Shown piece after piece: positions 1 through 64,000 of a DNA stretch of 64,000 nt. Every line of letters starts with the position of its first letter. Position 1 is the stretch's first letter. The notes beneath the pieces were generated by a model. The model had not been told where the DNA came from, did not search any database, and worked only from the letters and a program-made list of their open reading frames with translations. This stretch comes from Alphaproteobacteria bacterium. GTDB lineage: Bacteria; Pseudomonadota; Alphaproteobacteria; WRAU01; Hepatincolaceae. The translations under genes were made by a program, and so were the position numbers. The stretch lies in assembly GCA_031256515.1 (NCBI GenBank), contig JAIRQL010000100.1, positions 19,113-83,112 of the forward strand, given 5' to 3'.

Positions 1-431
1 ATATCTTTTTGTAGTAATACCCTAAGCGAATCTTCTACTAGATTAGATTCGTAAGGAGGATCTAAAAAAACTAAATCAATTTTTTCTTTTATCTGCGGAA
101 GATTAAGAGCATCGCTAACAATATATTGACTATTAACAGGAGGATGCAGAGAATCCACAAATTTTTTAATACTAGCTATTGCTTGAGGGTCTTTATCTAC
201 AAAAATTACTTTATTTGACCCCCGAGATAAACTCTCAATCCCTAAACTGCCAGACCCTGCAAAAAGATCTAAAACTACTCCCCGAAGGTTATATTTATAA
301 GAATGCTGTAAGATATTAAAAACAGTCTCTTTAACCCTATCGGTAGTTGGTCTTATGGCAATATTTTCGCTCATAGGAATTTTTTTGCCTTTGTATTTCC
401 CTGAGATAACTCTGCCGAATTTATTACTCAT
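1..431 (-). CDS. rsmD: 16S rRNA m2G966 methyltransferase RsmD (3' end runs off window start; not in ORF track)
   Basis: Manual translation from ATG at 431: MSNKFGRVISGKYKGKKIPMSENIAIRPTTDRVKETVFNIL...VLDLFAGSGSLGIESLSRG; ATGA overlap with upstream gene stop. Confidence 0.88.
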   Translation of the reverse strand, partial: MSNKFGRVISGKYKGKKIPMSENIAIRPTTDRVKETVFNILQHSYKYNLRGVVLDLFAGSGSLGIESLSRGSNKVIFVDKDPQAIASIKKFVDSLHPPVNSQYIVSDALNLPQIKEKIDLVFLDPPYESNLVEDSLRVLLQKD

Positions 432-1195
432 TTAGTAGTTCTAATACCAATACTTTCAAGAGCCTTTTTAGGAAACATTTTTTCTAACGAAGATAAGCCC
501 ATTTCTTTAATATCACCCTCATTCATACCATCTATACTATATGTACCAAAAGATGTACGGATTAATCTATTTACCTGCAACCCTAAATGTTCGCAAATAA
601 TTCTGATTTCACGATTTTTGCCCTCTTTAAGCACAAACTCAATCCAAACATTATCTTTATTTCTTCTTAAAATATTTGCAATAATTGGCTGATAGTGGAT
701 TCCCTCAATACTTATGCCTAAAGCTAAATCGTCTAGTTGTTTTTGCTCTATTTTGCCATAAGCTCTTACCTTATAGGTTCTTTTTAAACCTAAGCTAGGA
801 GAGCTTAAAAGATTTGCTAACTCGCCATTATTGGTTAAAAGTAGCAAGCCTTCGGAGGTTAGATCTAGCCGACCTACATAAACTAATCTTGGTAAATTTT
901 TAGGAAGATAATCATAAATTGTGGCTCTACCTTTTTCATCTTTAGAAGAACACACCAAACCATTAGGTTTATAATATAAATACAGTTGAGTTTTAGATTC
1001 TGCTTTTAGTGGAATATCATCAATAGATATTTGATCTTTTTTACTAACTAAAAAAGCTGGAGTTTCTATAAGAGTATCATTAACTTTAACTTTCTTTTGC
1101 AAAATAAGTTTTTCAGCATCACGGCGAGAACAATATCCTAAGTGAGCGATTCTTTTAGCGATTCTTTCTTGGTTTTTAGGGGCAGATTCAATCAT
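428..1195 (-). CDS. rluB: RsuA/RluB-family pseudouridine synthase
   Basis: N-terminal S4 domain (CSRRDAEKLI), catalytic VGRLD, LKEGKNREIR motif. Confidence 0.85.
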   Translation of the reverse strand: MIESAPKNQERIAKRIAHLGYCSRRDAEKLILQKKVKVNDTLIETPAFLVSKKDQISIDDIPLKAESKTQLYLYYKPNGLVCSSKDEKGRATIYDYLPKNLPRLVYVGRLDLTSEGLLLLTNNGELANLLSSPSLGLKRTYKVRAYGKIEQKQLDDLALGISIEGIHYQPIIANILRRNKDNVWIEFVLKEGKNREIRIICEHLGLQVNRLIRTSFGTYSIDGMNEGDIKEMGLSSLEKMFPKKALESIGIRTTK

Positions 1196-1246
1196 AATAA
1201 TAAATATCCTATTTAACTTAAAAAGAATAACCTGTTTTTAAATGAT

Positions 1247-1669
1247 ATGAAACTGTTTAATAATAAATATATGGAATTAGCTATTTTAGAGGCAGAAAAG
1301 TGCTTAGAAGAAATCCCCGTGGGTTGTGTAATTGTTAATAATACTACAGGAGAAATTCTTGCTGTTGCTAAAAATCAAATGCTTAACAATAATGACCCAA
1401 CTGCTCATGCAGAAATTTTAGCTATCCAAGAGGCTTGTACTAAGATAAATAATTATCGTCTAGAAGATACCTCTATATTTATAACTCTAGAACCCTGTAA
1501 GATGTGTATGGAAGCTATAAAATTGGCAAGAATTACTAATGTTTACTTTGGAGCATATTCTTATAAAACAGAATCTTCTCATAATCCTAATGTTATTGGT
1601 GGCTTTTATGAAAAAGAATGTAGCGAAATTCTTAATAAATTTTTTCAAGATAAAAGAGAAACTAAATAA
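1247..1669 (+). CDS. tadA: tRNA adenosine(34) deaminase
   Basis: EIPVG, AHAE and TLEPCKMC zinc deaminase motifs. Confidence 0.85.
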   Translation: MKLFNNKYMELAILEAEKCLEEIPVGCVIVNNTTGEILAVAKNQMLNNNDPTAHAEILAIQEACTKINNYRLEDTSIFITLEPCKMCMEAIKLARITNVYFGAYSYKTESSHNPNVIGGFYEKECSEILNKFFQDKRETK

Positions 1670-1698
1670 GGGTTATAATCTAAAAAATTATAGCCCTT
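1668..1698. terminator. Bidirectional hairpin between convergent tadA and ptsG
   Basis: AAGGGTTATAAT / ATTATAGCCCTT 12-bp stem (one G-T pair), 7-nt loop. Confidence 0.55.
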
Positions 1699-1719
1699 AC
1701 CTAGTTTTATAAAAAACAC

Positions 1720-3183
1720 TTAGTTTTTATCAATCCATTTTTGCATGTATTGTCTGAGATTGTCGCTTTTAGCACCAAAAATAGCTTGGACTCCACTACC
1801 AACTACAATACAGCCTGCTGCTCCTAATCTCTTTAATTCATCTTGATTAACTTTAGATTTATCTTTTACTGAAATCCGTAATCTGGTAATACAAGCATCT
1901 AGGTTTGTAATATTTTCTTTACCGCCATAAGCAGCTACTAAATTACCACCTAACTCAAAATCTGCAGCATCTTCTTTTTTATTACTAGTTCCCATAACTC
2001 CATCTAAACCAATAATATTTAAATCGTCCCCTCTTCCTGGAGTTTTTAAATCAAAGGTTCTAATAGCAAACACAAATACAAAAAAGTAAATAAAGAAAGT
2101 AATTATTCCTAAAGGAATTAACATCCAAGCATTAGTTGATTGTGGATATAGTATTATAAAATCAAACAATCCTTGTGAAAATGTAGTTCCATGCCTAATT
2201 CCTAAAAGAATCACTGGAATATAACCAACTGCTGCTAATACACAATGAACTAAATACAAAGCTGGTGCTACAAAAAGAAATGAAAATTCTACTGGTTCGG
2301 TAATTCCGGTTAAAAAAGAAGTTAAAGCCGCTGAAATCATTAAAGAAGCTACCATTTTTTTATTTTCTGGTTTAGCGGTATATATCATGGCAAGTGCTGC
2401 ACCTGGTAAACCATACATACAAAATAAATAAGAGCCAGCTAAGTATCCCGCTGTGCTATCTCCATGTAAATATCTTGGAATTTCTCCGTGTACTACTTCA
2501 CCAGTGGATGTTAGATAAGAACCAATTTCAAAAAAGAATGGCACATTCCAAATATGATGTAAACCAGTTGGAATTAGTAATCTTTCTACAAAAGCATAAG
2601 TAGTATAAGCAATAAGAGGATTTTCGTAAGCAGCCCAGTTAGATCCCACATGGATAAGCCAACCCAAAGGCTGCCAAATAAATACGAATACAACTCCCAA
2701 TAACAAAGCACTTAAACAGGTTATAATTGGCACAAATCTTCTACCACTAAAAAAACCTAAGAAATCTGGCAATTTAATATTGTGATATTTATTATGACAA
2801 AAAGCTGCTAAAAAGCCGATAGCAATACCACCTAGTACTCCGACTTCAACTGAGTTAATACCTAAAATTTCACTAGTTTGCATTCCTATAAACCCAGCAA
2901 CAACCCCCATTGTAGCTAAAAATACATAATAACCACAAATCGCCGCTAAAGCAGCTACTCCATCCATTTTAGTAAAAGCAATAACTGTACCTACTGCAAA
3001 AAGTAGTGGCATAATGGTAAAGATAGAACCACCTGCAGCTTCCATCATTTGGGAAAACCATTGTGGAAGAAAAGGCAAATTAGCCGAACCAATCCCCAGT
3101 AAAATACCTGCAACAGGCAATACTGCCACAGGGAGCATAAAGGCTTGTCCTACCTTTTGTAAGTTAGAAAAAAGCGATCCCAT
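1720..3183 (-). CDS. ptsG: PTS glucose-specific EIICB component
   Basis: [34 protein letters not shown]-terminal [14 protein letters not shown] with phospho-Cys. Confidence 0.92.
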
Positions 3184-3376
3184 TTTTATTTAACCTCGTT
3201 GTTAATCTTAAGCATTATTTAATAAAATGTTGCTACAGATACAACATCTTTATCACACAATTATATCACCATTTTGTTATTAAACAACAAATATCCACTA
3301 AAATGACAAGACTATTAAAACAAGTATTTATTTCTTGCATTTAGTTTTATGATATATTCCTTTAAGGAGAATAAAA

Positions 3377-3682
3377 ATGACTAAGAATATTAAAGTACTT
3401 ATACCACTAATTGCTAAACAAGGAAGATTAGAAGAAGCCGAAAGAATTATTATGGAAATGATTCCTGCTATTAGAAATAACCCTAATTGTTTGGAATTTA
3501 GGGTATTTAAAGATATGCAGAATCCAAATAAGTTTACTCTCTTAGAATATTGGATAAACATGGAAGCTATTACTGAACATAGTAAAAAACCTTATATGGC
3601 AGAAATTATGGCTAAAAAATCTATCATATTTGAAGGTATAGCAGGAGAAATTGTTAGCGAATTATCAACTATAGAAAACTAA
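3377..3682 (+). CDS. ABM-domain (putative quinol monooxygenase) protein
   Basis: 101 aa; pattern IRNNPNCLEF...NKFTLLEYW...AITEH...PYM; AGGAG RBS upstream. Confidence 0.75.
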   Translation: MTKNIKVLIPLIAKQGRLEEAERIIMEMIPAIRNNPNCLEFRVFKDMQNPNKFTLLEYWINMEAITEHSKKPYMAEIMAKKSIIFEGIAGEIVSELSTIEN

Positions 3683-3823
3683 ATATATGGTTTTCATGTA
3701 AGTAAGATTTGATAGTTTCTTTCAATATATTTTAGGAAATATTATTAAATCTTATTAATTATATTGTTTATACTTCTATTGGTTATATATCCATCTCTAC
3801 CAACAGGAGCTTGCTAATCAGGT

Positions 3824-4138
3824 TTATCCTTCACTAATAATTTTATAGGTTATATCTCTACCCTCTTTATCTAAGATATATTTAACTTGCTCAGGATCTA
3901 CTAAAAAGAATTCCCTATTTGGACTTACTCTATATCTATCAAAAACTTCATGTAGTGCTTTTTCAGCTATTTTATAGTTTCTTACTTCATAAACACACTC
4001 TATTTCAAAAGGTGCTGGAATACTTGTAGGGCTATTTAACTCAGCCAATCTTCTTTTCATATTATTAGTTTGCCCTATTTTATATAAATTAGGCATGTAT
4101 TCATTTTTTATAAGATAGATATAACCTCTATTTCTCAT
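3824..4138 (-). CDS. T5orf172/MUG113-type GIY-YIG domain protein
   Basis: GYIYLIKN...YKIGQT...RRLAELNS.TSIPAPF...E..LH..FDRYRVSPNREFF. Confidence 0.85.
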   Translation of the reverse strand: MRNRGYIYLIKNEYMPNLYKIGQTNNMKRRLAELNSPTSIPAPFEIECVYEVRNYKIAEKALHEVFDRYRVSPNREFFLVDPEQVKYILDKEGRDITYKIISEG

Positions 4139-4216
4139 TTTGCGAACCTTTTTATTAATTTTTATAAATATTTTACAACATAATAATAAAATGTATAGAT
4201 ATAAAAATTAAAAAAA

Positions 4217-4232
4217 TGTTTCACATGAAATG
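4217..4232. other. Degenerate parS site
   Basis: TGTTTCACATGAAATG, 3 mismatches to TGTTTCACGTGAAACA. Confidence 0.6.
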
Positions 4233-4254
4233 TTAGCTATATATAATAAATATC

Positions 4255-5793
4255 TTATTTATCATTAATCTTATTAAAAATAACATAAATATTCCCATTG
4301 TATTCAAAAATAGAGCCTTCTTTAGGAAAGATAATATCTTTTTGAGTTTTGCTTTCAATAATATTTCTTAATTCTAAATCAATGTTATTATTATATAGAA
4401 TCTCAACATTAGAGTATCCTATATTTTTAACTAAAGCATTAACTTCATAATGATTAGCCCAAGTTTTAAAATCTGGAAAATATGAAAAAAATCTAAAAAG
4501 ATCCACTTCTCTTTTATTATATAATGAAAATATTTGATTATTATACCCATAAACATATATTTTTGTGCCTACTTTAGAACTTAATTTAAGAGCTTCTAAT
4601 TCAATCTTATCATAGATATATGTATTGACTCTTTCTATAATCTTATTGGCATCAAAAAATCTATCAATCAAAGAAATAGATATTAAAATATAAATAGATA
4701 AAACTACATATAATATTTTCACTAAATACTTATTAAAAACATTGAGTGAAATCATAAATAAAATAGCAAATAAATAATGAATACTATTTAACCTAACATT
4801 AGTTCCATGAATATTTATTAAAATATCCGAAATATAGGAAATAAACATCAAAATAAAAATGCATATAAAAATAAGGATAGATAGAAAATAAGTTCTTTTT
4901 TTGATGATACTATAAATTAATAACATAGTATTTAAAATAACAATGGAATAAAAATAAATAGGCATATGTTTTAATGTAAAAAAAACACTTTTTATTCTGG
5001 CAAAAAGGAGAGATAGACTATCTATTGGAATATACTCTCCTCTCCAACCTCCATACTGTTGTTCTGCATTAAGATAAAAAAGAAGAAACTTATTTATAGT
5101 ATAAAAAATTAAAATTCCTAATAAAATATATACTACATGAAGATATTTATCTTTAATTATTTGTTTAAATGTTACCTTATTATCTAATAAAAATTCACAA
5201 AATATAGATAAAAACAATATAGTAATATAAATATAAAAAACTACTGGCATTAAATTTAATGCAGCAAATATTGCCAAAGCAGAGACAAGTACTTTTAAAT
5301 ATATGTTTAAATTAGTATGTGTAAATACATAATAAGAGTATGATGTTATAAATATACCTAACTGTATCGTAAAAAACATTGTAGACCAATACATAAGGAA
5401 AATATTAAATGGATTTACTATTAATAATAACGATAAAAACAACCAAGATATTTTCGTTATATTAGGAAAAAACAACTTAATTAAAATAAAGTTATTTACA
5501 TAAAAAAGAACAAATCCAAATAGTAAAACTACTTTATAAGATAAATATAATTGGTTAACTATCTCTACAATTATTGGATAAAAAAATCTACTCTCACTAA
5601 TAATGCGATTTTTAACTTCATTTATAAAATTCATCTCGTTAACATAATAAATTATATCATCATGTGCAGAGATAAAATGGAAAAGTATAAAACATATTGC
5701 TAAAACTATCAATAAAAATATATAATAATTTCTATTCTCTTTTATATCTTTTAGAGCATAAGCTAGTAGGTTATTACTTGCTTTACTTAACAT
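4255..5793 (-). CDS. GtrII/GtrC-like polytopic membrane glycosyltransferase, paralog 1
   Basis: About 12 hydrophobic segments, N-terminal HDD, C-terminal soluble domain ending FPKEGSIFEYNGNIYVIF; clear paralog of 8552-10108; near gtrA/gtrB. Confidence 0.65.
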   Translation of the reverse strand: MLSKASNNLLAYALKDIKENRNYYIFLLIVLAICFILFHFISAHDDIIYYVNEMNFINEVKNRIISESRFFYPIIVEIVNQLYLSYKVVLLFGFVLFYVNNFILIKLFFPNITKISWLFLSLLLIVNPFNIFLMYWSTMFFTIQLGIFITSYSYYVFTHTNLNIYLKVLVSALAIFAALNLMPVVFYIYITILFLSIFCEFLLDNKVTFKQIIKDKYLHVVYILLGILIFYTINKFLLFYLNAEQQYGGWRGEYIPIDSLSLLFARIKSVFFTLKHMPIYFYSIVILNTMLLIYSIIKKRTYFLSILIFICIFILMFISYISDILINIHGTNVRLNSIHYLFAILFMISLNVFNKYLVKILYVVLSIYILISISLIDRFFDANKIIERVNTYIYDKIELEALKLSSKVGTKIYVYGYNNQIFSLYNKREVDLFRFFSYFPDFKTWANHYEVNALVKNIGYSNVEILYNNNIDLELRNIIESKTQKDIIFPKEGSIFEYNGNIYVIFNKINDK

Positions 5794-5820
5794 AAATATC
5801 CTTATTGTTGTTTATAAAGA

Positions 5821-5836
5821 TGTTTCACGTGAAACA
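5821..5836. other. parS site (perfect)
   Basis: TGTTTCACGTGAAACA. Confidence 0.92.
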
Positions 5837-5872
5837 TTATTTACAAAAATAAATACTTTTAAATTATTAGTT

Positions 5873-6781
5873 CTAAAAGTTTAATAGTTTTTTTAGTTCT
5901 TCTATATTAGAGTACTTAATTTTAACTTCGCCTGAATTTGTATCTTTAGGATTTATTTTAACTCTAATTTGAGGGAATTCCCCGACAACTTTATCTTGCC
6001 AAGCAAGTATTTCGGTACTTAATTTAGCAAGTTTTTCTTTTTCTCTTTCAAAAGCCACACTGTTATCTTTAACAAGCTTTTCGGCTTTTCTTACATTGAG
6101 GTCATCTTTAATAATTTTTTGAGCTATTTCCATAGGATTTTCAGCACTCACCAGCATTTTTGCATGCCCTGCTGAAATTGAACCGCTTTTTATCAGTTGT
6201 AAAATATCTTGGGGTAAACTTAATATTCTTAAAAAATTAGTAACATAGCTTCTACTTCTTCCTACTACTTTTGCTACATCTTCATGAGTATAATTAAACT
6301 CATCACAAAGATTTTTATAAGCTACAGCCTCTTCTATAACATCTAAATCTTTTCTATGGAGATTTTCAATTAAGCCAATCTCCATAACCTCTTTATCGCT
6401 AGCCTCTATAATAATTGCTGAAATTTGCTCTAATCCTGCTAACTTACTAGCACGACATCTTCTTTCTCCAGCAATAATTTCATATCTATTTTCATCAATT
6501 TTTCTTAAAAGAACTGGTTGAATTACACCTTTTTCTTTAATAGAATTTGCTAAGTTTTCTAACTCTTCCTGATTAAAAGTTTTTCTAGCTTGATAACGAG
6601 ATGGCTCACATTTGTTTAAATCTACCTTAACTATATGAAAAGCCGATGGAATATTTATTTCTTTGACTTCTTTATTACCAATATCACCTAATAATGCGGA
6701 AATTCCTTTGCCTAAAGATGGAGCTTTTTTAAAATTTCCTCTAGCCACCATTATTTCTTTTAAATCTATATCTTTTGTCAT
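5873..6781 (-). CDS. parB: Chromosome partition protein ParB
   Basis: LGKGISALLG, YQARKTF, IIAGERRCRA, ENLHRKDL, HTH GRSRSYVTNFLRIL. Confidence 0.95.
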   Translation of the reverse strand: MTKDIDLKEIMVARGNFKKAPSLGKGISALLGDIGNKEVKEINIPSAFHIVKVDLNKCEPSRYQARKTFNQEELENLANSIKEKGVIQPVLLRKIDENRYEIIAGERRCRASKLAGLEQISAIIIEASDKEVMEIGLIENLHRKDLDVIEEAVAYKNLCDEFNYTHEDVAKVVGRSRSYVTNFLRILSLPQDILQLIKSGSISAGHAKMLVSAENPMEIAQKIIKDDLNVRKAEKLVKDNSVAFEREKEKLAKLSTEILAWQDKVVGEFPQIRVKINPKDTNSGEVKIKYSNIEELKKLLNF

Positions 6782-6783
6782 GT

Positions 6784-7572
6784 TTATACCTTTTGTCTTT
6801 CTTGCAAGATTACCTCAGAGGCTAAATCTATATAAGCCTTTGAACCAACACAATTTGGATCATAAACTAAAACTGGATAGCCATGTGAAGGAGCTTCTGA
6901 AACTCTTACATTTCTTGGAATTACTGTATTATAAACTAATTTACCATAGTACTTTCTAACATCATCGTTTATCATTTTTGATAAATTATTTCTTGAATCG
7001 TACATGGTAAGCACAATACCACGAATTTTTAAACCAGTATTAATTGATACATTAATAGTTTCAATAGTTTTAATTAAATGGCTTAAACCTTCTAAAGCAA
7101 AATACTCACATTGTAAAGGAATCAATACCTCATGTGAAGCAGCTAAAGCATTTACTGTTAGTAATCCTAAAGAAGGCGGACAATCTATTAAAATATAGTC
7201 AAATTTTTGAGTAGCCTCTTGGAGAGCATTTTTAAGATAAAACTCTTTTTTCTCAATACTTGCTAATTCTACCTCTGCACCAGAAAGATCCATCGTTGCT
7301 GGAATTATACTTAGGTTAGGAATTGGAGTACTTATAGCAACTTTATCTAAAGGTTCTTGCCCTAAAATAAAATTATAGCTTGTAGCTTTAAACGAATCGT
7401 TATAAATTCCTAAACCACTGGTAGAATTACTTTGTGGATCAAGATCTACCACTAGCACTTTTCTTTTCATAGCACATAAAGCTGTTGCTAAATTCATAGT
7501 TGTGGTAGTTTTACCAACTCCACCTTTTTGATTAACAATAGAAATAATCTTTGAGTCTTTTTGTCCTTTCAT
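6784..7572 (-). CDS. parA: Chromosome partition ATPase ParA (start moved to ATG 7572)
   Basis: Deviant Walker A NQKGGVGKTTT, DLDPQ, IDCPPSLG, EAPSHG. Confidence 0.95.
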   Translation of the reverse strand: MKGQKDSKIISIVNQKGGVGKTTTTMNLATALCAMKRKVLVVDLDPQSNSTSGLGIYNDSFKATSYNFILGQEPLDKVAISTPIPNLSIIPATMDLSGAEVELASIEKKEFYLKNALQEATQKFDYILIDCPPSLGLLTVNALAASHEVLIPLQCEYFALEGLSHLIKTIETINVSINTGLKIRGIVLTMYDSRNNLSKMINDDVRKYYGKLVYNTVIPRNVRVSEAPSHGYPVLVYDPNCVGSKAYIDLASEVILQERQKV

Positions 7573-7751
7573 AATGTCTCTTATTTGTAGAAAGTTTCCT
7601 ATGCAATATTGCATTGTTTTATAGAAAATTTATATAATTAATTTAGCAATTAATCAAGATAAAACTGTTTTAAATGTTATTATAATATAATTATATATTA
7701 TAATTCCTTAGAATTTGCTATGTTTGTTTAGCTAATAAAAAATGGTCTTAA

Positions 7752-7767
7752 CGTTTCACGTGAAACA
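7752..7767. other. parS site
   Basis: CGTTTCACGTGAAACA, 1 mismatch. Confidence 0.88.
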
Positions 7768-7781
7768 TCTTTTGCTAATTA

Positions 7782-8480
7782 TTAAATATTTTCAACAATT
7801 ATAATCTTACTATCATGGTTAGTAAGGCTTTGCTTAACAGAAACTTTCAAATTACATTCTTGATTAGCAGATATTTGGTTTACTAGAGATTTATTTTTGC
7901 TATTTAAACCATCTATCTCCTGCAAATAATTTTGCCCCTTAAGGAATATACAAACACTATCTTGTTTGCTAAACATTCTTGCAGAATCTACTAAGCTATC
8001 TAATTTGGTTAATCCTCGTGAAAGGATAATATCTGCTTTAATGTTTTCTTTAGAAAAATCTTCAATTCTTTTATTTACTACAATCACATTTTTAAGTTCT
8101 AAAACTCTAACTATCTCAGATAAGAAAGCAGTTTTTTTAGAATTAGATTCTATTAAGTAATATTTATTTTTAGTATCAATAACAGCTAAAACTAAACCAG
8201 GAAAACCTGCACCTGAGCCTAAATCAAAAACATTTAAAGATTCACTAGATATATTTTGTGTATTATCTCTTGGTAAAGTCTCTTTTTTACTTTCTTCTAC
8301 TGCTTTGATTTCTTTAATAAGTTGTAGTGAATCATAAAAATGTCTTTGCCAAGCATTGGTAATAGTATCATTAGAAATTAGATTAAGAGACCTCTGCCAA
8401 AATAATAATATTTCTAAATATTTTTCTAGCTTTTTGTAGAGGAAATCTTCCACCTCTAAATCAAGAATATCAATATACAC
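7782..8480 (-). CDS. rsmG: 16S rRNA m7G527 methyltransferase RsmG/GidB (start proposed at GTG 8480, behind AGGGA RBS)
   Basis: WQRSLNLIS, RHFYDS, DLGSGAGFPG, ESNSKK, LKG motifs; between mnmG and parA. Confidence 0.92.
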   Translation of the reverse strand: MYIDILDLEVEDFLYKKLEKYLEILLFWQRSLNLISNDTITNAWQRHFYDSLQLIKEIKAVEESKKETLPRDNTQNISSESLNVFDLGSGAGFPGLVLAVIDTKNKYYLIESNSKKTAFLSEIVRVLELKNVIVVNKRIEDFSKENIKADIILSRGLTKLDSLVDSARMFSKQDSVCIFLKGQNYLQEIDGLNSKNKSLVNQISANQECNLKVSVKQSLTNHDSKIIIVENI

Positions 8481-8497
8481 TAATATATCCCTAGTTA

Positions 8498-8526
8498 TTA
8501 TAAACAATGTTTCACGTGAAACATTA
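8498..8526. repeat. 29-bp direct repeat copy A containing perfect parS (8508-8523)
   Basis: TTATAAACAATGTTTCACGTGAAACATTA, identical to 10127-10155. Confidence 0.9.
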
Positions 8527-8551
8527 GTCTAGCATATAATAATTTATAACT

Positions 8552-10108
8552 CTACCTATTATCTTTAGAGAAAATAACATAAATATTTCCATTATATTCA
8601 AAAATAGATCCTTCTTTTGGAAATAAAATATCTTTTTGAATTTTACTATCAATAATATTTCTTAGCTCTTTATCAATATTATCATCAAATAAATGTTCAA
8701 CATTATAATACCCAATATTACTAATTAAGAATGGTAACTGATAATAAAACTTAGAATACATTGTAGTTCTTAATTTATAAGAAAATATATCTAATAAATC
8801 CATATCCCTCTTAAATATATTAAAAGATTTGTTGGATCCATAAGTATATACTTTTGTTTTATAGTTAGAACTTTGACTTATGTTTAAATTAGAACTTTCT
8901 AATTCAACTCTATCGTAAATATATGTATTGATTCTATGTATATTAGCATTAATCTTAGAATACCTATCAATCAAAGATACAGACATTAAAATATAAATAG
9001 CTAAAATTACATATAATATTTTCACTAAATATTTATGAAAAACATTTAATGAAATCATAAATAAAATAGAAAATAAGTAGTATATACTATGTAATCTTAC
9101 AGGAGTCCCTCTAATATTTATTAGAATATCTGTAATATAAGGAACAAACATCAAAATAAAAATACAAATAAAGAAAAGTATAGAAAGCCAATATACTCTT
9201 CTCTTATAAAGATTGTAAACTAAAAACATAATATTAATAATAATTATAGAATAAAAATAAATAGGAAGTTGATTTTTTAAAGTAAGAAAAATATTTTTTA
9301 TTCTAGTAAAAAGAATTGATAAACTATCTATTGGAATATATTCACCTCGAGATGGTAAATAATTATGACTATTTATTGAAAAAATAAAAAACAACAACTT
9401 AATTATAATAAAATAAATAGTTACACTTAATAAAATATATATAATATGTAGATAGTTATCTTTAATAATTTTCTTAAATGTTGCTTCACCATCTAATAAA
9501 AATTTATAAAAAATAGATAAGAATAATATAGTTATATAAATATAAAAAATTACAGGCATTATTTGTATGGAAATACATAAAAATACAGCTAAAATAATTA
9601 TTTTTAGATATTTATTTAAACTAAAATATAAAAATATATAATAAGACCAAAATATCATAAACACACCTAATTGTATGCTAAAAAACATTGTAGACCAATA
9701 TAAAAGGTGAATATGAAAAGGATTTACTATTAATAATAAAGATAAAAATAACCAAGATATTTTTGTTATATTTGGAAAAAATAATTTAATTAAAACAAAA
9801 TTATTTATATAAAAAAGAATAAAACCAAATAATAAAATAATTTTAGGTGATAAGTATAATAAATTTATCATATAAATGATTATAGGATAGCCAGCTCTAT
9901 ATTCAGCAGATAATCTAAATAAAAAATCATTTTTGAAGTTAATACTATCATAAAAGTACATTAAGTCATCTTGAGCAAAAACAAATGAATAAGAAGAAAA
10001 AATTATAGCCAAGAATATCAAAAAAATTATATGATAATTTTTATTTTCTTTTATATCACTAAATATATAGGAAAACAGACTATTTTTCTGATTACTTAAT
10101 TTATTCAA
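8552..10108 (-). CDS. GtrII/GtrC-like polytopic membrane glycosyltransferase, paralog 2
   Basis: Paralog of 4255-5793 (shared FPNITKISWLFLSLLLIVNPF, RGEYIPIDSLS, FPKEGSIFEYNGNIYVIF); TTG start with AGGA RBS. Confidence 0.65.
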   Translation of the reverse strand: MNKLSNQKNSLFSYIFSDIKENKNYHIIFLIFLAIIFSSYSFVFAQDDLMYFYDSINFKNDFLFRLSAEYRAGYPIIIYMINLLYLSPKIILLFGFILFYINNFVLIKLFFPNITKISWLFLSLLLIVNPFHIHLLYWSTMFFSIQLGVFMIFWSYYIFLYFSLNKYLKIIILAVFLCISIQIMPVIFYIYITILFLSIFYKFLLDGEATFKKIIKDNYLHIIYILLSVTIYFIIIKLLFFIFSINSHNYLPSRGEYIPIDSLSILFTRIKNIFLTLKNQLPIYFYSIIIINIMFLVYNLYKRRVYWLSILFFICIFILMFVPYITDILINIRGTPVRLHSIYYLFSILFMISLNVFHKYLVKILYVILAIYILMSVSLIDRYSKINANIHRINTYIYDRVELESSNLNISQSSNYKTKVYTYGSNKSFNIFKRDMDLLDIFSYKLRTTMYSKFYYQLPFLISNIGYYNVEHLFDDNIDKELRNIIDSKIQKDILFPKEGSIFEYNGNIYVIFSKDNR

Positions 10109-10126
10109 TATAACTATCCTAATTTT

Positions 10127-10155
10127 TTATAAACAATGTTTCACGTGAAACATTA
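10127..10155. repeat. 29-bp direct repeat copy B containing perfect parS (10137-10152)
   Basis: TTATAAACAATGTTTCACGTGAAACATTA, identical to 8498-8526. Confidence 0.9.
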
Positions 10156-10171
10156 TGCTAATATTTTTATT

Positions 10172-12046
10172 TTACTTCTTCTGCTTTTTAATATAGGCTA
10201 ATAGGGCGATGGCGGAAGAAGGAGTAGCTCCACGAATTCTTAAGGCTGCACCTATGGTTGCAGGTTTAATTTTATTAAATTTTTCCACAAGTTCACTAGA
10301 AAGTCCATCTACTTGTAAATAATCAATATCTTCTGGGATATTAAGATTCTCTTCCTTTTTAAACAAAGCAATTTCTTCCTCTTGTTTTTTTAGATAATGA
10401 TAATATTTACAGTCAGTATTTATAACCTCCATAATATCTTTTGGAATATCTTTTAGTTCCTCCCAAATATTAGCTAAATCTTGAAAGTTAACCGTATTAA
10501 AAGAAAGTATCTCTAAAGCATTTCTTTTAATCCCATCTTGATTCATATGAATTCCAGCTTTTATTAACATTTGAGGAGTTGCAATTAATCCTTGCATAAT
10601 ATCTTTATACTTATTGATTAAATTCATTTTAGCCAAAAATTTATCATTCCTTTCAATAGAAACACAACCAGCTATAAAACCTTTAGCAGTTAATCTTCTA
10701 TCGGCATTATCGGCTCGCAACATCATACGATACTCTGCCCTACTGCTAAACATTCTGTAAGGTTCGCTAACTCCTTGATGGATTAAATCATCTATCATTA
10801 CCCCAATGTAAGATTCATCACGACCAAGTACGAATTTTTTTAAACTACCATCATTTTCTTTAATTTCTAAAGATTTTAAAGCCGCATTAATTCCAGCTAC
10901 TAAGCCTTGACCTGCTGCTTCTTCGTATCCTGTTGTACCATTAATTTGACCCGCTAAAAACAAATTTTTAACCTTATGAGTTTCTAAGGTATTAGCTAAT
11001 TCTTGTGGGTTTACATAATCGTACTCTATGGCATAGCCAAATCGTAAAATCTCTACACTTTCTAAGCCTTTCATAGAGCGAATGAATTTTTCTTGAACTT
11101 CTTCTGGTAGCGATGTGGATATACCATTAGGATACACCGTATCATCGTCTAACCCTTCTGGCTCTAAAAATATTTGGTGTTTGTTTTTATCGGCAAATCT
11201 AACCACTTTATCTTCTATAGAAGGACAATAGCGAGGACCAACTCCCGAAATATTACCACTATACATTGCCGATTTTTTAATATTATCTTTAATTATTTGA
11301 TGGGTTATTTCGTTAGTTTCGGTAATATAGCAAGATATTTGGGGTATATCTATTTTATCATTTAAAAATGAAAAAGGCTTTGGCTCAATATCCGCATCTT
11401 GTCTTTGCAAAACTGACCAGTTGATAGTTTTACCATTTAAACGGGCAGGTGTACCAGTTTTTAGCCTTGCTACCTCAAAATTTTGATTTTTTAAAAATTC
11501 ACTTAAACCAAGCGAAGGATTAGCCCCATATCTGCCACCAGGATAGTTTTTTGTTCCTATATGAATAACACCATTAAGAAAAGTTCCAGTGGTTAAAATC
11601 ACCGATTTTGTAGGTATTTTTTCACCGTTGCTTAAAACAACAGCTTCTATTATGCCATTATTAAGGATTATATTTTCTGCTGATCCTTCTAGAATAGTTA
11701 AATTATATTTTTTTTGATATTCTGATAATGTTTCACGTGAAACATTTTTATAAAGTTTTCTATCTGCTTGTGAACGAGGACCTTGAACCGCTGCCCCTTT
11801 AGAGGCATTAAGAACTCTAAATTGAATGCCAGATCTATCTATAATTCTACCCATTAAACCATCAAGAGCATCAATTTCTCTAACTATATGCCCTTTACCT
11901 AAGCCTCCAATTGCAGGATTACAAGACATTTGACCTATATCATCTAAATTAAGAGTAATAAGAAGAGCTTTAGCACCAACCTTAGCCGCCGCCGCTACTG
12001 CCTCTACTCCTGCATGCCCGCCACCAATAACTACTACATCATACAT
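10172..12046 (-). CDS. mnmG: tRNA uridine-5-carboxymethylaminomethyl modification enzyme MnmG/GidA (start ATG 12046)
   Basis: VIGGGHAGVEA, MSCNPAIGG, GPRYCPSIEDK, AGQINGTTGYEEAAGQG. Confidence 0.97.
   Translation of the reverse strand: MYDVVVIGGGHAGVEAVAAAAKVGAKALLITLNLDDIGQMSCNPAIGGLGKGHIVREIDALDGLMGRIIDRSGIQFRVLNASKGAAVQGPRSQADRKLYKNVSRETLSEYQKKYNLTILEGSAENIILNNGIIEAVVLSNGEKIPTKSVILTTGTFLNGVIHIGTKNYPGGRYGANPSLGLSEFLKNQNFEVARLKTGTPARLNGKTINWSVLQRQDADIEPKPFSFLNDKIDIPQISCYITETNEITHQIIKDNIKKSAMYSGNISGVGPRYCPSIEDKVVRFADKNKHQIFLEPEGLDDDTVYPNGISTSLPEEVQEKFIRSMKGLESVEILRFGYAIEYDYVNPQELANTLETHKVKNLFLAGQINGTTGYEEAAGQGLVAGINAALKSLEIKENDGSLKKFVLGRDESYIGVMIDDLIHQGVSEPYRMFSSRAEYRMMLRADNADRRLTAKGFIAGCVSIERNDKFLAKMNLINKYKDIMQGLIATPQMLIKAGIHMNQDGIKRNALEILSFNTVNFQDLANIWEELKDIPKDIMEVINTDCKYYHYLKKQEEEIALFKKEENLNIPEDIDYLQVDGLSSELVEKFNKIKPATIGAALRIRGATPSSAIALLAYIKKQKK
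11729..11744. other. parS site inside mnmG coding sequence
   Basis: Perfect TGTTTCACGTGAAACA; read on the coding strand as N-V-S-R-E-T. Confidence 0.85.
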
Positions 12047-12061
12047 ATAAATCACCTATAA

Positions 12062-12556
12062 CTAATATCTACGAGGCTTAAATGTATAAGTTTTTTTAGT
12101 TTTTTGCTTATGAGTATTTTGTTTATAAATAGGGCGATATAAATAATCTACGAAATAGTTAAAAGCATAGTGCTTTAAAGCAATATAAGTTAAAACAAAA
12201 ACTACCCCTAAACTTATAACCGCTGTAAAAGTTCTATCAATCCCTAATAAGCCACTTAAAAAAGCCATAAGGAATAAATTTACAAAAAAAGCTCCAGCTA
12301 GAACTATTATGGTTTTAATATATTCTGGCAGTGGAGCTACTCTTGTGTTAAATACAAAAAACCTAAACATACAGTAAGAAAAGCTAGCAGGAACAATAAA
12401 ATTGATAAACACTGCCATGTAATAAGAGTTTTTAAAATACATACCAAAAAACAAACTAACATAAAACAAATAAGCTACTAAAGAGTTTATTAGGGTAATA
12501 AGAGTATATCTTATTGTAATTGGTATTTTAAAATAGGTTTCAGCAATGTTTTTCAT
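12062..12556 (-). CDS. GtrA-family protein
   Basis: 4 TM segments, RYTLITLINSLVAY, FFVF motif, basic C-terminal tail; adjacent to a second GtrA and to GtrB. Confidence 0.7.
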   Translation of the reverse strand: MKNIAETYFKIPITIRYTLITLINSLVAYLFYVSLFFGMYFKNSYYMAVFINFIVPASFSYCMFRFFVFNTRVAPLPEYIKTIIVLAGAFFVNLFLMAFLSGLLGIDRTFTAVISLGVVFVLTYIALKHYAFNYFVDYLYRPIYKQNTHKQKTKKTYTFKPRRY

Positions 12557-12621
12557 TTTAATCTCTAGTATCCTTTATAGTATAAGAGTATATTATATCT
12601 TAATTATAGGGAAATAAAAAT

Positions 12622-13056
12622 TTATTTATCTGTATTGGTATCTCTTTTTTTAAATGCAAATATCTTTAAAACAAAATAAGTGATAATTGGCATAATAATA
12701 ACGGCAATACCTTGCCCCATGTAGGCAGACATTCCATACATATTGATAGTTATAAATAATATTAAGTAATTTACCGGATATAAGAAAGCATAAGATATAT
12801 AAGTAGAAACCCCTTCTTGTAGCCAATTACCTTTGGTTTTAAATACAAAAATCTTAAAAAGAATAAAATTATTAAGTATTCCAACAATAAAAGCAAATAT
12901 TAAAATGATAGCATAGTGAAGATTATTGCCCCAAAGGTAATAAAAGAGTGAGAATACAAGCCATCCAAAAACAGTATTGTAGCCACCTACTATAATAAAC
13001 CTAATAAATTGCGGAAAGTTGCACCAAATGTTGTATACTTTTTTTATTGTTTCCAT
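12622..13056 (-). CDS. gtrA: GtrA-family bactoprenol-linked sugar translocase
   Basis: QFIRFIIVGGYNTVFG, 4 TM segments, FVFK motif. Confidence 0.85.
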   Translation of the reverse strand: METIKKVYNIWCNFPQFIRFIIVGGYNTVFGWLVFSLFYYLWGNNLHYAIILIFAFIVGILNNFILFKIFVFKTKGNWLQEGVSTYISYAFLYPVNYLILFITINMYGMSAYMGQGIAVIIMPIITYFVLKIFAFKKRDTNTDK

Positions 13057-13076
13057 TGTTTGCCTCTATGGTGTTG

Positions 13077-14027
13077 TTAGTAAAAGTTGTTAATATTATC
13101 TTTGTTTATTATTTCATTAATTACCGAATTTGGCGAGCCTTTTATTTCATCAAAAATTCTTGAAATATACTCTCCTAAAAGCCCCATAAATAAAAATTGA
13201 ATGCCAAAAAGAAATAGTATAGATACCATAATAGAAGGGTATCCTCTTATAGAATTACCAAAAACTAATTTATCAATAACTATTACTATTCCATATATAA
13301 AAGCAACGGAAGCTAATATAAATCCAAAAACACTTGACAATCTAAGTGGCAAAGATGTTGTGTTAAAAATTCCATCTAAAGCTAATTTAAATAGTTTAAA
13401 ATAGTTAAATTTAGTTTTACCAAAAGCTCTTTTTTCTCTTTTATAAGAAACTTCAATCTGTGAAAAGCCAACCACATGGTAAATTCCTTTCATAAAAAGG
13501 TGTTTATTATTAATTTTAGCAATACTATTAATTACTTTTCTATCTAGTAATCTAAAATCACCAGCATTAAAAGGGATTTTAATTCCAGAAATTAAGTTAT
13601 AGAATTTATAAAACAAAGAAGATGTTTTTTTCTTTAAAAAGCTATCAGTATCTCGGTTGTTTCTAACTCCATAAACCATATTATAGCCTTGTTGCCATAA
13701 AGATATAAAATCCTTTATTATATAAAGGGGATCTTGTAAATCTACATCACAAATAATGCAAGCATCAGCTTTGGTATTTTTAATTCCAGCCATAATTGCT
13801 TGCTCTTTACCAAAATTTTTAGAAAAATCTATTAAAGATACATTGCCATATTTTCTTATAGCTTGTAAAATAAGGAGTTTAGTATTATCACTACTACCAT
13901 CATTTATAAAACAGTAAGTAAACGAAACACTAGGGATATCTTTAATTACCTTATTGCATTCCTCAATAAAGTTAAAAATATTTTCTTCCTCATTGTATAC
14001 TGGTAGTAATATTTCTATGGTTTTCAT
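13077..14027 (-). CDS. gtrB: GT2 bactoprenol glycosyltransferase (GtrB-like)
   Basis: LPVYNEE, NDGSSD, FSKNFGKEQA, DVDLQDP, GDFRLLDR, two C-terminal TM helices. Confidence 0.9.
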   Translation of the reverse strand: MKTIEILLPVYNEEENIFNFIEECNKVIKDIPSVSFTYCFINDGSSDNTKLLILQAIRKYGNVSLIDFSKNFGKEQAIMAGIKNTKADACIICDVDLQDPLYIIKDFISLWQQGYNMVYGVRNNRDTDSFLKKKTSSLFYKFYNLISGIKIPFNAGDFRLLDRKVINSIAKINNKHLFMKGIYHVVGFSQIEVSYKREKRAFGKTKFNYFKLFKLALDGIFNTTSLPLRLSSVFGFILASVAFIYGIVIVIDKLVFGNSIRGYPSIMVSILFLFGIQFLFMGLLGEYISRIFDEIKGSPNSVINEIINKDNINNFY

Positions 14028-15451
14028 GGCTTATTATTTTTTTTTTCTATTATTTTGTACTCTGTTGAATCATCGTCAGTAATTTCAAATTTTAAATCTG
14101 GATGACCTCCACTATACTTTTTAACTGCATTTTCACAGTAAGGAACTGCCCAATCTGCATAAAAACATCTAATAATAAAATCTCTCTCACTTTTTGGAAT
14201 TTTTAATATCAAATTATTACCTTTTTTTAAAGGATAATCATGAGTGCTTGCTATATTTTTAATTAATTTATAGTAGGTTTTATCAATATCATTTATATAT
14301 TTATATTTAATAATAGTTTTATTTAATAAGATAAATGAGAAAATAAAAAACACTATGAAATATATGGAATTTACAATTATAACATTAGTTCTTTTATTAA
14401 AAATAGCAAATATTAAATTTAAAAAGATTACACAAAAACATAATATTAAAAACAAACTTAATGTAAATTTACCTATTCCACCTGCTCACCAATCAGTCTT
14501 ACTAGCAAATATAAGAGGTATTCCTAAGTATAGGCAGATTAAAAAAGAAATTTTAATAAATTTTTCATTAATAAAAAAATTAAGTAATTTTTTGTATAAT
14601 AAAAAAAGTGAGAATAAAACAAATAAAATTAAAAATAATAAAAATAACTTATTGTTAATATGAAAAACATTATTAATATCAAATAATGATAGTTTATATC
14701 TGTGAGGATAAAGATTAAAAAAATTCTCATCCATATCAATTAATTTTCTTGATCTAATTTCAGATGAAAATAAGATTACAGAAACAAAACCAAAAATCCC
14801 AAAAATTATACCATTTATACTCCACAGAGGTATCCTTTTATTCTTCAAATAATAAAATAAAACCGATAAACCCATCATTCCTAAAAAAATAGGCACAGAA
14901 ACATACGAGTTCATAAAAGATGTAAAATATACAACAGGAACTAATAAAAATATAATCCACTTATTATTAATAATATTTTTATTATAAAATAAATAAAAAT
15001 ATGGGATAAATACTAACAACAGTAAAACATTTCCAAATAAATGATTTAATGATCCAGATACCCACAAAGATAATTCTACAAACATGAATAATGATTGAAT
15101 ACTAACCCATAAAACAAATATTATAAAAATAAAAAATATATCTTTGTAAGATTTAGGTAGCTTTGTAAAAGAATAAAAGAAAACTAAATTAATAAATATA
15201 ATATGAACTATAGAGATAAATATATTATAATATATTTTATCAAATCTTAAAAAGATTATAGATAGAGTCTCTCCAACTCTTGCATTCCATTCCATTGATT
15301 GGATAATGCTTCTATTATAAATAATTTTACCTATATCATCTATAAAGTTTAGTGGAAAAATAGAGTTAAAATAATAAAAATACATAAATATAAGTATATT
15401 AAGTATTATAAAGCTGATTAATACTTTTATATCTAAATTATTTTTTAACAT
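14024..15451 (-). pseudogene. GtrC-type (DUF6056-like) membrane glycosyltransferase interrupted by one in-frame TGA at 14486-14488
   Basis: Track ORFs 14486-15463 and 14024-14455 are in the same frame; read-through gives a protein of almost the same length as the intact 477-aa paralog upstream and aligned with it to the C-terminus (KFEITDDDSTEYKIIE vs KFEITNDDSLEYKIIE). Confidence 0.8.
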
Positions 15452-16871
15452 TTGTTCTTTCAATTATTTTATACTCTAATGAATCATCATTAGTAATTTC
15501 AAATTTAGTATTAAGATTCCCACCATAAAATTTTATCATAGATTTACCACACCAGTTATAAGCATCATCAATTAAACAACCCATATAAAAATCTTCTTTT
15601 ATTAAAATAACTAATTCACTATCTTTTGGATAACTTTTAGTTTCTTTAATTAAACTATTAATTTTTAAAATATTATTACTTAAATCTACAACCTGCTTAT
15701 TATGATGAATAGTTTTTATTATTAATAAACCTAAAAAAATTAAACCTATTAATCCCATAAATAAATATTTTATTTTACTGTTAGTTAATTTATTAAATAG
15801 GAGTTCAATGCAAACAATAAAGAACATTATGGCTAAAAATCTATTAAATACTATATTTCTTTCAGCTATCCAAGGTCCAACTGTTAATATGATAATACTA
15901 CCAAAATATAAACTAAAGATTAAAAAAATTTTAATAAAAGTTTCATTTTTCAAGATCCTTATATCTTTTCTAAAAATTAATACACACAATATATATGTTA
16001 TAAAAATCAATAATATCAATAAGAATAATTTATAATTTATATATAAATATTTGTTAATAAGTATAAAATTATAACGATAAACATGAAAATCTTTTATTAT
16101 ACTTTTTTCAACCGTCCCTGTTTGAGATGAAAGTATAAGAACACATAAAAACCCTAAAAATCCTGAGATAATTCCAACAATAGACCAAACTGGAATTTTT
16201 TTGTTTTTAAAATAATAAAATAAAACCGATAAACCCATCATTCCTAAAAATAAAGGCACAGAAGTATATGAGTTCATAAAAGATATAAAATATATAATTG
16301 GAACTAATAAAAATATAACCCAATTATTCTTAATAATATTTTTATTATAAAACAAATAAAAATATGGGATAAATACTAACAACAGTAAAACATTTCCAAA
16401 TAAATGATTTAATGTACTTGCTACCCATAAACTATTTTCAGAAAAAATTATTTGTAAAGAAATATATAAAACAAAAATAATAAACAAATAAAATACATCT
16501 TTATATCTACTAGGAGATTTAGAGAAAGAATAGAAAAATACTAAATTTATAAAAACAATATTTATAAATGAAATAAAAACATCATAATAAAACTTATCAA
16601 AATATTTAAATATATAAGATAATGACTCTCCTATTCTGGCATTCCAATGCAATGAATTTTTAACATGATTATAAATTAGTTCTATCTTTGAAAAATCAAG
16701 ATTTTTAGCAATTAAATACTCAGAAGTGTTTACATAATCATCATTAAATAAAGGAAAAATGGAACTAAAATAATAGAAGTATATAAATATTAATATATTT
16801 ATAGATACATACAAAAGCCAAAATACTTTTTTATTTTCTTCAAAGTTATTTACCAATGCAGAACTTCCCAA
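15438..16871 (-). CDS. GtrC-type (DUF6056-like) polytopic membrane glycosyltransferase, intact paralog (true start probably a TTG overlapping the mnmE stop)
   Basis: FPLFNDD, WNARIGE, LWVASTLNHL motifs; many TM segments; family name recalled, not searched. Confidence 0.65.
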   Translation of the reverse strand: MGSSALVNNFEENKKVFWLLYVSINILIFIYFYYFSSIFPLFNDDYVNTSEYLIAKNLDFSKIELIYNHVKNSLHWNARIGESLSYIFKYFDKFYYDVFISFINIVFINLVFFYSFSKSPSRYKDVFYLFIIFVLYISLQIIFSENSLWVASTLNHLFGNVLLLLVFIPYFYLFYNKNIIKNNWVIFLLVPIIYFISFMNSYTSVPLFLGMMGLSVLFYYFKNKKIPVWSIVGIISGFLGFLCVLILSSQTGTVEKSIIKDFHVYRYNFILINKYLYINYKLFLLILLIFITYILCVLIFRKDIRILKNETFIKIFLIFSLYFGSIIILTVGPWIAERNIVFNRFLAIMFFIVCIELLFNKLTNSKIKYLFMGLIGLIFLGLLIIKTIHHNKQVVDLSNNILKINSLIKETKSYPKDSELVILIKEDFYMGCLIDDAYNWCGKSMIKFYGGNLNTKFEITNDDSLEYKIIERTNVKK

Positions 16872-18165
16872 ATATGATGTCTAGTATATCTTCAATATCA
16901 GTTTTTCCTAGAATTTTGCCGATATTATTTAAAGCATTTCTTAGGTGAAAGGCTGAGATTATTATATCATGATTATTATCTAGTGAAAGTTTAATCTCGC
17001 TAAGGCAATTTTGCAGAATTTCATTATGTCTTTCTTGTAAAACTACTGGGTTTTCATAGGTTGCTGTAATTTCAGATAGTTTTTTTATTAAATCATTTTC
17101 AAACTTATCAAGCCCTATTTTTTCTGCCACCGAAACTAAATAAGCATTATTAATTTTTCTAACATTAGGATTTACATCAATTTTATTAATTAACAAAAAA
17201 GTGTCTTCATCTATGAAATCTTTAATGTTATTATAAGAATCTTCAAAATTTGTAGCATCTAGCATAATTATTTTAATATCGCTATTTTGCGATTTTTTAA
17301 TTGCCCGTATTACACCTTCTTTTTCTATTTCGTCAGTTGTATCTCTAATACCTGCAGTATCAGCAATTACAACCGGAAATCCACCAATATCTAAAAATAC
17401 TTCTATAACATCACGAGTTGTTCCAGCAATATTAGAAACTATTGCTACATCACGGTTAGATAAATAATTAATTAATGAAGATTTCCCAACATTAGGGCTT
17501 CCTAATATAGCTACAACTATTCCATCTTTAAGTTTTTTAATTTTCTTACCATTGATGATTTCTTTTTCCATCTCAGTAATAAGTAAGCTAATATTATTAT
17601 TAACTATAGAATAGGTCTCTTCTGGAATATCTTCATCAGAAAAATCTATGGTTGCCTCTAACAAGGCTACGATTTCTTTAAGTTTTTCTCCCCACTGAAT
17701 ATACTTACTACCTACCTCTCCTTGTAATTCCCTCAACGATTGTTTTCTTTGATTTGAGGTTTGAGAGGCAATTAAATCGGCAATACCCTCAGCTTGGATT
17801 AAATCTAGTTTACCATTTTCTAAAGCCCGTCTTGTAAATTCACCTGGTTCAGCCATGCGATGATCTGCCATTTGTGAAAGAGTACTTAGGAGGTCTTTAA
17901 TTACTGCCAGTGAACCATGAATATGATACTCCACAAGAGTTTCACCAGTATAGCTTTTACCTTCTTCAAAGTAAAGAACTAGAGCATTATCCAGTAAGTC
18001 GCCATTTTTATCGTAGATATTACAGTGATGAGCTTTTTGGGGAGTGAATTTATCTTTTTTCGTTATGATTTTTAAACTATTAAATGCTTCTCTACCAGAT
18101 ACCCGCACAATAGCAATTGCAGAGGATACAAAAGCGGTAGATAAAGCATAAATAGTGTGTTTCAT
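16846..18165 (-). CDS. mnmE: tRNA modification GTPase MnmE/TrmE
   Basis: AIVRVSG, SYTGE, GEFTRRALENGKLDL, GSPNVGKSS, DTAG, C-terminal FGKFCIGK. Confidence 0.97.
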   Translation of the reverse strand: MKHTIYALSTAFVSSAIAIVRVSGREAFNSLKIITKKDKFTPQKAHHCNIYDKNGDLLDNALVLYFEEGKSYTGETLVEYHIHGSLAVIKDLLSTLSQMADHRMAEPGEFTRRALENGKLDLIQAEGIADLIASQTSNQRKQSLRELQGEVGSKYIQWGEKLKEIVALLEATIDFSDEDIPEETYSIVNNNISLLITEMEKEIINGKKIKKLKDGIVVAILGSPNVGKSSLINYLSNRDVAIVSNIAGTTRDVIEVFLDIGGFPVVIADTAGIRDTTDEIEKEGVIRAIKKSQNSDIKIIMLDATNFEDSYNNIKDFIDEDTFLLINKIDVNPNVRKINNAYLVSVAEKIGLDKFENDLIKKLSEITATYENPVVLQERHNEILQNCLSEIKLSLDNNHDIIISAFHLRNALNNIGKILGKTDIEDILDIIFGKFCIGK

Positions 18166-18167
18166 TT

Positions 18168-19439
18168 TTACGAATTCATGTTTTGGAAGAAATCTTCATT
18201 AGTTTTATAAAGTTTCATTTTATCAAGTAAAAATTCCATAGAATCATTAGCACCCATTTGCAATAAAATTCTTCTTAATACCCACATTCTTTGTAGAGTA
18301 TTAGCATCTAGGAGTAATTCTTCTTTTCTAGTACCAGATTTAGTAATATCTATAGATGGGAAAACTCTTTTATCAGATAATTTTCTATCTAAAACTATTT
18401 CCGCATTACCTGTACCTTTAAATTCCTCAAAAATAACTTCATCCATTCTTGAGCCAGTTTCTACAAGAGCTGTTGAAATTATGGTTAAAGAACCACCGTC
18501 TTCAATATTTCTAGCTGCTCCAAAGAATCTTTTAGGCTTTTGTAAAGCATTAGCATCTACCCCACCAGTTAATACTTTACCACTTGATGGCACAACAGTA
18601 TTATAAGCACGGGCTAATCTTGTGATAGAATCTAATAAAATTACCACATCTTTTTTATTTTCAACAAGTCTTTTAGCTTTTTCTAAAACCATTTCGGCAA
18701 CTTGAACATGTCTTGTAGCCGGTTCATCAAAGGTTGAACTTATAACTTCACCTTTAACCGACCTCATCATATCGGTAACTTCTTCTGGTCTTTCATCTAT
18801 TAATAATACTATTAAATAGCATTCAGGATGATTAGAAGATATAGAATTAGCAATATTTTGTAGCATAACTGTTTTACCAGTTCTTGGGGGAGCTACCACT
18901 AATGCTCTTTGTCCTTTACCGATAGGAGTTATTAAATCTAAAATTCTCCCTGTAAAATCTTTAGTAGAAGAATTTATTACTTCCATACAAAGGCGAGAGT
19001 CAGGATAGAGTGGGGTGAGATTATCAAAATTAATTCTTTGTTTTAAAGAGTAGGGATCTTGGAAGTTTACTTGGTTAATTTTTTGTAGAGCAAAGTATTT
19101 TTCCGAATCCTTAGGAGACCTAATTTCTCCCTCAACAGTATCACCAGTTTTTAAACCCATTTTTCTAATTTGGTTAGGAGATACATAAATATCATCTGGT
19201 CCTGGTAAGTAATTGGCTTCGCTGGAACGAAGAAAGCCATAACCATCGGCAAGAACTTCAAGAACTCCCTGTCCGATAATTGTAATTTCTTTTTCAGCTA
19301 GTTTTTTAAGGATAGAGAACATTAAGTCTTGCTTTCTTAAATCTGCAGGATTCTCTATTTCAATTTGTTTTGCAAAATCTATTAATCCAGCTAAAGAACT
19401 ATGTTTAAGTTCAGCAAGATGTTTAATATCAGTATTCAT
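18168..19439 (-). CDS. rho: Transcription termination factor Rho
   Basis: [43 protein letters not shown]. Confidence 0.98.
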
Positions 19440-19582
19440 ATATTTTTTCTCTTTGAATAGTTTATTGAAAAGGCTTGAATAAATATGTTGAGAAGTAAAC
19501 TCAATCTACATATTAAATAATTATTGAAAAAAATCAAGTTAAAAATAGACTATACTATAAATTATATCATAGGAGAAAATTA

Positions 19583-19963
19583 ATGAAAAAAGTAGTGGGT
19601 ATTGGTGGAATATTTTTTAAGTCTAAAGATAAAGAAGCATCTAAAAAATGGTATGAAAAACATTTAGGGATTCCTAACGAGGAATATGGTCATAGTTTTA
19701 TGTGGCGAAATATGGAAGATTCTAATACTGTTGGTAGAACTGTTTGGAGTATATCAGATAGTGTTTTTAAAGATAATCAAGATTATATGATTAATTACAG
19801 AGTTGAAAATTTAGTAGAGCTTTTAAGTGAGTTAAAAAAAGAAGGTGTTGAAATTATTGATGGTATTGAGGAATATCCTTATGGTAAATTTGCACATATC
19901 TTAGATTTAGATGGTAATAAGATAGAGTTATGGGAATCTGCTAAGGAGGAGGAGTCTAAATAA
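19583..19963 (+). CDS. VOC/glyoxalase-family protein
   Basis: GIGGIFFKSKD...WY..HLG, YPYGKFAHILDLDGNKIELWE; AGGAG RBS. Confidence 0.85.
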   Translation: MKKVVGIGGIFFKSKDKEASKKWYEKHLGIPNEEYGHSFMWRNMEDSNTVGRTVWSISDSVFKDNQDYMINYRVENLVELLSELKKEGVEIIDGIEEYPYGKFAHILDLDGNKIELWESAKEEESK

Positions 19964-20231
19964 ATATATTCTATTTATTTTTATATATAGATTAGTATTA
20001 ATTATATAGGCTGTTAGTTCTATGATTTAAATTTTATTAATAGTTTATCCACATAGTTATAAACACTTGAATCTTAATAAAAATATAGTGAAATTAGCTT
20101 TATTCAAATTTAGATTTTATTTTACTAACAAGTGGATAAGTTTGTTAATAAATATTATAATAATAGTTGATAAAAATCATGAAAAAATTTATCCACAGGA
20201 TATACACAGATTATAAATAGAGTTATTCAAT
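19964..20231. other. Putative oriC (DnaA-box cluster)
   Basis: Perfect TTATCCACA at 20045-20053 and 20189-20197; near-consensus boxes at 20057-20065, 20131-20139 (rev), 20143-20151 (rev), 20200-20208; AT-rich 19964-20040; gene-strand switch; typical alphaproteobacterial rho...aroE-coaE-dnaQ context. Confidence 0.85.
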
Positions 20232-20975
20232 TTGCAAAAAAATTCTAAGTTGGGCTTATTAGGAAAAAATATTTCTTATTCGCTATCGCCTAAAATTTAT
20301 AATTATTGGTTTAAAGAACATAATATTAATGCTACTTACAATTTAATAGATGTAGAAACTATAGATTCTAATATTTTTACTGAATTTAAAGGTTTTAATA
20401 TTACCAAGCCTTATAAAGAAACTATCTTGCCACTATTAAGAGATGTTTCTTTGGAAGTAAAATTTATAAAATCGGTGAATTTAGTAATAGATTCTATAGG
20501 GTTTAATACCGATTATTTAGGGCTTTTAGATAGCTATAAATATTACAATATTAATTTTAGTAAAAAAAATGTGTTAATTTTAGGAGCAGGTGGAGCAGCT
20601 AGAGCTTTAATATATTCTTTAGCTAATTTTGATTGTAATATTTTTATTTATAATAGAACACCTGAAAAATCTTATAAAGTAATAGAAGATTTTAAAGATT
20701 TAAAAATTCAAGAATATAAAGAGAATATGGAGTTTGATATTATCTTTAATGCGACAACTCTTAATTTTTTAGAAATTTTATCGCAGGTTAAGTTTAAAAA
20801 TAACCGTGAGATTATTTATTACGATCTTAATTATTATCATAATAAATTAGAAGATTTTAAATGTATAGATGGGTTATATATGTTGTTATTTCAAGCTAAA
20901 TATAATTTTGAAAAATTTTTTGGAATAACTCCGCAAGTGAATCAGCAATTAATAGATTATATAAAAACTAAATGA
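20232..20975 (+). CDS. aroE: Shikimate dehydrogenase (compact, divergent)
   Basis: GKNISYSLSP, GFNITKPYK, GFNTD, GAGGAARA, DGLYMLLFQA. Confidence 0.85.
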   Translation: MQKNSKLGLLGKNISYSLSPKIYNYWFKEHNINATYNLIDVETIDSNIFTEFKGFNITKPYKETILPLLRDVSLEVKFIKSVNLVIDSIGFNTDYLGLLDSYKYYNINFSKKNVLILGAGGAARALIYSLANFDCNIFIYNRTPEKSYKVIEDFKDLKIQEYKENMEFDIIFNATTLNFLEILSQVKFKNNREIIYYDLNYYHNKLEDFKCIDGLYMLLFQAKYNFEKFFGITPQVNQQLIDYIKTK

Positions 20976-21562
20976 AAATTATTGGTATAACTGGTTATAT
21001 TGGTTCTGGAAAATCTACAGTTTCTAAAATGTTTAGAGATAGAGGTTTTTATTATTTTGATAGCGATTCTTATGTGGCTAAGCTCAATAATAATAAAGAA
21101 ATTTTAAGCGAAATTAAAAAGTACTTTCCCCAAAGTATTGTTAATAATCAGCTGGATAAAAAAATCCTTAAGGAAATTTTATTTAAAGATTATGAAACAA
21201 ATATTGCTAAATTAGAGAGTATTTATCATCCCTATGTGATAAAAAAAATTAAAAGATTAATTTTTATCGGTAAAATACTTTTTAGAAAATTTTTATTATT
21301 AGAAGTTCCACTGCTTTTTGAAGCAAAAATAAATGAACTATGTGATATAACTATTTTAGTAAGATGTTCTGTTGCCACCCAAATAAAAAGGGTAATGAAT
21401 CGTTCTAAAATTAATATAGAAGATTTAGGTAAAATTATGGCAAAGCAAAAGAAACTAAATTATGATACTATTCCTTTTTCTTATATAATAAATACTGATA
21501 AAACAATAGAAGATGTAGAAAAAGAGGTTATAAAAATTATTAAGGAAATTTCTAATGAATAG
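20972..21562 (+). CDS. coaE: Dephospho-CoA kinase
   Basis: GITGYIGSGKSTV, HPYV, EVPLLFE. Confidence 0.93.
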   Translation: MKIIGITGYIGSGKSTVSKMFRDRGFYYFDSDSYVAKLNNNKEILSEIKKYFPQSIVNNQLDKKILKEILFKDYETNIAKLESIYHPYVIKKIKRLIFIGKILFRKFLLLEVPLLFEAKINELCDITILVRCSVATQIKRVMNRSKINIEDLGKIMAKQKKLNYDTIPFSYIINTDKTIEDVEKEVIKIIKEISNE

Positions 21563-22238
21563 AAAAATTTTATTAGATGTGGAAACTACAGGGTTTTATT
21601 ACGACAGAGATGATAAAATTGTAGAATTAGCTTGTGTAGAAATTTTTGATGATAAACAAATGCAGGCTGAATTTCATTACTATATTAATCCGCAAAGAGA
21701 TATTCCTGCAGAAACTACTAAAGTTCATGGGATTTCTAATGAAATGGTTAAAGATTCTCCAGTTTTTGCTGGGGTTGTAGAAGAATTTTTAAACTTTGTT
21801 GGTGATAGCGAAATTATCGCCCATAATGCTAAGTTTGATATGAGTTTTATTAATGCTGAACTAAAGAAAGTTGGTAAAGATATTATTAATCCTAATAGAT
21901 TTATAGATACTTTAAAATTGGCACAAGATAAGTTTCCAGGTCAGCGAAATAATTTAGATATTTTATGTAAAAGATTAGGTATTAGTCTTGATTCTAGAAA
22001 AGATCATCATGGAGCATTGATTGATACTAGATTGTTAGGTGAAGTTTATATTCAATTAACTGGTGGGCAAAAAAGTATGTTTGATACAGAGTTTTCTGCC
22101 ACAGATAATGTTGCACTAGGGAAAATATTATCGTATGATAATAGCAATTTTACTTATAGAAAATTTGATTTAACTGCAGAGCAGATAGAAAATCATAAAA
22201 ATTTTCTAACAAAAATTAAAAATCCTAAGTGGTTATAG
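21555..22238 (+). CDS. dnaQ: DNA polymerase III epsilon subunit
   Basis: DVETTG, AHNAKFD, HGALID, QLTGGQ. Confidence 0.95.
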   Translation: MNRKILLDVETTGFYYDRDDKIVELACVEIFDDKQMQAEFHYYINPQRDIPAETTKVHGISNEMVKDSPVFAGVVEEFLNFVGDSEIIAHNAKFDMSFINAELKKVGKDIINPNRFIDTLKLAQDKFPGQRNNLDILCKRLGISLDSRKDHHGALIDTRLLGEVYIQLTGGQKSMFDTEFSATDNVALGKILSYDNSNFTYRKFDLTAEQIENHKNFLTKIKNPKWL

Positions 22239-22256
22239 TAAATAAAGGAAAAGGTA

Positions 22257-22904
22257 GTGGAAGATTTTTTAAAATATATTGATGTTATTCTTTTAGGGAT
22301 ATTAATAGTAGTTTTACTTTTTGTTTTTAGAAGATTATTAGGTAAAAGAGTAGGATATGAAAAACCTGAGGTTTCTACTAATAATTATCCTGAGGTAGTA
22401 TTAGGAAATAATACTAAAACTGTAGATTCTCCTGAAGAAGATAAATATAAATATCCGATTGGTAGTTTAATGCAGAAGCTAGAAGTTATTACAGAACACG
22501 ATATTTCATTTTCAGCCAAAACTTTTATTGAATCTTCTAAAAAAGCCTTTGAAATGATTGTTAAGGCTTATGCTAGTGGTAGCCTTGATGGTGTTAGAGA
22601 TTTTATTTCTGAAAAGGTTTATGAATCTTTTTATCAATCATCGCAACAAAGAAGATCCGAAGGACAAACTCTTTATGTTGATATTAAACAATTTATGTTA
22701 GCTGAGATTATTGATGTTAATATTGATGATAATTATGATACTCAAATTTCAGTTAAGTATGTTTCTTTACAAAGCAGAGAGTTAGTTTCTGGATTACAGT
22801 CGCCTTCTATGAATCAAAAAGCTACTGAGATTAGAGAAACTTGGGTATTTGCAAAAAATATTAAAGAAAATACTTCTATATGGAAGTTAGTAAAAACTTA
22901 TTAG
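22257..22904 (+). CDS. Tim44/TimA-family membrane protein
   Basis: N-terminal TM, LRRLLGKR-like motif, C-terminal ETWVFAKN...WKL. Confidence 0.8.
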   Translation: MEDFLKYIDVILLGILIVVLLFVFRRLLGKRVGYEKPEVSTNNYPEVVLGNNTKTVDSPEEDKYKYPIGSLMQKLEVITEHDISFSAKTFIESSKKAFEMIVKAYASGSLDGVRDFISEKVYESFYQSSQQRRSEGQTLYVDIKQFMLAEIIDVNIDDNYDTQISVKYVSLQSRELVSGLQSPSMNQKATEIRETWVFAKNIKENTSIWKLVKTY

Positions 22905-22941
22905 TGAAAAGTTAGTTTCTTGTATTAAAAAAAGAATAATA

Positions 22942-23511
22942 ATGAAAAAGATTTCTAATAATGAATTCCAAGAGATTTTTTTAGGAAAGAAAGAAGAAAA
23001 CAAAGAATCTATTAAAGAAGATGAGATTTTTACTAGAGCAATGGATAATGTTATCCCTTTAAAAGATAACAAAAAATTTTTGGATATCCCTCTTAAAAAG
23101 ATTAATTTAGAGGTAATATCTAATTTAGATTTTAATGATAATAACACTCCTGATAACTTTAAAATTCGCCTACTCTCAAGAAAAGAAATTTCTCACATAA
23201 AAAAATTAAAAAAATCCATAGAATCAGTCTTAGATTTACATGGTAGAACTGTGGCTGAATCTGAAATTTTATTAAGTAGTTTTGTTAAGAATAGCTTTGC
23301 TAAAGGCTATATTTTAGTAATGGTCATTACCGGTAAGGGGAATAATTCTACAGAAAAAGAAAACGGTATGGGAGTTCTGAAATCGTTTTTCTTATCTTGG
23401 CTACAAACAGAAGAATCCCATAAATATGTAATTTCTTATGGTGAAGCTATCCAAAGCCATGGCGGTAGCGGTGCTTTTTATGTTTGCTTACGAAAAAACA
23501 AAAATCTATGA
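22942..23511 (+). CDS. Smr/MutS2 C-terminal domain protein
   Basis: LDLHG, VITGKG, HGGSGAFYV. Confidence 0.88.
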   Translation: MKKISNNEFQEIFLGKKEENKESIKEDEIFTRAMDNVIPLKDNKKFLDIPLKKINLEVISNLDFNDNNTPDNFKIRLLSRKEISHIKKLKKSIESVLDLHGRTVAESEILLSSFVKNSFAKGYILVMVITGKGNNSTEKENGMGVLKSFFLSWLQTEESHKYVISYGEAIQSHGGSGAFYVCLRKNKNL

Positions 23512-23976
23512 TTCTTTTTTACTATCGGAATTTAGCTGAACCGTATTTAAAAAGCATTTTTTGTTATCTATCTTTTTAAGATCATTATCATAGCTAACAA
23601 CATCTTTTATACTAAGTAGAGAGTTATCCCAAATAATATTTAAGATACAAAAAGGATTCCGATACTGCCACAGCTCTATAACTACTTCATTTTTTATAAG
23701 ATAAGGACTGCCAGCTACATTTAAAACATCAGCTTTGCTTAGTGTGATAATATCTTTAGTATCATTCTCTATCTCTGATAGAAGATTCTGGATTTCTTCT
23801 TTTTTATATATTTGTAAACTACCATCTGCATAGTTTTTTAACACATCTTCTTTTGACATATTGTAATTAGGAATATATGAAGAATCGTTGTTAGATGTAA
23901 AGCTAGATATGGGTCTTTGTTGACCACAAGAATATATTAAAAATAATAAGCTAAATAGTACTAAAAGTTTTTTCAT
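23506..23976 (-). CDS. Hypothetical lipoprotein
   Basis: MKK + hydrophobic stretch + lipobox IYSC; GSP...ELWQYR..C motif reminiscent of SmpA/BamE-like lipoproteins. Confidence 0.6.
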   Translation of the reverse strand: MKKLLVLFSLLFLIYSCGQQRPISSFTSNNDSSYIPNYNMSKEDVLKNYADGSLQIYKKEEIQNLLSEIENDTKDIITLSKADVLNVAGSPYLIKNEVVIELWQYRNPFCILNIIWDNSLLSIKDVVSYDNDLKKIDNKKCFLNTVQLNSDSKKES

Positions 23977-24046
23977 GATAATTAATTAATATTGTTGTCT
24001 AATATGTGTATAATAATATAGTTTAATAATTAAAATTTAGTTTATT

Positions 24047-24619
24047 ATGAAAATTTTTTTATCCATATTATTTTTAATATTATCTTTTTCTTATGCTAGA
24101 AGTAATAACTTATTTTTAGAAGAAATACAAAGTAAAAGAGAAGATTATATCAACAAAAATGTACTAAGTTTTTCTTATGCTAATAATTCCTCTGTTTCTG
24201 CAGGCTTATACTCAATGCAAGTTAGTCCTTTTTATAAGTGGAATTTTCTTCTTAATAATTTTGCAATAAGACTAAATTATATAGATTACAATATTGACGA
24301 ATTTTATTCTAATAAAAACTATGAAGTAGTTTTGGTTTACAATATTATAAAGCATGAATTTTTGACTTTATATCTTAACTATGCTATATATTCTATGTAT
24401 AATTTAAGATTCTATGACTTTGATACAGATAAAGATGTTAATCTAATAAAGTATGGAAAGTCCTTTAGCTTAGGCTTTGATACTAATATTTACAATAATC
24501 TTTATCTAACTTTTGAAAAAAGATGGGTCAATGTGGAAGAAAATTATATTAAAGATTTAGATTCTTTTTACATAGGATTAAAATATAAAGTTTCCTTAAA
24601 AATACTTAAAGAGGGTTAA
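24047..24619 (+). CDS. Putative small outer-membrane beta-barrel protein
   Basis: Signal peptide, alternating aromatic strands, late strand FYIGLKYK. Confidence 0.5.
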   Translation: MKIFLSILFLILSFSYARSNNLFLEEIQSKREDYINKNVLSFSYANNSSVSAGLYSMQVSPFYKWNFLLNNFAIRLNYIDYNIDEFYSNKNYEVVLVYNIIKHEFLTLYLNYAIYSMYNLRFYDFDTDKDVNLIKYGKSFSLGFDTNIYNNLYLTFEKRWVNVEENYIKDLDSFYIGLKYKVSLKILKEG

Positions 24620-24622
24620 TTT

Positions 24623-25150
24623 ATGGATATATCAAAAATAAAAATCGGTGATAAAGTTCCTGATGAATTCAATACTATTATTGAAATTCCAGCTGGGGTT
24701 AATCCGGTTAAGTATGAAATTGATAAAGAATCTGGTATGTTAATTGTTGATAGATTCGTAGCTACAGCTATGTTTTATCCTTGTAATTATGGCTTTGTTC
24801 CTAATACTTTGGCAGAAGATGGTGATCCTTTGGATGTTTTAGTATTTACTCATATGCCTGTGGTAGCTGGTAGTGTAATTAAAGTAAGACCAATTGGGTT
24901 TTTAAATATGGAAGACGAAGCTGGTAAAGATGCTAAGATTCTTTGTGTTCCTGTTAATAAAGTTACCAAATATTATAAAGATATTATAACTTATAAAGAT
25001 TTACCTGAGCTTACTTTATCTCAAATTAAACACTTCTTTGAAAACTATAAAGGATTAGAAGAAGGTAAGTGGGTTAAAGTCGGTGATTATCAAGGTGTAG
25101 ATGAAGCTAAAGTAATGATTATAGACTCTATAAAAAGGTATAAGCATTAG
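24623..25150 (+). CDS. ppa: Inorganic pyrophosphatase
   Basis: KYEIDK, YPCNYG, DGDPLD, DEAGKDAK, HFFENYK. Confidence 0.96.
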   Translation: MDISKIKIGDKVPDEFNTIIEIPAGVNPVKYEIDKESGMLIVDRFVATAMFYPCNYGFVPNTLAEDGDPLDVLVFTHMPVVAGSVIKVRPIGFLNMEDEAGKDAKILCVPVNKVTKYYKDIITYKDLPELTLSQIKHFFENYKGLEEGKWVKVGDYQGVDEAKVMIIDSIKRYKH

Positions 25151-25179
25151 CCACTTTGTTTTAAGAGAAAGAAACCGTT

Positions 25180-25857
25180 ATGTATAAAATTTTTTCAACT
25201 TTATTAATATTTTTTGCTTTGTCTTTAAGCCCGATTAAGGCTACGAGCTTGTTTAATCTTAATGATTTTGATCCTGAGGATAGCACTAGATTCACTATTC
25301 AGTTAAAAACTTTCAAACCTTCAAGGATTTATGGAGTTATTACAAACGATCCTAATGCTCAAAATTCTAATAGTATGGACTATGGTTTTGGTGGTGCTGT
25401 TAATTTTTTAAACTTTGAATATTCTCCTATATTTGAAACTGGTGATAGATTTACTCTTTATTATAGTTTTGCTAATGGTTATCCAGTGAATCCTTATATT
25501 GGAATTTCTTATATTCAAAATACTGATATTTATGATAAACCTACAAAAAGTAAAATAGACGGCTATGATGGTTTGCTTGGAATTGAAGTAAGTTATTTTA
25601 AATATATAGTTCCTTATTTTGAATATATGCCTTATTCTTCATTATGGATGTTTGGGGTAAGATTCAAATTAAGTGTAATAATTGATAAAAGAGATGCCCC
25701 GCAACTTAATAAAGATGCCCAACAGCAGAGTAATACTAATAATCCAGCAACAGGAAATACAGCAAATGCTACGGGAGTAGCTTCGTCTAGTGCTAATGTT
25801 CCTACTGTTAATCAACCGAGTCCAGCTCCTGCTACCTCAGGTAGGCTAGGTAGATAA
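25180..25857 (+). CDS. Putative outer-membrane protein with low-complexity P/A/T/N-rich C-terminal tail
   Basis: Signal peptide, NPYIGISY strand, WMFGVRFKL, then disordered tail. Confidence 0.5.
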   Translation: MYKIFSTLLIFFALSLSPIKATSLFNLNDFDPEDSTRFTIQLKTFKPSRIYGVITNDPNAQNSNSMDYGFGGAVNFLNFEYSPIFETGDRFTLYYSFANGYPVNPYIGISYIQNTDIYDKPTKSKIDGYDGLLGIEVSYFKYIVPYFEYMPYSSLWMFGVRFKLSVIIDKRDAPQLNKDAQQQSNTNNPATGNTANATGVASSSANVPTVNQPSPAPATSGRLGR

Positions 25858-25887
25858 TAGGTAATTAAAATATAATTAAAGGTAATT

Positions 25888-26466
25888 ATGAAAATATCAA
25901 AATATATTATATTAAGTTTAGGACTGTTCTTAGGTTTCTCAGCTTCTTCTATGGCAATGGGTATTCCAGAAGTTTATATAAGTGGTGCTTTTGCTAAAAG
26001 TAAATCAAAAATGGATGTGGAAACTGAGAGCAATTTAGATTCTATTAAAAAGAATTTTGATACTAATTCTTACTTATTAAGTTTAGGTATTCGTCCATTA
26101 AATGTTCCAGTTTTTGGAAATTTTAGAGTTGAAGCTCAATACTTAGGAGCTTTGTCTGGTGATGCTAATAAAGATAATCAATATGCTTTAGTAGTATACT
26201 ATGATATACTTAGAATTATTCCATTTATTAATCCTTATATAGGAGTAGGAGCTAAATATGCATCTTATAAATTCAATAGTATAGAAGATCTTAAACAGAA
26301 AAATAAATCATTATATACATTTCATGCTGGTTTAGTGGGGGAAACTCCGATTGCTCCTTTAGGTTTTTTTGTGGAATACAGATATTCTAATACTATGAAT
26401 TCTAATACTTTTAAGATGAATAGTAGTGATGTTATGTTAGGATTAAGATATTATATTCTAAAATAA
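25888..26466 (+). CDS. Outer-membrane beta-barrel protein (OmpA-TM/Opa/P44-like)
   Basis: Signal peptide, FRVEAQY, YYD, INPYIGVGA, EYRY, terminal LGLRYY. Confidence 0.72.
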   Translation: MKISKYIILSLGLFLGFSASSMAMGIPEVYISGAFAKSKSKMDVETESNLDSIKKNFDTNSYLLSLGIRPLNVPVFGNFRVEAQYLGALSGDANKDNQYALVVYYDILRIIPFINPYIGVGAKYASYKFNSIEDLKQKNKSLYTFHAGLVGETPIAPLGFFVEYRYSNTMNSNTFKMNSSDVMLGLRYYILK

Positions 26467-26833
26467 CTTAATTAAGCTGATTTTTGTTGAATTTGTAATA
26501 TTTTATAATAGGATATAATTCAGGTAAAATGTTAATATTAATAAACTTAAGAAAAAATTAAGATAGAAAGTTATTTAATATTATTAAATATTTGATTATC
26601 TTTTATAAAGAGTTTACAATTTATATATATTTAGAGTATATTAGCTTGAGTATTAGTTGTTTTACAGATATTTTATTTTTCTGCAAAAAAAACTTTCTAA
26701 TAAAAATAAAGAGCTAAAAGTAAAATATATAAGTTTTAGTAGTTAGTTAGGTTTTAACTAAAAATTAGAGTTTTTACTTGGATAAGTTTTTTAACATAGT
26801 GAGTATTTTTTTAACTTAATAATTGGTTTGTTT

Positions 26834-27640
26834 ATGAAATTAAGTATTTTTCTAAAAGGGTTTGTATCTTTTTTTGTTTTAGTTTTTAGTACCTCAGCAT
26901 GGGCATTATTTCCTGATAAAGATGTTTATCCTAGTAAAGATAATTTTGGTGTTTATGTTGGTGTTGGTGTTGGTACATCAGCTAGTAATACTTTTGGTAT
27001 GGCTTCTAAACAGGATTATGTTTCTTTATATGCTCCAAGTAGAACTCTTGAAGGTGGAGTAGCTTTTGCAAATATGGGTTTAAGGTTTTATGATTTTAGA
27101 TTTGAAGGTGAATATTCTAACTTTTATCAATGGTATTCTGTTATAAATGATCAAAGATTACATACAAGTGCCATCAACTCTAATACTTTGCCATCAAGGG
27201 GACAAGAGGCTTTAACAGGTTTTGCTATTAATGCTTACTATGATATGAGATTTATCTCTGAAAAATTTTATCCTTATATAGGTATAGGGGCAGGTAAGGC
27301 TGGTGCCAGATATGTATGGATTGATACTGAATTACAACCAAATGGTTTAGGGCAAGCATTTTCAGGTAATAAAGATGTAACCTTTACACAATTGATGGTT
27401 GGTTTGCAGTATGATTTAAGAATTATTAAATCTTCTTTCAGTGTAGAATATCGCTATATGAAAGGAAGTTCAGTTCGTGTTGAACCAAGTAATGATGGTT
27501 TGCATGATATTACTAACCCTAGTTATGAACCAGGTGGAACAGATTCAGGGTTTACTACAGATTGGCAGGCTCCTGTTGGTAGAGATATAACACCTACTTT
27601 TCATTCTGTGATATTTGCTATTAAATATTACCTCTACTAG
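26834..27640 (+). CDS. Outer-membrane beta-barrel protein (OmpA-TM/Opa/P44-like)
   Basis: Signal peptide, FRFEGEYS, NAYYD, FYPYIGIGAG, QLMVGLQY, EYRY, terminal IKYYLY. Confidence 0.75.
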   Translation: MKLSIFLKGFVSFFVLVFSTSAWALFPDKDVYPSKDNFGVYVGVGVGTSASNTFGMASKQDYVSLYAPSRTLEGGVAFANMGLRFYDFRFEGEYSNFYQWYSVINDQRLHTSAINSNTLPSRGQEALTGFAINAYYDMRFISEKFYPYIGIGAGKAGARYVWIDTELQPNGLGQAFSGNKDVTFTQLMVGLQYDLRIIKSSFSVEYRYMKGSSVRVEPSNDGLHDITNPSYEPGGTDSGFTTDWQAPVGRDITPTFHSVIFAIKYYLY

Positions 27641-27644
27641 GGGT

Positions 27645-27747
27645 AAAAGATAATCTTTTGAGTTTTTACTTTGTTGCTTTACTCCTCACATATTAATATA
27701 TGCTACGGAGTAAATATCCTAGTAAAACTCTCAAAATATTAGCTTTT
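27645..27747. repeat. MITE/RPE-like palindromic element, copy 1
   Basis: Ends AAAAGATAAT / ATTAGCTTTT; inner stem TTTACTCC/GGAGTAAA around TCACATATTAATATATGCTAC. Confidence 0.75.
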
Positions 27748-28014
27748 ATTTAAAATTTATTAATTTTTCATTTATATTCAAAGTTTAAGATAAATCTAAT
27801 AATTGTTGGTCTTTATATTTTGCAAGATAGATTCTATGCTTTGGAATTATCTTTCTAATTTTAATTTTAATTTGTACTATCCCAGCTTTACAATATATTT
27901 CTTTTTAATATATCTTCAAACTAATTAAATAAAAATTTACTTAATTTTATTACATTATTTTGTGTATAATCTATTTATGGTAAACAAAATTAAATTGCTT
28001 AATAGATTGGTAAA

Positions 28015-30663
28015 ATGGCAAGTTTAGAAGACAAAGAGGAAAAAATTAGTAAAATTATTAGTAATTTTAGTGATGTTGAGTACGAATCTTTAAGCCCAGT
28101 AATGCAACAATATTATGATATTAAAAAGAATCATAAAGAATATCTTTTATTTTTCAGAATGGGTGATTTTTTTGAAATGTTTTTTGAAGATGCCGTAATT
28201 GCATCACAATTATTGGGAGTTCTTTTAACAAGAAAATTAGCTGGGTCAGGGCAAGAAGTAAGTATGTGTGGGGTTCCTGTTCATTCTTATGAAAACTATC
28301 TTCATCGTTTAATTAAGCATGGCTACAATGTAGCAATATGCGATCAGCTAGAAAGCCCAGCTGAGGCTAAAAAAAGATCATCTAAAGAACTAGTAAAAAG
28401 AGATGTGGTAAGAATCATAACTCCAGGTACAATTACTGAAGAAAGTTTACTTGAGGGTGATTCTTATAATTATCTGGCTTGTCTTGTAATTGAAAATAAA
28501 AAATTTTCAGCATCTTGGATGGATATTTCTAGTGGTGATTTTTATGTGGAAAGTTCAAATATAGAAGATATAAATAGCCTATTGTATAAAATCCGACCTA
28601 AAGAAATCCTTTTAGCAACAGCATCTGATAAATCTTTTTTACCTGATGAATTTAAACTTTTAACAACAGATATACCTAAAGAAAAATTTGAAATTAGAAG
28701 TTGCTTAGCTAGGTTAAATCAGGTGTTTTCTTCTAAATCTTTTATAATGGAATCTTTAGAAAAATTAGAAAAAATATCATGTGGAGTGTTGCTATATTAT
28801 CTTGAGCTAACTCAAAAAAGTTCTCTTTCAGTTTCGCCACCTAAAAAAGATTATTCTTCAAGATATGTAAGATTAGATGCTTTTACTAGAAATTCTTTAG
28901 AAATACAGCAGTCTTACGGTGGGTCAAAACAAGGAAGCCTAAAAGCAACAATAGATTGTACTAAAACCTCACAAGGGTCAAGATTATTGGGTAATTGGTT
29001 AAATAGTCCTCTTAAGGATATAAGTGAGATAAATCAAAGGCTTGATGTTGTTGCTTATTTTGTAGAGAATCAAGATGTTTTAAGCAGTTTAAGGAGTATC
29101 TTGCAAAATACTTCTGATGTAGAAAGAGCTTTAGGCAGAATTATGCTAAAAAAAGCTACAGTAGTTGAGCTAGTATTTTTAAGAAATTTCTTAAGGAATC
29201 TTAGGGGTATAAAAGAGCTTTTCTTTATGAAACCGTTGCCAAGTATTTTAGAAGAAATAATGGCTAGTTTTAGTATGGAAAGTAATCTGCTTAATAATCT
29301 TAATGAGGCCATATTAGAAGATATTACATTAAACCGTGAAAGTGGTTTTTTAAAAGCAGGCTTTAATACAGTTTTTGAGGAATTTCTTTCAAGAAAAGAA
29401 AAATGTTTACAAAACATAATTTCACTGCAAGAGCAGTACATCGTACAAACAACGGTTGTTAATTTAAAAATTACTTATAATAATACAGATGGTTATTTTA
29501 TAGAAGTTCCTATTAAGCAATCTCCTAAAATTTTGCCGTCTCATAACTTTTTGCATAAAAGAAATACAACTACATCGGTAAGATATTCTACCGTTGAGTT
29601 AGATAATCTAAGTTTTGAAATTATTAATATTGAACAAAGGCTTTTGTCTATAGAAAAAGAAGTCCTTTCTTCTCTTATTTTGCAAATTATTGCTGAGGGA
29701 GAGTTTTTGCAAACAGCATCTAAATGTTTAGCAAAATTAGATGTTTTAAGTTCTTTTGCTACCCTTGCTATTGATTGTAATCTTGTTTGTCCAATTGTAG
29801 ATGATTCATCTATGTTTATTATAAAAAAGGGCAGGCATTTAGTGGTTGAAAAAAGTATTAAAAAAAAGGATAATGCTCTTTTTATTCCAAATTCTTGCTT
29901 AATGGAAGATAAAAATATCTTTTTGATTACAGGACCAAATATGTCGGGTAAAAGTACCTACTTACGGCAGAATGCTTTATTTATTATTCTAGCTCAATCG
30001 GGATGTTTTGTACCAGCAGAATCCGCTCATATTGGGGTTTGTGATGCAATTTTCTCAAGAGTAGGGGCAAGTGATGACCTATTTAAGGGTCAATCTACCT
30101 TTATGGTGGAAATGATTGAGCTAGCAACTATCCTTAATTATGCTACTAGTAAATCTTTTATTATTTTAGATGAAATTGGCAGAGGAACATCAACATACGA
30201 TGGTTTATCCATAGCTTGGGCTACCTTAGAATATATTAATAATAAATTACAAGCTAGAACTTTTTTTGCTACCCATTATCATGAGTTAATAGAGTTAGAA
30301 AAAAAATTAGATTCTCTTGAATGCTATTATGTAAGTGTAATTGAAGAAAAAGATAAAATTATTTTTATGCACTCTTTAGAAAAAGGAGCGGTTAGTAGAT
30401 CTTATGGCATTGAGGTGGCAAAAATTGCAGGATTGCCAAATAGTGTAATTAGGAATTCTCAAAATATTTTACAAAAATTAGAAAAGGTAGAAGAAAAGAA
30501 TCTCCCCTTATTTGATTTTGTTGAAGATATACCAGAGGTTGCCAAAAATAATGAGAAAGAATCAGCAGTTATTGATTATTTGCGAAGTATAGAGGTAGAC
30601 GAATTAACCCCTAAGCTAGCATTAGATGTATTATATGAGTTAAAAGATTTATCAGAAAAATAG
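28015..30663 (+). CDS. mutS: DNA mismatch repair protein MutS
   Basis: PVMQQY, LFFRMGDFFE, TGPNMSGKSTY, STFMVEM, DEIGRGTST, THYHEL. Confidence 0.97.
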   Translation: MASLEDKEEKISKIISNFSDVEYESLSPVMQQYYDIKKNHKEYLLFFRMGDFFEMFFEDAVIASQLLGVLLTRKLAGSGQEVSMCGVPVHSYENYLHRLIKHGYNVAICDQLESPAEAKKRSSKELVKRDVVRIITPGTITEESLLEGDSYNYLACLVIENKKFSASWMDISSGDFYVESSNIEDINSLLYKIRPKEILLATASDKSFLPDEFKLLTTDIPKEKFEIRSCLARLNQVFSSKSFIMESLEKLEKISCGVLLYYLELTQKSSLSVSPPKKDYSSRYVRLDAFTRNSLEIQQSYGGSKQGSLKATIDCTKTSQGSRLLGNWLNSPLKDISEINQRLDVVAYFVENQDVLSSLRSILQNTSDVERALGRIMLKKATVVELVFLRNFLRNLRGIKELFFMKPLPSILEEIMASFSMESNLLNNLNEAILEDITLNRESGFLKAGFNTVFEEFLSRKEKCLQNIISLQEQYIVQTTVVNLKITYNNTDGYFIEVPIKQSPKILPSHNFLHKRNTTTSVRYSTVELDNLSFEIINIEQRLLSIEKEVLSSLILQIIAEGEFLQTASKCLAKLDVLSSFATLAIDCNLVCPIVDDSSMFIIKKGRHLVVEKSIKKKDNALFIPNSCLMEDKNIFLITGPNMSGKSTYLRQNALFIILAQSGCFVPAESAHIGVCDAIFSRVGASDDLFKGQSTFMVEMIELATILNYATSKSFIILDEIGRGTSTYDGLSIAWATLEYINNKLQARTFFATHYHELIELEKKLDSLECYYVSVIEEKDKIIFMHSLEKGAVSRSYGIEVAKIAGLPNSVIRNSQNILQKLEKVEEKNLPLFDFVEDIPEVAKNNEKESAVIDYLRSIEVDELTPKLALDVLYELKDLSEK

Positions 30664-30672
30664 AGTGAAAAA

Positions 30673-32220
30673 GTGAATTTTAAAAATGTATTAAAAGTAA
30701 GTGGTTTTACTTTAATAAGCAGATTCTTAGGGCTTTTAAGGGATATTTTATTAAGTAGGTTTTTTGGGGCAAGTTCGCTTTCTGATGCCTTTTTTGTAGC
30801 TTTTAAAATTCCTAACTTATTTAGAAGATTATTTGCTGAGGGTAGTATGCAGGCTGCTTTTGTTCCAATTTTTGCTAAGGTTTTAGGCGAAGATGAGAAA
30901 AAAGCTCGAGAGTTTGCCTCACAAGTATTTACCATATTTTTTATTATCCTAGCGATTTTTGTATGTTTATTTGATTATTATGCTGATTATGTAATTATGG
31001 TAATTTCTCCAGGTATTAAAAGTAGAGGAGATGAAATATTTAATTTAACTGTAGAACTATTGCGAATAACTATGCCTTATTTGCTGTTTATATCTATGGT
31101 ATCTTTTTATTCTTCATTATTAAATTCTTTAAATAAGTTTTCTTTAGTAGCTTTTTTACCAGCTCTTTTAAACATATCAATTGTTGCAACTTTACTTTTG
31201 TCTGATGTAGATAGTAATATTTTTCAAAGTGCTGCTCATGCTGGCTCGTGGGGGATTTTTTGGGGAGGCTTAGCACAATTATTATGTGTAATGTGGGCTT
31301 GTTATAAAAATAAATGGCTAATTAGATTCACTTTAATTAAAAAAGTTATGGTTGAAACCAAAACTTTTTTTAGAAGAATTTTACCAGTTGTGTTTGGGGC
31401 TGGAGTTTATCAGGTTAATATTATTGTTGATGTACTAGTTGCTTCACTTTTGCCAGCTGGAGCTATTTCTTTTTTATTTTATGCCGATAGAATTTATCAA
31501 TTACCTTTGGCAATTATAGGAATTGCTATAGGAACAGTGGTTTTGCCAGAAATATCAGGTTCTAATAAAACTCATGAAGAAAAGGCTGATATTAAACAGA
31601 ATGCTTTAATTTTTTCGCTAGGAATGTCTTTATTTGCAGCGATTTCTTTGATAGTTTTTGCAAATGAAACTATTAAAATAATTTTTTATGGTGGTAATTT
31701 TAGCCTTGAGGCAACAAGGATTACCGCTATAGTTTTAATGATTTATACTCTATCACTACCAGCTAATATTATAACTAAAGTAATTTTGCCTTTTTATTAT
31801 TCTTATGGCGATACAAGAACTCCTTTTTACAGTACTTTAGTATGTTTACTTTTAAATTTAGTATTAGTTTTTTCTTTGGCTAATTTTTTTGGTGTTTATG
31901 GTATCGCTTGTGCTACGGTAATTGCTTCTACGGTTAATCTTTTAATTTTATTTTTTGTTTTATATAAAAAGTATAACTTTAGGTTATCTGAAAAATTCTA
32001 TATTGAGTTTAAAAAAATAATTATTGTAGCAATGCTATTAATATTTATGTTATTATTAATAAAACATGCCTTCTTAGATAACTTAACCTTAGATTTATTT
32101 TGGTTTCGCTTTATTTATATTTTTTGTATTATCTTAATGGTAGTATTTGTAATATTTTTACTAAGACTGGTAAAATCATATATATATTTTGAAGTAATGA
32201 AATTATTTAGCAGGAACTAA
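30673..32220 (+). CDS. murJ: Lipid II flippase MurJ
   Basis: SRFLGLLRD, AFKIPNLFRRLFAEG, YADRIYQLP. Confidence 0.95.
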   Translation: MNFKNVLKVSGFTLISRFLGLLRDILLSRFFGASSLSDAFFVAFKIPNLFRRLFAEGSMQAAFVPIFAKVLGEDEKKAREFASQVFTIFFIILAIFVCLFDYYADYVIMVISPGIKSRGDEIFNLTVELLRITMPYLLFISMVSFYSSLLNSLNKFSLVAFLPALLNISIVATLLLSDVDSNIFQSAAHAGSWGIFWGGLAQLLCVMWACYKNKWLIRFTLIKKVMVETKTFFRRILPVVFGAGVYQVNIIVDVLVASLLPAGAISFLFYADRIYQLPLAIIGIAIGTVVLPEISGSNKTHEEKADIKQNALIFSLGMSLFAAISLIVFANETIKIIFYGGNFSLEATRITAIVLMIYTLSLPANIITKVILPFYYSYGDTRTPFYSTLVCLLLNLVLVFSLANFFGVYGIACATVIASTVNLLILFFVLYKKYNFRLSEKFYIEFKKIIIVAMLLIFMLLLIKHAFLDNLTLDLFWFRFIYIFCIILMVVFVIFLLRLVKSYIYFEVMKLFSRN

Positions 32221-33218
32221 TGAAAACAGTTTTTTCGGGAATTCAACCAACTGGTGGTATTCATCTTGGTAATTATGTAGGAGCAATTAATAATTGGGTA
32301 AACTTACAAAGTAAAGATGTTAAAAATATCTATTGTATTGTTGATTTGCATGCTATTACTGTGTTTCAAGATCCTAAAGAGCTTCATCAAAATATATTAA
32401 AAGCTGCAGCAATTCTTATTGCTTGTGGTATTAATCCAGAAGAATCTACTTTGTTCGTGCAAAGTAGTAATGGTGATCATGCTGAATTAGCTTGGCTTTT
32501 AAATTGTGTGGCAAGAATTGGTTGGTTAAACCGTATGACTCAATTTAAAGATAAAGCTGGCAAAAATAGAGAAAATAGTTCGGTGGGGCTTTATGCTTAT
32601 CCAAACTTAATGGCAGCAGATATTTTATTATATAATACTGATACTGTGCCAGTTGGCGAAGATCAAAAGCAACATATTGAGCTGGCTCGTGATATTGCCA
32701 TAAAATTTAATAATGATTATGCTGAAACTTTTAAAATTCCTGAGCCTTTAATTATTAAAGAAAATGCTAGGATTATGTCTTTAAAAGATGGCACAAAGAA
32801 AATGTCTAAGTCTGATCCGTCGGATTTTTCTAAAATTAGCTTAGAAGATAGGGATGAAGATATTGTTAGTAAAATTATGAAAGCTAAAACAGACTCTATG
32901 CCTTTTCCGAGTGTTGGCGAAGATTTGTCTGATAGACCTGAGATTAATAACTTGTTAAATATTTATAGCTTTAGTTCAAAGCTATCTCGTGAGGAAATTA
33001 TTTCGTCTTATGTAGGTAAAAGTTTTGTTGACTTTAAAAAAGATCTTGCTGATAGGTTAGTAAGTATAATATCACCTATTCGCAATAAACAGATTGATTT
33101 ATTTAAAAATCAAGACTATTTATTAAGCATATTAAAGAAAGGAAGCAATCAAGCTCAAGAAATTTCTAACAAAAAGCTATTAGAAGCCAAAAAAGCTATG
33201 GGTTTTGTTAATTTATAA
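32220..33218 (+). CDS. trpS: Tryptophanyl-tRNA synthetase
   Basis: SGIQPTG, HLGN, YPNLMAADIL, VGEDQKQH, KMSKS. Confidence 0.97.
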   Translation: MKTVFSGIQPTGGIHLGNYVGAINNWVNLQSKDVKNIYCIVDLHAITVFQDPKELHQNILKAAAILIACGINPEESTLFVQSSNGDHAELAWLLNCVARIGWLNRMTQFKDKAGKNRENSSVGLYAYPNLMAADILLYNTDTVPVGEDQKQHIELARDIAIKFNNDYAETFKIPEPLIIKENARIMSLKDGTKKMSKSDPSDFSKISLEDRDEDIVSKIMKAKTDSMPFPSVGEDLSDRPEINNLLNIYSFSSKLSREEIISSYVGKSFVDFKKDLADRLVSIISPIRNKQIDLFKNQDYLLSILKKGSNQAQEISNKKLLEAKKAMGFVNL

Positions 33219-33230
33219 TAAAGGAATATT

Positions 33231-33803
33231 ATGTTTATAGAAGTACAAGAAACTCCAAATCCAAATACTTTAAAGTTTTTTCTAAATCAAGCGATTTTAG
33301 AAAACAATCAAACTTATCACTTTAAAGGTAAGGAAGATAGTAAATCATCTCCTCTTGTTAGTAAATTGTTTGATTTAGAAGGTATTAAGGGAGTTTTCTT
33401 AGGTAGCGAGTTTATATCTGTAGTTGTAGAGAATGAGGATTCTTGGGATTATTTAAAACCACAAATTTTAGCTTTAATTTCAGATTTCTTAACCTCAGGT
33501 CAGCCTATCCTTGTGGAGAGTATAGAAAGTTTAGCTGAGAGCTTTAAAGTTAAAGGCAAAAATGCCGAAGATGAAGAAATTATTGCTAAAATAGAAGAAC
33601 TTTTTGAAGAAAGAATTCGTCCAGCTGTAGCTATGGATGGTGGTGATATTTTGTTTAGAGATTATGAAGACGGTATAGTTTACTTAAGTTTATATGGTTC
33701 TTGTGCTGGCTGCCCTAGTTCTACCATTACTTTAAAAAATGGTATTGAAAATATGTTAAAATATTATATACCCCAAGTAAAAGAGGTTATAAGTATTGAG
33801 TAA
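33231..33803 (+). CDS. NifU/Nfu-type Fe-S scaffold protein
   Basis: ETPNPNTLKF N-terminus, IRPAVAMDGGD, GSCAGCPSS. Confidence 0.92.
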   Translation: MFIEVQETPNPNTLKFFLNQAILENNQTYHFKGKEDSKSSPLVSKLFDLEGIKGVFLGSEFISVVVENEDSWDYLKPQILALISDFLTSGQPILVESIESLAESFKVKGKNAEDEEIIAKIEELFEERIRPAVAMDGGDILFRDYEDGIVYLSLYGSCAGCPSSTITLKNGIENMLKYYIPQVKEVISIE

Positions 33804-34815
33804 AAAAATAAATATAGATCCTATAAATATCAAAGGTATTTTAGGATTTGTAAAAAGTTGTTTTTTTAAGGCATCAATATTAGCTTTAATAATTATTTTT
33901 ATTCTATTTTTACTTAGTTATAAGTTTACTGGTAGAATATTTTCTAATGATTATGTTTTGAATACTATGTTAAAAAAGAATATGTATTCAAGGCAATGCC
34001 TATATTTACATGAAGATGATCCACAGTTAATTGTAAAGCTAAATGATTTTTATAATTCTGTAGAAAATAGATTCCTTGTTCCTCCTGTGTTCTTTAACAA
34101 TATGCCAATGTCTCTTAAAAACACTAAAGATATTCAATTAAAAAAAGATACTTATATAAATATATTATTGCCAATTTTATTAAAAGTACAAAAAAGTGTA
34201 CTTAATGATAGAGCTAGGCTTGTGGAAATTAACTCAAGAATGATAAATGAACCACTACTAGCCGAAGATTTTATCTTTATAGAAACATTAGCTAGTAGAT
34301 ATAAAGTTAAACTAGTGGATGATGATTTTTGGAATTATGTAGAAGCGGTTGATGAACTGTTGTTAAGAGTAGATATTGTACCAACCTCAATTGCTTTAGG
34401 AATTTCGGCTAAAGAAACAGGATGGGGAAGTTCAAGGTTTTTACAAGAAGGTAATTCATTATTTTCTCAATGGGCTTTTGATGAAACCGCAGGAATTGTT
34501 CCTTTGGGTAGAGAAGAAGGAAAAAAACATGTGGTTAGAAAATTTGATACTCTTGAAGATGCAGTGAGAGCCTTTTTTATTAATATTAATACTCATAATG
34601 CTTATAAAGAATTTCGGTCGCAAAGAAGAAAAATGCGCTTGATGGATGGCACTCTTAAGCCTAGAAGATTAATTTCTACACTAAATAAATATTCGGAAGA
34701 AAGTGATTATACAGAAATGTTGAGTAGAATTATAGCTGCTAATTCTTTAGAAAGATTTGATAGCTATACATCTTTTTCAACTAAATATAAAAACATTTGC
34801 TTAACTGTTGTGTAA
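33796..34815 (+). CDS. Membrane-anchored Bax/FlgJ-related glucosaminidase-domain protein
   Basis: N-terminal TM; RVDIVPTSIALG..A.ETGWGSSRF..EGNSLF.QW, NINTHNAYKEFR, YSE..Y. Confidence 0.82.
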   Translation: MSKKINIDPINIKGILGFVKSCFFKASILALIIIFILFLLSYKFTGRIFSNDYVLNTMLKKNMYSRQCLYLHEDDPQLIVKLNDFYNSVENRFLVPPVFFNNMPMSLKNTKDIQLKKDTYINILLPILLKVQKSVLNDRARLVEINSRMINEPLLAEDFIFIETLASRYKVKLVDDDFWNYVEAVDELLLRVDIVPTSIALGISAKETGWGSSRFLQEGNSLFSQWAFDETAGIVPLGREEGKKHVVRKFDTLEDAVRAFFININTHNAYKEFRSQRRKMRLMDGTLKPRRLISTLNKYSEESDYTEMLSRIIAANSLERFDSYTSFSTKYKNICLTVV

Positions 34816-35508
34816 ATGATGTATGGATTAGCTTTAGATACTTCAAATAAATTGCAATTAGCTTTATTAAATGAAGACAGGGTTGTTGATACTATCGTCC
34901 TAAAAGAAAAAATTAATATTTCCGATGTTATTTTGCAATATATTGCTACTCTTATTGATAGAAATAAAATAACTCTCAAGGATATTAATTATATTACTTT
35001 AATTAACGGGGCAGGATATTTTACTGGAGTAAGAATTGCTATTGTGGTAGCAAAGATTTTCCGTTTATCTTTAAATATTCCTGTTTTTACCTTTAGTACA
35101 TCCTTTATTATGTTTAAAGAAATATCTGATTCTTTATTAGAGAGTAATTTTGTAGTTTCTAGTGTAGATATTGGTAAAAGTGGCTGTGTGATTTCTGTAT
35201 TTAGCAAACAAGAGCAAATAGTATCTGATATATATGTAGACGAAGACAATTTAGCAGATTTTTTTAAAAATCATGAATCTCTTAGTGGTATTTCACTAAA
35301 AAACTTAGTTATTATTGGCAATAAACAGAGTTTATTTAAAGAAATAGATTATTTTGCAGAGGCTACTTATTGTGATAATCTTGTAGCTACATCTATGAAA
35401 ATATTAGGTATGGAAGCTATAAAATCGTATAATAGGGGAGATTTGCAACCAAAAATAGAACCTCTTTATGCCAAAGAGGCAGATGTTATAATTAAACAGG
35501 GTAAATAA
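34816..35508 (+). CDS. tsaB: t6A biosynthesis protein TsaB
   Basis: LALDTS, GAGYFTGVRI, IEPLYAK. Confidence 0.88.
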   Translation: MMYGLALDTSNKLQLALLNEDRVVDTIVLKEKINISDVILQYIATLIDRNKITLKDINYITLINGAGYFTGVRIAIVVAKIFRLSLNIPVFTFSTSFIMFKEISDSLLESNFVVSSVDIGKSGCVISVFSKQEQIVSDIYVDEDNLADFFKNHESLSGISLKNLVIIGNKQSLFKEIDYFAEATYCDNLVATSMKILGMEAIKSYNRGDLQPKIEPLYAKEADVIIKQGK

Positions 35509-36863
35509 TGCAACAAAAACAAAAGAAATATCATATAAAAACTTGGGGTTGTCAGATGAATGTTTATGATTCCCAAAGAATTAGTGAGATATTACAAAGT
35601 TTAGGTTATGTTTTAACTGAAGATTCTACGGAATCGGACTTGGTAATTTTAAATACTTGCCATGTTCGTGAAAAAGCGACCGAAAAAGTTTATTCTGATA
35701 TCGGTAGATTAAATCTGCTTAAACAAAGAAGACAGAAAATCGGGCAAAGTTTAATTATCGGAGTATCTGGTTGTGTGGCTCAGGCTGAGGGTGAAGAGAT
35801 TATTAAAAGAGCTCCTTGTGTAGATTTAGTTTTTGGTCCACAAACTTGGCATCGCCTAGAAGAAATGATTAAAAAAATTGAGGAAGAAAATGAGAAGGTT
35901 TGTGATACTGACTTTCCTGTAGAAGAAAAGTTTGATTCTCTTCCTACTTTTTTTGATAAAGCTCGTATAAACAATGGTAGTGCTTTTGTAGCCGTGCAAG
36001 AGGGCTGTGATAAATTTTGTACATATTGTGTAGTTCCTTATACAAGAGGAGCGGAATATTCAAGACCAACTTGGCAGGTTTTAGAAGAAACCAATAAATT
36101 AGTTAAAGAAGGAGCCAAAGAAATTACTCTTTTAGGGCAAAATGTTAATGCTTATCATGGAGTGTCTCATGACGGTAGTGAATGGAGCTTAGGTAAACTT
36201 ATAGATAAAATTTCTACAATTGAGAATTTACAAAGGATTCGCTATATTACATCTTATCCAGCTGAAGTTAATGATGATTTAATTTTGGCTCATAAAAATC
36301 AGCCGAAATTAATGCCTTTTTTACACTTACCAATTCAAGCTGGGTCTAATAAAATCCTTAAAGCGATGAATAGAAATCATACTAAAGAACAATATTTAGA
36401 TTTAATAGCTAAATTTAAAGAGGCTCGTGAGGATATGGCTTTTTCTTCAGATTTTATTGTGGGTTTTCCTGGTGAAACTGAGGAGGATTTTCAAGAAACT
36501 CTTGAGGTAGTTAAAAAAGTTGGTTTTATTCAGTCTTTTTCTTTTGCTTATAGTCCTCGTCTTGGTACACCAGCGGTTGATTATGAAAATCAAATTCCTT
36601 TAGATATTAAAGAAAAACGGTTGTATATTCTGCAAGATTTACTTAAGGAAACTCAAAGAGAATTTAACGAAAAAACTGTTGGCAAAACAATGGAAGTACT
36701 TTTTGATAGAAAAGGAAAATACGATGGACAATTAGTCGGAAAAAGTCCATATATGCAGGCAGTTGCTGTAAATAATATGAGTGAAAATATGCTTGGTAAT
36801 ATTTATAAAGTAAAAATTACTTCAAATTATAATACAAGTTTAATTGGTGAAATTGTTGAATAA
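35508..36863 (+). CDS. miaB: tRNA ms2i6A37 methylthiotransferase MiaB
   Basis: TWGCQMNVYDS, NTCHVRE, EGCDKFCTYC, TRAM domain. Confidence 0.97.
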   Translation: MQQKQKKYHIKTWGCQMNVYDSQRISEILQSLGYVLTEDSTESDLVILNTCHVREKATEKVYSDIGRLNLLKQRRQKIGQSLIIGVSGCVAQAEGEEIIKRAPCVDLVFGPQTWHRLEEMIKKIEEENEKVCDTDFPVEEKFDSLPTFFDKARINNGSAFVAVQEGCDKFCTYCVVPYTRGAEYSRPTWQVLEETNKLVKEGAKEITLLGQNVNAYHGVSHDGSEWSLGKLIDKISTIENLQRIRYITSYPAEVNDDLILAHKNQPKLMPFLHLPIQAGSNKILKAMNRNHTKEQYLDLIAKFKEAREDMAFSSDFIVGFPGETEEDFQETLEVVKKVGFIQSFSFAYSPRLGTPAVDYENQIPLDIKEKRLYILQDLLKETQREFNEKTVGKTMEVLFDRKGKYDGQLVGKSPYMQAVAVNNMSENMLGNIYKVKITSNYNTSLIGEIVE

Positions 36864-37398
36864 TATAAGTATTTCTATTGATTCTAAATTAAAAGATATT
36901 CGTAATAGTTTTACTATTAAAACTATTAATAAATATAAAAAAGATTCTATAAATATTATTAAAATTGCTTTAGATTATTTATCTAAAGAAGAAAAATTTA
37001 TGTTTTTAAAGTCTGCCGAGATTTTTTTAGATTTACATTTAGTTGATGATAAGCAAATTGCTAAGATTAATGGGCAGTATCGCAATAAAAAAGAGCCAAC
37101 CAATGTTCTTTCTTTTGCTTATTTTATTGAAGAAGATTTTAAAAATAAAAATTTATTGCAAAATTTACATCTTGGAGAAATTTTTATTTCTATGGAAACT
37201 TTATTAAAGGAATCTGCAGAGCAAAAAGTAGTAATAGAACATCATTTTTTTAGATTATTAATTCATGGATTACTTCATTTGTTAGGGTTTGATCACAATC
37301 TAGAAAATGAAGCAAGATTAATGTATAATACAGAAGAAAATATTTTAAATGAATTAAAATTACCAACTAATAGTATAGTAGCAAATTATTGGAGATAA
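36844..37398 (+). CDS. ybeY: rRNA maturation endoribonuclease YbeY
   Basis: TNVLSF, LGEIFIS, IHGLLHLLGFDH. Confidence 0.92.
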   Translation: MVKLLNNISISIDSKLKDIRNSFTIKTINKYKKDSINIIKIALDYLSKEEKFMFLKSAEIFLDLHLVDDKQIAKINGQYRNKKEPTNVLSFAYFIEEDFKNKNLLQNLHLGEIFISMETLLKESAEQKVVIEHHFFRLLIHGLLHLLGFDHNLENEARLMYNTEENILNELKLPTNSIVANYWR

Positions 37399-37402
37399 TG
37401 TT

Positions 37403-38293
37403 TTGGAGGGAGAGGTCAAAAGCAAATTTTCTAAGTTTTTAGAAAAAATAAATTTTTTTAATAAAAAAAAGATAGAGCAATATAAAGGTAAAATTGATAA
37501 TATTCGTTATGAAAGATTATTAGAGTTGTTTTCTTTATATTACAATAAAGATGCTAGTGATGTTTCAGAAAATTATTTTATTAACAATATCATAGCTTTT
37601 AGAAATAAAAGAGTGCAAGATATTATGATTCCAAGAATTGATATTATAGCACTGCCTATAGAATCTGAAATGAATGATATTATAAAAGTTATGAGTAAAA
37701 GTGGTTTTTCAAGAATCCCCATTTATGAAGATAATCTTGATAATACTATTGGTTTTATTCATGTTAAAGATTTACTGCCAACTCTCAGAAAGAAAGCTCA
37801 TATTAATCTGCAAAGTGCAGTGCGGAGTGTTTTATTTATTTCTCCTTATATGAAACTGTTAGATTTGCTTTATGAGATGAAACTTAAAAGAGTTCATATG
37901 GCAATGGTAGTTGATGAGTTTGGCGGGGTTGACGGTTTAATTACCTTTGAAGATATTTTGGAGGAAATTGTTGGAGATATTAGAGATGAATACGATAAAG
38001 CTCCAGATGCTAAAATTCAAGAAAAAGAAACTGGAATTCTTGAAGTTGATGGGCGAGTGAATATCCATGATTTAGAAGAGTATATCGGTAAATTTAGTAC
38101 AGCTGAAGAAAATGAAGAGTCTAACACTATATCTGGGTTAATTGTAGCTTTGGTTGGTTATATTCCTTCAAAAAATGAAATTATTATTCACCCCTCAGGT
38201 ATTGAGTTTAAGATTATCTCGGTTGATCCATTAAAAATTAGTAAAGTTATGATTGATTATAGAGGACTAAAGAGAAATGATAATTCGCAATAA
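37403..38293 (+). CDS. HlyC/CorC-family CBS-domain transporter-associated protein
   Basis: DIMIPRIDI, FSRIPIY, VVDEFGGVDGLITFEDILEEIVGDI, CorC_HlyC C-terminus. Confidence 0.9.
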   Translation: MEGEVKSKFSKFLEKINFFNKKKIEQYKGKIDNIRYERLLELFSLYYNKDASDVSENYFINNIIAFRNKRVQDIMIPRIDIIALPIESEMNDIIKVMSKSGFSRIPIYEDNLDNTIGFIHVKDLLPTLRKKAHINLQSAVRSVLFISPYMKLLDLLYEMKLKRVHMAMVVDEFGGVDGLITFEDILEEIVGDIRDEYDKAPDAKIQEKETGILEVDGRVNIHDLEEYIGKFSTAEENEESNTISGLIVALVGYIPSKNEIIIHPSGIEFKIISVDPLKISKVMIDYRGLKRNDNSQ

Positions 38294-39779
38294 ACATTTA
38301 TACAAATATTTATTAGTTTGTTTATTCTCTTTCTTTTATGTTCTAGGATTTGCTCCCTTTAACTTTTTCTTTTTGGGTGTTTTGGCAATTGTTGGAATAT
38401 CCTTTATTTTTAAAAGAGCCAGCAATAAGAAAGAATTGGTTTCTCTTACACTTTTAAGTTCTCTAGTAATAAGTATTTTTGGGATGTATTGGTTAGTTTA
38501 TGCAGCTAATTATACTTTTGAATCTAAGTTTTTAGGAGTTCTTGTTCTTATAGGATTTAGCTTTCTATATTCAGTTTTTATGTTTATGGTGTCTATTCCT
38601 ATTTATTTAGCTAATAAAAATAGGAAATTTTATTTTTTTGTTTTAGTAATTGCTTGGAGTGCTATGGATTGCTTTAAGTTTTACTTTTTAGGAGGATTTC
38701 CTTGGTTTTTATCAGCCTATTTATGGAGCGAAACTTTACCTATTATTCAAATAGTTTCAGTAATTGGAGTAGTAGGATTAAGTGTTTTTACCTATGCTTT
38801 AGTTTTTTCTTTATATGTTTTATTTAATGGTAATATTTCTAAATCTTTTAGATTTAATACTCTTTTTATATTTATAATAGCTTTTGCTGGATTTTATTTC
38901 TACGGACAAGCAAGAATCAATTATTTAAATATTCTACCTGCAGAAAAAACTCTTAAAGTGCGATTAGTTCAAACTAATATTTCACAAGCAACTAAGCTAA
39001 AAAGCAACACTTCAGAAATTATTGCTGATAGTGTTTTGCCGCAAATATCTTTAGATATAGAAAAAGCTAATCCGCAAATGATATTTCTACCAGAAACTTC
39101 TTTTATTTTTTTTAATGAAAAATATTTTAATAATAAAATTACTCAAACTCCAAATATACCTTTAGTTGTAGGAGTACTAAGGCTTGATGTTGAAAATCAT
39201 GCTTATAATAGTGTTTTTAATATTCAAAATCGTAAAGTTATAGATTATTATGATAAAATTAGGTTAGTTCCATTTGGTGAAAGAATTCCATTCTCTGATT
39301 ATTTTCCAAGTATTTTAAATTTTGTAGGTTTAGAAAACTTAACAGCAGGAGAAGAAGTTCGTATTTTTACAATAGGTGATTATAAACTAGTGCCAACTGT
39401 TTGTTTTGAAGGGTTATTTCCTTTAGAAAACATTACTGCTAATGATGTAGACTTTATTTTAAACACTGCTAATGAAGCTTGGTTTAATCAATCAATAGAA
39501 TTAGATCAAAATTGGGATATATATAAATTTAGAAGTATTGAAACGGGAGTACCCTCTTTAAAGGTTGCCAATACAGGGATTTCTGGAGCATATGATTTAA
39601 AAGGTGATATTTTATTTGAAGTAGAGCCATTTATAAAAATTAATGCAGATATGATTTTTCCTATTAAAAAAACTACCACTGTTTTTTCTAAAATAAATTA
39701 TCATAATATAAATTATGGAATATTTATTCTTTATGTGATAATGCTTTCTTTAGTTTTTTTAAGAAAGAACATCGTGTAG
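38277..39779 (+). CDS. lnt: Apolipoprotein N-acyltransferase
   Basis: FAPF, GGFPW, LPE, KIRLVPFGE, VCFE, NEAWF, NTGIS. Confidence 0.93.
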   Translation: MIIRNKHLYKYLLVCLFSFFYVLGFAPFNFFFLGVLAIVGISFIFKRASNKKELVSLTLLSSLVISIFGMYWLVYAANYTFESKFLGVLVLIGFSFLYSVFMFMVSIPIYLANKNRKFYFFVLVIAWSAMDCFKFYFLGGFPWFLSAYLWSETLPIIQIVSVIGVVGLSVFTYALVFSLYVLFNGNISKSFRFNTLFIFIIAFAGFYFYGQARINYLNILPAEKTLKVRLVQTNISQATKLKSNTSEIIADSVLPQISLDIEKANPQMIFLPETSFIFFNEKYFNNKITQTPNIPLVVGVLRLDVENHAYNSVFNIQNRKVIDYYDKIRLVPFGERIPFSDYFPSILNFVGLENLTAGEEVRIFTIGDYKLVPTVCFEGLFPLENITANDVDFILNTANEAWFNQSIELDQNWDIYKFRSIETGVPSLKVANTGISGAYDLKGDILFEVEPFIKINADMIFPIKKTTTVFSKINYHNINYGIFILYVIMLSLVFLRKNIV

Positions 39780-39828
39780 GTTGTATTTTTCATAAATTTA
39801 ATATATAATCTATATTAGTGATATATTA

Positions 39829-40248
39829 ATGGATATGGTTCTAATGAATAATAGTGAATCTACAGAACATAATAGACAGCCTAAAGACATAGATGTTTTT
39901 GCTGGTGAGCAGTTAAAAAAGCGACGCAAGGAACTAGGGATATCTCAAAAGGCTTTAGCAGAACAGCTAGGGGTAACTTTTCAGCAGGTACAAAAGTACG
40001 AAAAAGGTTTGAATAGAATTGGGGCTAGCCGATTATTTGATATATGTAGAGTTTTAAAAACTAAGCCTTCATATTTTTTTAAAGTTCTTAATTATGATTC
40101 TTCAGATATCTTAAATAATCTAACAATAGCTGAAAATAATGGCCTTTCAACAGAGATTGTTTCTTTAATAAAAATGTTTGAAGCTATAGACGAGAATCAA
40201 AAACAAATTATTTTAGACTTACTAAAAAGTATGAAATCTAAAAAATAA
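39829..40248 (+). CDS. XRE-family HTH transcriptional regulator
   Basis: GISQKALAEQLGVTFQQVQKYEKGLNRIGASRL; usual lnt-HTH-metK position. Confidence 0.9.
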   Translation: MDMVLMNNSESTEHNRQPKDIDVFAGEQLKKRRKELGISQKALAEQLGVTFQQVQKYEKGLNRIGASRLFDICRVLKTKPSYFFKVLNYDSSDILNNLTIAENNGLSTEIVSLIKMFEAIDENQKQIILDLLKSMKSKK

Positions 40249-40381
40249 AAATATAAAAAGCTAAATCTAATAAAATATTTTTAGATGATAATCAAAAATA
40301 TTTATATGATTAATATCATAAATTTCTTTGTATTCTTATTTATGCAACTATCTTAACTGTATTTATTAAATTACTTGTTGT

Positions 40382-40453
40382 TTCTTATGATTCTTATATT
40401 ATGTTTGACAATAAAAATATAAAATGATAATTTAAAAATAAGAATGATTATTA
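40382..40453 (+). promoter_or_regulatory. Sigma70 promoter with Per/Fur-box-like operators upstream of perR-ahpCF
   Basis: TTGACA 40405-40410, N17, TAATTT 40428-40433; TAAGAATGATTATTA at 40439-40453 and the related TAAGAATCATAAGAA on the minus strand at 40382-40396. Confidence 0.5.
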
Positions 40454-40484
40454 TTATTGTTTTTAGTTAAAAGTAAAATAAAGA

Positions 40485-40877
40485 ATGAAAGCAAAAAACT
40501 ATAGTAAAAAAAGGGAAGCTATTTTAGAAAAGATTCGTACAGCTACTTGCCATCCAACAGCTGAGTGGATATTTCAAGAATTAAAAGAAGATTTTCCAGA
40601 TCTTTCTTTAGCTACAGTTTATAGAAATATTACTTTGTTTAAAGAAGAAAGAATCATTTCTTCGGTTGGTAATATTCAAGGGCAAGAGCATTTTGACGGA
40701 ATAATGCAACCACACGGGCATTTTATTTGCGAGAAATGTCAAAAAATAAGGGATATTACTTTTAGTAATATCCAACCAGAACTTATTAAATATTTAGAAG
40801 GAATCCAAGATTCTAAAGTAGAGCATATAGATTTAACTGTTCGTGGTATTTGTAAAAATTGCCTAGATGCTAAATAA
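40485..40877 (+). CDS. Fur-family regulator, PerR-like
   Basis: HPTAEWIF, LSLATVYRN, HFDG..QPHGHFICEKC, CKNC; directly upstream of ahpC. Confidence 0.85.
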   Translation: MKAKNYSKKREAILEKIRTATCHPTAEWIFQELKEDFPDLSLATVYRNITLFKEERIISSVGNIQGQEHFDGIMQPHGHFICEKCQKIRDITFSNIQPELIKYLEGIQDSKVEHIDLTVRGICKNCLDAK

Positions 40878-40910
40878 ATATTAATTAACTATCAATATAA
40901 GGAGAGATCT

Positions 40911-41480
40911 ATGAGATTAATTGGTAAAAAAGTAGAATCATTTGAAGCCGATGCTTTTCAAAAAGATAAAGGTTTTATAAAAGTTTCCTCAGAAAAAGAT
41001 TTTAATGGAAAATGGAGTGTAGTTTGTTTTTATCCAGCAGATTTTACCTTTGTTTGCCCTACCGAATTAGAAGACTTACAAGATCAATATGCTAAATTAA
41101 AAGCAATGGATGTAGAAGTTTATTCTGTATCAACAGATACTCATTTTACTCATAAAGCTTGGCACGATCATTCAACAGCCATTAGTAAAGTAGAATATGT
41201 TATGATAGGTGATCCATCTCATAAAATTTCTCGTATCTTTGATGTGCTAATAGAAGAAGAAGGCTTAGCAGATCGTGGTACTTTTGTTATAGACCCTGAT
41301 GGAATTATTCAAATGGCAGAAATAAATGCTGGTGGAATTGGTCGTGATGCTAGCACATTAGTAGACAAAATTAAAGCTGCTCAGTATGTTCGTAAAAATC
41401 CAGGTGAAGTTTGCCCTGCTAAGTGGAAAGAGGGTAGTGAGACTTTAAAACCTAACTTAGATCTAGTAGGAAAGATTTAA
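40911..41480 (+). CDS. ahpC: Alkyl hydroperoxide reductase subunit C
   Basis: [33 protein letters not shown]. Confidence 0.97.
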
Positions 41481-41576
41481 TTCTTTTGTACTTCTATTTA
41501 GTCGTGTTGCTCCTCACATATTGATTATATGCGATGGAGCAACACTCCTAATAATAAGCTCAAACTATTAACTTTT
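41470..41576. repeat. MITE/RPE-like palindromic element, copy 2
   Basis: Stem GTGTTGCTCC (41504-41513)/GGAGCAACAC (41536-41545), loop TCACATATTGATTATATGCGAT, right end ATTAACTTTT; left end degenerate. Confidence 0.75.
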
Positions 41577-41639
41577 ATCAACATATTAAAAAAAATCTAT
41601 ATATTTTATAAATAACTTCCAATTAAACATGAGTTAATA

Positions 41640-43169
41640 ATGTCCTTAGATAATGAAACAAAAGTACAGCTTTTACCGTACTTAGAATACATAGAGCAAG
41701 ATATAATCTTGAAAGTTTGTTATGATGATACAACAAAAAATATCTTAGATTTTGTTGAAGAAATAGCAAGTATGTCGCCGAAAATTTCAGTAGAAAAAGC
41801 TCAATTAGAAAGAGTGGGTAGTTTTGCTATTAATAGAGTAAATCAAAGCAGTGGTGTAGTATTTGCTGGGCTTCCATTAGGGCATGAATTTACCTCATTA
41901 GTTATGGCTTTGGTGCAAGTTAGTGGTCGTAAACCTAAAATTGAAGATAAACTTATAGAGCAAATTAAAAAAATTAATAGAAAACTAGAATTTACAACTT
42001 TTGTAAGTTTAAGTTGCCATAATTGTCCTGATGTAGTACAAGCACTTAATATTATGTCGGTTTTAAATCCTAATATTAGCCATACAATGGTAGAAGGTGG
42101 TAGTTTTCAGGCAGAAATTGAAACTAAGCAAATTATGGCAGTGCCAACTATCCATTTAAATGGTGAAGAGTTTGCTAGTGGTCGCCAAAGTTTAGAACAA
42201 ATCTTGGTTAAATTAGGTGATTCTGTTGATTTTTCGGAATTAAATAATAAAGATCCTTATGATATGCTAATAGTAGGAGGAGGTCCAGCAGGGTCTTCTG
42301 CTGCTATTTATGCAGCTCGTAAAGGTATCCGTGTAGGAATGCTAAGTGAAAATTTAGGCGGTCAAGTCTTAGAGACTTTAGGAATTGAAAATATTATTGG
42401 TACAAAATATACAGAAGGTCCTAAATTTATGAGCCAAGTGTTAGATCATATTAAGGAATATCCTATTGATATTATAACTTCACAACGAGCAACAAAATTA
42501 GAAAAAAAAGAGTTGCTAGAATTAAGTTTAAATAGTGGAGCAATTTTAAAAGCTAAATCGGTAGTGCTTGCTACCGGAGCTAAGTGGAAAAATATTGGAG
42601 TTAAGGGCGAGCAAGAGTTTAAAAACAAAGGAATTGCTTATTGTCCTCATTGTGATGGTCCATTATTTGTAGGCAAAGAGATTGCAGTAATTGGTGGTGG
42701 AAATTCTGGAGTGGAGGCAGTTCTAGATTTAGCAGGTATTGTAAAACATATTACTCTTATAGAGTTTTCTCTTGAGCTAAAAGCTGATAAAATCTTGCAA
42801 GAAAGATTGCATGCTCTAAAAAATGTTAGCATAATTACCAATGCTCAAACTACCGAAATTATGGGAACAAGCAAGGTAGAAAGTTTAAAATATTTAGATA
42901 GAAATAGTGGCAATGAAACCACAATTACCGTGCAAGGTGTATTTATCTTAATAGGCTTGCAACCAATAACCGATTGGCTAGGAGATAATATTGCTAAAAA
43001 TAAAATTGGTGAAATAATTGTAGATAAACATGGAGCTACTAACCTTGAGGGAGTTTTTGCTGCAGGGGATTGCACGGATAGTGTTTATAAACAAATAATT
43101 ATATCAATGGGAGCGGGAGCAGTTGCAGCATTAGGTGCATACGAATACCTTTTATACAGGAAAAGTTAA
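41640..43169 (+). CDS. ahpF: Alkyl hydroperoxide reductase subunit F
   Basis: LPLGHEFTSLV, SCHNCPDVVQ, GGGPAG, YCPHCDG, GGGNSG, AAGD. Confidence 0.96.
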   Translation: MSLDNETKVQLLPYLEYIEQDIILKVCYDDTTKNILDFVEEIASMSPKISVEKAQLERVGSFAINRVNQSSGVVFAGLPLGHEFTSLVMALVQVSGRKPKIEDKLIEQIKKINRKLEFTTFVSLSCHNCPDVVQALNIMSVLNPNISHTMVEGGSFQAEIETKQIMAVPTIHLNGEEFASGRQSLEQILVKLGDSVDFSELNNKDPYDMLIVGGGPAGSSAAIYAARKGIRVGMLSENLGGQVLETLGIENIIGTKYTEGPKFMSQVLDHIKEYPIDIITSQRATKLEKKELLELSLNSGAILKAKSVVLATGAKWKNIGVKGEQEFKNKGIAYCPHCDGPLFVGKEIAVIGGGNSGVEAVLDLAGIVKHITLIEFSLELKADKILQERLHALKNVSIITNAQTTEIMGTSKVESLKYLDRNSGNETTITVQGVFILIGLQPITDWLGDNIAKNKIGEIIVDKHGATNLEGVFAAGDCTDSVYKQIIISMGAGAVAALGAYEYLLYRKS

Positions 43170-43264
43170 TATTGTTGCCTTCTATGTTATCGCAAAGTAG
43201 CTCATGTATTAATTATACACTTCGCTACTTTGCTCCTAATATAAGGCTAACATTATTAACTTTT
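43161..43264. repeat. MITE/RPE-like palindromic element, copy 3
   Basis: Perfect terminal inverted repeats AAAAGTTAAT/ATTAACTTTT; stem GCAAAGTAGC (43192-43201)/GCTACTTTGC (43224-43233). Confidence 0.8.
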
Positions 43265-43310
43265 ATATAAAGATAATTTTAGATTTTATTTGACATCATC
43301 AATTATAATT

Positions 43311-43339
43311 TTGCTTTATACTAGCTTTTTTGTTATAAT
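43311..43339 (+). promoter_or_regulatory. Sigma70 promoter of metK
   Basis: TTGCTT-N17-TATAAT with extended -10 TG. Confidence 0.6.
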
Positions 43340-43380
43340 GAGATTTTGTTTGTGGTTTGAAAAAAATAAGAGAGAAATTT

Positions 43381-44553
43381 ATGAATAAAGAAAGTTATTT
43401 ATTTACCAGTGAATCTGTATCTGAGGGGCATCCTGATAAAGTAGCCGATCAGATCTCGGATAGCATTTTAGATTTTTTCCTATCTCATGATCCTTTTGCT
43501 CGTGTGGCGATAGAAACTTTAGTTACCACAAATCAAATAGTTTTAGCTGGTGAGGTTAAAACAAACTTAGAATTTTCTCTTGATGATATAAATTTCGTAG
43601 CTCGTGATACTGTTAAAAAAATTGGTTACGAACAAAAAGGTTTTGATCATAGAACTCTTTCTATCTTAAATTATATTCACGGACAATCTGCTGATATTGC
43701 TATGGGTGTTGACGAAACCGATTCTAAAGAAGAAGGTGCAGGCGACCAAGGTATTATGTTCGGCTATGCTTGTAATGATACAGAAGTTTTAATGCCTTTT
43801 AGTATTTATTACTCTCATAAAATTTTAGAAGAATTAGCTAAAAAAAGAAAAAGTGGTGCAATTAAGGGCTTGCTTCCTGATGCTAAAAGTCAGGTTACCT
43901 TAGAATATATGAACGGTAAACCTTTAAGAGTGCATACAGTAGTGGTATCACATCAGCATGAAGAACACCTTTCTACTGAAGATGTTCGTAAACTTATTAT
44001 GCCAGTTATTAAAGAAGTATTACCAAGTAATTTATATAATCCAGATGATTGTATCCATCATATTAATCCTACTGGTAGATTTGTGATTGGTGGACCAGAT
44101 GGTGATACTGGTTTAACTGGTAGAAAAATTATTGTAGACACATACGGTGGGGTAGCTCCTCATGGTGGGGGGGCTTTTTCTGGTAAGGACCCAACAAAAG
44201 TTGATAGATCAGCTGCCTATGCTGCTAGATATTTAGCTAAAAATATTGTGGCAAGTGGTGTAGCTAGTAGATGTACTATTCAGTTATCTTATGCTATTGG
44301 TGTAGCTCAGCCTTTGTCTGTTTATGTGGATACTCACGGTACTGGCAAAGTTAATGATAGAGAAATTGAGGCAATTATTCCGCAATTAATGAACTTGTCT
44401 CCTAAGGGTATAAGAACCCATTTGGTTTTAAATAAGCCAATTTATGGAATTACTGCTTCTTATGGTCATTTTGGTAGAAACTCAACTGGCGATTTATTTA
44501 CTTGGGAAAAACTAGATTTATCAGCAAAAATTAAAAATTTACTTAAAATTTAG
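43381..44553 (+). CDS. metK: S-adenosylmethionine synthase (start ATG 43381)
   Basis: [50 protein letters not shown]. Confidence 0.98.
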
Positions 44554-44558
44554 TAATT

Positions 44559-45263
44559 ATGAGCGATAATATTTCTGCTAATAATAAATTTATTAATTTT
44601 TATGGTAGAACTACAGGACATCTTAGTAAAAGGTCGGTTTATCTTTTAGAAAATTTATTATCAAAATATCTACTTAATATTGATAACCTTAAAGATAATA
44701 GTTTTTATAAGTTAGCCCAGCAATATGAAAAAGTTAATTTAGAAATTGGCTTTGGTAGTGGGGATTTTCTTTTTAATTCAGTCATCAATAATCCTAATAG
44801 TTTGTATTTAGGAGTGGAAGTTTTTAGTAATGGTGTGGCAACACTCTTAGATAAAATAGATAATTACTCAAAAGAAGAAGTTCTCCCTAATGTTTTGATT
44901 TATAATGCTAATATTTATTATTTATTAGATTATTTTACAGAAAACACCTTTGATAATCTTTATATATTATTTCCAGATCCTTGGCATAAGAATAAACATC
45001 ATAAACGAAGATTAATTAATGAAGATAATTTAACTTTGTTTTCTAAGATTTTAAAAAAAGATGGTGTTTTAAGATTTGTTTCCGATCATGCAGATTATGT
45101 AAATTGGGCGATAGAACATTTTGAAAAATCTAATAATTTTAAAATATTAAATCCTGATGATTTTAAAATAACTCCTGCCGATCACTTTCAAACTAAATAT
45201 GAAAGAAAGGCAATTAAGGAAGGCAGAGAGATAGCTTATCTTAATATTCAAAACATTAAATAA
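44559..45263 (+). CDS. trmB: tRNA m7G46 methyltransferase
   Basis: LEIGFGSG, FPDPWHKNKHHKRR, TKYE. Confidence 0.94.
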   Translation: MSDNISANNKFINFYGRTTGHLSKRSVYLLENLLSKYLLNIDNLKDNSFYKLAQQYEKVNLEIGFGSGDFLFNSVINNPNSLYLGVEVFSNGVATLLDKIDNYSKEEVLPNVLIYNANIYYLLDYFTENTFDNLYILFPDPWHKNKHHKRRLINEDNLTLFSKILKKDGVLRFVSDHADYVNWAIEHFEKSNNFKILNPDDFKITPADHFQTKYERKAIKEGREIAYLNIQNIK

Positions 45264-45284
45264 TTAAAAATTTCAATAAATAAT

Positions 45285-45365
45285 TTGCAAAAGTACAATT
45301 ATTGATTTATATTAAAGAAATAATAGGTTTAATCGGGTGGTAGGCAGTTTTAACTGCCTTTTTTT
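45285..45365 (+). promoter_or_regulatory. rimP-operon promoter and leader terminator/attenuator hairpin
   Basis: TTGCAA-N17-TATATT (45285-45313); AGGCAG...CTGCCT stem 45342-45359 followed by a T tract. Confidence 0.6.
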
Positions 45366-45388
45366 GCAACCAATTAAGTATAAAAAGT

Positions 45389-45931
45389 ATGAATACATTA
45401 GAACAAAAGATTTTTGAATTAGGTAATCCAGTAGCTTCAAATTTAGGTTATGTAATCGTTGATGTTAAAGTTTTTGGTAAAGAAAAAATAATCTTGCAAA
45501 TTTTCTTAGAAAAAGAAGATTTAACAAGTGTCAGCATAGATGATTGTGCCAAGTTTAGTCGTGAATTTGCGGTGCTTATGGATGTAAATAATTTAATAGA
45601 GCAAAGATATATTTTAGAGGTTAGCTCAGCAGGCATTGATAGAAAGTTGGCAAAACTCTCTGACTTTCAAAGATTTGTTGGTAGTAATGTAGCTATTAAA
45701 ACTAAATTACCCATTAACGGACAAAAAGCCTTTAAGGGTAAACTTAATAAAATAGTAGATACAAGCCTTGAAATATTAACCGAACAAGGAAGTATAGATA
45801 TTCATATTGATTTTATAGATAAGGCAAATTTAGATATATTGAAAGATTTGTTTAAAAATCCTGATTCTGATAAGAAAAACAATAAAACTAAGCACAAAAA
45901 GGGTAAAAAAGAGGAAAAAAATGCTAAATAG
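45389..45931 (+). CDS. rimP: Ribosome maturation factor RimP
   Basis: SIDDCAKFSR, LEVSSAGIDRKL. Confidence 0.93.
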   Translation: MNTLEQKIFELGNPVASNLGYVIVDVKVFGKEKIILQIFLEKEDLTSVSIDDCAKFSREFAVLMDVNNLIEQRYILEVSSAGIDRKLAKLSDFQRFVGSNVAIKTKLPINGQKAFKGKLNKIVDTSLEILTEQGSIDIHIDFIDKANLDILKDLFKNPDSDKKNNKTKHKKGKKEEKNAK

Positions 45932-47438
45932 ATCTAATTCTAATGAATTACAAGCAAGACCAGAATTAATAGATATTATTGAGAATGTTTCTAAAGACAA
46001 AGGAATCTCAATAGAAGAAGTTTTTGAGGCAATGGAAGTTGCAATTAAAAAAATTGCGGTTAATAAGTATGGTAATCTTCATGATATTAGAGTTAAAATT
46101 AATAGAAACAATGGTTCAATTTTAATCCAAAAAGTTTTAACAGTTGTTGAAGAAGTTGAAAACTCTTTACAAGAAGTTACTCTTGATGAAGCTAAAAAAA
46201 TAAAATCAGATGCGGTTTTAGGTGATATTTTAATAGAAATTCTTCCTCAGGTAAATTTTGATAGAAATTTCGTACAACCATTTCGTCAAATTGTAACCAG
46301 AAGAGTTAAAGAAGCTGAAAAGCAAAAAGAATTTGAAAATTATAAAGATAAAATTGGTGAAATTGTTAGTGGGGTTGTTAAAAGAGTTGAGTTAGGAAAT
46401 GTGTTTGTAGAGTTATCCAACAAAGCTGAAGCCTTTATGCGTCGTGATAATGTGATTCCTAGAGAAAGATTAGAGGTTGGTGATAGAATAAGAGCTTTAG
46501 TTGTTGATGTTAAAGAAGATATTAAGTCGGCTCAAATTGTTTTATCAAGAACTCATCCTGATTTTATTAAAAAACTTTTTGCTCAAGAAATTTCAGAAGT
46601 ATACGATGAACAAATTATTATTCATAGTATTGCTCGTGATGCTGGTTCTCGTTCTAAGGTAGCTTTATATTCTAATGATACTTCTATTGATCCTATCAGT
46701 ACATGTGTTGGATTTAAAGGACAAAGAATTCAAGGTATTTTAAGTGAGCTTAAAGGCGAGAAGATAGATTTAATTAGATATTCTGATAATATCGGTAATT
46801 TTGTGTTAAATGCTTTCCACGCTTCTGAGGTGCAAAAAGTTATTGTAGATGAGAACAAGAGATCTATAGAAGTAGTGGTTAATCCTGAGAAATTAAAGTT
46901 AGCTATTGGTAGAGGTGGACAAAATATTAATTTAATTTCGCAATTAATTGGTTGGCATATAGATTTAATGGACGAAGAAACTGAGAAAGTTAAAAGACAA
47001 ACTGAAATGGCAGAAAGAGTTGAGTATATGAAATCGGCTCTTGATATTGATGATATTATTTCGCAACTTCTTGTTATTGAAGGATTTAAAACTGTAGAAG
47101 ATATTATAGAAGAAAAAGTAGCTCGTCTTTCTGCGATTGAAGCCTTTAATGATGATATTATAGAAGAGCTTAAAAACAGAGCTAAAGATTTTATTGCCTC
47201 CCGTGATAAAAAATATATTGAAGAAATGAATGCTTTGGGAATTACTGAAGAACTAAGAAATTTTGAAGGGTTATCTAAAGAAATGCTAGTAGCACTAGGA
47301 GGTGAAGGAGTAAAAACAGTTAATGATTTAGCTGAGCTTTCTACTTACGATTTATTAGATATTCTTCCAAAAGGTAGTATTGATTTTAAAAAGGCAGAAG
47401 GTATTATTATATTAGCTAGAAAGATTTGGGAAATTTAA
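45921..47438 (+). CDS. nusA: Transcription factor NusA
   Basis: S1 domain, SRTHP, ARDAGSRSK, KH domains, AIGRGGQN, acidic repeats. Confidence 0.96.
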   Translation: MLNRSNSNELQARPELIDIIENVSKDKGISIEEVFEAMEVAIKKIAVNKYGNLHDIRVKINRNNGSILIQKVLTVVEEVENSLQEVTLDEAKKIKSDAVLGDILIEILPQVNFDRNFVQPFRQIVTRRVKEAEKQKEFENYKDKIGEIVSGVVKRVELGNVFVELSNKAEAFMRRDNVIPRERLEVGDRIRALVVDVKEDIKSAQIVLSRTHPDFIKKLFAQEISEVYDEQIIIHSIARDAGSRSKVALYSNDTSIDPISTCVGFKGQRIQGILSELKGEKIDLIRYSDNIGNFVLNAFHASEVQKVIVDENKRSIEVVVNPEKLKLAIGRGGQNINLISQLIGWHIDLMDEETEKVKRQTEMAERVEYMKSALDIDDIISQLLVIEGFKTVEDIIEEKVARLSAIEAFNDDIIEELKNRAKDFIASRDKKYIEEMNALGITEELRNFEGLSKEMLVALGGEGVKTVNDLAELSTYDLLDILPKGSIDFKKAEGIIILARKIWEI

Positions 47439-47659
47439 ATTATTTTGAAGTTTATATGTTGTTGGTTTGTCTTTTTAATATACAGCAGGACAAATCTTCT
47501 AATATAATTTTCAAAATATTTTTAATTAGAGTGTGTTTTTCCTTTAAGGAATGAAGTTTTATAATCCTCAAAGGAAAAAGTCGGCAAATGAGCTGATAAA
47601 AAATCCTAATTAAAGTTAGGGAAAATTAAATTCCATATGTATGGAAAAGAGAGGTCTTA

Positions 47660-50212
47660 ATGACAAATAATGATGAAAAAAATGAAGAAAAAGGTAAAAC
47701 CAAAACTTTATCTTTAAATTTAAATAAAGCTAGCTCTCCAGATATTTCTAAAATTTTGGAAGAAAAATTAAAGACCCAAAAAGGTAAAAAAATAGAAGTA
47801 ATTGGCAACAAAACTCCTAAGAAATCTTCAGAGGTAGAGGCTCTTGGAAGTGATAAGGGTAAGCTAACTAATGAAGAAAAAGAACTTAGGGCAAAACTAG
47901 CTTCAACTAATTTAGAAACTGAAAATTTAGGTGGTAGTCCAGTTGTTTCGCAATTACAAGTAGTACAGAAAGAATCTTTAGAAGAAACTAAAGAAAGTAT
48001 TGCCGAAAAAGAAGAAAAAACAGGAGAAAATACTCCAGAGGTCTTAGAAACCTCAAATATTAAGACTGAGACTAGTGAAGAATCTTTAAATAACCAAGAA
48101 GAAGAAACTATGTTTTCTTCATCTCATGTTATTAAATCTAGTTTTGAAGTTAAAGTTGTTGCTAATAATTCGCAAAAAATTGCAGAAAAAAATAAGCAAG
48201 AAAGAGAAACTAAAGATATAAGTATCAAAGAGAAGGAATTTACAGGAGAATCTGAAGAAGATAAGAAATCTAAAAAGAAATCAGATAGCAGTGATGCAAG
48301 AAGGGCTAATGCTCCAAAAAATTGGAAAACAGCTTACATTCCAACAGAGGAAGAAGAAGATTTTGAGGAAGAAGAATTTGAAGATGTTGAGCTAAAACCT
48401 AAGAAATCTTATCCTGTAAAAAGAAAAAATAAAAAGAAAAATCTTACTAAAGAGAAAATCGTTAGAAATGTTGAAATCTATGGGGAAATTTCTGTAAAAG
48501 ATTTAGCTACTAAGATGGCAGAAAAAACCTCTAGTGTTTTAAAATTTTTAAGTAAATTAGATGATTCTATAAATGGTGATAGTTTTTTAGATGCTGAAAC
48601 TGCAGAATTAGCAATTATTGAATTCGGGCATAGACCTAATATTATTGATACTTCTTCAGTTGAATCGCAATATTTTGTATTTAATGATTCTGAGGATAGT
48701 CTTAAAGAAAGACCACCAGTTGTAACCATCATGGGACATGTGGATCATGGAAAAACAACTCTTTTAGATACTATTAGAAAAACTAATATTGTTTCTAAAG
48801 AAGCTGGTGGAATTACTCAGCATATTGGGGCTTATCAAGTAAAATCTGAAAGCGGTAAAATGATTACCTTTTTAGATACACCAGGACATGAGGCTTTCGG
48901 TCAAATTAGAGCTAGAGGTTCTAAAATTACTGATATTGTGATACTAGTGGTTGCTGCTGATGATGGTATTAAGCCACAAACAGTTGAAGCTATTAATCAT
49001 GCTAAAGTGGCTAATGTGCCAATTATTGTAGCTATTAATAAAATAGATAAGCCGGATTCTAATCCTATGAAAGTTAAATCTGAACTTTTATCACACAATC
49101 TAGTAGTTGAAGAAATGGGTGGAGATATTTTATCGGTAGAAATTTCTGCTAAGGGAAATATTGGTATAGATAAGCTATTAGAAACTGTTCTTTTACAAGC
49201 TGAAATGCTAGACTTAAAAACCAATTATTCAGCTCCAGCTAAAGCTAGTGTAATTGAGGTTAAGCAAGAAAAAGGTTTTGGTTATTTAGCAACAATCCTT
49301 GTAGAAAGAGGAACTCTTCGTGTTGGTGATTATTTTGTTTGCGGAATGAGTTTTGGTAAAGTAAAAGTAATGATTAACGATAAAGGAGCTAGATTAAAAG
49401 AAGCTACTCCATCTACTCCTGTGGAAATATCTGGTTTTGCGGAATCGGTTCTAGCTGGGGATTCTTTTGTGGTAGTTAAAAATGAAGCTGCTGCTAATGA
49501 ATTATTAGAGTACAGAAGATCTAAAGCTACCAAATTAGAAAGCAAAAATACTACTCAAAATATTTTAGACATACTTAGTAATGAAATCATAGACGTAAAA
49601 ACTCTTGCTGTAATTGTTAAAGCTGATACTCAAGGCTCGCTTGAGGCGATTAAATCTTCGCTAGACAAAATTACTCACGATGAAGTTGAGATTAAAATTA
49701 TTCATTCTGGTGTTGGTGAAATTACTGAATCCGATGTAATGCTGTCTACTGCTGGTAAGGCTATGGTTTTTGGTTTTAATACTAGAGCAAATTCTAAGGC
49801 TCGTGATTTAGCTAAAAAAGAAGATATAGAATTAAGATACCACTCTATAATCTATAATCTTATTGATGATGTGAAATTAATTTTAAGTGGTTTATTAGAT
49901 CCTGATATAGTAGAAAATATTCTTGGCTTTGCTGAAGTTAGAGAAGTATTTGATGTTTCTAAAGTTGGTAAAGTTGCTGGTTGTTATGTTAAAGAAGGAG
50001 TTCTAAGACGCTCTGCTTATGTTAGAGTTTTAAGAGAAAACATTGTAGTTCATGATGGTGTACTTTCGCAACTTAAAAGATTTAAAGATGATGCGAAAGA
50101 AGTTAAGCAAGAATATGAGTGTGGTGTGGCTATAGAAAACTATAACGATGTTAAAGTGGGCGACATTATAGAATGCTATGAAAAAGTTGAGGTTAGAAAC
50201 TCTATTGAATAA
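47660..50212 (+). CDS. infB: Translation initiation factor IF-2
   Basis: RPPVVTIMGHVDHGKTT, GGITQHIGAY, DTPGHEAF, NKID. Confidence 0.98.
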   Translation: MTNNDEKNEEKGKTKTLSLNLNKASSPDISKILEEKLKTQKGKKIEVIGNKTPKKSSEVEALGSDKGKLTNEEKELRAKLASTNLETENLGGSPVVSQLQVVQKESLEETKESIAEKEEKTGENTPEVLETSNIKTETSEESLNNQEEETMFSSSHVIKSSFEVKVVANNSQKIAEKNKQERETKDISIKEKEFTGESEEDKKSKKKSDSSDARRANAPKNWKTAYIPTEEEEDFEEEEFEDVELKPKKSYPVKRKNKKKNLTKEKIVRNVEIYGEISVKDLATKMAEKTSSVLKFLSKLDDSINGDSFLDAETAELAIIEFGHRPNIIDTSSVESQYFVFNDSEDSLKERPPVVTIMGHVDHGKTTLLDTIRKTNIVSKEAGGITQHIGAYQVKSESGKMITFLDTPGHEAFGQIRARGSKITDIVILVVAADDGIKPQTVEAINHAKVANVPIIVAINKIDKPDSNPMKVKSELLSHNLVVEEMGGDILSVEISAKGNIGIDKLLETVLLQAEMLDLKTNYSAPAKASVIEVKQEKGFGYLATILVERGTLRVGDYFVCGMSFGKVKVMINDKGARLKEATPSTPVEISGFAESVLAGDSFVVVKNEAAANELLEYRRSKATKLESKNTTQNILDILSNEIIDVKTLAVIVKADTQGSLEAIKSSLDKITHDEVEIKIIHSGVGEITESDVMLSTAGKAMVFGFNTRANSKARDLAKKEDIELRYHSIIYNLIDDVKLILSGLLDPDIVENILGFAEVREVFDVSKVGKVAGCYVKEGVLRRSAYVRVLRENIVVHDGVLSQLKRFKDDAKEVKQEYECGVAIENYNDVKVGDIIECYEKVEVRNSIE

Positions 50213-50621
50213 GCAAATATTTAATAATGAAATTATTAAGAGCAATAAGGCTCAATCTAATAGAACAGAAAAAATAGCCAAAGAAATTAAGGTTATTTTA
50301 TCAGAGGTTTTTACAAAGTCGCAACTTAAGGATGCACTACTTTTTGATAAAATAGTCTTAATCTCTGAGGTTAAAGTTAATGGTGATATATCCTTAGCTA
50401 AAGTTTATGTTAGCAATTGGAATGTTAATCTTGATGATAAATTATTAATTACTACTTTAAATAAATATATTCCTTTTTTTAGAAGTAAAATTGCTAAAGC
50501 CTTAAAGATAAAAACAATTCCCGATTTAGCTTTTTTTATGGATGATCAGCTTAATAAAATTATTGAATCTGAAAAAATGTTTAAATCCCTAGAGGATACT
50601 ACTAAAAACAATGATTCTTAA
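50178..50621 (+). CDS. rbfA: Ribosome-binding factor A (true start probably downstream of the infB stop)
   Basis: R.EKIAKEI, ISEVKV..D.S.AKVYVS, L.IK.IPDL.F..D; infB-rbfA-truB order. Confidence 0.82.
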   Translation: MKKLRLETLLNKQIFNNEIIKSNKAQSNRTEKIAKEIKVILSEVFTKSQLKDALLFDKIVLISEVKVNGDISLAKVYVSNWNVNLDDKLLITTLNKYIPFFRSKIAKALKIKTIPDLAFFMDDQLNKIIESEKMFKSLEDTTKNNDS

Positions 50622-51534
50622 TTACGATTTAAGTAAATTACATGGTTGGTTATTTATTGATAAACCTGTAGGAGTATCTTCCTTTAAGGCTGTTAGTACT
50701 ATAAAAAAATATCTTAATTTGCCAAAAACTCATAAAATAGGACATGGTGGTACACTAGATCCATTTGCTGAGGGAGTTTTACCCATAGCTATTGGCGAGG
50801 CTACTAAAACCGTTGAATATGTTATGAATTCTGATAAAGTTTACGAATTCACAATTTTATTTGGCTCTAAAACTGATACTAAAGATTGTGAAGGTAATAT
50901 AATTAAAACAACTGATGTTATTCCAACTAAAGAAAATCTTATAAAAATTTTAAAAGATTTTACCGGAACAATATTACAAAAACCACCATCATTTTCTGCC
51001 ATAAAAATTAATGGTGAAAGAGCCTACTCTTTAGCTAGAAAAGGGGTAGATGTGGATATTCCTATGAGAAAAGTAAATATCCATTCTTTAGAGTTAAAAG
51101 ATTTTAATGATAGTTTTCAAAAAGCAACTCTTGTAGCAAAAGTTTCAAAAGGAACATATATTAGGTGTTTAGCTGAGGATATTGCTGAAAAGCTAGGTTC
51201 ATTAGGGCATACAGTATATTTAAGAAGAACAGAAATTTGTATCCATAAAGAAAAACTTTTACTTTCTTTAAATACACTCTATAATGAAGAGTATAATATT
51301 TATGATAATTTAATAAGTATAGAAGATATGCTGGATGGCATCTCGGCATTTTCTTTAAATATAGCACAAGCTAAAGATATTCTTAACGGGAATCTATCTA
51401 GTTTGTCGCTATCCTTTGATGGAGTTTTTAAATCTTTGTATAATGGTAAGGTTTTAGCTTTACTTGAAAACAAAAATGGTAAAACTTCTTTTCTAAGGGT
51501 TTTTAATAACAATAGAGCTAATATAGGAGTATAG
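50611..51534 (+). CDS. truB: tRNA pseudouridine(55) synthase
   Basis: [35 protein letters not shown]. Confidence 0.96.
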
Positions 51535-51536
51535 CG

Positions 51537-51812
51537 ATGTCACTAAAGAAAGATGATAAATCAAATATAATTAAAACTTATGCAATTAATGCTACTGATA
51601 CTGGTTCGCCAGAAGTTCAGATTGCAATTTTAAGTGAAAAAATTAAATATTTAACCGAACATATGAAAGAACATACTAAAGATTTCCATAGCAGAAGAGG
51701 TCTTTTAGTGATGGTTTCTAAAAGAAGAAAATTACTTACTTATTTAAAAAAGAAAGATAATAAAAGATATGAAACTATCTTAGCTAAGCTAGGTTTAAGA
51801 GGAGTGAAATAA
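51537..51812 (+). CDS. rpsO: 30S ribosomal protein S15
   Basis: [19 protein letters not shown]. Confidence 0.97.
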
Positions 51813-51814
51813 TA

Positions 51815-53905
51815 GTGTTTAATATTATAGAAAAAAAAATTACTTGGGCAGGGAAAGAGTTATCTTTTCAAACTGGCAAAATAGCTAGACAGGCTGATGG
51901 TGCTGTAGTTGCTAAGTATGGAGATACTCAAGTATTGGCGACGGTTGTTTTTGCTAAGAATCCAAATTACGACCTAGATTTCTTTCCTTTAACAGTAAAC
52001 TATCAAGATAAATACTATTCTGTAGGAAAAATTCCTGGTGGTTTTTTTAAAAGAGAAACTAAACCAACAGAAAGAGAAGTCCTCATTTCAAGATTAATAG
52101 ATAGACCAATTAGACCTTTGTTTGACGAAAGATTCCGTAATGAAGTTCAAATTATTGTTTCTACACTATCTAGCGATAAAACAGTTTCAACTGATATTAT
52201 TTCAATTTTAGCAGCATCGGCGGCTTTAGCTATTTCTGGTGTGCCATTTTTAGATACCGTAGCAGCTGCTAAAGTTTCTTATATCAATAATGAATATGTT
52301 CTTAATCCAACAATTCAACAAACTCAGAGTAGTAATTTAGAGTTAGTTGTAGCTGGAACTAAAGATGGTATCTTAATGGTAGAATCTGAAGCCAAAGAAC
52401 TTTCTGAGGAAATTATGCTAGGAGCATTAAAATTTGCTCATAAAGGATTCGCTCCAGTTATAGATTTAATTAACGAATTTAAACAAGCTGTTAATAAAGA
52501 AACTCATGTGGTAGAAGCATTTGATACTCCTGAGGTTCAAGATTTCATCAAAAAAATGAGTGAAGTAGCTAAAGAAAAACTTACAGTTGCTTTTTCTGTT
52601 AAAGATAAAACTGCTCGTAATAATCAAATTAACGAAGCTAAAGAATTAGCTAAAAATTTCTTTAAAGAAAGCGAATTTGCTGAAGATTTTGTTAATAGAC
52701 ATTTTGGTTATTATTTTAAAGCTCTTGAAAAAGAGATCGTTAGAGGTAGCATTTTAAGTAATAGTATTAGAATTGATGGTAGAAATCTAGTTCAGATTCG
52801 CCCAATTTCTACCGAAATAGATGTGTTTCCAGCTCCACATGGATCGGCTCTTTTTACAAGAGGAGAAACTCAAGCATTAGTTTTTGCTACTTTAGGTACT
52901 GAGATAGACGAGCAAATGCTAGATGATATTGAAAACGATAACTCTAAAGAAAGATTTATGCTTCATTATAATTTCCCTCCATTTTCTGTAGGTGAAGTTG
53001 GTAGAGTAGGGGCTCCAGGTAGAAGAGAAATTGGGCATGGTAAATTGGCATGGAGAGCTATTCATCCACTTTTACCAACTAAAGAAGATTTCCCTTATAC
53101 TATTAGGCTGGTTTCAGAAATTACGGAATCTAATGGTTCATCTTCTATGGCAACTGTATGTGGTTCTTCAATGGCTTTAATGTCTGCAGGTGTGCCTTTA
53201 CCAAGACCAGTTGCTGGTATTGCAATGGGCTTAATTAAAGAAGGCAATAACTATGCAGTACTTTCAGACATTTTAGGTGATGAAGATCATTTAGGTGATA
53301 TGGATTTTAAAGTAGCTGGTACAGAAAAAGGTATTACCTCTCTTCAAATGGATATTAAAATTACTTCAATCACTTATGAAATTATGGAAAAAGCTATCGC
53401 TCAGGCTCATGATGGTAGAAAACATATTTTAGGTGAAATGGCAAAAACTATATCTTCTACTAAAAGTAATCTTAGTAATACTGCTCCAAAAATTAAAACT
53501 ATCCAAATAGATAAAGATAAAATCAAAGATATTATTGGTAGTGGTGGTAAAACTATTAAAGAGATCTGTGAAAGATTTGATGTTAAAATAGATATATCTA
53601 ACGATGGTTTAGTTAAAATAGCTGGTAGTAATGGCGAAGGTGTTGATGGAGCTTTAGCTCATGTTGGTGCAATTGTAGCCGTTCCTGAAGTTGGTAAAAT
53701 TTACAAAGGTAAAGTAGTTAAGCTATTAGATTTTGGTGCTTTTGTTAATTTTATGCCTAATCGTGATGGTTTTTTACATATATCTGAAATGAGTGATAAT
53801 CGTAATTCTAACATTAACGACTTTTTAAAAGTTGGCGATGTCTTAGATGTTAAGGTTGCTCAAATTGATGATAAAGGTAAAATTAGATTAACAGTAAAAA
53901 TATAG
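51815..53905 (+). CDS. pnp: Polyribonucleotide nucleotidyltransferase
   Basis: ARQADG, IPGGFFKRE, RGETQ, GRREIGHG, SNGSSSMA, DHLGDMDFKVAG, KH and S1 domains. Confidence 0.98.
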   Translation: MFNIIEKKITWAGKELSFQTGKIARQADGAVVAKYGDTQVLATVVFAKNPNYDLDFFPLTVNYQDKYYSVGKIPGGFFKRETKPTEREVLISRLIDRPIRPLFDERFRNEVQIIVSTLSSDKTVSTDIISILAASAALAISGVPFLDTVAAAKVSYINNEYVLNPTIQQTQSSNLELVVAGTKDGILMVESEAKELSEEIMLGALKFAHKGFAPVIDLINEFKQAVNKETHVVEAFDTPEVQDFIKKMSEVAKEKLTVAFSVKDKTARNNQINEAKELAKNFFKESEFAEDFVNRHFGYYFKALEKEIVRGSILSNSIRIDGRNLVQIRPISTEIDVFPAPHGSALFTRGETQALVFATLGTEIDEQMLDDIENDNSKERFMLHYNFPPFSVGEVGRVGAPGRREIGHGKLAWRAIHPLLPTKEDFPYTIRLVSEITESNGSSSMATVCGSSMALMSAGVPLPRPVAGIAMGLIKEGNNYAVLSDILGDEDHLGDMDFKVAGTEKGITSLQMDIKITSITYEIMEKAIAQAHDGRKHILGEMAKTISSTKSNLSNTAPKIKTIQIDKDKIKDIIGSGGKTIKEICERFDVKIDISNDGLVKIAGSNGEGVDGALAHVGAIVAVPEVGKIYKGKVVKLLDFGAFVNFMPNRDGFLHISEMSDNRNSNINDFLKVGDVLDVKVAQIDDKGKIRLTVKI

Positions 53906-53926
53906 TAATAGACTAAGAAGGGTTCA

Positions 53927-55330
53927 ATGGGATTAAAATTAGATAGGTTTAGTATTTCTGGAAAAGAAGTTTTACCTATTATAGAAGGTGGAAAAGGTAT
54001 TAATATATCAACAGGTTTAACTGCTGGTTCTTTTGCTAAAGCCGGAGCAGTTGGTACTATATCTGGTACTAATCCAGATTTCTATGATGAAAATGGTAAA
54101 TATATTCCATATTCTTTTAATCCCAAAGCTACAAGAAAAGAAAAACATGATGCTTTGGTAGAACAAAGTATTCGTGGTTGTATTGCCCAAGCAAAAATAG
54201 CTCATGATGTATCTGCTGGTAATGGTAGAATTCACTTTAACTTCCTTTGGGAAGCTGGTGGCACAAAAATTATTATGGAAGAAGCTCTTAGTAAAACTGT
54301 TGGATTAATTCATGGAATTACCTCAGGTGCTGGTCTTCCTTATGCTTTAAGTGATATTGCTGGTAAATATAACATTTATTACTATCCTATTGTTTCTTCT
54401 AGTAGAGCTTTTAGTATTTTATGGAAAAGAAGTTATAGTAAAACAGCTCATCTTTTAGGTGGAGTTGTTTACGAAGATCCTTGGTTAGCAGGCGGACATA
54501 ATGGTCTTTCTAATCAAGAAGATCCCAAAGTAATGCAAGATCCATATTTAAGAATTGTAGCAATTAGAAAGGTAATGAACGAACTTAATTTATCTCATGT
54601 GCCGATTATTATTGCTGGTGGAGTTTGGAATTTAACTGATTGGTCTAAATATTTTAATAATGATGAAGTTGGCTTAGTGGCTTTTCAATTTGGTACAAGA
54701 CCACTTTTAACTAAAGAAAGTCCTATTAGTGATAGTTGGAAACAAAAATTACTTACTCTTAAAGAAGGTGATGTTTCTTTAAATAAGTTTAGTCCTACTG
54801 GTTTTTATTCTTCTGCGGTTAATAATTTATTTTTACAAGAGTTATATGCAAGATCTGAAAGGCAAATGATGGCTAGCCGTAAACAAAATGAAGAATTTTC
54901 TTGTGAAATAATTGCTTCAAATGGAATTACTAAATTTTATGTTAAATCTGCAGATTATGATAGAGCTTTAGCTTATATAAAAGATGGATTTGATACATTT
55001 TTAAGAACACCTGAAGATACGATAATTTTTGAAACTCAAAATACTGCTGAGCTAATTAAAGAAGATCAACAAAATTGTATGGGTTGTTTAAGTGGTTGTC
55101 GCTTTAGTAATTGGAGTGAAAACGAAAAAAATAATACAGGATTATTACCAGATCCAAGGTCATTTTGTATAGAAAAAACTCTACAAGATGTAGGGCATAA
55201 TGGTTCTATTGATAATAACTTATTATTCTCAGGACATCATGCTTATAGATTTGCTACTGACCCTCTTTATAAAAATAATCACATTCCTACAATTGCTGAA
55301 CTTGTGGAAAAAATCTCTATTGGAGAGTAA
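53927..55330 (+). CDS. Nitronate monooxygenase-family flavin oxidoreductase
   Basis: IIEGGKG, TSGAGLPY, PWLAGGHNG, FQFGTR, SPTGFYS, CMGCLSGC. Confidence 0.82.
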   Translation: MGLKLDRFSISGKEVLPIIEGGKGINISTGLTAGSFAKAGAVGTISGTNPDFYDENGKYIPYSFNPKATRKEKHDALVEQSIRGCIAQAKIAHDVSAGNGRIHFNFLWEAGGTKIIMEEALSKTVGLIHGITSGAGLPYALSDIAGKYNIYYYPIVSSSRAFSILWKRSYSKTAHLLGGVVYEDPWLAGGHNGLSNQEDPKVMQDPYLRIVAIRKVMNELNLSHVPIIIAGGVWNLTDWSKYFNNDEVGLVAFQFGTRPLLTKESPISDSWKQKLLTLKEGDVSLNKFSPTGFYSSAVNNLFLQELYARSERQMMASRKQNEEFSCEIIASNGITKFYVKSADYDRALAYIKDGFDTFLRTPEDTIIFETQNTAELIKEDQQNCMGCLSGCRFSNWSENEKNNTGLLPDPRSFCIEKTLQDVGHNGSIDNNLLFSGHHAYRFATDPLYKNNHIPTIAELVEKISIGE

Positions 55331-55378
55331 TAGAGCCTTTTTTAAGTATGATTATTAATAATATGTAAGTCTAAATTA

Positions 55379-55417
55379 AGATTAAGTTTTATTTGCAAAT
55401 TAGGTAAAACTTAATCT
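55379..55417. terminator. Perfect 13-bp inverted repeat (terminator or operator) before the RpiR gene
   Basis: AGATTAAGTTTTA / TAAAACTTAATCT with 13-nt loop. Confidence 0.45.
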
Positions 55418-55447
55418 AATTATCTAAATAAATCAAAGAAGTTTGCA

Positions 55448-56230
55448 GTGAATAATGTTATTCGTAGAATTAAAGAAAACTATAAAAGTTTATCACCATC
55501 GCAAAAAACAATTGCCGATTATTTATTAAAAAATGAAACCCAAATTCCACATCTAACCGCAAGACAATTATCAGAAATTACCTCACAAGTTTCTAGCTGT
55601 GTTATAGCTTTTTCTAAAAGAATTGGCTATCAAGGGTTTAACGAACTTAAATTTAAGTATGAAAATAGCATAACAGAAGAAAGCGAAATTCCAGTTATGC
55701 AGGCTATTCTGCAAGCAGAGAAAGTTTCTCAAACTAAAGAATTTCAAGAAGTCTTTAATATATTAAAATCAGCGAAAAAAATTTATATTTATGCTTTTCA
55801 AATGTCGCAAATTCCGGCTAAAGATTTTTATTTTAGAATGCGAAAAATTGCTCCATCTCGTGTGATTTTTTCCGAGAGCTTTGAAGATCAGCTTATAATG
55901 TCGCAAACCATGGAAAAAGGTGATGTGGCTTTAATTATCTCAAATAGTGGTAATTGTGAAGAAATTCTTTTAATGGAAAAAGAAATCGTTAAAAATAGTA
56001 TTCCACAAATCCTTATTACTAATGGAATTAATAGCTCTTTGGCAAAATTTGCCACTAAAGAAATCTCAATTCAGTGCCTTGAAAATGATCCGCTATTGTT
56101 TAAAGAAGTGCCTACCTTAGCAAGATATGCTTTAATCTATATTCTTGAAAAACTTTTTGATTTATATTTTAATGAATTTTATGAAGAAAGTTTAAAAAAT
56201 CTTAAAAAAATCAGTACATATTCAAAGTAA
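55448..56230 (+). CDS. MurR/RpiR-family transcriptional regulator
   Basis: LSPSQKTIADYL HTH, F..K.G..GF.ELK, SIS domain ISNSG. Confidence 0.9.
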   Translation: MNNVIRRIKENYKSLSPSQKTIADYLLKNETQIPHLTARQLSEITSQVSSCVIAFSKRIGYQGFNELKFKYENSITEESEIPVMQAILQAEKVSQTKEFQEVFNILKSAKKIYIYAFQMSQIPAKDFYFRMRKIAPSRVIFSESFEDQLIMSQTMEKGDVALIISNSGNCEEILLMEKEIVKNSIPQILITNGINSSLAKFATKEISIQCLENDPLLFKEVPTLARYALIYILEKLFDLYFNEFYEESLKNLKKISTYSK

Positions 56231-56378
56231 GTTGTATATCAATATTATCATATTTGCAATCTAAGTTAGAACAAAATCTAAATATAACAAAATATTTGCG
56301 ATTGTGTTCTAAAAGATATATAATACATTTATGTGAAAAATATTTACAAATTTATATAAAAAGAGAGATAATGATAAA

Positions 56379-57851
56379 ATGAGTGTCAAAAAAATAGTAG
56401 GAATTACTGGATGTGCACAAGGAATTGCTCATACTTTTATGGCAGCAGAGGCTTTAGAAAAAGCTGGTAAGAAGCTAAATATTGAGGTAAAAATAGAAAC
56501 ACATGGTGGGATCGGAGTTGAAAATCAACTTACTACAAAAGAAATTTCGGAAGCCGATTTAGTAATAATTGCTGCTGATATTGATGTGGAGAAAACTCGT
56601 TTTATTGGTAAAAAATTAATCTCAGTCAGTACTAATGAGGCTTTAAAAGATGCTACTGCTTTAATCCAAAAAGCTATGGCAAGTGCAGAAGTGTACTTAG
56701 GTAAGGGTGAAAAGATTGATGGGTTAGAGATTGGCTCAGCTAGTAATCATTTTATAAAATATTTAATGTCAGGGCTTACTAATATGATTCCCCTAGCTAT
56801 AGCTTCTGGTATTTTATTGGCGATAGCTAATACCTTTGCTTTCCATGCTGACCCTAATAATCCAGATTTAGTAATTTGGGGTTTTAGTGAAGATGCTAGA
56901 GGGCAGTTTTTTTCTAAATTATTTGATCTTGGTAAGGTTGGTTTTACCTTAATGATACCAGTATTTGCTGCAGGTGTAGCAAGGGCAATCGGTGATAATC
57001 CAGCAGTAGCTCCAGCTTTTATTGCAGGATACATTATAAATGATTCTAGCTTTTTAGGAACAGAAACTGGAGCTGGGTTTTTAGGAGCTATCATTGTTGG
57101 CTTTGGAGTGGGTTATTTTGTAAAACTCTTAAAAATGATACCTTGGCATAGTGTTATTAAGCCTGTTGTTTCGGTTTTAATAATTCCAGTTGTAGCTACT
57201 TTTGTTTCTTATGTGGTGATTTTTTATCTAATTGGTAAGCCAATTTCCAATATGATGAGTGTGTTGTATGTATTTATAAACAATATAACCATAAGTTATG
57301 CTGCTGCCCCTGTTGTTTATGGATTTATTTTAGGAGCAATGATGGGAACAGATTTAGGTGGTCCTATAAATAAAACTGCTCTCATGGTGGCTTTAGCAAT
57401 ATTTGTTGATACTATGAATAAATTTGGTATTGAGGGTGTTAATGCCATTCCTTATGCTGCCACATGTGGAGCTATTGCTATTGCTCCATTGGGTGCTGCA
57501 TTTGCTACATTTATATTTAGAAAAAGTTTTACAACCGAAGAAAAAGCTATGGGAAGTTCTGCCTTTATAATGGGAATGGTAGGAATAACCGAAGGAGCAA
57601 TTCCTTTTGCTGCCTCTAATCCAAAATTAATAATTGCTAATATTATTGCCTCAGGAGTTGCTGGTGCTTTAGTGGCTGGTTTTGGTATCCATTTTTTTGG
57701 TGGAATAGGTTCTCCACTAGGGGCTTTTGTGGGATATGTTAAAGGTCCAGCGGGAGTACAGTTCATTTGGATTTTTTCAATTCTTTTTGCAGCATTATTA
57801 AATGCTTTAATGTATGGATATATTTTAAAAAATAGAAAGGTAAAAAAATAA
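56379..57851 (+). CDS. PTS fructose/mannose-family EIIBC component (MngA/ManP-like)
   Basis: CAQGIAHTFMAAEAL, KIETHG, DLGGPINK, GITEGAIPF. Confidence 0.9.
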   Translation: MSVKKIVGITGCAQGIAHTFMAAEALEKAGKKLNIEVKIETHGGIGVENQLTTKEISEADLVIIAADIDVEKTRFIGKKLISVSTNEALKDATALIQKAMASAEVYLGKGEKIDGLEIGSASNHFIKYLMSGLTNMIPLAIASGILLAIANTFAFHADPNNPDLVIWGFSEDARGQFFSKLFDLGKVGFTLMIPVFAAGVARAIGDNPAVAPAFIAGYIINDSSFLGTETGAGFLGAIIVGFGVGYFVKLLKMIPWHSVIKPVVSVLIIPVVATFVSYVVIFYLIGKPISNMMSVLYVFINNITISYAAAPVVYGFILGAMMGTDLGGPINKTALMVALAIFVDTMNKFGIEGVNAIPYAATCGAIAIAPLGAAFATFIFRKSFTTEEKAMGSSAFIMGMVGITEGAIPFAASNPKLIIANIIASGVAGALVAGFGIHFFGGIGSPLGAFVGYVKGPAGVQFIWIFSILFAALLNALMYGYILKNRKVKK

Positions 57852-58300
57852 TGAGTAAAATATTTAGTAAAGAAAATATCTTTATCATAGAAGAAAAGTT
57901 AAATAGCAAGGAATATTTTTTTAAGTTAATTGCTAAAAAAGCTAAAGAACTAGATTTTATTGCCGATGAAAAAGCCTGTTTTGAGGGAATTCTTTATAGA
58001 GAAAATCAAAGTACTACTGGTTTTGAAGATGGTTTTGCTATACCTCATTGTAAAGATGCTACGGTAAAATCGGCAAAACTTTTACTTTTTAAAACACCTG
58101 AAATTGCTTGGGATAGTTTAGATGGTAAACCAATTACGATTAGCCACTGCCTTTTAATGCCAGAAAATGCTAATAATGATCATATTAAATTACTATCTAA
58201 AGTAGCAAGAGCATTAATTGATGAAAATTATAGAAAGGCAATTAAAGAAGCTAGTGTGGAAGAAATCTATCAGTTAGTTGCAAATAAAATGGAGATGTAA
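57851..58300 (+). CDS. PTS fructose-family EIIA component
   Basis: RENQSTTGFEDGFAIPH phospho-His motif. Confidence 0.9.
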   Translation: MSKIFSKENIFIIEEKLNSKEYFFKLIAKKAKELDFIADEKACFEGILYRENQSTTGFEDGFAIPHCKDATVKSAKLLLFKTPEIAWDSLDGKPITISHCLLMPENANNDHIKLLSKVARALIDENYRKAIKEASVEEIYQLVANKMEM

Positions 58301-58301
58301 A

Positions 58302-60917
58302 ATGGCGAAAATTCATATTGTTAATCATACTCATTGGGATAGAGAATGGTATTTTACAACCGCTGATGCTCTTGTTTTAAGTGAAAATTGCTTTACTGAG
58401 GTAATTAACGAGCTAGAAAAAAATACGGAAGCTAAATTTTGCTTAGACGGGCAAAGCTCTATTTTAGAGGATTATCTTAAGTTAAGACCAGAAAAGACTG
58501 ATTCCATAAAAAAATTAGTTAAAGAAAAAAGATTAGCGATTGGTCCTTGGTATACACAACCAGATGTTTTTTTTGTAAATGGTGAATCTATAATTAAAAA
58601 TTTAATTATTGGGATTTATGAAGCTAAAAATTATGGCGATTATATGAAAATAGGCTATCTACCAGATACTTTTGGCATTAATTCTCAAATGCCAACTATC
58701 TTAAAAAATACAGGGATTGATAATATTATTTTTTGGCGAGGAATAAGCCTAGATAAACATGTTAAAACTCCATATTTTAAATGGAGTGGGCTAAGTGGAG
58801 CAGAAATTACAGCTATTAGTTTAATAGATGGTTATAGTGTGGTTTCGCATTTAAAGGCTACTCCAGAATATATTGAATCTAAATTAATTCCAACTACTAA
58901 AAGATTTAAAGAACTTACCCAACAAGATGAAATTATGCTAACGGCTGGAGGTGATCAGCTAGATATTGTCCCGAATATTCATGAAAAACTTTCACAAATT
59001 AATGCAGTGTGTGAAGATATGTATATATTAAGTTCTTATGAAGAATTTATGGATATTCAAAAAAATAGGAAAGATTTAGAAAGTTATGTGGGTGAATTTC
59101 GTGAGCCTTGTTTTGCAAGGGTGCATAAATCTATTGGTTCAGTTCGGTATGATATAAAAAGAGAAAATTACTTATTAGAGGAAAAACTTTTAAAAAGAAT
59201 AGAACCTTTAATGGCAATTGCTAGGGCTAATGGAGTGTTTGTATCTGAAGGAATATTAAGAACAGCTTGGAAAAAGATTTTAGAAGGGCAAGCTCATGAT
59301 TCTATGGGTGGTTGTATATCTGATGATGTTCATGCAGATATAATCCATAGGTTTAAAGAAGCTAATGAAATTGCTGATGCTATTGAAAATTTAATTATGA
59401 AGCTAATGGCAGAAAAGCTAGGTTTAAAAGAAAATGAGATTTTAATATTTAATACTACTCCAGCTAGTTATAGTGGTAGAAAAGTGGTTTCATTTATGTC
59501 CTCTTCTAAAAATATTACTTTTCCTACGGATAAAAATGCTATTTTGCTTGATTATATAGAATATGTAGGGAAGGAGAATCTGCTTTTAGAAACTCCAGAG
59601 GGTAATAAATATATCAGTGAAGATGCTTATGTGAAATGTACTTGCCTTATAAATGTTAATATTCCAAGCATGGGGTATACTGTAGTTTCTTTTGAAAAAG
59701 CCAGTGAAGAGCTAGCAAGAACTAAAGAAAGCCAAGATAATTTTATTGAAAATAATTTTTACAATATCAGTATTAAAGGTAGCAATCTTAGTCTAAAAAC
59801 TAAAGATGATGTAGTTTTAAATAATTTCTTAAGTTTTGAAGATATGGGGAATGATGGAGATACTTACGATTTCTCGCCATTGCGACAAGATAAACCTATA
59901 ATTTTGAATCTTTCTTTAAAAGAAGTTAAAAAGTCGCCCATGTTTGAAGAAATGATATTAAGCGGAGATTTTAAACTTCCTAAAACTTTACAAGATAGGA
60001 TTTTTTTGCAAAGAGTTGGTAGTTTATCTATGGTTTTAAGTTTAAAGTTGTTTAAAGATAGTTCTTTAATAGAGTGTAATCTAAAAGTTAATAATGAAAT
60101 TTTAAGCCATAGATTAAGATTACGAGTAAATTCTGGAGAAGTGTTAAAACAGAGTATTGCTTCAACTCCATTTGGTTATATTAAAAGAGAGGTGCAGAAA
60201 GAGAAAATTTCTGTTTTACCACAAGGCTATGTGGAAATGCCAATTGATATAGAACCGTTTGATGCCAATGTTTCATGTGAAACAAGTGAGTTTACAGTTA
60301 ATGTTTTTGGCAAAGGTGTTAAGGAATATCAGGTGGTGGATAATCATTTAAATATTACAATGTTTGCAACCACTGGTGAGCTAGGGAAACCGAATTTGTT
60401 GTATCGTCCTGGTAGAGCTTCGGGAGATACTACCAAAAAAGGACACATCATGATTGCTACTCCAAAGGCAGAACTTTTAGGAAAGTTAGAATTTGAGTTT
60501 GGTATATCTATTAATGCTGGAAAATTTGATGGATTTACTGTAGCTAAACTAGATTCTATGTATAAAGATACCCATATTAGCTATCAGCTGCAAACTCTTA
60601 ATAAGTTCATTAATCGCTTGGATAATAAAGTGCAACCACGAGAGAATATTGTGGCAATCCCAAGAGAATTTTCTTTGTTTGAAGTAAGTGAAGATTTATT
60701 ACTCAGTAGCTTTTCTCCATCTATGTACGATGAAGATTCGTTTTTGCTAAGATTTAAAAATATGAGCGAGAAAACTATTCCCGTAAAATTTAAAAATATG
60801 AATAACTTTGAGAGTATAACAAAAGTAAACTATATAGAAGAACCCTATGAAAACCAAAATCTAGAGATTAATATGTTTGATACTATTACTTTGAAGTGTA
60901 AACTAAAGAGGAATTAG
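58302..60917 (+). CDS. mngB: GH38 alpha-mannosidase (MngB-like; start ATG 58302)
   Basis: HTHWDREWY, LDGQ, GPWYTQPD, GYLPDTFG, AHDSMGGC. Confidence 0.85.
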   Translation: MAKIHIVNHTHWDREWYFTTADALVLSENCFTEVINELEKNTEAKFCLDGQSSILEDYLKLRPEKTDSIKKLVKEKRLAIGPWYTQPDVFFVNGESIIKNLIIGIYEAKNYGDYMKIGYLPDTFGINSQMPTILKNTGIDNIIFWRGISLDKHVKTPYFKWSGLSGAEITAISLIDGYSVVSHLKATPEYIESKLIPTTKRFKELTQQDEIMLTAGGDQLDIVPNIHEKLSQINAVCEDMYILSSYEEFMDIQKNRKDLESYVGEFREPCFARVHKSIGSVRYDIKRENYLLEEKLLKRIEPLMAIARANGVFVSEGILRTAWKKILEGQAHDSMGGCISDDVHADIIHRFKEANEIADAIENLIMKLMAEKLGLKENEILIFNTTPASYSGRKVVSFMSSSKNITFPTDKNAILLDYIEYVGKENLLLETPEGNKYISEDAYVKCTCLINVNIPSMGYTVVSFEKASEELARTKESQDNFIENNFYNISIKGSNLSLKTKDDVVLNNFLSFEDMGNDGDTYDFSPLRQDKPIILNLSLKEVKKSPMFEEMILSGDFKLPKTLQDRIFLQRVGSLSMVLSLKLFKDSSLIECNLKVNNEILSHRLRLRVNSGEVLKQSIASTPFGYIKREVQKEKISVLPQGYVEMPIDIEPFDANVSCETSEFTVNVFGKGVKEYQVVDNHLNITMFATTGELGKPNLLYRPGRASGDTTKKGHIMIATPKAELLGKLEFEFGISINAGKFDGFTVAKLDSMYKDTHISYQLQTLNKFINRLDNKVQPRENIVAIPREFSLFEVSEDLLLSSFSPSMYDEDSFLLRFKNMSEKTIPVKFKNMNNFESITKVNYIEEPYENQNLEINMFDTITLKCKLKRN

Positions 60918-60939
60918 TTAATGAAAAATATTAATTATA

Positions 60940-60948
60940 TGATACAAT
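60940..60948 (+). promoter_or_regulatory. Extended -10 promoter of the retron operon
   Basis: TG-A-TACAAT predicts a start near 60955, immediately before the 5' inverted repeat; weak -35 ATGAAA at 60921-60926. Confidence 0.55.
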
Positions 60949-60955
60949 ATACACA

Positions 60956-61089
60956 CTCCGTCTAAATTTTTAGTGGGTATTTCACTATATTGGTAGAAAA
61001 CACAAGTTTACTATCATTAATGGTAGTAGAGTTTATAGCTTAGCACTGCATGATGATTCCATGATTCCATGGCATAAGAATAGACGGAG
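60956..61089 (+). ncRNA. Retron msr-msd ncRNA
   Basis: Terminal inverted repeat CTCCGTCTA (60956-60964)/TAGACGGAG (61081-61089), extendable via TTTTTA/TAAGAA; candidate branch G 60973; internal hairpins; directly upstream of retron RT. Confidence 0.8.
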
Positions 61090-61126
61090 AATTTGTTGGT
61101 AGCTATTATTAATAATTAAAAATAAA

Positions 61127-62752
61127 ATGAATAAAAAAGAAAAGATTCAAAAAGCCATCTTTCTTAAAGATATAGCTGAGGTTTTTGATAAATCTCCCTC
61201 AAAATTAGCATATTTGTTATATAGGTTTCCAAAAGATAGAAATACATATAAAGAGTTTGAGATTCCTAAAAAATCTGGTGGAATTAGAAAAATTAAGGCT
61301 CCTATTAAATCAATATCTTATTTACAGCAAAAACTACTAACTATTTTAAATGAAATTTATATTCCACAAAAGTGTGTACAAGGTTGTGTTAAAGATAAAA
61401 AAAGAGGAATTATTAATAATGCGAAAATTCACTCAAATAAAAAGTATCTTGTAAATATTGATATAAAAGATTTTTTCCCATCTATAAATTTTGGTAGAGT
61501 GAGAGGAATGTTTCTATCTAATCCTTATTATTTTTCTTCAAAGACTGCAACAGTTTTGGCTCAAATTGCTACTTACAATAATGAATTACCTGTAGGTAGT
61601 CCATCTTCTCCTATGATTGCTAATATGGTAGCTTCACATTTAGATTATGATATTTTAAAGTATATAAGGAATAAAAGAATTAGTGTTAAATATACTCGTT
61701 ATGTTGATGATATGAGTTTTTCATGCAACAACAGCGAGCATTTAAAATATATATTTGATATAGAAAATAACGAAATAAATCAAGAGTTATTAAGGATTAT
61801 TGAGAAAAATAATTTTAATATTCAAGAACATAAAACTAGGTATGCAATAAAATCTAAAAGACAAGAGGTAACAGGTCTTGTCTGCAATGAAAAAGTTAAT
61901 GTAAAAAAAGAGTTTTATCAAAAAGTAAGAAATATGGTTCATAATTTTTATTATGAAAATGATAAAGGTGAGAATATTTCAGAAGAGGTTATTCGTGGTA
62001 ATATATCTTTTTTATTTAATATAAAAAACAGAAGTAATAAACTTGAAAAAGATTCAAATAGTACCAAAGAGATCAAAGAATATAAAAGCAATACTAGTTA
62101 TAAAACATTGGATAAGTTATTGTGGAAATATAATTTAGGTAGAATAAAAAATGAGGCTAGTAATAGTAAAGTTGTAGTTTTAGTAGAAGGTCAAACTGAT
62201 GTTATTTATTTAAAAGAGGCTTTTAAACAATATAAAAATAACAAACCAAATATCCCAGATTTGATTTTTATGAATTTATTTTGTGGTGCAAAAGGTTCTG
62301 GAGCAACTCAGTTAAAATGGTTTTTAGTTTGGATAGCAAATAGTATAAAAAAATATAAACATGAGAAAGATACTAGTCATTTAAAAATACTAAATACCAA
62401 ATTTAATATTATAGCTGATAACGATAAAGAAGGTAGAGATGTTAAAACAACTTATGATGGAAATGAAAAAAGTTTAAAAAATATAGAGATATTCTTATTA
62501 GAGAAAAGAAATAGTAAAAATAAAGGTTCAAATAATGATATTGTTATAGAAGATTTGTTAATTATTAAAAAACAAGATCCGAAACAATATAATTATATTG
62601 AAAAATTAAAAAATGATAAATCTTTACCTAGTATAGAAGAAGTAATCAAACAGTCTAAAAGCTCTTCTGTTGCAAGAGCTTTAGTAAAAAATTATAATAT
62701 TAATTATTCAAACTTCTTTAAATTATTTGATAAAGTGTTAAAAATAGGATAA
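61127..62752 (+). CDS. Retron reverse transcriptase fused to a C-terminal TOPRIM nuclease (Eco2/Ec67-like, type I-C)
   Basis: IPKKSGG.R.I.AP, NAKIH (region X), DIKDFFPSINFGRVRG, LPVGSPSSP, YTRYVDD, QEVTGL (region Y); TOPRIM VEGQTD...ADND...IEDL. Confidence 0.92.
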   Translation: MNKKEKIQKAIFLKDIAEVFDKSPSKLAYLLYRFPKDRNTYKEFEIPKKSGGIRKIKAPIKSISYLQQKLLTILNEIYIPQKCVQGCVKDKKRGIINNAKIHSNKKYLVNIDIKDFFPSINFGRVRGMFLSNPYYFSSKTATVLAQIATYNNELPVGSPSSPMIANMVASHLDYDILKYIRNKRISVKYTRYVDDMSFSCNNSEHLKYIFDIENNEINQELLRIIEKNNFNIQEHKTRYAIKSKRQEVTGLVCNEKVNVKKEFYQKVRNMVHNFYYENDKGENISEEVIRGNISFLFNIKNRSNKLEKDSNSTKEIKEYKSNTSYKTLDKLLWKYNLGRIKNEASNSKVVVLVEGQTDVIYLKEAFKQYKNNKPNIPDLIFMNLFCGAKGSGATQLKWFLVWIANSIKKYKHEKDTSHLKILNTKFNIIADNDKEGRDVKTTYDGNEKSLKNIEIFLLEKRNSKNKGSNNDIVIEDLLIIKKQDPKQYNYIEKLKNDKSLPSIEEVIKQSKSSSVARALVKNYNINYSNFFKLFDKVLKIG

Positions 62753-62773
62753 TTAATAATAAGTAGTTCTTTT

Positions 62774-63586
62774 CTACTCCAAACCTTTAGCCAGTGAAAT
62801 AACATTTAATAAAAAGATGGGGTCTAATTCAGGGATTTCAAAGATTTGATGGTTAGAATTTATCTCATCTCTTTGAATTAGGATTCCATTGTTATAAGGT
62901 TTAACAGCAACTATATTATTAAATGGAATTCTAAAGATTTTACTTTTACTATCAAAATAAATATTTTGGTTAGTAATTGCTAATAGTCCTGTATCTTTAT
63001 ATTTAATTTCCTCAGTTTTAATTCTTTTGCCACTACTCTCATCCATTTCAGTATTTTTAGTATTGAAACCAAAAGAAGTAAATTTATAAGATACAGTAAT
63101 TTCTGGTTCAGAGAATTTAACTTTATCAAGAGTATAAATTAGTTTTTCTTCTTTTTTAAGTAGGAAATAATGATTACACTCAATATTGGTAGGTAGTATG
63201 CCTTGTTGTAAGTTTTTTATTAAAATAGTATTATTTACTTGATTCATTAGTTTATAATTGGTTATATCAAAAAAATTACAACAATCTTTTATTAATTTTT
63301 CCTCTTCTTCTGTTAAAGATTTATCTTTTAGCATTTCTTCAATAGCAGAATCTAAAGCTAGGATAGCTAGGTTGGTTAATTCTGAATCAAAAAGTTGAAT
63401 ACTATCAGCAAGAATTCTTGTTTCGTTATAAATATCTTTTGAGATACTATTGTTTATTAAGGCATTTTTAATAATGGAAATTATATTATCTTTAACAACT
63501 TTTCTTGAAAGGTAGTTTTCTTCGCATTCTTTATGTTTATTATTTAAAAAGCCTGCACTTTGAGCACAATAGATACAATCTGCCAT
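62774..63586 (-). CDS. Hypothetical protein, N-terminal C/H zinc-binding motif and C-terminal PH-like domain (start ATG 63586)
   Basis: CIYC-x9-HKEC; C-terminal GLLAITNQNIYF...FRIPFNNI...Y.NGILIQRD; AGGA RBS. Confidence 0.65.
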   Translation of the reverse strand: MADCIYCAQSAGFLNNKHKECEENYLSRKVVKDNIISIIKNALINNSISKDIYNETRILADSIQLFDSELTNLAILALDSAIEEMLKDKSLTEEEEKLIKDCCNFFDITNYKLMNQVNNTILIKNLQQGILPTNIECNHYFLLKKEEKLIYTLDKVKFSEPEITVSYKFTSFGFNTKNTEMDESSGKRIKTEEIKYKDTGLLAITNQNIYFDSKSKIFRIPFNNIVAVKPYNNGILIQRDEINSNHQIFEIPELDPIFLLNVISLAKGLE

Positions 63587-63650
63587 TTTTATCCTAAGGA
63601 TTCTAATTATTCTTACATTATTGTGCCAAATATCTACAAAAAAGACAAGA

Positions 63651-64000
63651 CTAATTAATTTTAATAACTCTTTGATTACTACTACCAACAAAGGGCAGGT
63701 GGGGGGATTTTAGTGACTCTATAAATTTGCCATCTACTAGGGTATTAATATAGTTAAGTACTTCATCTTGTTTATTAGCTTTGATTTCTTCAATAGTATA
63801 TCCAGTATAAACCCAAATGTTTAGGTTAAAGTTTTGTTTGATTGCTTTAACTAAATTTAAGAGACTATCATATTGAAAGAATGGATCACCACCGCTGATG
63901 GTTATGCCATCTATAAATCCTATATGCTTAGAGATTAAATCAACTTCATTTTCAATGCTAGAGGTAATGCCATTATGATAATTCCAGGTTTCCATATTAT
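63651..64000 (-). CDS. nrdG: Anaerobic ribonucleotide reductase activating protein (5' end beyond window)
   Basis: ETWN, GITISGGDPF, IWVYTGY, LVDGKF, FVGSSNQRVI. Confidence 0.88.
   Translation of the reverse strand, partial: NMETWNYHNGITSSIENEVDLISKHIGFIDGITISGGDPFFQYDSLLNLVKAIKQNFNLNIWVYTGYTIEEIKANKQDEVLNYINTLVDGKFIESLKSPHLPFVGSSNQRVIKIN

What the first reader, a model, noticed from the sequence alone, without database searches (positions are those of the whole stretch)
4217..10155. parS-bounded gene cassettes: GtrII paralogs appear inserted at, and bracketed by, centromere sites
Seen: both GtrII-like genes have a parS on each side. Paralog 2 (8552-10108) is flanked by an exact 29-bp direct repeat TTATAAACAATGTTTCACGTGAAACATTA (8498-8526 and 10127-10155); recombination between the copies would excise it and restore the canonical mnmG-rsmG adjacency with one parS. 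Paralog 1 (4255-5793) is flanked by a perfect (5821) and a decayed (4217) parS, as expected of an older event. The stop-to-parS spacers of the two paralogs are also similar (TTATTATAT..AG.CTAA). Inference: parS palindromes act as att/target-duplication sites, making an integron- or pdif-like array of exchangeable surface-glycosylation genes at the centromere. I know of no described system like this. No recombinase is in the window. Alternative: a conserved composite regulatory site, since TTATAAACA is also a 1-mismatch DnaA box and recurs at oriC 20057-20065.
Basis: partly seen in the sequence, partly recalled or inferred. Interest (0 to 1): 0.85.

Follow-up and report, generated by a model that had tools for sequence, protein, structure and literature searches.

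The report
Centromere sites flanking inserted glycosyltransferase genes
The repeats are real, but they are most simply the chromosome's normal cluster of ParB-binding centromere sites, which sit in the gaps of a conserved origin-proximal operon where this bacterial group gains and loses accessory surface-sugar genes; nothing here shows a gene-cassette system.

Summary
An exact 29-bp direct repeat (8498-8526 and 10127-10155), containing a perfect parS, flanks GtrII-like paralog 2. Paralog 1 lies between a perfect parS (5821) and a decayed one (4217).

The window is the oriC-proximal rho-mnmE-mnmG-rsmG-parA-parB operon of an AT-rich alphaproteobacterium from termite gut, related to Hepatincolaceae. 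It holds five strong parS within 6 kb.

Relatives give a mixed picture:
- **For a variable slot:** one relative has the empty mnmG-parS-rsmG site, and others carry unrelated genes there.
- **Against parS as an insertion site:** four relatives hold a gene in that slot with parS on one side only. Several keep two parS with no gene between them. The nearest GtrII homolog sits beside mnmE with no parS within 10 kb. Ca. Hepatincola Pdp has nine parS in a gene-free repeat array. No recombinase is in the window.

Best reading: this is an ordinary multi-parS centromere whose spacers are accessory-gene hot spots, plus a local duplication of a roughly 46-bp parS+leader module.

One point stays open. In two lineages, paralogs each carrying a 3' parS occupy different parS-bounded slots, so recombination assisted by parS homology remains possible (about 0.25). 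An integron- or pdif-like system is unlikely.

The parts
10127..10155 (.). Copy 1 of the exact 29-bp repeat. It contains a perfect parS (10137-10152) and lies 19 nt after the mnmG stop and 28 nt before the GtrII-2 start.
8552..10108 (-). GtrII-like paralog 2: 518 aa, a divergent polytopic GtrC-type glycosyltransferase, 18% GC.
8498..8526 (.). Copy 2 of the exact 29-bp repeat. It contains a perfect parS (8508-8523) and lies 28 nt after the GtrII-2 stop and 27 nt before the rsmG GTG start at 8480.
7782..8480 (-). rsmG (gidB), 16S rRNA m7G527 methyltransferase.
7752..7767 (.). parS with 1 mismatch in the rsmG|parA spacer. Every relative examined has a parS at this position.
6784..7614 (-). parA (soj), a ParA-type ATPase.
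5873..6781 (-). parB, with ParB_N and HTH_ParB domains and the GERRCRA arginine-patch motif.
5821..5836 (.). Perfect parS, 36 nt after the parB stop and 27 nt before the GtrII-1 start. Its leader is related to the other two leaders.
4255..5793 (-). GtrII-like paralog 1: 512 aa. PF14264 scores 29.2 bits over 315 of 317 profile positions, just under the cut-off.
4217..4232 (.). Decayed parS (3 mismatches), 22 nt after the GtrII-1 stop.
11729..11744 (.). Perfect parS inside mnmG, encoding N-V-S-R-E-T. It lies at the same offset (311 nt from the start codon) in all seven clade lineages checked.
10172..12055 (-). mnmG (gidA).
12062..16871 (-). Resident gtr-type glycosylation block between mnmE and mnmG. 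It holds two GtrA-like genes (12062-12556 and 12622-13056), a GtrB/ArnC-like GT2 (13077-14027), a split DUF6056 glycosyltransferase (14024-15463) and an intact DUF6056 glycosyltransferase (15438-16871).
3824..4138 (-). T5orf172/MUG113 (GIY-YIG-like) 104-aa gene next to the decayed parS. It is part of the larger lineage-specific insert between parB and the deaminase gene (1247-1669). That insert also holds an ABM-domain gene and PTS EIICB, and it has no parS at its far end.

Best explanation
**What it is.** This is the chromosomal ParABS centromere of an AT-rich, small-genome alphaproteobacterium from termite gut, related to Hepatincolaceae.

**How it works.**
- Five strong 16-bp parS sites and one decayed site lie within about 7.5 kb of the conserved oriC-proximal operon rho-mnmE-mnmG-rsmG-parA-parB. 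One site is inside mnmG; the others are in the intergenic spacers.
- From established ParABS knowledge, ParB loads at these sites as a CTP-dependent clamp and spreads over the region, and ParA then segregates the origin. This step is inferred, not shown here.
- In this clade the operon's spacers are hot spots for lineage-specific accessory genes, mostly surface or secreted functions. A GtrA/GtrB/GtrC-type glycosylation locus sits permanently between mnmE and mnmG.
- In the window's lineage, two old GtrII-family paralogs (GtrC-type membrane glycosyltransferases) occupy the mnmG|rsmG spacer and the spacer after parB. By analogy they use the polyprenyl-phosphate sugar made by the GT2 at 13077-14027 and handled by the GtrA-like proteins.

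**Why parS sits on both sides.**
- parS positions at the ends of conserved genes are ancestral.
- A roughly 46-bp parS+leader module (29 bp exact) was duplicated locally when, or after, GtrII-2 arrived. The likely route is general recombination or segmental duplication, possibly kept uniform afterwards by gene conversion.

Deletion between the 29-bp repeats is possible, as it is for any direct repeat, but it is incidental and not a dedicated cassette mechanism.
For: **Shown here**
- parS count and enrichment. oriC lies at about 19.5-20.2 kb by the GC-skew switch and perfect DnaA boxes.
- ParA and ParB domains and the GERRCRA motif.
- parS occupy conserved positions across the clade: inside mnmG at nt 311, upstream of rsmG, upstream of parA, and after parB.
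- The slots vary. mnmG|rsmG is empty in A and L100. It holds a 224-aa gene in B, an orthologous 326/333-aa gene (frameshifted in L019) in D, an unrelated 150-aa gene in L015, and a 243-aa gene in Pdp.
- Slot genes with only one flanking parS occur in D and Pdp.
- parS multiply without cargo: tandem pairs in A, B, C and distant lineages, and nine perfect parS in repeat units in a gene-free 2.2-kb stretch of Pdp.
- The GtrII homolog in A lies in the gtr block without parS.
- The window's own parB-to-deaminase insert is not parS-bounded at its far end.
- No recombinase is in the window.
- Gtr context: two GtrA-like genes, a GT2 similar to PgfS/ArnC, DUF6056 glycosyltransferases, and remote GtrII relatives that pass PF14264.

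**From the literature**
- Caulobacter has at least five clustered parS and about 10 kb of ParB occupancy (PMC5815017).
Against: - The 29-bp exact identity is longer than any exact run (24 nt) in 1.5 kb of paralogous coding sequence. It therefore needs a recent event or gene conversion, which is assumed rather than shown.
- In two independent lineages, paralogs each carrying a 3' parS sit in different parS-bounded spacers: the window's GtrII pair and B's 224-aa and 156-aa secreted proteins. Plain tandem duplication does not readily explain this.
- ParB binding and the Gtr enzymatic function are inferred from homology only.
Confidence: 0.58

Rival explanations
1. The parS palindromes are themselves the recombination substrate, with no dedicated recombinase. 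Short-homology or hairpin-assisted events between dispersed parS copies move 'gene + 3' parS' units between spacers, in either orientation, and can also delete or invert segments. Candidate events are ectopic gene conversion after a break at a ParB-bound site, Campbell-type integration of an excised circle, and template switching.
For: - The window's GtrII-1 and GtrII-2 lie in two different parS-bounded slots, with related leaders and weakly related 3' spacers.
- Relative B has two paralogous secreted-protein genes in two slots, on opposite strands. In each, parS abuts the stop codon, and the 3' ends share the nucleotides GTGCAGTTTGAAGA..TAA followed by parS.
- The identity extends beyond the core on the leader side, as expected for homologous rather than site-specific exchange.
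- In Ca. Hepatincola Pdp the parA-parB segment is inverted, and both junctions carry parS.
- Relative A shows the state that deletion would produce.
Against: - 16-29 bp of homology is marginal for RecA-dependent exchange, and the window encodes MutS.
- Every spacer here contains parS, so any viable rearrangement endpoint lies near one by default.
- Slot genes with a single parS (D, Pdp) and parS pairs with no cargo show the association is not obligatory.
- No junction or circle evidence was found (contigs only).
- The sample is only two paralog cases plus one inversion.
Confidence: 0.25
2. One reading: a dedicated integron- or pdif-like site-specific system in which parS serves as the att site and a recombinase encoded outside the window inserts and excises glycosylation cassettes.
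For: - Direct repeats flank GtrII-2.
- One relative has the empty site and others have different cargo.
- Cargo genes have parS at their 3' ends in the window and in B.
Against: - No tyrosine or serine recombinase or transposase is among the window's ORFs, and none was annotated next to the operon in any relative locus.
- The site is the canonical ParB-binding 16-mer, at positions conserved relative to core genes.
- Flanking parS in A and B are in inverted orientation around their cargo.
- Cargo occurs without a second site, and sites occur without cargo.
- The GtrII homolog in A has no parS nearby.
- No described recombinase is known to use parS (my own knowledge; two literature searches found nothing of the kind).
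Confidence: 0.04
3. The 29-mer is a conserved composite regulatory site. It would combine parS with an adjacent DnaA box or promoter element that controls the downstream gene, and the two copies would be alike through selection rather than duplication.
For: - Three parS are followed by TTTATAA and a Shine-Dalgarno-like AGGAT at a fixed 27-28 nt before a start codon.
- TTATAAACA is mildly enriched: 8 occurrences against 3.65 expected, with 4 of 100 shuffles reaching 8.
Against: - TTATAAACA is two mismatches from the DnaA box, and the perfect boxes cluster at 20045-20197.
- The flank motif is absent at the orthologous parS of every relative.
- A -10 element at that position would start transcription within the Shine-Dalgarno sequence (inference).
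- The promoter scan is uninformative in this AT-rich DNA: 58 hits against 63.6 expected.
Confidence: 0.06

Closest known systems
Chromosomal ParABS centromere clusters, such as the five or more parS near parAB in Caulobacter crescentus (Tran et al. 2018, PMC5815017) and the origin-proximal parS of Bacillus subtilis
   Same: - The canonical 16-bp parS.
- Several copies within a few kb of parAB and oriC.
- Location within and around the mnmG(gidA)-rsmG(gidB)-parA-parB genes, including one site inside a coding sequence.
- A ParB with the N-terminal arginine-patch motif.
   Different: Here accessory genes are interleaved between the sites. One parS+leader module is duplicated exactly (29 bp). The content of the spacers varies between close relatives.
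Integron cassette arrays (intI, attI, attC)
   Same: - A one-directional array with cargo genes followed by a palindromic site at the 3' end.
- Direct repeats whose recombination would excise the cargo.
- Cargo differs between relatives.
   Different: - No integrase and no attI.
- The site is a 16-20-bp perfect palindrome bound by ParB, not a 57-141-bp imperfect attC.
- The sites flank essential core genes too.
- Cargo exists without a second site, and sites exist without cargo.
pdif modules on Acinetobacter plasmids (XerC/XerD sites flanking resistance genes)
   Same: Short, host-maintenance-related palindromic sites bracket accessory genes. In relatives A and B the flanking sites are in inverted orientation.
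   Different: - The site is parS, not an 11-6-11 dif-like sequence.
- No evidence of Xer involvement.
- The context is chromosomal and next to the origin.
- No recurrence of the same module in different contexts was seen.
gtrABC O-antigen glucosylation clusters of Shigella and Salmonella (pro)phages
   Same: The same three kinds of protein are present: GtrA-like small membrane proteins, a GtrB-like GT2 that makes polyprenyl-phosphate sugar, and variable polytopic GtrC-type transferases including GtrII-family relatives. As in those clusters, the type-specific transferase is the variable, duplicated part.
   Different: - Not prophage-borne and not one contiguous gtrA-gtrB-gtrC unit.
- The GtrC-type genes are spread through the par operon.
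- The family is extremely divergent: only 6 hits at E<1e-3 among 1.84 billion representatives.
- The target glycan is unknown.
Accessory-gene hot spots between highly conserved core genes, such as O-antigen or capsule loci exchanged by recombination in conserved flanks
   Same: - Variable surface-related genes lie between strongly conserved neighbours (MnmG 79-85% and ParA 82-89% identical across the clade).
- Content differs by lineage, with pseudogenisation in place (L019).
   Different: The slots are very small, often a single gene, and sit inside an essential operon next to the centromere sites.

Membership tests
Chromosomal ParABS centromere (parS array) | 16-bp inverted repeat matching TGTTNCACGTGAAACA, present far above chance | tested here: met
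   Four perfect sites, two with 1 mismatch and one with 3 mismatches, against 0.12 expected.
Chromosomal ParABS centromere (parS array) | Sites clustered near oriC and next to parA-parB | tested here: met
   Six of the seven sites lie within 4217-11744. parAB is at 5873-7614. The GC-skew switch and perfect DnaA boxes lie at about 19.5-20.2 kb.
Chromosomal ParABS centromere (parS array) | Cognate ParB with an N-terminal CTP-binding (GERRxR) motif and HTH domain, plus a ParA ATPase | tested here: met
   ParB_N and HTH_ParB at E about 1e-32, the GERRCRA motif, and ParA AAA_31 at 6e-64.
Chromosomal ParABS centromere (parS array) | ParB occupancy of the sites in vivo or in vitro | not testable with these tools
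   The organism is uncultured and known only from a metagenome.
Integron | intI tyrosine recombinase adjacent to the array | tested here: not met
   Pfam scans of the window's ORFs found no integrase, recombinase or transposase. None was listed beside the operon in relatives.
Integron | attC sites: imperfect 57-141-bp palindromes specific to cassettes | tested here: not met
   The repeat core is a 16-20-bp perfect parS palindrome. It also flanks core genes and occurs inside mnmG.
Integron | Each cassette is bounded by a site, and empty or alternative cassettes occur in relatives | tested here: inconclusive
   Relative A has the empty site and B has alternative cargo with two sites. D and Pdp have cargo with one site, and C, A, B and Pdp have site pairs without cargo.
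pdif / Xer-dependent modules | Flanking sites are XerC-spacer-XerD (11-6-11) dif-like sequences | tested here: not met
   The flanking repeat is the canonical parS 16-mer with AT-rich flanks. The comparison with the dif architecture rests on my own knowledge.
pdif / Xer-dependent modules | The same module recurs in different replicons or contexts | tested here: not met
   The GtrII family has only three close members. The third (P0002) is in a different context without parS.
GtrABC-type glycan-modification system | GtrA-like small membrane protein (PF04138) | tested here: met
   Two copies at 12062-12556 and 12622-13056, scoring 37.9 and 53.1 bits against a cut-off of 26.1.
GtrABC-type glycan-modification system | GtrB-like GT2 polyprenyl-phosphate glycosyltransferase | tested here: inconclusive
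   13077-14027 matches PF00535 at 81.9 bits. Full-length similarity to PgfS (219 bits) and ArnC (168 bits) falls below the equivalog cut-offs.
GtrABC-type glycan-modification system | Type-specific polytopic transferase of the GtrII family (PF14264) | tested here: inconclusive
   Paralog 1 scores 29.2 bits against a cut-off of 30 over 315 of 317 profile positions. Paralog 2 and P0002 give no hit. Profile hits P0124, P0125 and P0126 pass PF14264 at 39, 106 and 81 bits. No solved structure matched.
GtrABC-type glycan-modification system | Contiguous gtrA-gtrB-gtrC unit, typically prophage-borne | tested here: not met
   The GtrII-like genes are separated from GtrA and GT2 by mnmG and by rsmG-parAB. 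There are no phage genes nearby.

The most novel reading that the evidence does not exclude
parS centromere palindromes act as dispersed recombination-prone repeats. They would work through short homology, hairpin formation or ParB-induced fork stalling, without a dedicated recombinase. In Hepatincolaceae-like symbionts they would repeatedly copy, invert and delete 'gene + 3' parS' units within the par operon. That would turn the centromere array into a small, self-renewing slot system for surface and secreted-protein genes.
Probability: 0.22. Interest if true: 0.6.

Novelty: new member of a known kind. Interest (0 to 1): 0.35.

Why it matters
If the ordinary reading holds, the window adds a clear example of a multi-parS centromere in an uncultured clade of arthropod-gut symbionts. 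It also shows that the spacers of the supposedly rigid rho-mnmE-mnmG-rsmG-parAB operon can be hot spots for surface-glycosylation and secreted-protein genes. That is useful for annotating such genomes and for studying symbiont surface variation.

If parS homology really drives the copying, centromere sites would have a second role as engines of local gene turnover. A simple reporter assay could test this.

Tried and rejected
- **Genome-contig scan with RsmG.** It returned only two distant hits.
- **Metagenome-contig scan with an RsmG alignment.** It added only one close locus (L021, the same organism as relative A). The distant loci were still useful as a baseline for parS pairs without cargo.
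- **Search for excision or circle junctions.** Only one run holds the organism, and only as Logan contigs. The listed 'joints' come from other runs, have 20-26-nt sides, and mostly end at parS positions, so I read them as chance matches to the parS of other bacteria. The result is inconclusive.
- **Rfam scan of the window.** No matches.
- **Promoter and terminator scan.** No better than shuffles in this AT-rich DNA.
- **parS as an RNA hairpin or terminator.** Stems are only -5.7 to -8.9 kcal/mol. I kept this as speculation only.
- **Search for remnants of a decayed slot gene in relative C's 580-bp parS-to-parS interval.** None found.
- **Alignment of intergenic spacers across relatives to locate the insertion point.** Nothing aligns apart from parS.
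- **Profile search of the PDB with the GtrII alignment.** No meaningful hit.
- **DnaA-box reading of TTATAAACA.** Rejected.
- **Assembly artefact.** Rejected, because an independent assembly spans both junctions at even depth.

Full report
**1. What is in the window**

All genes from 428 to 19439 lie on the minus strand, co-oriented with replication. GC skew changes sign at about 19-20 kb. Perfect DnaA boxes (TTATCCACA) lie at 20045 and 20189, so oriC is at about 19.5-20.2 kb.

Reading away from oriC, the genes are as follows:
- rho (18168-19439)
- mnmE (16846-18165)
- a DUF6056 glycosyltransferase (15438-16871)
- a split paralog of that glycosyltransferase (14486-15463 plus 14024-14455)
- a GtrB/ArnC/PgfS-like GT2 (13077-14027)
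- two GtrA-like genes (12622-13056 and 12062-12556)
- mnmG (10172-12055)
- GtrII-like paralog 2 (8552-10108)
- rsmG (7782-8480)
- parA (6784-7614)
- parB (5873-6781)
- GtrII-like paralog 1 (4255-5793)
- a T5orf172/GIY-YIG-like gene (3824-4138)
- an ABM-domain gene on the plus strand (3377-3682)
- PTS EIICB (1720-3183)
- a cytidine/dCMP-type deaminase on the plus strand (1247-1669)
- an RluA-type pseudouridine synthase (428-1195)

ParB carries the GERRCRA motif. The nearest named ParB relatives (48-50% identity) are from Candidatus Hepatincolaceae. The only public run holding this sequence is a termite gut metagenome.

**2. The observation**

The exact 29-mer is at 8498-8526 and 10127-10155 and nowhere else in the window, even allowing 3 mismatches. 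The similarity extends to 46 nt at 87% and includes the Shine-Dalgarno region.

parS-like 16-mers occur seven times, against 0.12 expected:

| Position | Mismatches | Location |
|---|---|---|
| 4217 | 3 | after GtrII-1 |
| 5821 | 0 | parB to GtrII-1 spacer |
| 7752 | 1 | rsmG to parA spacer |
| 8508 | 0 | GtrII-2 to rsmG spacer |
| 10137 | 0 | mnmG to GtrII-2 spacer |
| 11729 | 0 | inside mnmG |
| 60269 | 1 | inside a GH38 gene |

With a per-base match probability of 0.35 in these spacers, 13 extra identical flank bases have a probability of about 1e-6 per pair. The two copies are therefore related by copying or by gene conversion.

The paralogs share 60% amino-acid and 73% nucleotide identity. 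The longest exact run in their 1.5-kb coding alignment is 24 nt, which is shorter than the flanking repeat.

On the minus strand, three parS are each followed by T(T/C)(G)TTTATAA, then (A/T)AGG(G)ATA, then a start codon at 27-28 nt (GtrII-2, rsmG, GtrII-1). The three leaders are significantly alike (p from 0.0007 to 0.004). The two 3' spacers are only weakly alike (p about 0.02).

An independent assembly (L003 and a neighbouring contig) spans both junctions at even depth.

- TTATAAACA is two mismatches from the DnaA box, not one.
- The 'GtrII' label rests on a sub-threshold Pfam hit (29.2 bits against a cut-off of 30, paralog 1 only). It gains indirect support from remote profile hits that pass PF14264.

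**3. Comparative evidence**

Relatives were reached through RsmG and ParB homologs and their contigs. parS were mapped by script.

- **Relative A** (RsmG 66% identical; L007/L021).
  - Order: mnmG, one parS, rsmG, two parS 99 bp apart, parA, parB, parS, DUF4406, parS, deaminase.
  - The mnmG|rsmG spacer is 156 bp and empty.
  - A's GtrII homolog (P0002) is 56-58% identical to both window paralogs. It lies directly after mnmE inside the gtr block, with no parS (3 mismatches or fewer) within 10 kb.
- **Relative B** (62%; L010/L011/L098).
  - Order: mnmG, parS, a 224-aa secreted-type gene, parS, rsmG, parS, a 135/156-aa gene on the opposite strand, two parS 121 bp apart, parA.
  - After parB come parS, two genes, parS, then two more genes with no further parS before the deaminase.
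- **Relative C** (55%; complete 1.47-Mb genome, L012).
  - Order: mnmG, parS, 580 bp with no credible gene, parS, rsmG.
  - No remnant of any slot gene was detected in that interval.
- **Clade D** (55-57%; L013-L020).
  - An orthologous 326/333-aa gene sits between mnmG and rsmG, frameshifted in L019.
  - L015/16 carries an unrelated 150-aa gene there instead.
  - In every case parS is present on the rsmG side only.
- **Outgroup L100** (Hepatincolaceae symbiont, 1.0 Mb). A compact rho-mnmE-mnmG-rsmG-parA-parB-deaminase operon with just two parS, both in the rsmG|parA spacer.
- **Ca. Hepatincola sp. Pdp** (L101).
  - A 243-aa gene sits between mnmG and rsmG, with parS on the mnmG side only.
  - Nine perfect parS lie in 60-130-nt repeat units in a gene-free 2.2-kb stretch upstream of parA.
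  - The parA-parB segment is inverted in place.
- **Distant lineages.** Some have tandem parS pairs about 71 bp apart in the mnmG|rsmG spacer with no gene between them. Others have 2-4 kb between mnmG and rsmG with no parS there.

The intragenic parS in mnmG is at the same offset (311 nt from the start codon) in all seven clade lineages checked.

**4. What this means**

Three points follow.
- The parS are an ancestral centromere array anchored to the ends of conserved genes. They were not brought in by cargo.
- The spacers mnmG|rsmG, rsmG|parA and parB|deaminase really are variable slots in this clade.
- Bracketing by parS is neither necessary for cargo (D, Pdp, and the far side of the window's own parB-deaminase insert) nor dependent on cargo (A, B, C, Pdp and distant lineages).

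No integrase, Xer-type recombinase or transposase is present among the window's ORFs. The only nuclease-like gene nearby is the small T5orf172 protein. The literature baseline for clustered parS near parAB is Caulobacter, with at least five sites and about 10 kb of ParB occupancy (PMC5815017). Two full-text searches found no report of parS acting as an integration site.

**5. Mechanism I commit to (confidence about 0.58)**

This is a normal ParABS centromere. ParB loading and spreading are inferred from the motifs. Its operon spacers act as accessory-gene hot spots, which is plausible because the flanking core genes are highly conserved and give homology anchors: MnmG is 79-85% and ParA 82-89% identical across the clade.

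The GtrII-like genes are lineage-specific GtrC-type transferases belonging to the resident gtr locus. The second parS next to GtrII-2 comes from a local duplication of a roughly 46-bp parS+leader module. It either arose recently or has been kept uniform by gene conversion.

Shown: the anatomy, conservation, variability and duplication. Inferred: the recombination route, ParB binding and the enzymatic function.

**6. What remains odd**

In two independent lineages, a pair of paralogs occupies two different parS-bounded spacers, and each copy has a parS at its 3' end.
- The window has the GtrII pair.
- Relative B has the 224-aa and 156-aa secreted proteins, on opposite strands.
- In B, the 3' ends share GTGCAGTTTGAAGA..TAA directly followed by parS.

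Together with the Pdp inversion bounded by parS-bearing spacers, this keeps one rival alive: parS homology or hairpins assist ectopic copying, inversion and deletion (about 0.25). Because every spacer here holds a parS, the association could also be trivial. A dedicated integron- or pdif-like system gets about 0.04. The composite regulatory-site idea gets about 0.06, since the flank motif is not conserved at orthologous sites in any relative.

**7. Verdict**

- Observation: confirmed.
The insertion and the variable slot hold; the att-site or integron-like mechanism does not.
- Novelty: a new member of a known kind, namely a multi-parS centromere array with interleaved accessory genes.
- Interest: 0.35. 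Raw-read junction analysis and a parS-repeat reporter assay would settle the remaining question.

Noticed in passing
L101 5822-8055 (Ca. Hepatincola sp. Pdp, CP097809.1): Nine perfect parS lie in a gene-free 2.2-kb stretch upstream of parA, embedded in 60-130-nt repeat units. One 77-nt pair is 100% identical but flanks a run of N, so it may be an assembly artefact.
   Followed up: partly
L101 8208-14088: The parA-parB segment is inverted in place relative to rho-mnmE-GtrA-mnmG-243aa-rsmG. Both inversion junctions carry parS (10233, and the array at 5822-8055).
   Followed up: no
window 14024-15463 and 15438-16871: These are tandem DUF6056-family membrane glycosyltransferase paralogs (55% identical). 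The downstream copy is split into 325-aa and 143-aa ORFs, so it is probably frameshifted or a pseudogene.
   Followed up: partly
window 3824-4138 (-): A 104-aa T5orf172/MUG113 (GIY-YIG-like) gene lies directly beside the decayed parS at 4217. It could be a free-standing homing-type nuclease gene. It is absent from this position in all relatives examined.
   Followed up: no
window 61127-62752 (+): A 541-aa ORF with a reverse-transcriptase domain (RVT_1, 63 bits). It could be a group II intron-type or a defence-type reverse transcriptase; I did not determine which.
   Followed up: no
window 60269-60284: A 1-mismatch parS lies inside a GH38 alpha-mannosidase-like gene (58278-60917), about 40 kb on the other side of oriC from the main array.
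   Followed up: no
window 11729-11744 and the orthologous position in L007, L010, L012, L013, L015, L019: The parS inside mnmG starts 311 nt after the start codon in every clade lineage checked. It encodes N/K-V-S-R/H-E-T. The central CG-to-CA variant of parS changes Arg to His.
   Followed up: partly
L010 7643-7680 and 7764-7800: A parS plus an extra half-site (TGTTCCACGTGGAACATACnnGTATGGAACATTTT) is duplicated 121 bp apart upstream of parA, with no gene between the copies. Each genome also has its own dominant parS variant: CACATG in A, TTCC/GGAA in B.
   Followed up: partly
L094-L097 (clade D, four Logan assemblies): All four contigs carrying the same RsmG end 200-510 bp upstream of rsmG, inside the variable slot. 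This suggests strain heterogeneity or repeats there.
   Followed up: no
window 7782-8480: The window's RsmG is 232 aa, against 211-214 aa in all close relatives. Pfam matches GidB in two stretches, which suggests an internal insertion of about 20 aa.
   Followed up: no
window 4255-5793 and 8552-10108: This GtrII-like family is extremely isolated. A full HMMER profile search of 1.84 billion representative proteins gave only 6 hits at E<1e-3.
   Followed up: yes

Follow-up and report, generated by a model that had tools for sequence, protein, structure and literature searches.

Gtr-type genes in a housekeeping operon beside a probable oriC

What would a set of surface-glycosylation genes do inside a housekeeping operon next to the replication origin of a gut-symbiont bacterium? 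The question is raised by a Hepatincolaceae MAG (104 contigs, 93.7% complete), from which a 64,000-nt stretch of contig JAIRQL010000100.1 (GCA_031256515.1; hereafter the window) was analysed. Seven genes break up the minus-strand series rho-mnmE-mnmG-rsmG-parA-parB, which lies beside the probable oriC. Two of them encode membrane proteins of the PF19528 family (DUF6056/GT_STM0557_N), one a GtrB and two a GtrA each, and the remaining two encode GtrII-like proteins that are divergent. The islet reads C-C-B-A-A, with two further C genes at remote positions, giving a C:B:A ratio of 4:1:2. It is bordered upstream by mnmE (16846-18165, minus strand; assigned by translation and synteny) and downstream by mnmG (10172-12055, minus strand), both housekeeping genes, while the housekeeping genes rsmG, parA and parB (5873-8507, minus strand) lie between the two GtrII copies. 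Gene positions and the shared strand agree with an earlier note made from the same DNA.

Neighbouring genes either overlap by 4-26 nt or are separated by spacers of 6-79 nt, and no terminator-like site was found in any minus-strand intergenic gap. Because of this packing by overlaps and short spacers, the inserted genes are, judging from the sequence, probably transcribed together with the housekeeping genes. The chain of overlaps drawn in the earlier note, running from mnmE through the two DUF6056 genes (DUF6056_a and DUF6056_b) into gtrB, was confirmed by the start and stop coordinates. Since the inserted genes keep 470-520 codons open in DNA of about 20% GC and have orthologues with 47-58% identity in two sister species, they are considered real genes and not chance ORFs. 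With 0.13-0.15, their GC3 lies near the housekeeping values (0.16-0.20); their low total GC arises at codon positions 1 and 2 and reflects membrane-protein composition. As had been claimed, no phage genes lie inside the islet, and tblastn against 50,697 phage records gave no match for either polytopic family. A recent phage or foreign origin was ruled out, as the polytopic proteins have no phage tblastn or PHROG match and GC3 is near the housekeeping values. A search for simple repeats that might serve phase variation gave no convincing tract, the sole notable one being A10 at 14037-14046.

The probable oriC is an AT-rich gap of 268 nt (19964-20231) with DnaA boxes at 20045 and 20189, the only perfect ones in the window. 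Cumulative GC skew along the 186-kb contig reaches its minimum at this candidate. The inserted genes are located 3-16 kb from it, in line with the origin proximity proposed earlier.

A single GtrB and two GtrA proteins

The gene at 13077-14027 (minus strand) encodes a GtrB-type polyprenyl-phosphate hexosyltransferase with a GT2 domain (PF00535, 81.9 bits in Pfam) followed by two C-terminal TM helices; its ATG at 14027 shares the sequence ATGA with the stop codon of DUF6056_b. The protein matches the solved Synechocystis GtrB (5EKP) with 251 bits over residues 4-306 of 316, and its D94-V95-D96 motif (DVD) is aligned to the DAD of 5EKP, as in a GT2 catalytic domain with DxD. Additionally, it matches phrog_841, annotated as 'GtrB-like O-antigen conversion', with 319 bits over positions 2-305 of 309. 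The best NCBIfam match, PgfS (219 bits), is below that model's cut-off, and the second-best named match is ArnC (168 bits in NCBIfam; 148 bits to chain 9hwj). As GtrB stays under both equivalog cut-offs of NCBIfam (PgfS, ArnC), its sugar is given here only as a hexose. No second GtrB was found by tblastn of the genome, which supports the earlier proposal that one donor module feeds several transferases. The two GtrII copies lie 2-8 kb from gtrAB; given this distance, their use of the same GtrB donor is an assumption.

GtrA1 (12622-13056, minus strand; 144 aa) begins 20 nt past gtrB and is a putative lipid-linked-sugar flippase subunit (PF04138, 53.1 bits). Its orthologues are 65-71% identical and GtrB-adjacent in two sister genomes (G001 and G002) and in a marine TARA contig. 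GtrA2 (12062-12556, minus strand; 164 aa) is a divergent second GtrA (37.9 bits), approximately 25% identical to GtrA1, that ends 6 nt upstream of mnmG. The orthologues of GtrA2 hold the same position, including the one in G003, whose islet consists of this gene alone. Both proteins exceed the PF04138 cut-off of 26.1 bits and have the small size expected of the family (about 120-165 aa). Flipping of lipid-linked sugars by GtrA is assumed even for the type members.

Four predicted polytopic transferase genes from two families

The earlier note had counted four GtrC-type transferase genes from two families. Both families were recovered and three of the four genes are intact, whereas DUF6056_b carries a nonsense codon. 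DUF6056_a (15438-16871, minus strand) encodes an intact polytopic protein of the STM0557/GtrC type, covering positions 6-433 of the 442 of PF19528 (82.4 bits; cut-off 27 bits), a profile named GT_STM0557_N in a later Pfam release. Two TTG codons may serve as its start, one at 16871 and the other, used in the 472-aa database gene call, at 16856; either start falls inside the 3' end of mnmE, whose stop is at 16846-16848. The orthologue in G002 is 47-49% identical. A DD motif follows directly after TM1, and its D40 is invariant in alignment A5.

DUF6056_b (14024-15463, minus strand) is a paralogue of DUF6056_a with approximately 50% identity, and its ATG at 15451 overlaps the end of DUF6056_a by 14 nt. 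The frame 14024-15451 is not open, as it contains one in-frame TGA at 14486-14488. The part before this codon (14486-15463) matches PF19528 with 61.2 bits for the N-terminal 325 aa, and the 143 codons beyond it run without a further stop. Reading of the TGA as Trp was ruled out, because the gene's own terminator is TGA and the homologues have no conserved Trp in this column, where residues vary.

GtrII_a (4255-5793, minus strand), placed after parB, and GtrII_b (8552-10108, minus strand), between mnmG and rsmG, are divergent GtrII-like polytopic proteins that share 61% identity. GtrII_a matches PF14264 with 29.2 bits, 0.8 below the cut-off of 30, and neither GtrII_b nor the G001 orthologue has a Pfam match. 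Among 1.84 billion representatives, the GtrII-like proteins match only six proteins, and their sole distant relatives are true PF14264 members (P0008-P0010, 39-106 bits). Right after TM1 comes an AHDD motif, whose D45 does not vary in alignments A2 and A3, true PF14264 members among them, and constitutes the conserved acidic residue of the first periplasmic loop (a modified DxD). Because hhalign of DUF6056 against the GtrII-like family indicated no relationship (probability 3%), the two are treated as separate families.

The AF2 model of GtrII_a (pLDDT 62, pTM 0.65) retrieved ArnT (5ezm, probability 0.89) as the first Foldseek match in the PDB, followed by STT3, AftD and AftA, all with E values of at least 0.27 and TM scores of approximately 0.3. 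GT-C enzymes thus rank top for the GtrII-like proteins, but the matches are weak, and the GT-C fold expected in the earlier note is no more than weakly indicated for these proteins. The DUF6056 model, built from an alignment of only four sequences (pLDDT 50, pTM 0.32), is too poor to indicate a fold. A sequence profile search of the PDB returned no match for either family, and viral fold searches were uninformative. The word-based homologue searches yielded 4, 2 and 7 matches, counts that reflect saturation of the candidate list by low-complexity AT-rich proteins. The related-locus search found one locus in genome contigs and none in metagenome contigs; with so few loci, the alignments are shallow and the AF2 models weak. 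The phylogeny suggested for dating the duplications did not do so, as both trees are unresolved trichotomies (own a/own b/G002 for DUF6056; IIa/IIb/G001 for GtrII).

Perfect parS sites flank GtrII_b on both sides (10137-10152 and 8508-8523), and GtrII_a has a perfect parS upstream (5821-5836) and a degenerate one downstream (4217-4232). Further sites are located inside mnmG (11729-11744) and, with one mismatch, in the rsmG-parA-parB segment (7752-7767). The DNA homology of the GtrII_b and GtrII_a units starts and stops at parS sites. Such exact limits of homology prompt a further idea, which is a long shot: in Hepatincolaceae, the origin-side cluster might be a dedicated glycan-diversification locus in which parS sites double as landing and exchange points for transferase cassettes, and ParB loading and gene dosage near the origin would tie surface decoration to replication and segregation.

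A variable slot in Hepatincolaceae

Gtr-type genes were found in the rho/mnmE/mnmG gaps of eight of ten Hepatincolaceae species and of the marine TARA contig, and their content differs in each of them. No GtrA was found within 39 kb of mnmG in any of 48 other alphaproteobacterial families. The graft is thus no peculiarity of this genome but a family-wide variable slot, and relatives do not share the block in unchanged form. In the sister species G001, the islet includes nucleotide-sugar and GT1/GT2 genes, and in G002 a gene for an RfbT-like methyltransferase. A Pfam-less family of about 580 aa was also found. The family includes 'Ca. Hepatincola sp. Av' (G005). The gaps of the rho-mnmE-mnmG-rsmG-parAB cluster act as a variable glycan locus in Hepatincolaceae, each species having its own set of transferase and sugar genes. 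Given this turnover of sugar genes between relatives, the slot looks like a hot spot for cell-surface variation.

Alternatively, the repertoire might be largely a decaying remnant, in which the extra copies are redundant and being lost from a reductive genome, so that one or no transferase still works. Besides the nonsense codon in DUF6056_b, losses have occurred in G003, G004, G006 and G007, which lack everything or all but one GtrA, and genome reduction is known in Hepatincolaceae (PMC13515547). However, all transferase genes except DUF6056_b are intact, at lengths and a GC content where random stops are frequent. Moreover, no further stop follows the TGA, the paralogues are full length although only 50-61% identity is left between them, and the overlapping starts have been kept. 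We consider decay improbable and favour a working glycosylation system.

Proposed reaction and acceptor

As first suggested, the locus encodes a Gtr-type system, since it combines a synthase for a polyprenyl-phosphate sugar with members of the GtrA family and with polytopic transferases from the families of GtrII and STM0557. On the cytoplasmic side of the membrane, GtrB would use a nucleotide sugar to charge undecaprenyl phosphate with a hexose, and GtrA1 and GtrA2, probably as a pair, would carry the lipid-linked sugar to the periplasmic face. The four polytopic transferases, from two unrelated GtrC-type families, may then put the sugar on different positions of an envelope glycoconjugate; two would be of the STM0557/DUF6056 type, one of them now cut by the nonsense codon, and two GtrII-like.

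The acceptor can be narrowed by gene content, bearing in mind that, in a MAG of this completeness and contig number, genes scored as not found may sit in gaps. LpxC is present and the genome makes lipid A. No WaaL was found in the genome, the only PF04932 match (21.8 bits) being a PagP-like protein, and neither Wzx (PF01943) nor Bac_transf (PF02397) was found in the 93.7%-complete MAG. As lipid A is made and an O-antigen ligase and flippase were not found, LPS core or lipid A is the most likely acceptor. Overall, the locus is likely a multi-component transmembrane (Gtr-type) glycosylation system with such an acceptor.

As no WaaL, Wzx or Bac_transf was found in the MAG, the classical O-antigen is doubtful as acceptor. 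In classical seroconversion, each of the four transferases would add glucose to another residue of the O-antigen repeat unit, like the prophage gtrABC of Shigella and Salmonella. Such a role would suit the two polytopic families, which include proven O-antigen glucosyltransferases (GtrII and STM0557), as well as the high score of GtrB to a phage 'O-antigen conversion' family and the sugar-related genes of the G001 and G002 islets. Against it, apart from the searches that found no true ligase, Wzx or initiating transferase, the gene order and 4:1:2 ratio are unlike the cassette and the phage context is absent, so that we regard it as unlikely.

The sugar might instead be placed on periplasmic or surface proteins or on another envelope polymer, comparable to the streptococcal PgfS/PgfM systems, which glycosylate adhesins. 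PgfS is indeed the best NCBIfam match of GtrB, albeit under the cut-off, and it would fit that no O-antigen machinery was found. Moreover, Hepatincolaceae are reported to attach extracellularly to host microvilli (PMC11724238). However, the locus contains no pointer to a protein acceptor, and both polytopic families are so far known for glycan acceptors; a non-LPS acceptor therefore seems quite unlikely, and we retain LPS core or lipid A.

Implications for Hepatincolaceae

Hepatincolaceae are uncultured symbionts with reduced genomes, found in arthropods and other ecdysozoans, where they live attached to microvilli of the gut. In the Hepatincolaceae genome papers, LPS is named only as a retained envelope component, with no mention of O-antigen or Gtr genes. 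Glycosyltransferases are given there only as a CAZyme count, in one paper. For host specificity, adhesion, or escape from phage and host immunity in these bacteria, a glycosylation locus that varies between species offers a concrete candidate. We infer the adaptive reason; a gene-dosage benefit near oriC and an anti-phage or immune role may apply. More generally, one of the best-conserved operons of Alphaproteobacteria, instead of a prophage, can be a stable home for Gtr-type systems and for their diversification. In addition, the nearly orphan GtrII-like subfamily and the Pfam-less family of ~580 aa are targets for structural and functional work on GT-C enzymes.

Comparison with known glycosylation systems

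The same three roles and families occur in enterobacterial prophage gtrABC (SfII gtrII; P22 and gtrLT2_I, STM0557-0559), namely GtrA (PF04138), GtrB (phrog_841) and a polytopic transferase of the GtrII (PF14264) or STM0557 (PF19528) type. STM0557 itself serves as gtrC in gtrLT2_I, the Salmonella cluster to which O12-2 is due (PMC2909390, PMC3688519), and premature stops in gtrC are also known in Salmonella (PMC3688519). Whereas prophage cassettes have A, B and C in this order at 1:1:1, the genes here are arranged as C-C-B-A-A plus two remote C and embedded in rho-mnmE-mnmG-rsmG-parAB beside oriC, without a prophage or tRNA island. Unlike in the hosts of prophage gtrABC, no O-antigen ligase or flippase was found here, and the GtrII-like proteins are so divergent that they have only the six matches given above.

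The logic of a GT-A synthase, a GtrA-type flippase and a GT-C transferase is shared with Gram-positive systems (CsdAB/CD/EF and CflA of L. lactis; GtlAB/GtcA of Listeria; CsbB/YfhO of B. subtilis). In L. lactis, the single flippase CflA serves three GT-A/GT-C pairs, and the GT-C partners of such systems are very divergent and have a DxD-like motif (PMC8035078). PF19528 was also matched in the L. lactis control genome. These systems act on teichoic acids and rhamnan of monoderm walls and usually have one GT-A per GT-C, whereas the bacterium here is diderm and combines a single GT-A with four GT-C candidates and a pair of GtrA paralogues.

In rhizobia, one donor synthase, RgtE, feeds several GalA transferases of lipid A and core, RgtA-D/F (PMC7663294). 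Rgt thus shows that, in Alphaproteobacteria, several acceptor-specific polytopic transferases for LPS core and lipid A can draw on one synthase of a bactoprenyl-phosphate sugar. There is also a likeness to ArnC/ArnE-F/ArnT, ArnC being the second-best named match of GtrB and ArnT the top fold match of GtrII_a. The flippase of the Arn pathway is ArnE/F, whereas the candidates here are of the GtrA type. The polytopic proteins of the present locus belong to the GtrII and STM0557 families and not to the ArnT/PMT_2 family, and the genes described here, unlike those of Rgt and Arn, are clustered in a housekeeping operon.

Gene order and packing of the locus

From 19439 down to 3824, all real genes are on the minus strand. 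Behind rho (18168-19439) and mnmE (16846-18165) lie two paralogous membrane protein genes with PF19528 matches, DUF6056_a (15438-16871; 82.4 bits) and DUF6056_b (14024-15463; 61.2 bits), followed by gtrB (13077-14027; PF00535, 81.9 bits), gtrA1 (12622-13056; PF04138, 53.1 bits), gtrA2 (12062-12556; PF04138, 37.9 bits) and mnmG (10172-12055). GtrII_b (8552-10108), rsmG (7782-8507), parA (6784-7614), parB (5873-6781), GtrII_a (4255-5793) and a T5orf172-domain gene (3824-4138) complete the series. GtrII_a matched PF14264 at 29.2 bits (cut-off 30), and GtrII_b, which shares 61% identity with it, had no Pfam match. The inventory of the earlier note, with two GtrA, one GtrB and four GtrC-type genes, all co-oriented, was reproduced, except that the DUF6056_b frame is interrupted by a TGA.

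The overlaps that had been claimed are real: DUF6056_a starts within the 3' end of mnmE, the ATG of DUF6056_b (15451) is 14 nt inside DUF6056_a, and the gtrB ATG and the DUF6056_b stop form ATGA. The following spacers are 20 nt (gtrB-gtrA1), 65 nt (gtrA1-gtrA2) and 6 nt (gtrA2-mnmG). Because no terminator-like site was found in any minus-strand intergenic gap from rho to GtrII_a and several genes overlap, read-through transcription of the inserted genes from housekeeping promoters is plausible. GC3 was 0.13-0.15 in the inserts and 0.16-0.20 in the housekeeping genes, and the low total GC of the inserts is due to amino-acid composition. Composition thus gave no sign of recent foreign origin in the inserted genes, and the polytopic proteins had no phage matches.

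Position relative to the replication origin

The source genome is a 1.49-Mb MAG (104 contigs, 29.4% GC) of the Hepatincolaceae, which are extracellular gut symbionts of ecdysozoans (PMC11724238); the family placement follows from the relative G005, which carries a Rho protein of 'Candidatus Hepatincola sp. Av'. Along the 186-kb contig, cumulative GC skew was lowest at ~17-19 kb of the window. Only two DnaA boxes of the 64-kb window are perfect (TTATCCACA; 20045 and 20189), and both fall in an AT-rich gap of 268 nt (19964-20231), which also holds a one-mismatch box at 20131 and at which gene orientation switches. This gap is the probable oriC. The skew minimum and the DnaA boxes thus place the inserted genes 3-16 kb from the probable origin, in agreement with the earlier description of the locus as oriC-proximal. 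The inserted genes lie on the leading strand and are oriented outward from the origin. A gene-dosage benefit of this position is only an idea.

A variable slot in the family

The rho/mnmE/mnmG gaps were compared in all ten family species of the genome collection and in one marine TARA Oceans contig. In the source MAG, five genes (DUF6056 x2, GtrB, GtrA1 and GtrA2) separate mnmE from mnmG, one GtrII gene lies between mnmG and rsmG, and another follows parAB. In the congeneric G001, the mnmE-mnmG gap carries GtrII, a 579-aa polytopic protein without Pfam match, a different GtrB (34% identity), GtrA1, two unknowns, an epimerase, an NTP-transferase, a GT1, a GT2/GT1 fusion and GtrA2. G002, also of this genus, has an FkbM/RfbT-like methyltransferase, one DUF6056, GtrB (82% identity), GtrA1, a contig break and GtrA2, and the third congener, G003, has only GtrA2. 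Outside the genus, one GtrA was found in G007, and a 602-aa polytopic protein, GtrB and two GtrA genes in 'Candidatus Hepatincola sp. Av' (G005; Rho protein UQY80726.1). G008 has a GtrA between rho and mnmE and a DUF6056-like gene between mnmE and the contig end; in G009, mnmE is followed by ~1.7 kb, GtrB and the contig end. In G004 and G006, mnmE adjoins mnmG with nothing between. The TARA contig has a DUF6056 between rho and mnmE, and between mnmE and mnmG a 577-aa polytopic protein, a GT2, two oxidoreductases, a 312-aa protein, GtrA1 and GtrA2.

The gap content differs among the family species and the TARA contig; therefore, the block is not conserved unchanged across the family. Beyond the family, 150 other alphaproteobacterial families were sampled; a GtrA domain and mnmG were both found in 48 of them, and in each of these 48 the GtrA was either on another contig or more than 39 kb away from mnmG. 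Within the family, the graft is not special to the source genome; the slot is old, with its content turning over. What sets this genome apart is the number of transferase genes, four, and the presence of two GtrII copies beyond mnmG. The setting is a lineage-specific, origin-proximal, parS-studded variable locus within a housekeeping operon. The earlier interpretation was therefore sustained in part: a Gtr-type system near the origin stands, and a graft peculiar to this genome does not.

The polytopic proteins of 577-602 aa (L021:11569-13308 in G001, L018:10756-12489 in the TARA contig and L015:7741-9549 in Hepatincola Av) have ~11-12 hydrophobic segments each and end in a soluble domain; they had no Pfam match and are always directly upstream of a second GtrB type. 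They likely represent a third GtrC-like family. The FkbM-type methyltransferase of G002 (L012:7078-8091), located between mnmE and DUF6056, weakly matched the Vibrio cholerae RfbT family and is another glycan-modifying gene in the mnmE-mnmG slot. Additionally, compared with G001, G003 and G004, the source genome has three extra genes between parB and a tadA-like deaminase (1247-1669), namely the T5orf172/GIY-YIG-like gene (3824-4138), an ABM monooxygenase gene (3377-3682, plus strand) and a PTS EIICB permease gene (1720-3183).

parS sites and placement of the GtrII genes

Perfect parS sites (TGTTTCACGTGAAACA) were found at 5821, 8508, 10137 and 11729, with a one-mismatch site at 7752 and a degenerate one (three mismatches) at 4217; the search gave 14 strand-hits where chance predicts 0.7. 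In the relatives, parS occurs at the corresponding ancestral positions: inside mnmG, in the mnmG-rsmG and rsmG-parA gaps and after parB. Two parS sites bracket each GtrII gene, and the DNA similarity between the GtrII_a and GtrII_b units extends from the upstream parS exactly to the downstream parS. It may reasonably be conjectured that cassettes move by recombination at parS. In G002, the parS-rich rsmG/parA and mnmG/rsmG gaps (L013 789-1650 and 2276-3261) are each occupied by a member of a paralogous ORF pair, 165 and 240 codons long, the shorter of which starts with a signal-peptide-like hydrophobic stretch. Therefore, the mnmG/rsmG/parA gaps accept other cargo too.

Candidate transferases

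PF19528 was renamed GT_STM0557_N in a newer Pfam release, and in Salmonella, STM0557 is the gtrC gene of gtrLT2_I, the cluster that gives O12-2 glucosylation (PMC2909390, PMC3688519). The model of DUF6056_a (pLDDT 50) was too poor for fold use. In DUF6056_b, the in-frame TGA is at 14486-14488; past it, the frame stays open for 143 codons, which align with the C-terminal end of DUF6056_a, the intact paralogue. TGA is a normal stop in this genome, because DUF6056_b itself ends in TGA, and no conserved Trp occupies this column among the homologues; we therefore interpret the TGA as a nonsense allele of recent origin that may vary within the population. The longest homopolymer of the region, an A10 tract (14037-14046, coding strand), is at the extreme 3' end of DUF6056_b, 10-20 nt ahead of the overlapping gtrB start, and slippage there could alter the coupling to gtrB.

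A profile search with the GtrII-like proteins against 1.84 billion representatives returned six proteins at E <= 0.001, and the distant relatives are true PF14264 members (39-106 bits). The GtrII-like proteins are thus near-orphans. D45 (motif AHDD), the Asp that immediately follows the first membrane helix, does not vary in either of the extended alignments, A2 and A3, both of which take in true PF14264 members, and the DUF6056 proteins have a DD or xD motif at the equivalent position. For GtrII_a (model pLDDT 62, pTM 0.65), the best PDB fold matches were ArnT, STT3, AftD and AftA, all GT-C, at E >= 0.27 and TM ~0.3, so that the GT-C fold on which the earlier note hinged receives only a lean from the model. 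No profile-level relationship was detected between the GtrII-like and DUF6056 families; a lack of mutual relationship between GtrC families was likewise reported in Salmonella (PMC3688519).

Donor, acceptor and comparison with known systems

GtrB aligned over its whole length with the solved Synechocystis GtrB (5EKP; 251 bits), including the DxD motif, and matched the phage family phrog_841 'GtrB-like O-antigen conversion' at 319 bits. Its family membership is clear from these matches, and NCBIfam equivalog cut-offs were not reached (PgfS 219 bits, ArnC 168 bits). The genome has a single GtrB, so that all four transferases would have to be served by a common donor, and to this extent the proposal of one donor module for several transferases was borne out. 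The GtrA1 and GtrA2 pair is kept in five lineages (the source genome, G001, G002, TARA and Hepatincola Av), which suggests a putative heteromeric flippase. Elsewhere in the genome (contig C13:2686-5525), a 579-aa polytopic protein (no Pfam, HWDD motif) is directly upstream of a GT2-GtrA fusion (PF00535 and PF04138). This pair is unrelated to the mnmE-mnmG set and shows a further investment in lipid-linked glycosylation.

LPS synthesis has been reported for the whole family Hepatincolaceae, and LpxC is present in the MAG. The only PF04932 (O-antigen ligase) match (21.8 bits, C67:1916-2479) is a 188-aa PagP-like outer-membrane protein, not WaaL, and neither Wzx nor Bac_transf was found in the MAG, which is 93.7% complete, so that these absences are not proof. 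On this gene content, we consider LPS core or lipid A a likelier acceptor than a classical O-antigen, with proteins or other polymers as rivals. The three Hepatincolaceae genome papers mention neither Gtr genes nor O-antigen, and glycosyltransferases appear only as a count in one.

Altogether, the locus is a Gtr-type system with unusual stoichiometry and very divergent transferases. The mechanism with the most support follows the usual three-step scheme of Gtr and other multi-component transmembrane glycosylation systems (PMC8035078): a polyprenyl-phosphate sugar would be made on the inside of the membrane, GtrA-type proteins would flip the lipid-linked sugar, and polytopic enzymes would transfer the sugar on the outside, four transferases drawing on one common donor. 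Shared parts have a precedent in L. lactis, where one flippase serves three systems (PMC8035078), and a shared donor has one in rhizobia, where one RgtE synthase feeds several lipid A/core GalA transferases (PMC7663294).
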